A stretch of 63,151 bases of DNA, filler included, from Hausera hauseri (taxonomy: Eukaryota), in the NCBI GenBank assembly GCA_046269625.1. It is 11 parts of 11 records of this genome, joined end to end, with 100 filler letters (N's around TTAATTAATTAA, not from the genome) between each part and the next. Parts side by side here need not be neighbours in the genome. Positions count along the whole stretch, not along the records: positions 10,486 to 17,801 come from JBJURY010022897.1; 10 more parts are not named here. One strand, 5' to 3'. Below, in pieces: positions 1-63,151 of this stretch (the stretch's first letter is position 1; each line of letters begins with the position of its first letter). A program made the translations under genes and the position numbers. Under the pieces are notes generated by a model that was given only the letters and a program-made list of their open reading frames with translations, searched no databases and was not told the origin of the DNA.

Positions 1-1
1 T

Positions 2-418
2 TTTCAATATTTATATGTTGTATTATACATAGGTATTGCTATAATAATATGCGTTTGCTACTTTCAAATAGCTTATTTAGCATTCAAACACAAAAAAGCA
101 GCAATCGCTCGGAGACATCACAATCAAGAATCCACAGGAGACGTTGAGTTGAGAAATAATCGTGTAGCGGCCATGAGGAGTGTCAAGTTTTTTGTTCTCA
201 TGTTTGGATTTTTTCTGTTTTGTACCTTTACACCAGAATTAGTTTCAACCGTAGGCCAAACTTACACGTTCTCAAATAATATTTACCTTGGCTTTTACTT
301 TCTGATTCCAATTCATTCCGTTATAAATTTTGTAATTTACGTAAATATGAGCAAACAATTTTTGACAGCTCTGAATAGATCATTTACAGATATTAAGAGG
401 ATTTTTAATTACGAGTAA
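2..418 (+). CDS. 3' part (TM5-TM7 plus helix 8) of a class A rhodopsin-like GPCR, truncated by the window start
   Basis: Frame 2 is open from base 2. It reads FQYLYVVLYIGIAIIICVCYFQIAYLAFKHKK (TM5, CYxxI), a basic loop, KFFVLMFGFFLFCTFTP (TM6, CxxP-like), HSVINFVIY (NPxxY variant) and SKQF (helix 8), then stops at 416-418. Confidence 0.8.
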   Translation, partial: FQYLYVVLYIGIAIIICVCYFQIAYLAFKHKKAAIARRHHNQESTGDVELRNNRVAAMRSVKFFVLMFGFFLFCTFTPELVSTVGQTYTFSNNIYLGFYFLIPIHSVINFVIYVNMSKQFLTALNRSFTDIKRIFNYE

Positions 419-659
419 AAAAATAAGGACATAAAATATAGATAAAACATATTAACACATACTGGCAGATATAAATGTAAACTATATGCGGCCCCCATTT
501 ATATTCCTTTTCAGCCTTTCATTCGCAACACTGCTTTATGAAGAAACAAATACAGAGTGATTGATTTCTAAGTAAAAGAAAGATTTCACTAGTGTGTTAT
601 ATTTTTAACTTTTTACCTTGTTCAGTATTTCTAATGCTATTTCCCTGTTTCGCATAATG

Positions 660-930
660 TATAGTTTCCATTCATTAACCAGCTAAAAGCCAGTAAGAAT
701 AGCACTGGTGACAAGATACATCCCTGTCTCATTCCAGTTTGTACTCCAAAAGAATCAGAGGTGATTACCACAAATGACATGCAGTTGAATCCTTCATAAA
801 TCATTTTGATAACATTTACAATTTTATCTGGAGGGAATCCGTGCCGTCTAAGGAATTTCCAAATAGAGTATATATCTATACTGTGAAAGCTTTCTGAGAA
901 TCTATGAATAATGCATACACTGTGCTCTTT
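660..930 (-). mobile_element. RTE-clade LINE reverse transcriptase fragment
   Basis: Minus-strand translation gives FIDSQKAF...IWKFLRRHG...SDSFGVQTGMRQGCILSPVLF, matching the DFxKAFD and GVRQGCILSP motifs of non-LTR RTs. Confidence 0.75.
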
Positions 931-1124
931 AGTTCATTTGATTGTTCCAGTGTTTGTCCCGTACAGATATACGTATGACAGCCGTCTATTGGGGGATGGG
1001 AGCCGTTGGGATAACGGAGACCCATTTTTTATCTCGACAGTTGGAATGAATCAAAAGAGAAAATCTGGTCGCCACCATCACTATCTGTCTAAGCACACAT
1101 CATCTAGCAAGTGAGGTGGCACCA

Positions 1125-1386
1125 ACAAACGTTCTCCATTGATTTGATTTGATTTGTAGCACCAAGTGCAGAATATCTCCACTATTTCAGGCTAGGCCTT
1201 CCTCGTTAGTTCTCTGGCTCTAGTTGCCTAAAATGTTCAGCGCCTTGCAATCTTTGAAATGTCCTCAATATATTTTCTGAGGACATGTCCGATCCATCCA
1301 GGACCGTCGTTCTCATTGGACAACCAATACAGGCTCAAATAGATATACAGAGACGAACTGAGGTAAAATTCAATGGCAAACATAAC
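1125..1386 (-). mobile_element. Short non-autonomous RTE-derived element, copy 1
   Basis: Reverse complement of 3590-3854. It encodes remnants WIGHVLRK and QWRTFVGA typical of an RTE ORF C-terminus and has a (AAATC)n run. Confidence 0.65.
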
Positions 1387-2109
1387 ATTTCCATTTGACT
1401 CATACACATACACCAGAACTAAAGAACTAAGTAGTTTTCATAAAACAAATTACTTGCCAGGACATTTTTCTTCAGATCCAAGCATGCATGGTATATTTAT
1501 CACCAATGCTGGTTACATGTACCGAGCCAGGAATTGGATTCTTAACCGTGTAGACTCTGAAACCTCAGAGTAATATCGACGAAATGGAGCAACGATAGCG
1601 TAGTCAGCAGTATAGCAGGGGTAAAATAGGTGTGTTTTCAGGATGCAATAGGCAGGATATAGCGATTAATTCAGTGTGAATCAGGATGGGTAAGGGGAGA
1701 CAATTTTCGGGAACTTTTTGTATTTGTAAGGGGCGATAAGAAAATATTAAGAGACGGACCACTTTTGGAAAAAATGTTGTAAGGGTAGACAACTCGTGCA
1801 TATATTTTTCTAATGGGGCGCGTAGAAAAAAACCTGGAGGAATCAGGATGGATGATGTCATCTGGTCATCCACACTCCAATGTCGTCCGCTGTGGGGTCA
1901 CCAGGTCAGATGACTTATGGGTATTTTCCCAAACATGTCCAAACATGTTTTTGGGGTTTCCCAAACTTGTTTTGTTCTCGAGCTTTTCCAATCATGCCCA
2001 AGGTCGCATGTTCAGACCTGTTAAGAGGTTCAGGGTTTCCCATTGTCCTTAGATTAATTTTATCCAGAATATTAGGCAGGAAAATTGCGACATTAAAACA
2101 TTAATAGAA

Positions 2110-2722
2110 ATGGATCCTGGGTGGAAGAATCCGTTTATTGCTCTTATCGCGGACCGCTCGGCAGCAGCAAAACCGTATTCGTGTGCGAATTTCTGGCTCA
2201 TATCCCGGATATAGTTGTACCCGCACCAGAAGAGAGTTTATGGTATTACGGGGAGTGGGAGCCAATGTACGAAAGTATGAAGGGCGTTCAATTTAACAAA
2301 GGTTTTCCTTATATGAAGCAATGGTGAGGCGATAAGAAAAGCTTAGTCATCATTGACGACCTGATGTCATAGATCGATGACAGAGTAACTAAACTTTTTA
2401 CGAAGGGAAGTCACCATCGGAATCTCAGCGTCATGTACATCATCCAAAGCCTATTTGGGAAAAATAAGGAACAGCTTACCATATCTCTAAACTCCCATTA
2501 CATTGTTCTTTTCAAAAATCCCCGCGACGGGTCCCAGATTACTCATGGGCCAAACAAATGGACCTGGGTTGAGTTTCATATGTACAAGAAAGCTTCAAAG
2601 ATACGACATCAAAGCCTCACGGTTATTTGCTACTTGATTTTCGACAGGAAACACCAGATCATTTGTGGTTACCCAACACTATTTTTTCTCACGAATATCA
2701 AATTGTTTACTTTCCGAATTGA
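2110..2722 (+). pseudogene. Polinton/adintovirus A32/FtsK-like packaging ATPase, frameshifted
   Basis: MDPGWKNPF..GPLGSSKTVFV (degenerate Walker A), LVIIDDLM (Walker B), FTKGSHHRNLSVMYIIQSLF and ISLNSHYIVLFKNPRD. Confidence 0.9.
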
Positions 2723-2724
2723 CC

Positions 2725-2905
2725 TCTAAGATTACCCGACATGGTGAAATGTTAAATTATTTGTGCAGAGCCAATCCGACCGCTGTCAAATCCGTTATGA
2801 ACCCGCTTCGCTGACTCTTATTCTCGCTCTTTTCGAGTCTTGTCACAATGTTTTAAAAGGTAATGTACCGCTCACCTGACGTCAGAAGAGTCGATTGCGT
2901 TGTTA
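2725..2905 (+). pseudogene. Adintovirus small basic core protein (pVII-like), 3' part lost
   Basis: RHGEMLNYLCRANP...ALFESCHNVLKGNVPLT*RQKSRLR. The NVLKGNVPL motif directly after the ATPase is typical of these elements. Confidence 0.65.
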
Positions 2906-2921
2906 AACTTGTGTTTAAGTC

Positions 2922-3340
2922 ATGGCCAGAAAAATGATTTTGATAGACCCGGGGTTGATAGAGAATCAAAAGTTGTATTTAGCGCCCAATGCCGTTAATG
3001 ACAATTTACGAGATTTAGATAGTCAGATGCAATTAGTTTTTTAAAGGGAAGATTTACACCAACACGACAAAGCCAGACTATATCAGCAAACTTTACAACG
3101 TTATTTGAATCGTCTCCAGCAACACAGACAAAAACTGTTAGGTGTTGTCGACGTTAAACCTCCTCCTCCTTAAGAAACTCCTCCAATGTTACAACCTGTT
3201 AACAAGAAGAAGATACTCAATCACTTAAAATTCTGACATCCACCACCCCCTTCCACTTTAAGGCAGTCTGGAATAGCGGTGTCTCGTACCCCGAGGAAGA
3301 GACATAAAGGAACAAATGCACCAGGCTGGAAATCATGGTC
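2922..3340 (+). pseudogene. Conserved Polinton/adintovirus hypothetical protein, decayed
   Basis: MARKMILIDP...LRDLDSQMQLVF*REDLHQHDKARLYQQTLQRYL, lying between the core protein and the integrase. Confidence 0.6.
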
Positions 3341-3349
3341 CGACAAATA

Positions 3350-4487
3350 AATGCGATTTTACATATCATCATTATGATGCGAAACGCCCTGGCGCTTTTT
3401 CGGGTGCTGCGGCTTTACAACGAGCGATAAAAGCTAATAAAATCATAGAATGGTTATTGAATCAAGACACGCATACATTACATAAACTGATCTGTCAAAA
3501 ATTAAAGAATAACCAGAGGGTATTAATCACCATTTCCAGATTGATCTCATAGATATGCAATAGTTAAAAACCTATAACGACATAATTGCGTTATGTTTGC
3601 CATTGAATTTTACCTCAGTTCGTCTCTATATATCTATTTGAGTGTGTATTGGTTGTCCAATGGGAATGACAGTCCTGGATGGATCGGACATGTCCTCAGA
3701 AAATAAATTGAGGGCATTGCAAAGACTGCAAGGCGATGAAAATTTTCGGCAACTGGAGCCAGATAACTATCAAGGAAGGCCTAGCCTGAAATAGTGGAGA
3801 TATTCTGCACTTGGGTGCTATACAAATCAAATCAAATCAACGGAGAACGTTTGTATAGATGTGTTTAGTAAACTTGCGTGTGCGATTCCTATAAAGACAA
3901 AACGGGAAAAGCATTGGTTGAAGCCGTTAGTAAAATATTTTCTCAACAAACACCAATGATGCTGCAGAGCAACAAAGGTAGTGAATTTCTCAACAAGACT
4001 GTCCATAAGTTTCTCAAAGATCGAGGCGTTCACGTCTTTACGACGGAAAACGAAGATGTTAAATGTGCAATCGTAGAACGATCTAATCGAACCTTAAAAA
4101 AATGTGCCGTTATTTTACAAAAACAAACGGGCACTGATACGTCGACGTAATAGACGATTTGATCCTAAATTACAACCGGTCGTATCACAGAAGAATAATA
4201 AAGGCTGTCTTCCTTCATTGACAGAAGAATTATTTACCGTCTCTCGCATAAACCGAACGATACTCGTGACTTATATGCTCAAAGACGATAACGATGATGA
4301 ACTTTTAGGTTCGTTTTATAACGAAGAAATCCAAAAAAGTAGGAGAGAAGGCAGTTTACAGAATAGAGTCCATAATGCGTAAAAGACGAACTGCAGGCGG
4401 CAAAGAATATTTAGTCAAATGGTTCGATTATTATGCCTCATTCAACGCTGGATTTCAGACAAAGAAACAACGAGATATAAAGACTAG
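3350..4487 (+). pseudogene. Polinton retroviral-like integrase with C-terminal chromodomain, interrupted by an RTE-derived insertion
   Basis: HYDAKRPGAFSG..WLLNQDTHTLHK; DLIDMQ [insertion] IDVFSK; LQSNKGSEF; KCAIVERSNRTLK; GSFYNEEIQK; chromodomain YRIESIM..KEYLVKW. Confidence 0.9.
3590..3854 (+). mobile_element. Short non-autonomous RTE-derived element, copy 2, inserted in the Polinton integrase
   Basis: Inverted homolog of 1125-1386 that splits the integrase between DLIDMQ and IDVFSK. Confidence 0.7.
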
Positions 4488-4488
4488 A

Positions 4489-4735
4489 ATGGCAGAAGAA
4501 GCCGCTACCCCTGATGACAGAATAGAAAGAAGATCCGTTTCATATTGATTTGGTCAACTTGTTCCGCGTGTACAAGTGGTGTTTATTTCGCAACTTTTGG
4601 CAACATATACCGTTATAGGTGTTCCTCTCTTCAGTATGACTACAGGCAATGAACAGGAAAACAAGTTGTGGATGGTTTTACTGTATAGTTCTCTCGGCTA
4701 TCTTTTACCTAATCCAAGACAAGATCACAACAATA
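4489..4735 (+). pseudogene. Adintovirus small two-transmembrane protein
   Basis: VPRVQVVFISQLLATYTVIGV...KLWMVLLYSSLGYLLPNP. The C-terminal SSLGYLLPNP motif recurs in these elements. Confidence 0.65.
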
Positions 4736-5480
4736 ATGAGGTTTTACGTGACATTACCAAACAATGCATCCATTTCGACTTTTAGGATAACAAAGCCGGT
4801 CACTTTTTCGTTAAACTTCCACAAACAAAATATAGAGTCCACTACCAATTACAAGTCGGATGGGCCGAAATTGAATTCCCTAATAGTTATTTTAATGTCT
4901 TAGAAACGAAGTGTGGATAAATTACTTTCCACACAAGAACAGTAACAAGCCATCATTTAAAATTACACTAAATGCCGGTCACTACAATTCACGTGACACT
5001 TTTATTGACAAATTAAAGAGACTTTTGCTTACCCGTAATACGTAACGAACTGGCGCCATTTAAAATCCATTAACGCAAAGCCAAGAAAACTAATTTACTT
5101 GAACGATTCGAGTCGGTGCGTAAATTATTATTAGCGAAAAGTTGAAAAATATACTGGGATTGCCAAAAATCCAAATAACAGCCAATAACCAACTTCTACT
5201 AGGCATGGTGAAGATGAACCTGAACAGCGATTTAAGTAATGTGTACGTGTACTGCGATTTAGTGGCTGAAGTACCTGTGAGAGGTATTATGGTCCCTTTG
5301 TTACATATGTTCCATTTTTTGATAGGAATTTGATTTCACTCTTTCGAATTTACAAGCCTCATTACTTACCTCTAAATAAGTTTTCTTTCGATACGGTAGA
5401 AGCGCTTTAAACCAACGATCAAGGGAAACGTATTTCATTTACGAGTGGGACGTCGGTGTTGACACTCCATTTTCGAACAA
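4736..5480 (+). pseudogene. Polinton/adintovirus minor capsid protein (penton), frameshifted
   Basis: N-terminal MRFYVTLPNNAS..DNKAGHFFVKLP; VYVYCDLV..IMVPLL; HYLPL..FDTVE..NDQGKRISF..SVLTLHFR at the contig end. Confidence 0.85.
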
Positions 5481-5580
5481 NNNNNNNNNNNNNNNNNNNN
5501 NNNNNNNNNNNNNNNNNNNNNNNNTTAATTAATTAANNNNNNNNNNNNNNNNNNNNNNNNNNNNNNNNNNNNNNNNNNNN
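5481..5580. other. Artificial contig spacer N44-TTAATTAATTAA-N44. The same spacer is at 10386-10485, 17802-17901, 22920-23019, 27185-27284, 34307-34406, 40344-40443, 45031-45130, 49377-49476 and 58256-58355
   Basis: Identical 100-nt N blocks with a central palindrome that gives stops in all six frames. Confidence 0.98.
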
Positions 5581-6070
5581 GACTTCAATTTAAACTATGT
5601 GCGACAAGAAACCAAATGAGCTCCAGGATTTCGATCCGCCGACTTTGCCGAGCAAAGTCTTCTTTACTCAAGTAATGAATTAAGTGAATATAGAAGACCT
5701 ACTCAGACACAAAACACAGAGCAAAAGACGACTGACAGAAGGACTCAACCTCAGCCAGTCCGTTGTTAGGCATGTAGACAAATGAGACACATTCGACGAG
5801 ATTGTCCTAACGTAGCATGCTCACACTTCAATCGACGAGGTCACTTCCATTATCAATGTTACGAACTGCATCCAGAACGTTGAAATAGGAGAAACGTTGC
5901 CAAAATCACTGCAACCAATTGTGAAAGGGACGAATAACGTGAAAATGGACAAGATATTCTAAACACGGAATACCCAAAAGGATCTGCTCCACTACTAGAG
6001 GACGTAGGTGGAGCCACGGTAAAGTAGTGACTGATTGTCTGAGAGAAAGTAATTCGAATGCGTGTGTTAA
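5581..6070 (+). mobile_element. LTR retrotransposon gag fragment with two CCHC zinc knuckles
   Basis: VRC*ACRQMRHIRRDCPNVACSHFNRRGHFHYQCY at about 5758-5862. Confidence 0.6.
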
Positions 6071-6299
6071 TTGTATTATTGATAACTGAGATTTTTTGAG
6101 TGAATGCGAATGTTGTTTGAATGATTTATATTATAATTATAGTAACGATATTGGTGTAGGCAATTTTCAACATTTTTTATTAATAATAATTGTGGTACCC
6201 ACGTGATGCAACCGGATGCAACGTTTTTGCTCAGATGCTGTCGATATCTGTGACTCTTCGTCTTCCGTCGTGGAGTTTTGCCGTTGGATGGCATCTACC

Positions 6300-7570
6300 G
6301 GTTTTATTTTCTAGATCATTTATGGCAAATAATCATTTCCAATAAATGCCATTTTATCAGAGCATCATTTTTTCCTATCCGTTTTCAATCGATGCTTATC
6401 GAGCATGGAAAAATAACAAAATGATATCTCCAACCACGTTTAACGAAAAAATGCGAAATATCACTCACTCATTACTATAAAAAATGATGTTGAAGGTGCA
6501 TCTACTGTAATATGTTACAACTCAGTCATCAAAGTAACACTTTTCTCTCATGCAATCATCTACTGTCAAGCGAGGTTTGTTTTGGGGATGACTATGCGAA
6601 ATTAAAGCCCTACTACGTGAAATCATACTCACATCATAAACACTTCAACTGTTTCACGTTCGAAGCAGAAAGCCCCGAAATCAAATCCGTCGGCATTATA
6701 GCATCAATGGGACAACCACCGGATTACGCCAATACAGAACATGCTTTTATATATAAGACACTCGATCAGACTAAGGGTTTGAAAACCTTTATTCACGAAC
6801 AAGGAACAAATCCGGATATTGATAATACCGGACTCTATGTTGAACCCGGCAAAATGAATGACATCAGCCACAGGCCTATCGAATTGGAACTGGCAAACAC
6901 TCCAAGGAACCATGCAAAAATGCTGGCATAAATCTCAATTATAAAAATCAAGAATATACATACAACTATGCTCAAGACATTTGCTTCAAGTTTCACGTGC
7001 TGTATAAAATCGTTGATAAGTTCAATTGTATGTATGCATTTTATCCCAGACAAAGACACGCCATACTATGGTAGTCTCATCAATGATTTTAACATAACCG
7101 CATTTTTGAACGACTGTCATGCGTTTCAGAAATTATTAGTGACGATAAATTGAAGGATGAATTACAAAAGGAACGGTGTTTTCAGCGTTGCAGTGATATG
7201 GATTATGAATCATCCATTTCTCCAACAAAATGGTGTGCAACAGAATGGTATCTTCAGTGTAGCAGACTACAAATTTTAGCAAATCGACAAATAAAAGTTG
7301 AGTTTGAGAAGTATAATAATATCAACATTGCTCAAACGAAAACACTCTTACAACCGTGGATTCACATGGAAAATTGTAAATAAAGAAGTGGCACGATCGC
7401 TATCGTTGTCTGTGAATAGTTCTGAATCAGTTCTAGAGAATTTTCAAAATGAATATGGAAACGATGAAAGTCAAAAATTAAATATCAAACGCGACAAAGA
7501 TACATTCCTGTCTACAAATCAAGATCGACAACAGATCATTAACGATAATTTCTACAACACGTACACTGCT
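6300..7570 (+). pseudogene. DEG/ENaC (amiloride-sensitive channel) extracellular-domain fragment, intronless and frameshifted
   Basis: HFNCFTF, GLKTFIHEQGTNP, GLYVEPG, a Cys-rich thumb, and CFQRCSDMDYESSISPTKW spread over several frames. Confidence 0.75.
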
Positions 7571-8079
7571 ACGTCACGACTACTCGTTCCTGATTTGTTT
7601 AGGTTAAATATAATGGATAATTTTAAAAAATGAATAAGTGCCAGAATTGCAAATTGGACCACATCCACCAATCTGGCGTTGTTTTAATGTTATAAAATAT
7701 ATATCACACAACTGAACCTTCAATTGCAATTTCGCTTGATGCCATAAAACTTTGTAAATCTATTAATTAACACTTCAATTGGGAAACCTGTTTCGTTTGG
7801 ATACTTTGTGGAAATACAACTCCGATTTTCAGTTTTTTGTTGAAAACGGATTTGTACATTTACTGCCTGGCAGTTTGTGATGCTATTTTTGGGGAAATAC
7901 ATCACGCCTAGGGTTTATGTTCCCTTACAAAAAATGATTTTGTTATTCAGTGGCAGATTTCCGGGATTCTTTAAATAATTTGGTGCTTGTACAATTGACT
8001 CATTGTGGTCACTTGTGGCACCACGATACCATTCGTCAGGTTACTAAAAGAAAACAACAATAATAACCCCACTGTTCGC

Positions 8080-9630
8080 GTGGACCCCATAGTATATAAT
8101 GTTCTTGGAGACAGACCTGGAATAAATATAAGAATCGGAAATTTGGAAAAATTTTGTTTCCTAGATACTGGAGCAAATATATATGTTATTGATCAAATCA
8201 TTTTAGATCTTAATAATAACGCACAATTCAAAGCTCATAAAAGTTACGTACAACGTGCTAATGGTAGCCCCTTGGAAATTAATGATAAAGCTGAATTACC
8301 GGTTATATGTAACAAAGTGTCGAAACGTATCAGTTTTTTCGTAGAGAAAATTATCTCACCACAAGTAATCCGCAGCATTGAGTTTCTACAATAATTTTGC
8401 ATTCGTCTAACCTTGGCGGATACTGAACAGCAATACTGCATGCCTATAGATGATGTCAGTATTCAAAGTTTGGTGAAAACATTTTATGATATTTTTATAC
8501 AACATCAATGTGATATTGGAAAACGGATACTCTTAGGCACGAAATATGCAAAAAAGGCGACCCCGTCACGCATTTACTTGATAAAATTGAGGAAGCTGTT
8601 AAAAAATTGAGACGTATAGAATTATTAAAAAGTGTGACTCTGAATGGAACGCTCCTTTAGTGTGTGTTTAAGGAAGAAAGACACTATTGATATTCGGCTA
8701 TGCTTACATTTTCATGCTCTTAACGATATTACTTTAAGGCCAAATTTCCCAATGCCGAACATAGAAGAATTATTAGATTTCTTAGGGAAAGCCAGATTTT
8801 TTTCAATATTTGATTTAGGCAATGTAAACTACCAGGTCAAATTAGAAGAAAATTCAAAACTTAAGACAGACTTCAGTACAAAAACTAAACAGTACTGTTT
8901 CAGTAGAATGCCTTTCGGAATTGCCGCAGTGCTCGGCACATTTCAGAAATTAATGAATAAAGTTGTAGGCGATTTGAATTATAAATGTGCTGTGGCGAGC
9001 TTAAATGATATATTAATTTATTCGGAAACGTTGCGGCCCATTATCAGACCCTAGAAGAAGTATATGAGCACATCAGAAAAGCCGGGATAAAAATTAACCC
9101 ATCAAGGTGTCATTGTTTGAAAGACGAAATTAAATTTCTGTGACACATACTTAATAGAAATTGATTGAATTAGGATCCAAATAATGTCAGCGATGTACAG
9201 AATTTCGAAACACCTAAATGTGTAAAACGTTTACGAAGTTTCCTGGGACTTTGCAATTATTATAAATAATTTATTGAAAATTATTTAGAATTCTCAAGAA
9301 CTTTGGAAAGCCTCTGCAAGTCTAAAGAACAGAAGTTGTATTGGTCAAATGTCGCAGAAAAGTCTTTTCAAATTTTGAAAAGTATATTGTGCATTGCTCC
9401 AATTTTAGTATTTCCTGGTTTTACGAAGATTTTCACATTAGACACGGATGCTAGTTTCGATCGCATCGGATCGGTATTGTCTCAAGCAGATGATCAGGGT
9501 AGAGAACATATCATAGCTTATAGGTCTCATTCACTTTCTAACTATGAAATGGGATACTGCATCACGAGAATAGACTTACTTGACGGTTTATTATTCTTGT
9601 GATCATTTTAAGCATTATGATCATTTACCA
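8080..9630 (+). mobile_element. Ty3/gypsy family B pol fragment (protease, RT, RNase H), decayed
   Basis: FLDTGA; IRLCLHFHALN; RMPFGIA; degenerate SLNDILIYS; FTLDTDASFDRIGSVLSQ. It resembles 46480-48804. Confidence 0.9.
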
Positions 9631-9658
9631 CTCGTATATTTCAACTTGTTACATCATG

Positions 9659-10060
9659 TCAAAATGGAAAGCTTTTAAATGAATTCATATAAAATCTTTT
9701 ATCATCAAATGGATCTAGTGCAGTTTTCTTTTGTTCATATAATTGAATATTATGATGATCAGATGACAATCCATAATTTCTTTTATAAATGGTTATATTA
9801 TTAAATAAAACATTTTTATAATCAATAATTGTTAATTTATTATTTTTATTAATACCTTTACATTTTGAACACGTTTTCAATGTTTCATAATCATAACATT
9901 TTGCTTTTAAAAATACCGCTTCTGTTATATAATCATTTTCTGGTAATTCATTTTTTACCTTTCCTAAGACATCTGGAACTACCGATTCTTTCAAATTCTC
10001 TTTAATATTCTCTAATTTATCATGTATTTCAACAATGCATGAATCAGTATTTTTCACAGT
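9659..10060 (-). pseudogene. C-terminus of a Polinton protein-primed family B DNA polymerase, joined in frame to unrelated upstream sequence
   Basis: NTDSC (the YxDTDS position), LGKVKNE..ITEAVFLKAKCY, KGI, and KTALDPFDDKRF..SFPF. Confidence 0.8.
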
Positions 10061-13000
10061 CAATGGAAATCTACAGTTGAATGATCCACCTTCTGTCCCT
10101 ATATCATAAAGATATTCTTCGCTTTGTCTTAGGAGTTTTACTTCTGTTGTAACATCCTTTTTACATTGTATAGCACTAAAGCAATTGGGATTATGCCATC
10201 TTTCAGAAACAGTCATATTTATTCCTATTGATGTTGCTGTATAATACAATCCTCTAAAATATTCTTAATTATCTTAAATGATGATTTATCTGCGAATTTA
10301 TTGTGCAAACATCAAATGGTAAAGATTGAGTTATTTTTTGCTTTATACGATATATAATGTAAGACCCCTTTTCAACAACTGCTGGNNNNNNNNNNNNNNN
10401 NNNNNNNNNNNNNNNNNNNNNNNNNNNNNTTAATTAATTAANNNNNNNNNNNNNNNNNNNNNNNNNNNNNNNNNNNNNNNNNNNNTGGATAGAGGAAGAG
10501 AAGAAAATTTGGAGTAGAGATTGGAGTTGTGCGGAATGAAGGAGTGGAAGAAGAAGATGAAAGAGAAAAAGTGGTAGAGATATGAAAAGTGGTAGGAATA
10601 GAAGGAAGAAGTGTAGGAAATGATGAAGCAAGACTAGGCGCGGAAGAGGGAGGTGGGAATGGTGTAGCAATAGATGTGGTGATAGCAAGGAGTGGAGGAG
10701 TAAAAAAAGAAGCTGGTGTATCAAGTGGTAAAGTGTCGTCGACAAAGAAAGCTGGCTTTAGGTTGGTGATGTGTACAGTGAAGTCTACCGTCTTTGGAGA
10801 TGATAACGTTATGTGAGTGGAGCTGTAAAAGTTTATAGGGCCCCAAGTACCGAGCCTGGAAACCGCAAGGAGCTTGATTTTTTAGCCATACGAATTTGGC
10901 CGTGTACAAATCTTCAGGTAGGTATGTTTTATTTTTGTGAAATATCCTGCAAAACTAGTCTTTGCTGACTTTGACGAAGTAATTTTGCGCCGCCCGTATC
11001 GTCTCATCTATGGGAGTGTCGTCTAGGGTGATCAGTTCAAATAATGATCGTACAGGAGCTTCGAATAAGGCTTCAGTAGGTGAGCATTCTGTAGAAGTGG
11101 GCGGAGTGTTCCGCCAACCGAGCAGAACAAACGGAAGAAAATTCGTCCAACTAGTGTTGGACTCTTCCAAAATTCTTAGTGACATTTTCAATGTTTGGTG
11201 GAAACGTTCTAGAAGGCCATTAGATCAGGAGTGATAAGGCGTAGTATGTATGTGATAGTTCCCCAATCGGTTAACGAGGGATTTGAACAGGTTGGACTCA
11301 AACCGTGGACCTTGGTCCGTGATGATGAAGCGAGGTGATCTAAACTTGCTAATCCATGTGCGGATGAAAACGTCAGCTATGGTGTCGGTGTTTGTGCTCC
11401 GCAGAGGGATGGCTTCGGGCCATCGCGAGGAACGGTCCACCATGGTGAGGATGAATTGATGACCGTTGTCTGGAGGAAAAAGGCCAACGATGTCAATATG
11501 TACGGACTCGAATCGCGATGTGCAGGGAAAGTGGAATAGTGGTGACTTTAAATGCTTAGTTGTTTTGTATTTTTCGCATGCCACACACTCCTTAACCCAT
11601 GCATGCACATCAGAACGCATTGACGGCCATATGACTTGTCGATGGAGGAGACGAAAAGTGGCTTTAGCACCAGGATGGTGTAGTGAATGCACGTGGTGAA
11701 ATGCTTGTCGTTGAAATTACGGTGCTAAATTTATTACTGAATGACCTAATTTGGAGGTGTCTAAAGCCACGCCGTCAACGATTGTGCGAGATTTGAAATG
11801 TTTACTCATGTCTGCTGGTGGCTGGTTCTGTTGGAGTTGTTCTGGCGTAAAAATCGGAGAAAAATTAATAGAACTAACCGACCTCGATAAAAAGTCAGCA
11901 AATAAATTGTTTACCCATTGATATGCTTAATATCAAAATTAAATGTCGACAAGTATGACATTTGCCGTTCTTGGCGTGTGGAGGGGTGTTTCATGGCCAT
12001 GATGTTAAGTAAAGGCTTGTGGTCAGTTTGTACAGTGAAATGACAAGCGACAAGCAGGTGTGAAATGTGCTTTAAGGCGAGAACGATTGCCAATAGTTCT
12101 CGATCAAACGTGGAATATCTTGTTTCAGGTGCTGTTAGTTTGCGAGAAAAGAATCCCAAGGGTTGGTTTTCTCCCTTGTAGATCTGATGAAGTACAGCGC
12201 CTACAGCAGTGGTTGACGCATCTGTGATGAGGACCAGCTCTGAATCAGGCTTCGGAAAAGCAAGAATATCTACAGATTTGATGCATTTGCGTAGCCTGTC
12301 GAATTTGTCAACCAAGTCAGGTGTCCACTAGATTATTGATGTTTTTTGCCGCCGCTTAAATATGAAAATAGAGCTGTTAATTCCGAGCAATATGGCACAT
12401 ATTTATGTGCAAAGTGGAGTGTGCCAAGGAAGCTACGCATTTTGGTGGTCATACGTGGCAATTGGATGTTTATAAGGGCTTCGACTCGATCGGATTGGGG
12501 AGAATGACCATCAGGTGTGATAACATGGCCTAAAAAGTTAATGCGTTATTTGAAAAAGTGACATTTTTCAAAGTTAATCTGGAGAATATGGTGGTGAAGG
12601 CGTTGGAATATTGAGCGAAGATGTTCTTCATGATGTTTTGCGGAAGATGAAACGACAAAAATGTCGTCGATATAAGGGTGTGCAAACGAGAAATCGGAAA
12701 GAATGGGGTTAATGTGTCGTTGGAAAGTTTGTGAGACATTCCACAAACCAAATGGCATGAATAGATATTCATAAAGGCCAAAAGGAGTAGTTACTGGGTT
12801 TTTTCAATGTCTTCAGGTGCTACCGGTATTAGATGGTAGGCTTTAGCTAAATTAATGGTCGAATAGATGGTGGTGGAGTTAAGGCGACGCAGGATATTCT
12901 TGATGAGTGGTAAAGGATACACATCTATGATTGTCAGGGTGTTTAGCTATCGGGGGTCACCGCATGGTCTAAAAGTACCATCCTTTTTTGTACCACGTGT

Positions 13001-13978
13001 AAAGGTGATGACCAAGGTGATTTGGAACGACGTACTATGCCAGAACGTTCGACCTCAAGAAATTTGGCTTCTACGGCCTGTCTACGGCGAGGTGACAGAG
13101 GCGGTACCTTTTGGCGCATTAAGCGTTGATGCTGTGTGACTATATGGTGTAGGGTGCTATTGGCAGGAGTGAAAGTACGATCTTTTTTAAGTACGCGTGG
13201 ACATGATTTGTTGATGATTTTTTGTAATGTGGTAGGTAGCTGTGAAAGATTCGGTGAAAGTGGTGGAACGGTTTGAGTGGTGGCGGATGCGATGTGTATG
13301 TTGTTAGGCAACGTGCAGTCAAGTGGTATTTGGTGTAAAATGGTTAAATTAAAAATGATGTTGGCTGAGGTATTTTCGTCGAAGGAGTTAGCGTTGGTGG
13401 TAGTACCACACCTATCGACATCAAATCTAGATTGTATATTAGAGTTATTGTTTAAAAATTTCCGAACTGAATTATTATTATGAAAATTCGAATTATTGTT
13501 ATAAAAAATCGAATTATTAGCTGACTTTTTTAGGATTGACGGCCGCCTCACGGTCGACTGTGCAATAGTCGAAACGCTATTTACATGGCCAGAAATGTCG
13601 CCAACGGTGCCTTTCCTCAAACATCGCTGGCTGCAGTCAACCAGTAAATTGTAATGAGAGAGAAATTCAGATCCAAAGATTGCCTACTGGACGTTAGCGA
13701 CTGTGAACGTCCAGCGGAAAGATGTGGAGAAATTTGGTAGCGTGAAAGACAGTGTATCCGTGCCCTAGATGTGCAACGGCTGGCCTAAAGCAGTATATAA
13801 AGGCTTAATTTTGAAAGGAGAGTTTTGTGTAGGAAAGATTTGCGGTAATAGAGAAATGTCTGCCCTTGTATCAATAAGGAAGTCAAGAGATTGAGTTGTA
13901 GGAGCACTAATTGCGGCTTTTAACGCGAAAACTGCGAAAGAAACATGTCGGCGTTTAGAGTGTGAAGGAATGCCTTTG

Positions 13979-14019
13979 CCAGAGGTTGCCGTGACTTCTG
14001 CCGGCGAATTTAGTTTTTT
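13979..14019 (-). promoter_or_regulatory. gag-pol -1 ribosomal frameshift signal (A AAA AAC plus pseudoknot), copy 1
   Basis: Gag frame reads ...CCA AAA AAC TAA. The -1 frame is open to FLIDTRA. Stems GCCG/CGGC and CAGA/TCTG follow. Confidence 0.7.
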
Positions 14020-15101
14020 GGAAAAGCAGAAGTGGAACGACTGTTTGAAGTGAAGGCAGTACGTCCGTCATTCGTACTGGATTTGAAGGTGCAACCGGAG
14101 ATACATTTACGTGCTTGATTTTTGAATCTTGCATGGTAAATGCAGACAACGGTGTTGGAGGAAAATTTACTGTTATAAAATTGGCAAGCCAGGCAGCATT
14201 TCTGAGCATTTGTATTGAATCTGCTGTGGTAGTAGCAGATCGACGAACGCGCAGGCGATGGTGAGCGGTTTCGTGAAGGAGAACGGGTACAGTCAGCGGC
14301 AAAACCCCCTCATCGGGCCAAAGACAATTCATTTAATTTATTATTTATGTTGTTAGTAGTTGCCTGCAATGCAATATTTTCAGCACGTAGCTGATTTATC
14401 TGCTGTTCTATGGGCGTATTAGTTGTTTGTATGTCGTTAGAAGCAACTTCTGATGAAACTACGGGTTTCGCATTTATGTGTAGGACATAGTATGTCCTAT
14501 CGGCCAATTCGGCCAATTTTTCAAGCTGCGTGGATTCGCCCGCCACGGTAAGAAATGCCCGTATTTGGATAGGTATGGAATTCAGAAAATAATGGCGTAA
14601 AAGGTCAGGGTTATGTTCCTTAGTTACTCCAAGAGTACGCATGTGTGCTAGTGAAGTGCGTAAGAAGTCGCAGGGTTTTTGTGTGCCCAGTGCATTTTCG
14701 TTGAAGAAACGCTGCGTTATGGAGTCAATGGGAGGTTCGGTCTGTTTCAATACAGCGTCGAATAGTTGGGTATAAGGGTCATGGTGTTGAAAGATCTCTA
14801 GCAGATTGTGTAATGAGGCTTTTATGGAATTCGGGAGAAGATAGAGCAAGCTATGGGCTTTAGATAAGGAGTCGGTGATTCGATTAGACTGAAGCCAGAG
14901 TTGGTGGAAGTGAAGCCACGTTTCACTGGATTTTTTGTTATCTACGAAGTATTCAGTGCAGTGTTGAGTATTGGTAGGATTTTTGTGAGGATTTGCATCG
15001 ATTGAAGAAAATGAAGGGTTTGTTTTGGTGTAGTAGAGAATGGGTATTGGCTTTTTTGTGGTGGTTGTATCCGTGGTGTCAATAGTCGGTGGGAAATTCA
15101 T

Positions 15102-15323
15102 TCCACCGCGGATACGGAGATGCATATTGAAGCAAGCTCGATTTGGAAAAGATAGAGTTTCGTTAAGATGAATGATAGCGCCGTGATGAGTAAGGAAGAA
15201 GTCTGAAGAACCAAAGATAGAAGAAAGGTGGGGATATGCGGGTGTGTAGTATGGAGGGTATATATATGGGTGTTATTATAAAAAAGAAAAAGGAAATTGG
15301 AGCAGTTGTGCTCCTGGGGGCAT
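15102..15323 (-). pseudogene. Ubiquitin-like domain fused to Gag, copy 1
   Basis: QFPFSF.YNNTHIYTLHTTH (shift) GSSDFFLTHHGAIIHLNETLSFPNRACFNMHLRIRGG, followed in frame by Gag (MNFPPT...). Confidence 0.7.
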
Positions 15324-15599
15324 GACTTGAGGCCGACATCGAAGGTGTCCCACGACCGAACGGCGCAAGGTTGGCGGTCGGGATTTCCACCCCGGCGGTG
15401 CGGGCGCCAAAATACGGGATGGCCGACCTCCCCCTGGACTGTTTGTCGTAGTAGTCTTCGGTTCTAACAGCAACTTGCTGGGCTTCGCCAAACGTGTTTG
15501 TAAATAACGGTGACGATGGAGGATGAATTAGATAATCTTTGTAGTCGAATACCATTAAAGCGTCTATATACAGTTTAATATATATCGCAACAATTAGTG

Positions 15600-16195
15600 G
15601 ATTACCTTGTTCAATCAGTGTGTTGATTGTGAAAATGCATGACCAAATATTGGTACCAGCCATCATCAGAAAAGGATTGACTCTATACGTTTCAAGTGGG
15701 AATGAATCATTAGCGGAAATAATTGATGTAGATTCCTGTCTATAATTTACTTTCTTCTCCGGATCCCATAAAATTGATTCGTGCAATGAAACTTTAGAAT
15801 ATATTTCCAAAGAAATTGCGTAAGGAACAACATCGGTATTTCTATTTGTCGTATGAAGCGATTGTTATTTAACATAGCGCTCTGAATGGCATAACCTCGT
15901 GGTACTGCCTTATCAGCGTTTAGAGTAGATCGAGGTTCCATTTTGAAAAAATTGGTTACTAGATGCTTAACGCATGGAATTCTGCTTGAACCTCCAACTG
16001 TTTCAACAGATGAAATAGGATCTCGGAAATTTTCTTGATAATTTTGATGCAAATTATAGAATACGGAAAACATTCTTTTCAGTAAATTCTCACAAATGCC
16101 TTTTAAAATTGTTCTACCAAATTTTGCCGAAACATATATATTATCCATTAAACATTCGATATTTATGGAATACTCTAACGAATTAGCCCTTTGTG
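15600..16195 (-). pseudogene. Hsp110 (HSPA4/HSPH1-like) internal fragment, intronless
   Basis: INIECLMDN..VETVGGSSRIPCVK..STLNADKAVPRGYAIQSAML..(shift) DVVPYAISL. Confidence 0.85.
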
Positions 16196-16884
16196 TCTGA
16201 TTAATGACTGTAATAGATGTAACCATACTGTCAAGTAGTTGCGTCGAAAGTTGAGACTCCTTTATAGTTGAACTTAAGCTCGGTTGTCATCCTCGACATT
16301 TGAATCTCGTTCGAATTTTTGAAATATTTTGCCTAATTGTTGCCTTTCTTCTTTCGTTGGTGTTGATGAACCGAGTATACTAATAGATTGAGAATCAACT
16401 ATTAACTGTTTTGGATTTATTTCAAATTCGTTAGAGGATTCTTTGGTTAGAGATTCAGGTTTATATGAGCCGGAATTAGAACTATATTCTGCACTATTTG
16501 ATGGTAAAAAGAGTGGAAATTCTTGCATAGCCATTGGTGTAGGTAATTCCGCATCTACACGCTCTTCGGAGACGGTGTTTAACATGTTATCAGCTGCTGA
16601 CTGTACTAGCTTAGTAGGATATTGATCTGCAATAATCGTTATCATAAAGGTTGGAATTGGTGATTGATTTTTAGTCTTAAAACTTCGACAAACGGGGCCA
16701 TTACGTCTGTCGCGTAGCCGTTTCTTCATACTATTGTCACTTATTATCTTTTCGTTAAACAAGCGTCATCGTGTTGACACATTGATCAAAAATGGTGCTG
16801 GAACTAAACCTTGGTTTTTATAATAATCTTCTTCAGTAATTATCTTCTTCTCTATTCGTATTTATTTTCCTATCAGACGTTCAT

Positions 16885-17560
16885 TCTACTTTATGTTCTA
16901 TATTATACCGATCAGAAACAAACCTCACTGTACGAAATAAAATAAGAACTGGTATTTCTCTTTTTAACAATGAAACGATCACTCCAACCTCCGGACCACG
17001 CGCTCGTTTTCCAGCTCCTGCTTTTGCCAATAAATTTACTTGCTAATTACTAGCAGGTCTAAAACTATACTCGACCATCGACTTTATGCTACATTTATAA
17101 GAATATTTATCTTTATCGAAGAAAACAAAAACCGTATTGTTGGCCATTCTTTGTTGGGCGATAATAATTGTCTCGGATCCGTTAATAATAAAATACGCAC
17201 CGGGATCCAACGGACATTCATTTAATTGGGCCGAATCAACATCAGATATTTTCGATAACAAACAATATGTTGAACGAAGCATAAATAAACTCTTACATGT
17301 TAACTCGGTCATTTATCTCAACGAGCTTGTCATCTGTTCCGTAATTCCTCAAAGCCAGATCAAGAAAAAGAGGCGCATTGTAAGTTAAGTTTCTGAGTCG
17401 TGCATCATTTAGCATGATTTGATTATCAGACCCATCATTCTCGTAATGGGTGGGTTTACTGAGGTAAATTTGTTTAAAAGTAAAATCGCATTTATTTGGA
17501 GCATAATAACCTGAGCCGTATTGCGTTTCTTCTTCAACAAATAACTTTGGCACTGGCACC
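16885..17560 (-). pseudogene. RPB2: RNA polymerase II second-largest subunit N-terminal fragment, intronless and frameshifted
   Basis: FKQIYLSKPTH..DARLRNLTYNAPLF; [27 protein letters not shown]; REIPVLILFRTVRFVSDR. Confidence 0.9.
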
Positions 17561-17901
17561 ATTTTATTTTTTTGTATTGTATAACCGTCGTGTAACTGAG
17601 AGCAAGATCCATGAATTTCACTGTAACTGGATTTTATTGATTGAACTTCATCTTCAAATAACTTTGAATCATTAAGAATGTCTTCCAAAATAATTCGATT
17701 GTCCCTCCATTTTGATTGAACACCTGAAGTATTCTCATTGAGACCGGGTTTCACAATATCAAGAATCGATTTTTGAAAGTCGAAACTGTCCATGTCCAAA
17801 TNNNNNNNNNNNNNNNNNNNNNNNNNNNNNNNNNNNNNNNNNNNNTTAATTAATTAANNNNNNNNNNNNNNNNNNNNNNNNNNNNNNNNNNNNNNNNNNN
17901 N

Positions 17902-18322
17902 TTTTTAGACACGCCTGCAAATCAAATTTGACCGTCAGGCTCATCGTACTCATTTTGCCAATAACGTTGTTTCAAACTAGGTCCAGAAATCACTGTTGCA
18001 ACTTATAGTTGTCTTGAGAACGTTTCGTAGATTAGATCATTGTCAATCAAAGACTATATATTCGAATGTTCATTGAAGGAATGTTCAATGATGAATTCCA
18101 TTTTGGAAAATTTCACCATCTTACAGACAGTTTCCGAAGCATAATAGAAAAATCAGTTTTTTAGACACGCCTGCAAATCAAATTTGACCGTCAGGCTCAT
18201 CGTACTCATTTTGCCAATAACGTTGTTTCAAACTCAGTCCAGAAATCACTGTTGCAATTTATAGTTGTCTTGAGAACGTTTCGTAGATTAGATCATTGTC
18301 AATCAAAGACTACATATTCGAA
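17902..18322 (+). repeat. Direct duplication of about 165 bp (17902-18066 and 18158-18322)
   Basis: Both copies start tttttagacacgcctgcaaatc and end atattcgaa, with few differences. Confidence 0.85.
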
Positions 18323-20399
18323 CATTCTGCAGATTTCCAGGTCAGCAAGCGTAATCAGAAACTTTTACGTTATAATCTCTCGATACATTCCGTGTCGTTT
18401 GACAGATCTTTTTTAATTGGAAACATTTCCTACTTTTTATAATATCACTTTGGTCGATGTTTATTATCCGTAATTTCGTGATACAATTTTGTGCATGTAT
18501 TTCAACAGACTTTATCAAACATTGAAATTTTTTTGCAACTTTCCACTTGTTGTTTCATGCGTCAATTTGATTTCCAAATTTTTTATGTACACCTCTCTTG
18601 GTCGAGTATCGTCAGATTTTATAATGGTTTTTCATGATTTGATCTGCAAATCTCTCGTTCAATTAATGAAACCGTGAATTTGACAACGATGTAATCTGTG
18701 ATAAAAAAGTTTGTTTGAATTTGAAATAAAACAGGAGTTTTAACCGTTTTGAATTTTAATTCGCTATTGGCCATTTTTTTTTTATTTTTTCGTTTTAGAG
18801 TCCTTTATCATTCTATTTCGTCAATGATTCTTAATCGGTGGATATTATTCAGCTTTAAACCACATTGGTGTCAGAATATTGAAAATAAACTAAATGCCGG
18901 AGAAGTTATATTGAATGGTAAATTGATTATTTTTCACTCAGCTATTCAACAAAGGCTATGTCAGTAAACCAGTCAAATAATGTTCCGCAATGCTGTTCCA
19001 TCCACATGATGAATGCAATGTTCAAGAAATCCGAAGAACCGTCCGAAAATGATCTATTTTTACGCCGATTAGAACTGTATTTCCAAAAATACGGAAATTA
19101 TTTGGAACATCTTTCATTCAATTGGATTTTGCCAAAGAAAAATATGTGAGACAACCAAATTTCGAATTTACAGAAAATCTGAAACTTGCTCAACCAAGTT
19201 CGAATGTAAAAGACAAACATCAAATCAAACTATTAAAGGATTATAAAAATATGAATAACACTAATTTTAATCACCATGACAAAGCCACAATTGGTGTTAC
19301 GTTTAATCCAGAAATTCGCAGTTGCGAAAAAGGAGATTATTCTGATAACATTTTGAATAATGTACGGCACTCAAGTATGTCAACTGTTCGATCAAGCCAA
19401 GAAATTTTCTACACAGCAAAATCATCAATGGTTAGTTCGAAGGAAAGTTTATCATGCTGTTTCAAAAATTCTCCGGAAAGTTCAAGTTCAGAAAAAGGCT
19501 TTTATTCATTGGAAAGTGGATCTTATACGACATGCATGAGCGGTTCAACTTGAGATGAGATTGAAAAATTGAACATACTCGATATTACAGATTCCGAATC
19601 CAATGAACAAACGCAAAATTCTTTAAAATGGATAACTAATTCCGACAACGATAAAGTTTCAACATTTCAAATGTCAAATAAAGATGATGTATCTTTAATA
19701 CAGAAGGATAACAATTCGCTTGGGGACTTTACTGCAGTAACTCCTCTCAGTAGAATTTTAAAAATTACTACAAAATCCCAGACCAATGCAAGCAGTATCA
19801 AATCACCAATTGAAAAATCAAAATTTTCAACCAAATCAGTGATCAATAAAGTGTTTGAAAAATGTATGACACCAGTGAAGAGTGAGTCGACAGCGGATTT
19901 GTTATTGATGGCAACGGAAGATAAAGGTAAATATCTCAGAGAGGTTTCAACTGTAAATCATAGAACCACGTTACGAGTCCCGTCGTCCATTGACACGTTT
20001 GAATTGCTAGTTATTGCTATGTTCAAATTGAAATTAAGTCACCACATTGAACAATTGCTGGAGTTTTTCACGAACGATTTTCTCAATTTGACCATCGAAA
20101 ATGTTAAAGACTATCAACTGTCCATGAAAACGATGGAACATTGTATGGTATTCATGATTGCCGCTGTTAGGTTGCCCGATGACAGCACATGGAAATGGGA
20201 AATAAAGGACTGTTTTCTGGATTCATTGAGAATTGCTCTCAAAGCGTTTTACAGTGGTATGTTGAATTTTACCGTAACGGAATTCGGTGTATCGCTGATT
20301 GACGTTTATGCTTTGAAACATTTCGATGCGAAAGTCACCGATGGTTTAATATTGAATTCATCCGATAATTTGTATCACGGTTGTGACCCGGATTTGTTA

Positions 20400-21330
20400 T
20401 TGGCAATTTGGGAAATCAGCAAATTTCCACAGGAATATCATTTTATACAAATACCAATCAGAGTCTGGAGGAATTCATACAGAATTTTAATGCCGATAAT
20501 CGTAAGATGATCAAGCGAACGTTTTTGTCGACGGCACGAGATTTTTGTTACATATCCATTCTGGATTTAAAAACAGTTCATCGTGATCCATTCAGTGGTA
20601 ATTTATCTGAACAGGAAATCGTTGAGAACCTTACTGACAGTGATGAATTGCCCAAACATTGATCTTTACAAATTGCAATTTCTGACGTGCAAGGTCAGTA
20701 AATTAGTTATTGATTTGATGGATAATATCAAATGTAAATTTGGTGATTATGAATTACTTTCTGTTACAAACGATAAAGAGATCATACTTGAAATAATTGA
20801 ATTTTCACATTTGATACCTGACATATTTGATATTTATTTGAATGTTGTACTAGAGACGAACAAAGATGCTTTACGTGATTTACCTCTTGCTGCAGCCTTA
20901 CATTACAATAACTGCGTGTATGTCGCCCATCGTTGCTTTTTTGGAACAATCTATGTAAAAATTCACGTCGGTAAGATTCTTAAACGAAATCATAATTTTG
21001 AGGAAGTCGATGAATGTCTTCTTAAACCAGTTGCACTTAACTTAATGCCAATTGTCTATAAGTTCAGTTTGGCGGCAACCCAAGCGTTGTCTGAAGAAGT
21101 CCAACAACAAGCTGATGAGTTAAGTGCTTGTTTAGAAAATATTTCCGATTTCTCTGATATCGAATCGTTGAAACTTGAAAAGTTTCACCAGTCATTAAAA
21201 CAGAGCACTGCATATTTTGTTGTCTAAAGTATACGATGTCCTACTCAACGAGTTTATAATCGGTTTCTCGGGAATTTGTTAAACGCTTTTTTCTTTGTAT
21301 TTATAAAGTCCTTAGACGCAATGCTTTCAA
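20400..21330 (+). pseudogene. ZW10: ZW10 (RZZ/NRZ complex) middle fragment, intronless and frameshifted
   Basis: FLTCKVSKLVIDLM..IFDIYLNVV..LRDLPLAAALHYNNCVYVAH matches, from memory, ZW10 PTCRIS..LPQLAAIHHNNCMYIAH; also VYNRFLGNLLN. Confidence 0.8.
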
Positions 21331-22084
21331 CTGAACCTTCAAAATTGACCGACTTTAATATTCTGATATCCTCAAACAGGTATCTGGATCAATAACATTT
21401 AAATCAAATAAAGCTACTATTCTGAGTAATATTACATCGGTTTATTCTACAAAGGTGGCATCTAATAGTAGTTTTACTACTCATCCTCATGTGAGTAATT
21501 TGTCTTCCATTGATACGGCATCAGATTACTCTAAATGGGCTACTGTACATAACATTAGACACTCTCGTCTATCAAATACGACGCATCTGACTGAATCATC
21601 TAAAAACGTTAACTTCAGTACGAATCCATTATCTACTACAATCAGTCCCATCGTGAATTCAACATCATTGGTACCCATGTCGCCCATTAGTAACATGATA
21701 ACTACAAAACCAACTTTGTTATCTACTATACGCCCTTCTGCAAGGCCTAGTTCTGTTCCCAATTAAAAAGAAAGTACAGGCTCAAAGAACATATCTCCAA
21801 CAACTCTATCACAATCATCGATTCCTGCTTCAAAGATTTTTTTCGAACAAGATCACTGACATCTAATACATTTAAAACAATCACGAATATATCGAGTGTT
21901 TCGAAAACAAAACACAGAGTCGTTGAGTACAAAGATCTGTGCGCGATGAGGTAGGATTTATTACTGTGCACTTTTCGACCGGCAAATATTTTTTCATATA
22001 CTTTTTATCAATAATACCTCTTCCTCACTTTTCCCATATATTTTTGTCCATACGATTTCCAACGATCCGAAATCGCGAGTAAAA

Positions 22085-22235
22085 GGCATGGCGGCTAATT
22101 CTCTATCTGATATTTTGCCGGAAAAGAGCGATAAAGCAAAACTAATTTTAGTACCACATTTGAATAATTTAGTTTTTCACACTATCACTTTACTTCGAGA
22201 AACATAAATTGATGAATTGAATGACACTGATCAAG
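22085..22235 (+). pseudogene. Importin-7/8-like short fragment
   Basis: AANSLSDIL..KAKLILVPHLNNLVFHTITLLRET*IDELND resembles importin-7 [29 protein letters not shown] (recalled). Confidence 0.5.
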
Positions 22236-22429
22236 AGGGATCTCGTTGCACCAGAAAAATTGCAATTCGATTTCAAATCAGACGGAGCATTAACTATAGA
22301 AGAATTGCGAACAGAATTGAATGCGATTGTCATATCTCAGTGGATAAAGAATGAATTGCGACTCAAATTGAACAAGATCTGGCGCGATGCTGATAAGGCA
22401 AAATAATAGAAAATTACTCGTCTAGCAGA

Positions 22430-22680
22430 AGCAATGGTATGTTCACAACTGAAAATTATTCTGATGATTGCCACAATTGATGTCGAAATGTTCAAAAACT
22501 TCTTTCCTTCAGTTTTTGTTCTTGAAATTGAAGATCGAACACATCCTGTCAGCTATTATTTCCTCGATGATGCTACTGAAAGGTTGAATTGTCAGCCCCA
22601 TGATTCAGCGAAAAAGAAAGAATTGAAAAATGACTACGGAAATCAGAAAAGTAATATTAGCGACACTGATGAGCTCAGTA
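22430..22680 (+). pseudogene. DEAH-box helicase (DHX9-like) fragment around motif III
   Basis: LKIILMIATIDVEMFKNFF..IEDRTHPVSYYFLDD, compared with LMSATID..GRTYPV.EYFLED. Confidence 0.7.
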
Positions 22681-22784
22681 GAGGAAAAATGAGAGTTCTG
22701 GCCCAAAACCCTATAGCCCCCCTTGAAATTGATGCGTTTAAACAAAAGTGCATTTCACGAATTGATATATCGGTACTTATTTAT

Positions 22785-36697: not shown

Positions 36698-36739
36698 AAA
36701 AAACTAATTTCGCCGCCAGTACTCACGGCAGAGTCTGGC
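36698..36739 (+). promoter_or_regulatory. gag-pol -1 frameshift signal, copy 2
   Basis: Gag reads CAA AAA AAC TAA. Stems are GCCG(36712-15)/CGGC(36726-29) and CCAG(36716-19)/CTGG(36735-38). The -1 frame is open into FLIDTGA. Confidence 0.75.
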
Positions 36740-39700
36740 AAAGGCAAATGCTCTAATACTACATGTCGACACGCTTCTTTTGCAGTCTTTACACTAAAGG
36801 CTTCGATAACCACACCAAAAACTCAATCCATAGACTTCCTTATCGACACAGGCGCTGCAGCTTCTTTGCTACCACTTACTTTTCCTGAACAAAATTCACC
36901 ATTTAAAGCTAAATCGTTATTTACGGCTTCAGGACAACTGCGTTACACTTCAGGTACATATACATTGTCAATCACTTTATCAAAATTTCTTTCCACGTTT
37001 CATTGGACGTTTACCGTCGCTAACGTCCGCACAGCAATCCTAGGTTCGGATTTGTTATCGCACTATAATCTTTTAGTTGATTGTAAACAACAATGTCTGA
37101 AACGTAACACTACTGGATATCTTATCGAGCAAATAAATGGTATATCGCTAAGGCACAAACTATCTACCTGCGGAAGCCTATACTCAAAAATTTTGCAAGT
37201 AATCCAATTTTCTTCCACAAGCATTCTTAATTTAGTAAATTCTTTAATCATAATGTCGATATTCAGTCGAGATTTGGTTTTGACAATTACGATTATGTTG
37301 GTTCAGTACAATCACTAGACAAAATGACCTCTTCAAACATTATTTTAATAGTACTGTTCTACACCAAATTCCCGTTGATTTCAATAACTTGCAAACTACA
37401 CTCGTCACAGCAGGCATTGATTCAACACCATCACATTCACCAAATATCTTGCAATTGCCTTCAAGTCTACGGCAATACATACACACTTCATGCCCCCGCC
37501 TATTTCAGAAGGACCGAACCTTCACACCTACGGACAGCACTTTTCATCACATAATAACGCAGCATCAAAGACCTATTCGTCAAAAGGTACGTCCATTGTC
37601 ACATCTGCGTAAACAAGCTGTTGAAGCGGAATTTCTAGATCTCAAACGCGTCGTCATTGTACTCAGATCTAAATCATCTTGGTCTTCACCTCTACACGTC
37701 CAAAAAAGATGGATCTTTTTGACGATACGGTGATTACCGTCAACTGAACACTTTAACTGTTATAAACGCATATTCTTTACCGTTAATTAAAGATACCCTG
37801 CACTGGCTCAATTCCACTACAGTATATTCAGTCATATATTTAGCCAAAGCATATCATCAAATTCCTGTAGCATCTGAGGACATCGAGAAAACTACCATTA
37901 CGACGCCTTTCGGTCTGTACGAATACATTTATATGCCTTTTGGTTTACGCAACGCTGCACGGACTTTCCAACGTCACATCGACTCCATACTCTTAAATTT
38001 AACTTTCGCGCATCCATATATAGACGATATCTTGATTGCTTCGTCTTCAACCAAACAGCATGAGGAACATCTTTGTTCTATTTTCCAAAGGCTGAACCAC
38101 CATAATTTACAAATTACTTTTACGAAGTGTCACTTTTTCCAAAAGCGTATTAACTTTCTCGGACACATTATTTCAGCAAATTGTCATTGACCTCAGTCAG
38201 AACGGGTTGAAGCTCTCAAAAATATACAACTACCCCGAACAACATCAGAAATGAGGAGCTCCTTGGGAACCTTGCACTTCGTTCACAAGTACGTGCCGTA
38301 CTGCTCTGAACTTATAACACCATTCGCTCACTGAAGCAGTGGAAAGAAACATCAGCCAATTCAGTGAACACTTGACCTGGTCGATAAGTTTGACAAGCTT
38401 CGTAAAGGAATTAAGACCGTCGACATTCTCGTTTTCCCTGAGCCTGACGAGGAACTCATTCTTACTACAGACGCGTCAACCACTGCGGTAGGTGCTGTGA
38501 TTCATCAAAACTACAAAGGAGAAAATCGACCATTAGAATTTTTGTTTGTATGCTGACATCCCCCGAAACTCGATATTCAACGTTCGATCGAGAATTATTG
38601 GCCATCGTACTCGCTTTGAAGCATTTCTCTCACCTACTTGTTGCTCGCCGTTTTATCATACAGACCGATCACAAACCCTTGCTAAACATCATGACTATGA
38701 AACATCCTTCCTCACTTCAAGAACGACAAATATTATATTTGTTGACATTTAACTTCGACATAAGACATGTTAACGGCGTCAAAAAATTGGTTGCCGAATT
38801 CTTATCAAGGACGGTTGGTTCGATTAAATTTTCACCCATTTTTACTCAAGCACAACTCCAACAAAACCAACCACCTCAATACATGCTTAAATCTTTTAAG
38901 TCTTGCACAATTGTTGACGGGATGGCTTTAGACACTTCCAAACCGGGTCATTCTGTAATAATTCTCACACCATCTCTACAACGGCAAGCGTTTAACAATA
39001 TGCATTCACTGCACCATCCTGGTGCTAAGACAACTTTTAGCTTACTCCATCGGCAAGTAATATGGCCTACTATGCGTTCTGATGTGCAAGCGTGAGTTAA
39101 AGAGTGCGTGACTTACCAGAAATTTAAAATCACCAAACATTTAAAGCCACCCTTATATCATTTCTCTTGCACATCACGTTTCGAGTCTGTTCATGTCGAT
39201 CTTGTTGGCCCTCTTCTTCCTAACAACGGTCATCAGTTAATTTTGACCATGATGGATCGTTATCACATTGGCCAAAAGCCGTCCACTACGGAGCATTAAT
39301 ACAGACACGATAGCCGACGTTTTTATACGCACGGGGATCAGCAAATTTGGATTCCCTAGATTCATTATTACAGAACAAGGTACTCAGTTTGAGTCAAATT
39401 TCTTTAAATCTCTTGTTTACCGATTAGGAATTAGCCATATCCACACATCACTCTATCATATTCAATCGAATGGCCTTTTAGAGAGATTCTACAGATCACT
39501 AAAAACGCCATTGAGAATCCTAGCAGAATCAAATAGCAGTTGGACTACTCTCCTTCCGCTAGTTCTTCTGGGTTGGCGTAACATCCTTCTACTTCTACAG
39601 GTTGTTCACCTACAGAAGCCCTTTTTGGAACACCTGTACGTTCATTGTTTGAGTTAACGGCTTTGGAAGATACACCGACAGGCGAAGCTATCCGATCGGC

Positions 39701-41041
39701 ACAAGACCATTTTGTTGCCGTCAGCAAAGATTCCTTCTGTAGGATCTGGAATAACAATAAAACATACATACCGGAGGATCTATATTCGGCAAAATTCGTC
39801 TGGCTGAGAAATCAGACACCGTGCTGTTTCCAACCACGTTATTTGGGACCTTCGAACTCGTTCAATTGCACTTCCATAATGCCATTATTTTTAAAAATGG
39901 CAAGAAACTAGCAGTATACATCAACAACGTAAAGCCCGTTTTTTCGTCGATGATACACCTAAAATTGAACCTTCTACACCTTCTCTGACGCCACCGCCTT
40001 TTCCTATTGCTATTCCTCCAAACCATACACCTACCGCGTTACTAGAACCTACTCCTAAAACCCCTTCCACTAATCTCACCACTTTTCTTCCAGTTTCTCC
40101 TACATTTTCCCGTTCAGCTCATTCCTCGTCTCTGAACAATATACCACCTTCAACGACGACGTCCGACATAGTTTTATCTCCATCAACTTGTCAAGCAGAT
40201 GCAATGACACTAAAAATTCAAATTTGTCATTTTTAGTACCCACAGTAGAGTACTAAATACTGATGGAATACAACGTCTTGTACATACGAAAACCACATAG
40301 TTAGTCCACACTGTTTCGTTTTGCGTTCGTTTAGTATTTCCTTNNNNNNNNNNNNNNNNNNNNNNNNNNNNNNNNNNNNNNNNNNNNTTAATTAATTAAN
40401 NNNNNNNNNNNNNNNNNNNNNNNNNNNNNNNNNNNNNNNNNNNTTTACTTCAGCTGTTTGATGTTTAATTGAAGTTGTTATTGGCTTCAAATGTCACCTT
40501 ACCTGATGCTCCAGGTGTGAATCAGTTCCTAATTGAAAGCTAACTACGTCTCCCACAGCTCTGTGCCTCTGGGGACCAGCTCCAGAGTTTTATTAGTCCA
40601 GACCCAGCCTCCGTATCACCATGCACCATGTGCTGCCTTGCAGTTATATCTGACCTCCCCCCTCTCCGAAACTGCCGTCAATCCTGATTACTTCGCGTGC
40701 CATAGTGAGTCGATTTTACTAAGATTTAGAGCTTTCGGCAAGAGGTTTTTGTCAGAGTGGAAAATGGTCGAGCACTGCCGAAAATGGTCAAAAACGCTGT
40801 GTGTCCACGTTCCCCTACCACCCCCCGCCCCTTGTGCCTAGCAGAGGTTTTCGTATTTAAATGAAGTTGCTGAGAGCCATGCAAATGCAAATCAACTGTT
40901 GAGCACCGGCCTTTTGACTCTCAATCTTGCTGTAGCTAATACACATTCCTTTCTGTTCACCACCCCGGCCCGGTCTCCTCATTAACAGGGAGAAATAAAA
41001 ACGAGAAGAAGTAAAAACCACTGCCTTTATTTTGTCTAACC

Positions 41042-41786
41042 CAGTGGTTCTTAACCTGGCTTCGGTCGAACCCCAGGGGTTCGATGAGTCGGTCTCAGGG
41101 ATTCGGCGGAGCCTCTGACGCGGAGATAAGACACACTTGTGTAAAGTCATGATGACGCCCCGCTTTGCCATCACTTGCTGCAGAGGATCACGTTACATTG
41201 CTGAGCCAATCAGTTCCGTGGAGGAGCACTGATTGAAGGAGTTCTACTCACAGCATGGATTTGAACTTGTGTTTTTAATTACTTCAGCAAAGCTCAGTTT
41301 TTACCAAAAACTGTAGCCTTCGGTGTACTTCTAAATCTGCTCCTTAGTCGCATCTTTTAGGGTTGCTACTGCCTCTAGTGGTGTGGTGGTGGTAACACAA
41401 CCAATATAATTACATTACTAAATCAGAATACCGCAAAGTTTTTATTATATTTTTTTCGATCTCTTAAGAATATAGAGCTAATTAAATTATCTAAACAAGA
41501 CCTTAAAGTGGTTCCAGTTTCTCTCAATGGCCAACCTGTTGAAACTGTGGCAAATTTTAAATACCTTGGGTTGTTCCTGGACAGTCAGCTCAACTTTGCT
41601 GAAAACACTGACTATATTTTGAAGAACTGTTCTTAGAGACTCTACCTTTTAAGAAGACTTAGTGATCTATGTCTTGAATTTGAATTTGGGGGGGAATCAT
41701 ATTTTATTTATAACTACAGAAGGGTTCAGTGAATGGGCATATGAAACTGGTGGGTTCAGTACATCTAAAAAGGTTAAGAACCACTG
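41042..41786. mobile_element. Non-autonomous hAT/Charlie-type element
   Basis: Perfect 16-bp TIRs CAGTGGTTCTTAACCT / AGGTTAAGAACCACTG. Flanks GTCTAACC / GTCTAAGG give a 6/8 TSD match. Confidence 0.85.
41505..41670 (+). mobile_element. Rex1/Babar-like LINE RT fragment nested in the hAT element
   Basis: VSLNGQPVETVANFKYLGLFLDSQLNFAENTDYILKNCS*RLYLLRRL. Confidence 0.7.
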
Positions 41787-42472
41787 GTCTAAGGAAAGTA
41801 CAAAACAAAATATGTACTTTTCTTGACAAAATTGCATGTTTAAGGGAAATGAAAAAGAAAATATATACATTTCTTTTTTATTTTTTTTATTTGCTTTTAA
41901 ACATACACATACACACCAAGTTGTTGACTTTGCAGAATTTTCTCCTGATCTGGATTTGGAGAAAGAATATTAAAATAATCTATCTTATCCATTAAAATAT
42001 ATATTACATGTGTGTTAAGAGCACTGAAAAACTTAGTTTTGTTTGAATTGATGATATAAAAGAAGAATATGCATGATTACATACAATAGACTTTTGTGAA
42101 ACGTGATCTTACTTTGACATTCCTCCTATCTGAAGATTTATCTTGTGATGGGAGGAATTGCACAACTTAATCAAAATAATAATAAAAAACATGTTCCAGA
42201 GTGGTTCATTGTACATAAATTATTTTTGTGAATAATACTCAAACTAATGTTAATGTTCACCGATTGCTTTAAAGACCCAGAGTCATGCTATATTGGTAGT
42301 GGTCATTCCACATCACAATACAGGACTTAAAAAACTACAGATTTTTCAGTATTCAGTCTCTCAAGTTTAAATTGAAGAACAAAATGCTTTATAGTATGTT
42401 ATACCTACTGATAGAGTATAAACATTTGTATTCTTTTTTTGTTAGACTATAACTCACGGATTATGAATCATG

Positions 42473-42532
42473 AATCAATTCTACTTTGAACTGTCTCATT
42501 CTACTTTGAGACAGTTCAAAGTAGAATTGATT
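42473..42532. repeat. Perfect 26-bp inverted repeat with 8-nt loop
   Basis: AATCAATTCTACTTTGAACTGTCTCA-ttctactt-TGAGACAGTTCAAAGTAGAATTGATT. Confidence 0.95.
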
Positions 42533-42699
42533 AAATAAACATCTATACATTTAAAAATAATTTTAGCAATTAATTATAAAAAAAAAGAAATATACTGTCA
42601 CGTAACTTTTGAAAAAATAACTTTTAGAATGTATTTTTTTCTGTCAACTTTCATTTAACACTCCAGTCCAGTTGGTGGCAGTAATGCGCTTTCATAGTC

Positions 42700-44390
42700 A
42701 GTCAAGTAGCCGCCATTAAACTCTAGAGGAAGATTTGCACCCACGCTAAACTGGTGCTTCTGCTAAACATGAACGAAAATGCCCGTGCGTTGTGTGAAAC
42801 GGTGGAAAAAGTCCTATTTCACGGAGTTACTTTTTCAGTATCGTCTTGATATTAAGCAATGTTCCGGCGGAAAACAACAGATGACACCGCGGCGGTCCAA
42901 CAAGACAGAACTCACGGTAAGAAAGCTTTTATAAACAGCGAGCACGTGGAGCGAGGCGAGTGGCTTTGTTTGTTTCTTACAGAAAGCGGTCTGTCGTTTT
43001 CTTAATGCCGAAACAAGTGTAGGCTGAGATTTTGTATCTCTATTACATGTGATGTTCTGAACTCTTAAAAATACTCGCATCTTCTTTGATTTTTTTCAGA
43101 CCTGAAAAATGGCCAAGCCGTACCAGCCAGACCTCAGACCACGGTGCCGAGGAGCTCTTACTGAGTCCACCAGGACGAAGAGAAATTCAGTAAGTTATGA
43201 TTTCACATTTAGTGAATAGTGAACACTCGCATATTTGTAAGGAAAACTGATCTTCCGATTATTTTATTTATTTTGTTATAACGCAGTACAGCAAGGCAGA
43301 GTGTGGAAAGCAGTTAAGATCTACAAAATGGCGGACGGAGGACAGATATGAGCACTAAGCCGGTATGTATAATCATTGCGTTGATTCCCGACTGTATAAT
43401 GGTTGGTTGAGAATAATTTTAACTTATTTACTTATGTATTCTTGAGAAAGCGATATATTTGCTACAATATTTTCTTTAATTTTACATTTAATTCCAGACA
43501 CTCCACAGAATGGGACATTTGTGTCAGACTTCAGGACCGTTCTGATGTCGGTGATGAGGACAGAGATGCAGTGTGTGAGTATCTACTATTTTAGAATGTT
43601 GATATTTTATGCTTCAATATTGTTTATGTACATGATGTAATTACTCTATGTATTGACAATGCACAAAAATGTTTTCCAGCTGCATCCAGGATCTACTGCC
43701 AGTCATCCGGATGTAGCTAAAGAAAGAAGCAGGTAAGATTTATTACTAATCTAGAGATGTCACAATTCCTTGAATGATAAAAGTACTGTGATTTATTAAA
43801 ATCCATCAAAGCAAATTATCTACCTCAGAGTTTGTTGAACTATGTTTTACTATTTATTACCAACTGCTTTTAATTCTGTTTTTTTTTCTTCCAATTGTTT
43901 CCAAGTGTTTTCTCTTTTTCATTGAAGGTTTTATTTTTTGTAAGAATGTATTAGTGTGTTTTTTTGTTTGTTTTAATGTCTTATGTGTGCATACTAAGCT
44001 GGAAGTTGCCAAACAGTTTCACTGTAGTTTCATAATGACTAAAATATGCCTGTAGCTCATCATGACTGTCTTTTCTGTATTAACAGCTGATGGAGGAAGG
44101 CAGAGAGTCTGGCAGCAGAGGACGTGGCATTCTGGGAGGATGGCAGCTATGAGGCGTTGTCAGGATGGACCACAAGTTCCTCCAACCAGGAGCTCAGTGA
44201 CATCAGGACTACATTACAGGAAGAGACGTCAGCTCCACGCTACAGGAGAGATGTTGGGCCCGTCCTGAACGCAGTATAATGTCTGATCATGTTTGGACAA
44301 AAAAGCACTGCCAGATGGTCCAGAAATGGACAAGGATTTATGTCTTATTTTGTGTGCAAACAGTAAAAAAAATAAAATGAATTTTAAAAA
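42700..44390 (+). ncRNA. Putative six-exon spliced non-coding transcript
   Basis: GC-richer blocks bounded by canonical sites. Donors: 42917, 43190, 43363, 43575, 43733. Acceptors end at 43099, 43286, 43497, 43679, 44086. AATAAA is near 44371. I found no long spliced ORF. Confidence 0.45.
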
Positions 44391-44519
44391 AATCATTTTT
44401 GTCTCTTTTATGTTCTTCATATGTGAACATGTTGCATATAAGCAATATCAAATGAATATATTTTAATACAGCATGTATTTTTTATAGATTTTTTAAAATA
44501 CAGCATAAAAAATATTAAT

Positions 44520-44780
44520 GATTGGGGCGGGGTTTATTTATAAAGTCATAAGTGCTACCCAATGGGCGCACATCAGCCAACCAATCACATGTCAATGATG
44601 AACTGTGATGTCATTTTTTTTCATCCAATGACTGAGAATCCACGTGGGTCTGCTGCAGCACCTTTGCATATGCTAGGCTATTCGTATGCTAAGTAGAGTC
44701 GTTAACACCTCCCGCCCGCCCGCTCCCCCGCACCGCCACTTCCCCCCTCCAAGGATTCCGCATTCGGCCGCGTTCGGCAG
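44520..44780. promoter_or_regulatory. Promoter-like cluster (GC box, TATA-like element, several CCAAT boxes, CpG-rich tract)
   Basis: GGGGCGGGG at about 44524, TATAAA at about 44539, CCAAT at about 44559, 44581 and 44625, and GC-rich sequence at 44710-44780. Confidence 0.3.
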
Positions 44781-45130
44781 AATTCGACAGCCGTGAGTGA
44801 AACCGTACACTGCCGATTGCTGACGATATTTGACGCTGATTAGCCGCGTGTGCGTCAGAACACGGGGTCGAAAATCCCACTTTTCGTCCTGTGTTTGTAC
44901 ATGAGAATGAAGATCCAGATTAGAGTTCTGTGCATCACCAAACCTGACTTTAGGTTTGTCTGTCTGCCTTCAAATGTGAAATGTCTTCTCACACATTACT
45001 TAAACTATTTGAAACTTTATGTTTTGATGTNNNNNNNNNNNNNNNNNNNNNNNNNNNNNNNNNNNNNNNNNNNNTTAATTAATTAANNNNNNNNNNNNNN
45101 NNNNNNNNNNNNNNNNNNNNNNNNNNNNNN

Positions 45131-46198
45131 CCAATATCAGAAGGACAGCAAGGAAATCGAAGAAATATAAGAAAGCAATGCCCGAAGAAAACAAGGAAGA
45201 TTTATACTAGAAGATGGAAAAATAAAACACGAACAGGTAAGATTTGGATACCATCGAACCGACGGGTAGAAATGATAGCGCAAAACCATATCATGTTGTC
45301 TCACTCAGGATCAAAAAAAGTAATAAAATACATTGACAGTAATTGTGACATGGAAAACCTACGAGAAGCAATCCAGATAGGAGTTCGACATTGCGAAGCT
45401 TGTCAGAGAAGCAAAACTTTGACGACGAGCACGAAGAAAGAAACAGTGACCTATCAGCAAACGAGCCATTGGAGAAAATATACGTAGATATCTGTGGACC
45501 AATGAAAGAAACATGGAGAAAAAAGATACATTTTAGCAATGATAGATAATGTACAGTAAATACCCAACCCTGATTGCTATACTGAGGCAAGACGAAGCAA
45601 CCATCAAAGCAGAGATAGAAAGGAAATGGATCCTTAAATACGGAGCACCAAAAGAAATCCATACAGACTTCTAAAAACATTTGAATCAAAATTGATAAAA
45701 GACATGGCGTCATCATTGATTGTAAAAATGTGCTATTCGAGCCAATACCGCCAAACCAGAAACAGTATCATCGAGCGACAATTCCGAACAATCAAAGAAA
45801 GCATAAATGCCACGATCGACTGGGAGGACATACCACCAGAAATAGAATTTACGTTGAATGCGACAGTCCAGAAGATGACAGGTTGGAGCCCACTAGATAT
45901 AATATTTGGCAGAGAGATTTATAGAGAAAGATGGCATGAACAAAAAGAAGGAACAGAAGGGAGGAACACAGAGATTCAGGAACGACTGACGGTAAAAAGG
46001 TTGCTTGAAGTAGGGGATCGTGTTCAGGTACGGAAGGAATCCGGAACAAAGGAGAAAGACAAATACGAAGACCCGTACACGATCATTGAGAAAGTCCACG
46101 ACAGGCGATACGTAGTACGATATGAAAATGGCAAAACCTCGGACAGAAACATAGAGAAAATACGAAGATTCTTAAAAAATGGGGATGCGAGAATATAA
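45131..46198 (+). mobile_element. Ty3/gypsy family B integrase, with purine tract and LTR start TGCGAG at about 46186
   Basis: HIMLSHSG..CEACQ; IYVDICGP; IIERQFRTIK; YEDPY. Confidence 0.85.
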
Positions 46199-46479
46199 TC
46201 GAGAATTGAAATTCTATAATTAAATTAAAAGCATTTTTGAATTTTAAAGTTCGACAATGGATTTAAATTAAAAGTGTAATATTTATAGTATAATTTAATT
46301 TTGGAATTGTCGGAAAATTTGTTTCCAAATGAGTTTTTTGAGACAATAAAATTTTCAACAACTGGTATTACTTTGCAATGATTACTTGCCAACGATTAAA
46401 TTCTGATTTAGGGGGACAAACCAGGGGGTGGGGATTTTCCAACCCTACCCAAGCTGGGCTAGGATGTGGTGGGTGTGTA

Positions 46480-48804
46480 CGCATAAAATAGACACGAAAG
46501 GTGCACCAATTAACATCAAACCGCATAGACAGCCAGTGAATCTATAAGGGAAAATCGATGAGACCATCCAAAACCTATATAAAAACAATATCATCAAGAA
46601 ATATAATTCACTTTATAATACTCCGATGATCTGCATCTGGAAGAAAGAGAAAAACAATGTCAGGATTTGTCTAGACTTTAGACAGTTGAACCGCGTCACA
46701 GAAAGACAGGCGTACCCCATACCAAATATGACGGAAATAATGGATAAACTGTATGTGACTACATATTATACATCAACGCATACATGAAACGCATACTACC
46801 ATGTGGAACTAGAGGATGAATTCAAGTTAAAAACAGTTTTTTCGACTATACAGGGACAATTTTGTTTCAACAGAATGCCTTTTGGTATAACGGCAACACC
46901 AGGTAAATTACAAGAACTAATGACCAAAGTACTGGGAGATATCGAACAAACTGTATTATACTTAGACTATATATTGGTCATTTAGAAGTCATTAGAAGAA
47001 CATTATATTATACTAGAGAAAGCATTAGAACAAATCAAAAAGTTGGGACTGAGAATAAACCAAGAAAATGACACATCTTAGAAGAGGAGGTAAAATTCTT
47101 GGGACACATTTTGAATAACAAATACATACAAACAGATCCTTCCAAACTGTACGCCATCATATCGTGCGAGAAACCAAAATTTGTAAAAATCTAAATAGTT
47201 TTTTCGGGATTTGCAATTACTACAGGAGATTTATTCAAGAGTACGCCGCAAAAGCTAAGACATTAGAACAGATGCGCAAACCGGACAACATAAAATTGGC
47301 ATGGGCCGAGGCTTGTAATGAAGCATTTGAAGAAATGAAGATGGCTTTGGCGTCCCGATGAATATTAGGATTCGCAGACTTTAAGAAGTAATTTATTCTG
47401 GATACCGATACTAGCTTTGATACGGTTGAAGCAGTATTATCACAAAAATATAGTACCGGGCATGAAAGGGTAATTGCATACGGATCACACGAAATGAATA
47501 ATCAAGAAAAGGGCTATTGCATTACACGAACCAATTTCTAGCTATGTATTACTTCTGTCAACATTTTAATAATTACTTGTATGGGAGAAGGTTTACATTG
47601 AGAACGGATCGCATGGCCATTACTTTCATGCTGAAAACAAAAAAACGATAACATCACAATTCCAAACCTGGATAAAATATTTATGAAGTTTAGACATAAG
47701 ACTAGAATACAGGAAAGGAACGGATCACGCAAACTCCGACATGTTATCCCGGACTAATTGCGGCACATGCAGCCAATGCATGTTGACTCACTTGAGGCCA
47801 AATCCCATAAGTTTAAGACTAGGAGGATGAACGCAGTATAATCGACAGAAGCATATCCATAACAAAGAGGCGGCAAAGAAATTGAAGAAATAAAAGAAGA
47901 CACATTGGAAATTCTTAATAGAAATGGCATAGTAAAGGCAAGAACAGTCAAAATATGGATGCCAACGGATAGGAGGGAGAAATAATAAATCAATTCCATG
48001 TCATTCTATCCCACGACTGAATAGAAAAAGTAAGAAAATACATAAGCAACAACTACAATTTGATAAAAGTGAAAGACACTATCAAGGAAGTGATTGGACG
48101 TTGTGAGACATCTCAAACCGTGACAAAGGGTACGAAGAAAGAAACCCTGAGACTCACTGCAAGCGAGCCATTCGAGAATATCTACATTGATATTTGCGGC
48201 CCGTTACAAGAAACATGGAAGCAGAAAAACGCATACTGGCCATCATAGACNNNNNNNNNNACACAGATTGCGGAAAAGCATTTGAATCTAACGTATTTAA
48301 AGACATGACGGCGTCAATGGGCATCAAGGTGTGCTATTTGAGCCCGTATCATCACAACACCAATGGCATAGTGGAAAGGCAATTCCTGACAATTAGAGAA
48401 TATATAGGTGCGACTCTACACGATCGACAACGAGCAGATTGGAAAGAGATACTACCAGAGATAGAATTCACGTTGAACGTGACAGTTCGGAATACAACAG
48501 GGAAGAGCCCAGCAGAAATAATATTTGGAAGAACAATACACGGAGAGAGATGGCATTGACAGAATAAATCAATAAAATTAACAAAGAGCAACGATCCAGA
48601 AAAGATACCAATAAAACGAGTAATCAGGGTCGGAGAAAGTGTACTAATACAGAGAGAATCAGGAGCAAAAGATAAAGACAAATATGAAGGGCCTTACGAA
48701 GTCATCGAGAGGAAGGACAATAGATAATATGTACTGCAACACGCGGACGGCAGAATTCTGAAAAGAAATGTGGAAAAACTGCGTAAATTATTAAAGGAGG
48801 GAGA
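46480..48804 (+). mobile_element. Ty3/gypsy family B RT-RNase H-integrase, decayed, ending in PPT AAAGGAGGGAGA before TGTGAG (48805)
   Basis: VRICLDFRQLN; RMPFGI; LYLDY; LDTDTSFD; IYIDICGP; NGIVERQF; YEGPY. A 10-N gap lies at 48251-48260. Confidence 0.9.
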
Positions 48805-50945
48805 TGTGAGCAGGAATTGAGACAGCCAGCAGAATGTCAGGAAATTCAGAAAAGAAGGAAAATAAGACTCATTTCCCGAATGAAGGAGATAAGTGTTATA
48901 TAAACTATTATAATAAACCGCTTATGGATAATTCTATTTTACGATCATCAAATGACGTTGAGGTCGGGATGGTAGAGACCCAATCTACTAACAGTAGTGG
49001 AGTGCATTAATACTTTTATATATAAAATTAAAGAGTGTGAAACATTTATTAACACAACAATAACACTTGTGTAATATATACATTACTATCCTCATCACTA
49101 GCAGTTTCATGCAGTATAGATTTAACTGAAACATTGAACAATAACAAGATTTAATAAAATAAAAACACTTAATAATTTACTTATCTATTTTTAACAAGTT
49201 TCCTGATGGGTTGAATTTTTCCATCTTTTTCCCTTATTCCTTGTATGCATACTTTAACATATGCTTGTGTGTACTCTGAGAGATCCATTGTTTGTATCTT
49301 AAAGTCCATAATATTTTTGAACTTAGTTGCATCAGCCAGGAAATATTGTTCTCCGTCATTTTTTAGCATGTCATCANNNNNNNNNNNNNNNNNNNNNNNN
49401 NNNNNNNNNNNNNNNNNNNNTTAATTAATTAANNNNNNNNNNNNNNNNNNNNNNNNNNNNNNNNNNNNNNNNNNNNGTTTTAACTGAAATCTACGGTTCT
49501 AGCAGAACTAGTCAACTTGTTTCAGAGTAATTGAAAAATTACGTTGGATAGTTGCATTATGTATATTTTTAGGTACCGCTCGTTGTCATCATCTATTAAA
49601 GAATTCTTCAGCCAATGGAACAAAAAAGAAGACTGTTATTGAAAAATATTCAGAATTTCTCTATGCTCTGATTAGCTCGAATCAGGAACATAGACATCTT
49701 GTGATGGATATTTTGATGAACTTTGACAACATTGATAATGGCATGGACGTAGGATATGTTCAAAAGCCATTATTGACATTGATTCAATATTTGCAAGTTC
49801 AGAGTTCCCTATTGTAATCAATGCTTCAAAAATATTAACAGATATTTACATGGAATTATATTCTTTCGAGGGTAATATAAAACCACCATTTCTGTCAGTG
49901 ATTGGTGAAAACGTCCAAAAATTTTTATTCACTGTTTGTTGTAATTTTAATTCAAAGTGTATCAGTGGATCTGCAGGAAATGTCGAAAAATCTAATAATG
50001 TCCACGAACAAATCCTACAAAACAGAAATAACATATCAGTACTCAGTAAAGTGAAACATGTATTACAGTTAGCGACAGATTTTCTTGTCATCGGTAATCA
50101 GTGGCTTGATTTAGCAGCGTTATTTGTCACTGAGACTGATCGTATTTTCAAAGAATTGGTTGAGACTAGTCCTCCGAACAGTACAAACACTTTCAGAAAG
50201 ATGACCAGACATTTAAAATATCGTGTCTTGGAGTTAGCGTTTTTATAGGTTTATTGTATTTCTTTTACCAAGCGACAGAAATAAAGCAAACACCAAATTT
50301 ATTTGGTAAACGTTTAAAAACATTTTAAACATCCAGTGTCCAATTATGTTAGCTTTTGCACTTTCGGCTACATCACATAATCAGACAACCTTACAAAGAG
50401 CACTTGCACTCCAGGGTGTTTGTTTACATCTTCCAGATTTTAATGTTGGAATAATGGGCAAAAATATGCAGGTTTTCAACGGAATTAACTAAATCAATGT
50501 CTTGAATATCCTCAAAATAATAAAATGGTTTCTAACGTATACCCAAAGAAAGACATGCCTCAAACGTCAACTAAAAGCGCCGATGGCGATACAAAAATGA
50601 ACAACGATATTGGAACTATACATGTTGAAAGAATAAAATCCGGTAACGAAAATCCCGACATAAACTCAAATCGTTCTAATCGTTGTGAAACGACATTGAA
50701 GTCTGATCGAAATAATAATTTATTAAATGTTAACACAAAAACAAACGATATTTTAAATCAAACTACTGATGTTGTAATGCCAAATACACAACCAGATAAC
50801 ATCAAAATACAATCTACAATGGGGAATACTGAGTTTGCAAATTTGGAAAGGAGAGTTCAGCAAATAATACATAAATGGATAGACAATCCTAAAACAAACG
50901 TTTCTACAGCCGAGACATGCCGTCTTTGAATATCGTATTCAGTCA

Positions 50946-51317
50946 TTGCAGAATCAAGAATCGCTTTTGCAGCAAATAATAAGCAGTAAAACAGCTGCAC
51001 TAAATCAAAAAGAAATACTGCTAAACAATTATATGACACGAGTAAGTGCAAATGAAAGTGAATGTAAACAACTGTGTCTTATGTTGTTGGAAAACGAATC
51101 GAAAATCGAATCACTGAATAATTTTGTGAATCAACAAGCATCGAAATTAACCAAGTTAGAAAATGCGAAACAAGCATTCGATAATATGAATTTTCACAAC
51201 AAAATAAAAAGAGAAGATTATATATCAACATTCAGCAAATTACAACAGCAGTTATCAAAAATATTAGAAAATAATGAATTAGAACGGAAATTAATAGAAT
51301 CATCCAAAAAACATTGA
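50946..51317 (+). pseudogene. Unidentified coiled-coil host-gene fragment
   Basis: Heptad-like Q/E/L/K-rich ORF among other co-oriented fragments. I do not recognise the family. Confidence 0.3.
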
Positions 51318-51554
51318 AACTTTGTCATATAAGTGAACAAAAGGTATACAAAACAATAGAATTTTCATATTTTTCCAGACGCAATTAACAGATACTGGGG
51401 TTAAGATCACATTGGAAAAGGAAGCGACACCAGCAAATGGTCCGGTTGAAGAATGCACGTATGAAATACTCAGCCCGTGCTAGGGTTCTATCGCAGTTGG
51501 GTGGACAAAAGTAACGGCGTTCGGTCTGGTGATGGCGTTCGGCCTAGGCGGTCT

Positions 51555-52600
51555 TCAATATCAGCAATTCAATGAAAGCAAACTCCTGGATATGCTCATA
51601 GATTCTTTTAATGATGTCGTTCTACAGGTAGACTTACTAACTCCTATGGGAATACCTATTAATCAGTTCCTCGCTTCTTTAATTGATTGTCCTAATTCAT
51701 TAATAAATGCTTCGTTGAAAACTTTAAAGCCAATTGATGCACTGGACTGTTTTGACAAAATTGGCTATCACCTTTATAATTTACCACTACATTCCAAATA
51801 TTGTAAGATGGGTTTTGCCAGTGCTCTGGATCCTATTTTGATTACTACGTGCATCTTAAATTATCAGAATTCATTTAATGATCAAACAAATAATAGGAAA
51901 TATAAGGAACTTATGGAAGTAAAAGGAAACTTTTCGAATACATTGAGTAACCTTATTGTACTTTTTCGAGTTTTTCATTTTTGGCAGAAATCCAGAGCCG
52001 AAGGTTGGAAAAGTACATTTTGTCAGAAGAATCTTTTATCTACCTCCGTAATTGAAATAACAACTGCAATCAGAACTCAATTTCTGGGTCAGCTCAGAGC
52101 ATCGGGATTTGTAAAAGCAAGAGTCAATGGAGACATTCTAGATTTAAATTATAATTTGGAAAATTGGGCAGTTGATAAAGTTGCAATCGTTTCCGGTTTG
52201 ATAAACAGTATCGTACACTACAATTCCGAAAATATGATTTTGACAGCTAATGTGAATGCTAAGATTACTCCACATCCGACGTCCTCTCTTCATAATTTTG
52301 AACTCTAATTGTCTCACAATGTCAAATTTCACAACGAATCTCTTTCTATATGATCGTTCCATTAAGATTCCCAACATCTCAAATTACAATCAATTAGACT
52401 ATCAGCCAATTATGACTGACAACATCCATATACATTAAACATCTAACAATGGTTACACCAGTCACTGTAGCATTGATGGGTTCAAACATGAACATTATTA
52501 AATCGGAATTCAAACATCAAGATTCTTTCAAGAAAATTCCATTCAAGAAAAATATTAAGAGAAATAAAACACAAGCTGAATCACTCTGGCCTCTTAATCT
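51555..52600 (+). pseudogene. YTHDC2: YTHDC2 helicase C-terminal region fragment (HA2/OB), intronless
   Basis: WQKSRAEGWKSTFCQKNLLS..IRTQFLGQLRASGFVKAR..GDILDLNYNLENWAV matches the YTHDC2-specific RTQLLGQLRASGFVRAR..NSENWAVVK; also VTPVTVAL. Confidence 0.85.
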
Positions 52601-52777
52601 AAAACTTTCAATCGTCGGTCCGGAGATGGTCGAATTACCTCCCGATTCTACAAGGAACGAAAATGTCGATGGTTCGCAGAATTGTTTACCCTCATCAAGA
52701 GGTAACTTATTTATCCGTATTCTATAATTCATAAATAATTTGGTTGAGGGACGGAGCGTGCCCGCCCCCGTTGCGCC

Positions 52778-53004
52778 ATGTTTCCTTTCTTTTCTCATCC
52801 TTTCTAATAATAAACATGTCCACACATTAAGGGTTACGCACAAACAAACAGCTCATTCTTTATACTGAATTTTCCTTTTTTATCGGCTTTTCAGATTATG
52901 TAATGCACAACGGTTTGATTTTGCAACCTTACGACTCTCTTTCATCCTTTGCACCCGAGAAATATTACATCACTCTCACTGTCCATTTTCGCATCCATGG
53001 TGGG
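52778..53004 (+). pseudogene. Ubiquitin-like domain fused to Gag, copy 3
   Basis: FLILSNNKHVHTLRVTHKQTAHSLY (shift) IGFSDYVMHNGLILQPYDSLSSFAPEKYYITLTVHFRIHGG, continuing in frame into Gag. Confidence 0.75.
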
Positions 53005-54049
53005 TCAGACCTTGATCCTTCTGCCAAAATTTTAACAAAAACTAGGTCTTGTCGTCGTCCTGTCGACTCCACACCATCAACATCTGCAAACCTTACCTTT
53101 ACAGACTTTTTCCTAGATAAAACGAACTCGAGCCGAACTTGGTTACATTTTCACTTTCAATTGCTCAAAGCCAATCATATTATAGATTCCTTCCTGCGAG
53201 CTAACAGTCTGCTGCCATTACTTCCAGCTAACATCAAGCAGCAGATTAGTAATCTGGCTGACATAATCTCTCCTTCAAACCCGTATGATATGCTGTATAA
53301 ATCGGTTCTACATATCACCGACCCTTCCATCTACAGCATAATCCAAAAGTATTTTAATGAACACGGCATCGGAAATCAAAAACCATCGGATTTCCTCAAA
53401 ACTGCCATTTCGCAATTTAGCTCTTTGGGCGTTACTCCCACAAACAATGCTAATCTTCTTCGTCGGTACTTTCTTTCATCTTTGCCAATTTCCATCCGAG
53501 CGCTGTCACTGTAGTAGACGACTCTACTGCCCTTAAAAAACTCGTTTTGTTGTCAGACAAAAGTTTTGATATTCTGCAGTTCAATAACTCGCAGCCAGTA
53601 GCCGCAGCAACTGCTCACACACTGCCAGACAACACTTTATTTGCAATACAACTGTACATGATGCAGAAGCAGTTCGACACACACCAACAAGCAATTTCTG
53701 CAATCAGAGCCCAACTCAGTGACTTATCTGTGCCCCGAGGATGCGAAAATCGTATTTCTCGCAATCGCAATAATTCCAGGCACTCTTTTCGTTCTAAATC
53801 TAGAGATAGTAAAATGACGTGTTTCTATCACAATAAATTTCGCAGAGATGCAAGGAAATGTGTTTTAGGCTGTCCATTCTACGAGGCACGATATGCCGTA
53901 GACAATCCAATCTGCATCTATCACGCACAGTACCAATCCAAGACTAAATCATGCGTGCCAGGATATAAACATTATAAAAGGATTTCAAGTTTTTCTCCAT
54001 CTTCTTTGCCTCCGCCTACTCACCATTCCTTCTCTTTCTACCAAGTCTC

Positions 54050-54091
54050 AAAAAACCAATAATGCCACCAGATGCCACGGCACATTCTGGT
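54050..54091 (+). promoter_or_regulatory. gag-pol -1 frameshift signal, copy 3
   Basis: Gag reads TCA AAA AAC CAA TAA. Stems are TGCC(54063-66)/GGCA(54079-82) and ACCAGA(54067-72)/TCTGGT(54086-91). Confidence 0.75.
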
Positions 54092-57000
54092 ACAAGCAAT
54101 ATCATTCAATCTTCTGGCCGTTTCAACACCGCCTCTGCAGTCTTTCTGTTGGAAGCTGATCTGTTATTTGGAGAGACATCACACAGACTTTCTTATCGAT
54201 TCAGGAGCTGCCTTTTCACTTCTTCATTTGTCTTTCTCTCCTACATCTAACACAGTTTTCTCCCCTCTACTTTTCACTGCATGTGGTCAACCTTTGATCA
54301 TTGTAGGTACCACAAAACTGACCTTCACATTCTCCAGCCTACCAGGGAAAATTTCCTGGAATTTTCACATAGCCAACATCAGATCGCCCATAATAGGCTC
54401 CGATTTTTTGGCTGCATATACTTGTTAGTCGATTGCAAGCATAAATGTCTCCTGCGCAGAGACTTCACTGCAAATTCTAACAAATACTCACCAAACGACC
54501 AGTCAGACACTTTGTCTTCCTCAGATCATTCAAATGTCAATGTGACATCCTGTTCATCGGTTGACAACAACACGTTTAACATTTCATCAATATTTTCAAT
54601 CTCGTCAAGTGGATGCAAATTAATTTTGAAACATTCGGCTGAACCAAATGTCGTTAATAAAGCATTTAGTCATTCTGCATTGATTACAGCAACTGACTCT
54701 TATAATGATATGCCATCATCATTCATATCGTTGGGTTCTGATCTCAAATCCTACATTAAGATTTTTTGTTCCCGTACTCTTAAGAATGACATCAATTTCA
54801 AGCCACATTCTACAACGTATCACCACATAGTCACCGAACACCAAAGATATATCAGATAAAAGGTAAGGCCACTTTCACCTCGCAGACGAAAAGCTGTTGA
54901 ATCTGAGTTCAGTGAACTCGAAAAAGCGGGCATTATTCGACGATCCAAATCACCATGGCTTCGCCTTTGCATTTTGTGACGAAGAAAGATGGTACATACA
55001 GACCATGCGGTAATTATCGGCAATTAAATAATCTAACAGTCCTGGATGCCTATCCTTTACCTCTCATAAATGACATTCTGCATAGCCTCACCAACACTAA
55101 CAAGTACTCCACAATTGACTTGCATAAGGCATATCATCAAATTCCGGTTGCATATGATGATATTCCAAAAACTGCTATCATTACTCCATTTGGCCTCTAC
55201 GAATATATCTTTATGCCATTTGATATACGTAGTGCTTCTCAAACTTTCCAACGGCACATTAATACGGTACTTTCAGGCCTAGACTTCGCTTATCCATACA
55301 TTGATGACATATTAGTTGCCTCTACGTCCGTCAAACAACATCAAGAACACCTTCGTATCATTTTTCACAGATTACATCATAGCAATTTGCAAGTCAACTT
55401 CTCCAAGTGTCATTTCTTTCAAAATCGTGTTAATTTCCTAGGTCACGTCATCACCCCTCACGATCACTCTCCACAACCTGATCGACTACAACAATTGAAG
55501 AACATAACTCTACCAACGACTACCACGGACATGAGAAATTTCTTAGGCACACTCCACTTCATTCACAAATACATACCACATTACTCTAAGCTTACAGCAC
55601 CTTTCGCACATCTATCATCCGGTAAAAAGAGGCAGTTCATCCACTGAACTCCTGATCCGGTAACCAAGTTTGATCACTTGCGTGAAGGTCTTAAAACCGT
55701 CGAAATACTAGCTTGTCCTAAACCCAAGGCAGATCTTATACTTACAACCGATGCCTTAAGCACAGCTACTGGCGCTGTACTACACCAGATTTCTAATGGC
55801 GTCGACGAGCCATTAGAATTTTATTCCAGGAAGCTGACACAACCCGAGAGCCGTACTCCACATTTGACCGTGAGTTACTCCATAGTTCTGGCAGTAAAAC
55901 ACTTTAAACACTTACTTCTCTCTCGTCCATTTGTTATTCAAACTGACCAGAAGCATATGCTGCTCATCGTGTTGTTAAAAGAGCCATCACCAAGGCAGGA
56001 GATACATATATCATATCTATCTACATTCAGTTTTGCTTTGGAATATATCTCAGGCACAGATAACTTGGTAGCTAATTTTCTATTGAGGTCGGTTGGATCC
56101 ATTACACTTGAGCCGATTTTTTCATCTGAAGTCTTAAAAGCCAATCAACCATCTGCTGATTTTCTTAGTTTCTTCAAATCCTTCGAGATCATTGATGGAA
56201 TAGCTTTTGATACGTCCAATACAGGTAACAAAAAGGTCATCTTAGCACCACCTTTACAAAAGCCAGTTTTGTTCATACGCATTCACTTCATCATCCAGGT
56301 TCGAAAGCAACCTTTCGCCTGCTTCAACGTCATGTAGTATAGCCATCAATGCGTAAAGATGTACAGGACTGGGTTAAAGAATGTATAGCCTGTCAAAAAT
56401 ACAAATTCAACAAACACCTTAAACCACCACTTTACCACTTTCCCTGTACATCATGCTTTCATATAGTTCATCTCGATTTAGTTGGTCCTCTACCTGCCGA
56501 CAACGGATATCAACACATACTTACTATGATGGATCGTGCTTCTTGCTGGCCTGAAGCCGTTCCTCTTTGTTCAACAAACACTGATTCAGTTGCTGACGCC
56601 TTCATAAAAACCGGGATCAGTCGCTTTGGTTCCCCACGTCACATAATAACGGATCAATGTCCACAATTTGAGTCTGAGCTTTTCAAATCACTTGTCAAAC
56701 GCTTGGGGATATCCCATTTTTATACTACTCCATATCATCCTCAAGCAAACGGCCTTCTTGAAAGGTTCCATCGTACAATGAAAGTATCTTTAAAAATCTT
56801 GGCTGACGCTCGTCGCAATTTGTCCATTCTACCTTTTGTTCTATTATGGTGGTGCAACACACCCTCGACCACTACTGGTTGTGTTCCAGCTGAAGCACTT
56901 TTCGGGACTCCAATTCGGGCCTTATTTGAGCTTTTTGATCTCAACGACAACCCCACAGACGAAAACATTCGTGCTGCACAATCTCACTTCGCCGAGGTCA

Positions 57001-57864
57001 AATCAGGTTCATTATGTCGCCGCTTTAACAACAACAAATCATACATTCCGAAGGATTTATACTCCGCCAAGTTTGTATGGTTAAAAGATCATTCTCCTTC
57101 AGGTTTTAGACCTCAATATGTTGGCCCGTACAAACTGCTGAATCATTCATCTCACACATCAACAATCTTACGCGAAGATAAACCGTACAACGTCCACATT
57201 TCGAATCTGAAACCTGCTTTATCCAACTGCATCGTCTCCTTTGCTTGACATGTTTTCTTCGCCATCTCCATGACATAACTTCGAACTACAATCAAGCTCA
57301 AACCAATTATGTAAGGCACGCATAGTGACATTCAGTACCTTTATCAGAGAAAAGCTCTTTGATGGTACACAACGCCTGACCCGTACCAAAACTGAATAGG
57401 AACAAATAGTATTCCTTGTTGCTATTTATTTTTGTCATCCGTATTATCTTCATTATTCTTTTTCCACTACATAGCTGCTTTTCTGCCACGGGGGGGGGTG
57501 ATGTGGTGCCTTGGCCGTGAGCGCGTTTGGTTCCTCGCCCACCATATGTCAGATCATCTATCTAGTCAAACAAGAATTGATAACAAGAAGTGAAACAGGA
57601 TTTTAGGAACTGTTCAATTTACTGTCTCTGAAACTTCAATGAACAGTACCAAGTTAAAAGGTCCATACTATGAATGCCATACAATCGTATAAGTTGTGAA
57701 GAAAGTATTGAGCGGCCAGTTTCCAGATATTTTCCTAGATGACAATCTCCATGATTCAGCATGTATATGTTTCCTCAATTAGCAAGTTTTCAAAATATCC
57801 TTGTAAATAACTTTAGTAAAGATGGTTACGTCATCTCAGACTTTGGCAATATTTCCCTCTAGCA

Positions 57865-58015
57865 GTAGAAAAGATGATTATACAGCTGAAATTTCTGAAT
57901 TTTATAGTTACTCTGAAGAGGAAGAATTTCATTTGAATTGTAAAAAATTTCCACGAAGGATTCCACAAAATATACGGCCAAAACAGCAAATGGATCGAAA
58001 TTAAAGATGATGGTT
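57865..58015 (+). pseudogene. STRIP1/FAM40 N-terminal domain fragment
   Basis: DDYTAEISEFYSYSEEEEFHLNCK (shift) FHEGF..SKWIEI, compared with recalled AAELSELYSYTEGPEFLMNRKCFEEDF..KKWTEL. Confidence 0.65.
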
Positions 58016-59172
58016 TTTATTGTCTGTAAATAAATTTTTATGGAATTTTGTGTGTAATTATGGATTTAAAGTTTAATGATTAAAATTTTGAATTTTGAAA
58101 CCAACAAAATAAAAACATTTTATCGCTTTTTGGAATTTATCGCTATTTTTATCTTTTGGAATTAATTCTCTTTCTTATGAAATTTTCACTGGCAGATCTA
58201 AAATTCCGTATTGCTGTCAGTAAAGGATGCTTGAAATCAGGATTCAGACTATAAANNNNNNNNNNNNNNNNNNNNNNNNNNNNNNNNNNNNNNNNNNNNT
58301 TAATTAATTAANNNNNNNNNNNNNNNNNNNNNNNNNNNNNNNNNNNNNNNNNNNNCCTCGGAGCTTTTCCACCGGTACGTTTACAAGCAGTCTGCTTTGT
58401 TCTGGCCATTTTGTTTTACAAACGTAGTTAATGATTGTTCACAATAACATTTATATTTGAACAAATTTCTTGTTAAAAATTGTTTCTTGTAAATTTCGTA
58501 ATTTTCAGTTATGTTTGCTACATAAGGAAGTCCGTAATTTTTATGAAGGTCATTAAGGTTTATATATATATTTGTAAAATAATTTTACTTCTTTTAGAAT
58601 TTGTAACAATCATTAGTATTCTTGATTTGATATTTTCGTGAAATGTGTAATTATTTGACTGTTATGAGTCAGCATTATACTGAAAAATGTCAGGCAAATA
58701 TCTGAAATTAAACTTTTTATAATAGTTAAATTTTGGAATATAAAATTGTGAAAGTTTTTCTGAGAATGCAAGGTGTGCCAAGCAAGTAGTATAAAATCCT
58801 GCCTTCACTACTGGCATAATGTATAAAACCCATGATCGTTGTTGGTGATTTTTTTCGAGGAAATATTAATGGTCATAAAAAGATTTATTGCGTATTATAA
58901 GACAAAAATTTGTTTTATTTCGAATTATAATTTCATTTCATTTGTCAAAGATATAACATATTTTAAAAATAATTTCAAATATTCTGGAGTAAAAGGCAAT
59001 TTCAGTCTCCTACATGGTGTACAAAACACAGCACTATTTTAAAACATACAAAAGAAGCGTTTAAAATGACTTAGCTAAAGTTAAAATTTAAAAAAAATAA
59101 TAAATTTAAGCAGTGTATTGATATTATGAACGAACAACAAAAAATATAAGTTCTTGTGAATATCTAGTTTAC

Positions 59173-60756
59173 TCAGGTCAAAACGCTTTCGAAGTTGTGC
59201 TTTAATTGAGATTTCACCTTTTCGGCTATCACTCTTGGAATTTGAAAATGAATCGATAAGATATGACGACTCATGTTGTAGTTGTTATAAACCGTTTGGT
59301 AATCACAAAGTGGACAACAATACTTTTTATTTCTGCCTTCGGTAATAACTTTAATTGAGTATTTGCTTGCATTGCTTATAATTTCTTTCAATTTTCTTTT
59401 CGATGTTGCTGATGTCTCGTTTGTTTCTGAAAATACTCTAATGGCTTTGCTTTCTTTTCTTCTGATATCTTGTTTGCTAACACAAGTACCTGACATGACA
59501 TTATCGAAATTGTTATGTGTTATGTAACTTGCTTCCTCTAATGTCACTTTTGAAGAAATTTTCTGGCATTCTTTCATAATGAATTTCTCCTTGTTTCTGC
59601 TTGATTCTTTGTCACATAACGTATCTGAATACCTGAATTTCGATTTTAACTTTTCTGCTAAACTTCTTTGAATAGTCAAATGTTTTATCAAAATGTGTCG
59701 AATCAAATCAGACTTGTTATGAGCAGCGATATAATCACAGAGAGTACATCCATACGTTTTACCTTTACCATTTGAAACAATTTTAACCAAAAGACGTTGA
59801 TTTTTAATTATGTTCTGGATATATTCATCTGTTGACAATTCCAAATATTGGCTATCGAACTGTATTAATTTGATGTCCTTTTCGTAACATATCTTATGTG
59901 AACTATTTAGTGAATGTTCAGAGAATTCATTATGTGCATAATTTGTTTCATCACAAGTAGTCAATTGCCATCCATTTTCATTATTCGATGCTATTTTTTC
60001 TACGATCATTTTTACTTCTGAACTGCACAAACTTTCATCATATTTAAATTCATTTTGAACCTCACTTTTATTGGAGTCCGTAAGATTTATATATAATTCT
60101 CCATTTTCCAAATGTTCAACATCTACTTTACGTTTCTTTGCTCTGTCCTCAGTTTCTCTATCTGAGTCGCTTGTAATCAATTTACTTAATTTTCGTTTCC
60201 TTACCATCGATATTTTGTCAACATTTTCATTGGCTGTCTTTTTTACATGCTTTTTCTTCTTTGCTACGTATTTCACTTTCACTTTTAACCCTTTGTTCAT
60301 TTTTTCATAGCAAATGTCTTCTGCCTTTGAAAAATTATCCACCACATTAACAAAACAACACTTTGCGACATATTCAACCATAATATCCTTCGTTGTATGT
60401 CTACATTCTCTGGCATGTTTATTGAATTCTTTCTTTGACAATGTCATGTAAATACATGATGGGCTTTTACAATGGAACAGTTCAATCATAGAGAATTTGA
60501 TGTGATAATAAAGTTGATCCATATTCATAAACTGTTTCAGACAAACTGGACAGTTATATTGATTGTCATGATTCAGTATCATGTGCTCGATGATCTCTTC
60601 CAGTTCAAGAAAAGCAATTTCATTTTCACATAATTTGCAATTAACCAATGAATATAATGAGAAACTGCAGTGTGTTCCGAAATGTTTGAAAAATTGGTCC
60701 AATGATACATCTATTGAGCACAAATAACACTTTACTGACATTATAAATATTTTCAT
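59173..60756 (-). CDS. Intact single-ORF C2H2 zinc-finger protein, 527 aa
   Basis: Uninterrupted ORF with four N-terminal C2H2/C2HC-like fingers, basic NLS-like tracts and two C-terminal CxxCDY..RHIL..H fingers. Confidence 0.8.
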   Translation of the reverse strand: MKIFIMSVKCYLCSIDVSLDQFFKHFGTHCSFSLYSLVNCKLCENEIAFLELEEIIEHMILNHDNQYNCPVCLKQFMNMDQLYYHIKFSMIELFHCKSPSCIYMTLSKKEFNKHARECRHTTKDIMVEYVAKCCFVNVVDNFSKAEDICYEKMNKGLKVKVKYVAKKKKHVKKTANENVDKISMVRKRKLSKLITSDSDRETEDRAKKRKVDVEHLENGELYINLTDSNKSEVQNEFKYDESLCSSEVKMIVEKIASNNENGWQLTTCDETNYAHNEFSEHSLNSSHKICYEKDIKLIQFDSQYLELSTDEYIQNIIKNQRLLVKIVSNGKGKTYGCTLCDYIAAHNKSDLIRHILIKHLTIQRSLAEKLKSKFRYSDTLCDKESSRNKEKFIMKECQKISSKVTLEEASYITHNNFDNVMSGTCVSKQDIRRKESKAIRVFSETNETSATSKRKLKEIISNASKYSIKVITEGRNKKYCCPLCDYQTVYNNYNMSRHILSIHFQIPRVIAEKVKSQLKHNFESVLT

Positions 60757-63151
60757 GGTTTTTGTAAAATTATTTATATAAATGGAGATTAAGAAAATAC
60801 AAAATTAATTTTGTAGAAAATGTGTTGGTTAATGAAACTAAATAAACTTTTAATTTTAATAAAATTGTTAATATTGTCGTATTTTTCGTAATATATTAAA
60901 TTCAAACTTTTATTTTAACAACTTATTTCGCAAGAACTTGTCAAAATATCGATTACATGTTCTGTTTTGCAAGATTCGTGTTTGAATTAAACATTTTTAA
61001 TAACTTATTTACTTTACCACTCATTGTTTACCTACAATATACTTATTGTTTGATTCTATATAATATTATACCATTTAATCAATTTGTTTTCGATTGAATT
61101 TAATGCTTAGTATATTATAGACAAATAATTCATCGAATTCAGCTCATCAGCTATAGCAATTGAATAAATTTTGATTTCCTTTACATTATTTTGTGACTTA
61201 TTAACAATTATGCAAATCACGTAAACTAAATTAGAATACATTCTTCTTTGGCTTTAATTTTGTGATAATATTGTTTCAATAGCCCTTTGTAACAACGCTG
61301 AATTTATTGTGAGTAAATAATGAGGGGATAAAGTAAATATGTTATTATTAAAATTATAAATTCAAATACGGATGAAACCATTTAAAACACTGAATTTATA
61401 ATTGATCTACAAAGTTGCATCTTGCTACTAATTTTTGTCGTTACGCCTAGTTAGTTGAGACTTTAGAGACTCATCTGTGGTGCAACAAATACAATTAAAT
61501 TTGACTCTTGGCTTTTCAATAACATTTTTAATTTAAAGCTGACGATCTTGGTTTTATATGGATTTAATACAGAAATGTGGATATATTTACGTCGGTCCCT
61601 TCGCAGTCTAACCAACTGAATACTCAAACGAAATAATTTATTTAATATTGATATTTAATGAGATAGCTCAGAATTTCTTTATGTAACATTTTATGGATAA
61701 CAAAAAATAAAATAAAATTATATGCCTTTTATTTGTTACAAGGAATGCTACAGAAACAACAAAATATGCAAAAACACCTAGCTTATAAAGTTAAAATTGT
61801 TTTACTTTCGATCTGATTTTTCGAGACATCATGTGAGAGTTTGATTGTTACTTTTTGAATTAAATCGGACAATTTAGTTAAGAAAAATTTTTATTTTTTC
61901 GATTATAATTTCGTTTAGGCTCAACCGATCAAATACTACACAACATTTACAACGAGAAATCGATAATGTTAAATTATAATTATTGATGTTCGTTGAATAA
62001 ATATTTTGTTTTTATAATTTTTGTTGAATTAAAATTTTGTCGAAAAGCTTAAATATTTCTTCGGGATACTGGGCAGAAAATGTATTCCATTAGATTCAGG
62101 AAGTAAAATTCCAATCTGATCTAGTCTGATATTAGCGGTTTACACTTTCACAAATACCATTATTATTAATACGTTAATTGAAAAACAAAAATAATAATTT
62201 TTATTAAAATTAAAAATTAAATTTATTAAATTAATTTAAAAGCAATAAAAATGCTTATTTTAGGGATCTGATTAATCAGACTGGAATATCTCCATATTTT
62301 CACCAGAGGAGTTTTACAGGTTAAAATTTTTTAGACTGAGCTTTGAAACTGAGTAAGTACGTATATTACAAGAGAATTTGGCAAAAATGCTTTTTAAATG
62401 GCTCTGAATAAATGACAAAATAATATGATAGTTCAAAAATTCAAAAGTGTGAATATTTTCTATAGTTCTCTTTATGTTTTTGTTCACTTTGTATCTCTAG
62501 CCTGCTTTATCTGTTGACACCTCTGTTTTCTTTGGCAAGAAGCGGTACAGTTTTTGTGTTTAACTATATGTTGATTCCACAGAGAGACTGAAAACTACTT
62601 GAATTCTGAAAGCAGTGTGTGTGATTATGTTGTGTTCTCTGATCAGAATGTTTCTCTCTCGCTGCCGATGCTGGGTAACAGTTGGTCTGTCATGTGGACA
62701 CTCTTTGACGCCTTCTGTCACATTATGTGCATTTTGATGTTCCCGACTGAGTGTTGTACAGAATTAGTTATCTTTGATTAGGGAGATGTAAGCCTGAATC
62801 CTTTCCAGAGCATATATTACAAGTTGAACTTTAAAAGTTACAAAAGCATTAACGAGACAAAAATAACTAGAATGCTTACTTTATATTTCTGTATAAGATC
62901 ATCTCTATGTCTATTTATTGTTACAAAAGATGGGAGCCTTTCAATTATAAATACTTCTCATCCCCTCCTGGTTTAGTTTTATCACCTTTATTGCACCTTT
63001 CTGATAACAGCTAAAGGGTTTAATTGTGGGGCTTTATATTCAGGTTGCTTTATAAACCAAATGATGGTGTTCATATTACTTATACAGTATCATATAAGAT
63101 ATGAAGTCATGTCATATTTAGATTTAATATTTTTTAAATTTTTTTTTGTTT

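Follow-up and report, generated by a model that had tools for sequence, protein, structure and literature searches.

A Gly-Gly-ending ubiquitin-like domain between host-like upstream sequence and Gag in a Ty3/gypsy retrotransposon group with decayed copies in Hausera hauseri

Why should the frame of a retrotransposon Gag be preceded by a segment that ends almost as ubiquitin does? The question is raised by the minus strand of positions 15102 to 15323 in a 63,151-nucleotide stretch of the Hausera hauseri assembly GCA_046269625.1 (the window), which consists of 11 short contigs with N spacers between them. A preliminary description read there a ubiquitin-like (UBL) domain fused to the front of Gag, and a profile, a structure model and intact relatives now back that reading. 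We think it probable that the locus is a decayed copy of a Ty3/gypsy group in which one long frame runs through variable upstream sequence (cargo), the UBL, its closing GG and Gag, the GG being a likely cut site at which a host deubiquitinase (DUB) would free Gag.

Decayed copies of one Ty3/gypsy element

Three diverged copies of the element lie on three contigs of the window, with nucleotide identities of 63-68%: copy A on the minus strand from about 15430 to 10486, copy B on the plus strand at about 35390-40240, and copy C (copy 3 of the preliminary description) on the plus strand at about 52740-57500. Each is decayed by stops and frameshifts. All have the order gag-PR-RT-RH-INT, the gag-then-pol arrangement of Ty3/gypsy elements that is intact in two loci discussed below (L001 and L004), the protease in this assignment being called from position and a DTG motif only. 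The decayed pol of copy A (10486..14060, minus strand; protease, RT, RNase H and integrase in order, as assigned by Pfam from the corresponding regions of copy C) is cut by the contig end. Gag after the GG occupies 14313..15101 (minus strand, 263 aa), with a weak DUF7041 match and 42% identity to the intact relative P0130. A premature stop at 14312-14310 severs it from its two CxYHxxF...C zinc knuckles, which lie in the Gag remainder (14010..14309, minus strand); this ends in KN-stop where pol begins in another frame, as it does in most relatives.

Named relatives of the integrase are animal pol proteins (fish, mosquito, sea slug and coral) at 32-52% identity, which together with a DEG/ENaC fragment (PF00858) elsewhere in the window makes an animal host probable. 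The element, with its DUF7041 (PF23055) Gag, may belong to the CsRN1/Kabuki-like clade of Ty3/gypsy. A word-index homologue search with the copy A ORF as query gave no match, and no relative was found in a metagenome collection (query A4), in viral contigs or in prokaryote genomes.

The ends of the element are harder to place. Self-blastn, local alignments and a repeat finder, applied to the window and to three loci, revealed no LTR pair, and no 5' end of the element is in view in any contig examined; the 5' ends may lie past the limits of the contigs. After the pol of copy C, a G-run followed by TGATGTGGTG (57490..57512, plus strand), shared with locus L001, is what we assume to be a polypurine tract and 3' LTR start. 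A T-rich tract, the G-run and TGATGTGGTG are common to both 3' ends (window 57400-57560 and L001:5780-5930), with an alignment score that was reached in 0 of 500 shuffles; the motif in the form of the G-run and TGATGTGG is conserved in both. Each 3' end is GC-rich for less than 100 nt and then AT-rich. The G-run and TGATGTGGTG probably open a short 3' LTR, and since L001 turns AT-rich within about 100 nt of the motif, very short LTRs are hinted at. The motif has no copy upstream of the leader in copies A and C. At 15409 lies TGGCGCCC, which may resemble a tRNA-Lys primer site, a role we do not claim for it.

Contig depth in run X1, the one public run in which this stretch occurs, is summed over contigs and not equal to copy number; it is tens of thousands over pol and about 400-4,600 over the UBL and leader; at about 15430 it drops from thousands to less than 300, and beyond 15530 it is 28-63. 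The copy A UBL is clearly within the repeated part.

The ubiquitin-like segment ahead of Gag

In copy A, the minus-strand peptide GSSDFFLTHHGAIIHLNETLSFPNRACFNMHLRIRGG|MNFPPT is open and in the Gag frame, as first described, within a single 320-aa frame from 15272 to 14313. The likeness of LRIRGG to the ubiquitin tail LRLRGG is borne out by the presence of LRLRGG|M in the PDB alignments. In the six frames of the window the pattern [LFVIM][RK][LIV][RKH]GG occurs twice, both times ahead of Gag (copies A and C), while 60 shuffles averaged 0.12 occurrences and never exceeded 1. The 271-aa Gag ORF reported earlier exists, but it starts at the Met in MHLRIRGG (15125), and the Met after GG gives 263 aa. 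Because 37 run X1 contigs (depth 1912 of 1938) have another letter in codon 15125, that Met is private to copy A. Translation from near ATG 15323, raised in the preliminary description, is ruled out by a frame that runs into TAA TAA at 15278-15273. ATG 15339 was also rejected as a start, its codon being variable in about half of the depth.

The C-terminal half of the copy A UBL (15102..15224, minus strand) ends in LRIRGG (GG at 15107-15102), lies in the Gag frame and is aligned by tblastn with P0133. The first strands (15240..15300, minus strand; FPFSF / YNNTHIYTLHTTH) appear in three-frame translation out of frame with this half. The upstream FPF..YNNTHIYTLHTTH segment, earlier matched to copy 3, holds as a stitched reading but not as a single frame in either copy: tblastn places the intact relative P0133 (RPFSFYIFHNNNHIHT) on copy A in three frames, with the first strands in frames -1 and -2, so the stitching was right in substance. 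Copy A is broken near 15320, 15285 and 15240. The first of these breaks falls in the leader (15301..15430, minus strand), a family-shared stretch between cargo and UBL that is weakly like P0133 residues 613-641. In copy B the UBL remnant is spread over three frames and ends GICGG|M (35389..35609, plus strand); in copy C it ends FRIHGG|S (52770..53004, plus strand), its C-terminal half being in the Gag frame and its match seen in both profile and tblastn searches. An intron with its acceptor at a shared TTCAG was considered and rejected, since its phase would not be the same in all copies and intact relatives run colinear with no intron there. A CCGTATT motif near the junctions was dropped, as it occurs 13 times in the window.

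A profile search, proposed in the preliminary description as a check, puts the three window segments first. With a profile of 29 natural UBLs that contains no window sequence, copy A scores E 6e-7, copy B 2e-4 and copy C 2e-3; the next best of 2,690 window ORF pieces has 0.16. Pfam gave no match for nine window UBL pieces and three longer readings, and single-sequence PDB searches with the UBL segments gave no relevant match. Profile searching also yielded P0130 (515 aa), a natural unbroken relative in which the segment ahead of Gag is complete and ends SRLLGG|MGP. A profile of the P0130 segment and window pieces matched ubiquitin, SDE2 and FUBI/eS30 in 20 of its 20 PDB hits at E<=10, and a second such profile did so in 18 of 19; E-values for single, non-repeat domains are weak (best 0.017-0.07), the strong ones being sums over ubiquitin repeats. 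(In alignments A10 and A11 part of the copy B row is out of frame, the position chosen there being too far downstream.) Pfam ubiquitin (PF00240) was matched at E<=0.01 by 9 of 31 relatives, which were picked for rank or long N-termini from the 150 described below; 2 of the 31 lie above the curated cut-off, and PF00240 matched neither the window pieces nor P0130. One relative, P0152, has near-canonical ubiquitin (Pfam E 3.7e-23), and the UBLs of the relatives are just 12-32% identical to it.

A first structure model, built from five rows, had a pLDDT of 56 and matched no UBL; it was superseded by a model of the P0130 UBL from a 26-row alignment, with a pLDDT of 86 and the order E-E-H-E-E-E. Foldseek matched the latter to ubiquitin and SUMO with probability 1.00 and TM 0.63-0.75 (18 matches at E<=0.001), and the best VIA-align match had Z 10.5 and rmsd 2.0 with 73 aligned. 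The P0130 model thus has the beta-beta-alpha-beta-beta-beta order of the beta-grasp fold and superposes on ubiquitin/SUMO, and copy A is tied to it by its profile match. On this model, the segment before Gag is a predicted ubiquitin fold.

In 101 codon pairs from the window copies, taken from hand-picked, non-independent blocks, there are 42, 32 and 61 differences at codon positions 1, 2 and 3. Between L001 and L003, pN/pS is lowest in Gag (0.26), higher in the UBL (0.48) and highest in the leader (0.74), values that are rough because pS is near saturation. These figures suggest modest codon-level constraint in the UBL. Variants in run X1, where 40 of 139 rows were covered, are by themselves uninformative: 4 of the 9 listed at 15102-15218 are synonymous, and the 17 listed at 15298-15414 have no frame preference or codon periodicity. 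The preliminary description held that its reading would fail if translation began only at the Met after GG and the upstream sequence lacked codon-level conservation; the sequences do not point that way, with Met after GG in just 4 of 29 relatives and differences that favor third codon positions.

Spread of the domain and its upstream cargo

P0130 served as the query of an exhaustive search that yielded 2,177 proteins at E<=0.001; we examined the 150 best, P0130 itself among them. A full UBL-GG is present in 29 of these best 150, 22-61 residues ahead of a conserved Gag tryptophan, and a partial UBL in three more. That 29 of 29 end in GG is circular, since GG was among the criteria for choosing these 29 seeds. 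The Gag tree (the 150 plus copy A) places 28 of the 29 within a 44-row group, mostly with two knuckles, that holds copy A. FastTree support is 0.76 for this group and rises to 0.94 when four more short rows are included (48 rows); IQ-TREE, without bootstrap values, recovered the group. Where at least 100 residues precede the Gag tryptophan, a GG-UBL is found in 27 of 27 grouped rows versus one of five rows outside (P0204). The remaining 12 grouped rows are ORFs that start too late for a UBL to show, and the 101 outside rows in which fewer than 100 residues precede the tryptophan are uninformative on upstream DNA.

A di-glycine closing the UBL with another protein in frame after it, the layout of a DUB-processed fusion, is present in copy A and in all 27 long grouped relatives. 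The residue after GG in the 29 relatives is Ser in 10, Met in 4, Ala in 4, Asn in 3, Thr in 3, Gly in 2, and Asp, Gln or Val in one each. It is never Pro, a residue that hinders DUB cleavage when it follows GG. As Met is the exception at this site, translation cannot generally begin there. The GG-Met noticed in copy A is real but is no rule, Ser being found in copy C. The analogy once drawn with polyubiquitin junctions also breaks down: there is a single unit in place of tandem near-identical units with GG-M joins, its identity to P0152 is low, and most relatives have another residue after GG. The tail itself varies widely at P2-P6 (Arg at P3 in 8 of 29), so recognition by a DUB is not assured.

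P0152, with its near-canonical ubiquitin, stands in the tree beside P0171, P0168 and P0150, whose UBLs are diverged, which suggests from sequence that ubiquitin was freshly captured in place of an old spacer. P0204 combines a RING piece, a UBL (MRLRGG|M) and a single-knuckle DUF7041 Gag and is nested among ordinary Gags outside the group; an independent origin of the design is possible there.

Ahead of the UBL, 18 of the 29 relatives have 116-876 further residues. A comparison of 19 cargoes found only one alike pair. Host-gene pieces were recognized in the cargo of six relatives: Rrp44/DIS3 and CNOT1 in P0133, histone H2A in P0138, cohesin SCC3 in P0143, 5'-nucleotidase in P0156, a RING finger in P0204 and Hsp90 in P0155; for 12 of the 18 long cargoes no source was identified. 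Near-identical proteins on separate contigs share the same cargo in three pairs (P0133/P0282, P0138/P0283 and P0156/P0286), which may be alleles. L001:2-330 and residues about 460-690 of P0145 have a common cargo with short tandem repeats (a 105-nt unit in L001, TQEVPGQP-type in P0145) and diverge downstream.

The copies in the window have cargo of the same kind. The last cargo piece of copy A (15431..15864, minus strand) has a stop-free frame of 187 codons into the leader, a length that 0 of 5000 shuffles reach, and no Pfam match. Farther upstream on the same strand lie a decayed, internal Hsp70-family gene fragment (15750..16286; PF00012 E 1e-18, profile positions 271-383 of 599) and a frameshifted N-terminal RPB2 fragment (17034..17799; PF04563 E 1e-11 and 2.5e-15), the latter with a variant at one site in up to 10 run X1 contigs. 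A diverged run X1 contig crosses the step from cargo to leader (record 6, 15349-15490). The cargo of copy B (34582..35397, plus strand) has 272 stop-free codons into the UBL (0 of 5000 shuffles) and no Pfam match; its open frame as a whole (34582-35490) is 302 codons, with no long frame on the other strand, and no likeness to the P0130 leader was found. Copy C has a run of same-sense ORF fragments (49477..52740, plus strand) that includes a DHX36-like helicase piece (51484-52305, plus strand; PDB E 4e-13), and the frame entering its UBL is open for 19 codons only (P 0.63). The identified host pieces upstream of copies A and C are in the sense of the element, have no visible intron and have decayed as the element has; same-sense, uninterrupted host pieces are seen both in the window and in the relatives.

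Four further loci were examined. In L001 the cargo-UBL-Gag frame is open from the contig start and pol follows intact, 1,128 codons long and in a shifted frame, which puts the design on a seemingly autonomous element. L002 is a fragment of the L001 family, and the contig of L003 ends within pol; the upstream frame of L003 runs for 845 codons without a stop, where the longest run among 300 shuffles was 193. In L004 pol is intact and Met follows GG, with only half a UBL and no cargo. In L004:1-200 the element, its pol and Gag intact, starts mid-UBL with AT-rich DNA adjoining upstream, and it may be a 5'-truncated insertion or have lost its cargo. A point missed in the preliminary description is that the frame enters the UBL from far upstream through variable host-gene cargo, so that the domain appears to be an internal spacer and not the N-terminus of the protein.

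Proposed release of Gag at the GG and other explanations

Because the assembly of Gag demands precision, cargo joined to its front would be expected to be lethal to the element. In the mechanism we propose, the cargo would be host mRNA acquired by template switching onto co-packaged mRNAs during reverse transcription and would be retained only as an open frame. Translation would start far upstream and read through it. FUBI is cleaved from FUBI-eS30, and by analogy with that fusion, with Sde2 and with pestivirus ubiquitin-NS3, a host DUB may cut after the GG. The N-terminus of Gag would then be fixed whatever the captured cargo, owing to that cut, and an autonomous element could tolerate in-frame cargo ahead of its capsid, the cargo-UBL piece being discarded or degraded. 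By a modest margin over even chances we lean toward the broader proposal of an autonomous, exon-shuffling gypsy lineage in which a host-cleaved ubiquitin-fold spacer insulates Gag from ever-changing mosaics of host mRNA, with a separate origin that may exist in the P0204 lineage.

An unlikely alternative is that the element acts as a gene trap: the upstream DNA would be the host gene at the landing site, a very short 5' LTR and stop-free leader would allow a host promoter and start codon to be borrowed, and the UBL-GG would still free Gag. Such an arrangement is consistent with the 10- to 50-fold fall in summed depth at about 15430, with upstream DNA that is unlike between copies, with the short LTRs suggested by the AT-rich turn near the 3' G-run motif of L001, and with the same sense of every identified upstream piece in the window. 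It sits poorly with unrelated genes joined with no intron seen (DIS3 and CNOT1 in P0133; RPB2 adjoining the Hsp70-family piece in copy A), with the lack of a 3' motif copy upstream of the leader in A or C, and with the up to 10 differing contigs that cover the RPB2 piece. The UBL might instead be translated but stay uncut on Gag as a domain for folding, solubility or targeting to the proteasome, much as UBLs remain uncleaved in Rad23/Dsk2-type proteins. The fold matches do include the uncleaved Ddi1, parkin, Rad23 and midnolin, with Z within about 1 of SUMO and ubiquitin, and the surface is highly diverged; Burro elements, moreover, have an internal Ubi2/SUMO-like motif in ORF1 in what their report describes (PMC6431247). 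We nevertheless hold this to be improbable, because GG ends the domain in every one of the 27 long grouped rows at a short distance before the Gag tryptophan, the sequence matches are the cleaved fusions SDE2, FUBI-eS30 and polyubiquitin, and an uncut Gag would keep up to about 900 residues of unrelated cargo.

Two further readings question whether the joined frame is translated or exists at all. If Gag started at or after the GG, the UBL and upstream frames would be an untranslated vestige of one old capture, as the Met after GG in copies A and B, L004 and 4 of 29 relatives, the four grouped rows that start just 31-41 residues before the Gag tryptophan, and the broken UBLs of the window copies might suggest. 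This is strongly disfavored, and very improbable in our judgment, given that 25 of 29 relatives have no Met there, that the UBL shows codon-level constraint and keeps its fold despite such low identity, and that upstream stop-free runs extend for hundreds of codons. That the joins are short-read assembly chimeras or gene-caller artefacts is scarcely credible. Every source is indeed a short contig (1.5-8.5 kb) and the family is highly repeated, but one frame open over 600-900 codons is not expected of misjoins, the same joins recur in separate contigs, a diverged contig crosses the copy A step, and the UBL-Gag join is found in 29 diverse proteins (ENA and JGI being among the sources of 11 looked up).

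The full-text literature searched, in which few subscription papers or Repbase reports are covered, showed no account of a UBL that ends in GG and precedes the Gag of a retrotransposon. Judged by its sequences, the UBL-GG group appears to be an undescribed variant of gypsy elements, and supplement or Repbase domain tables could bear on its novelty. It resembles other Ty3/gypsy elements with a DUF7041 Gag in having gag followed by PR-RT-RH-INT, a frame-shifted pol (L001, L004) and the CxYHxxF knuckle. In ordinary DUF7041 relatives the called protein is mostly an ORF of 250-330 aa that has a single knuckle and lacks a UBL, whereas the UBL group has mostly two knuckles, UBL-GG before Gag and variable upstream cargo.

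The parallels outside this family are taken from parts of the sources cited. Captured ubiquitin serves as a processing signal in the polyprotein of cytopathogenic pestiviruses (BVDV Osloss, CP1 and CP Rit), where host hydrolases set the N-terminus downstream in ubiquitin-NS3 and another host mRNA (S27a) can lie upstream (PMC8310069). Those inserts, as presented there, are sporadic RNA-virus recombinants; here a diverged UBL is a fixed trait of a retroelement group, and cleavage is what we infer. Sde2 is a UBL fusion precursor in which GG-K is fixed (PMC9508853). Like the present elements, Sde2 and FUBI-eS30 have a diverged GG-ending UBL before a functional protein, and they are the best non-repeat sequence matches; they are, as far as those accounts go, host genes with an N-terminal UBL, whereas here it is internal and the next residue varies. 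In LTR-mediated retroposition, partial host mRNAs, sometimes from several genes, are joined in sense to LTR-element sequence (Tan et al. 2016, PMC5131818). By the description given in that paper, the resulting chimeras are non-autonomous or pseudo-LTR elements; in the present group cargo and Gag share one frame, a UBL lies between them, and pol may be intact (L001). The giant gypsy elements Burro/GYPSM1 of planarians have an ORF1 polyprotein with extra host-like domains, including the Ubi2/SUMO-like motif (PMC6431247), but the domain set is stable in an ORF1 of ~4,900 aa, and the portions of that report used here mention neither a GG site before Gag nor a variable mosaic. Ginger and other DNA transposons are described as carrying OTU or Ulp1 proteases (PMC2836005).

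If the proposed cleavage is true, a ubiquitin spacer cut by the host would remove the cost of cargo, which would explain the continued capture and shuffling of host exons in translated form, and such elements would act as standing machines for exon shuffling, translating chimeric host proteins with a UBL-GG at their end. The pestivirus ubiquitin trick would no longer be a sporadic accident but a strategy fixed in a group of retroelements. A natural panel for tests of DUB specificity would be at hand in about 30 diverged UBLs that end in GG, one of them recently near-canonical. The elements would also be a source of chimeric genes and of misleading host-gene "paralogues" in animal assemblies and metagenomes.

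Other parts of the window contain further remnants. Positions 17902-22919 hold same-strand, apparently intron-less, decayed host-like fragments with no element in view, among them a ZW10 C-terminal piece (PF20666 E 3e-11) and, by eye, a DEAH-helicase-like piece near 22410; they may be further cargo of the same kind. In the contig at 5581-10385 lie a DEG/ENaC fragment (6494-6931; PF00858 E 7e-7) and another decayed gypsy pol (7999-9602); on its minus strand a piece at 9659-10264 resembles, by eye, a Polinton polymerase. Inverted repeats of 265 nt (1125-1386 and 3590-3854; 92%) flank a Polinton ATPase-like fragment recognized by eye (2373-2729). Decayed DNA transposase remnants at 23503-25856 have nested inverted repeats (24872-25070 / 25658-25856; 94%), and at 45083-48693 an unrelated gypsy integrase, rich in purines, has left two remnants in tandem that are about 65% alike. 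An intact C2H2 zinc-finger ORF of 543 codons occupies 59173-60804 on the minus strand, in DNA of 27% GC.
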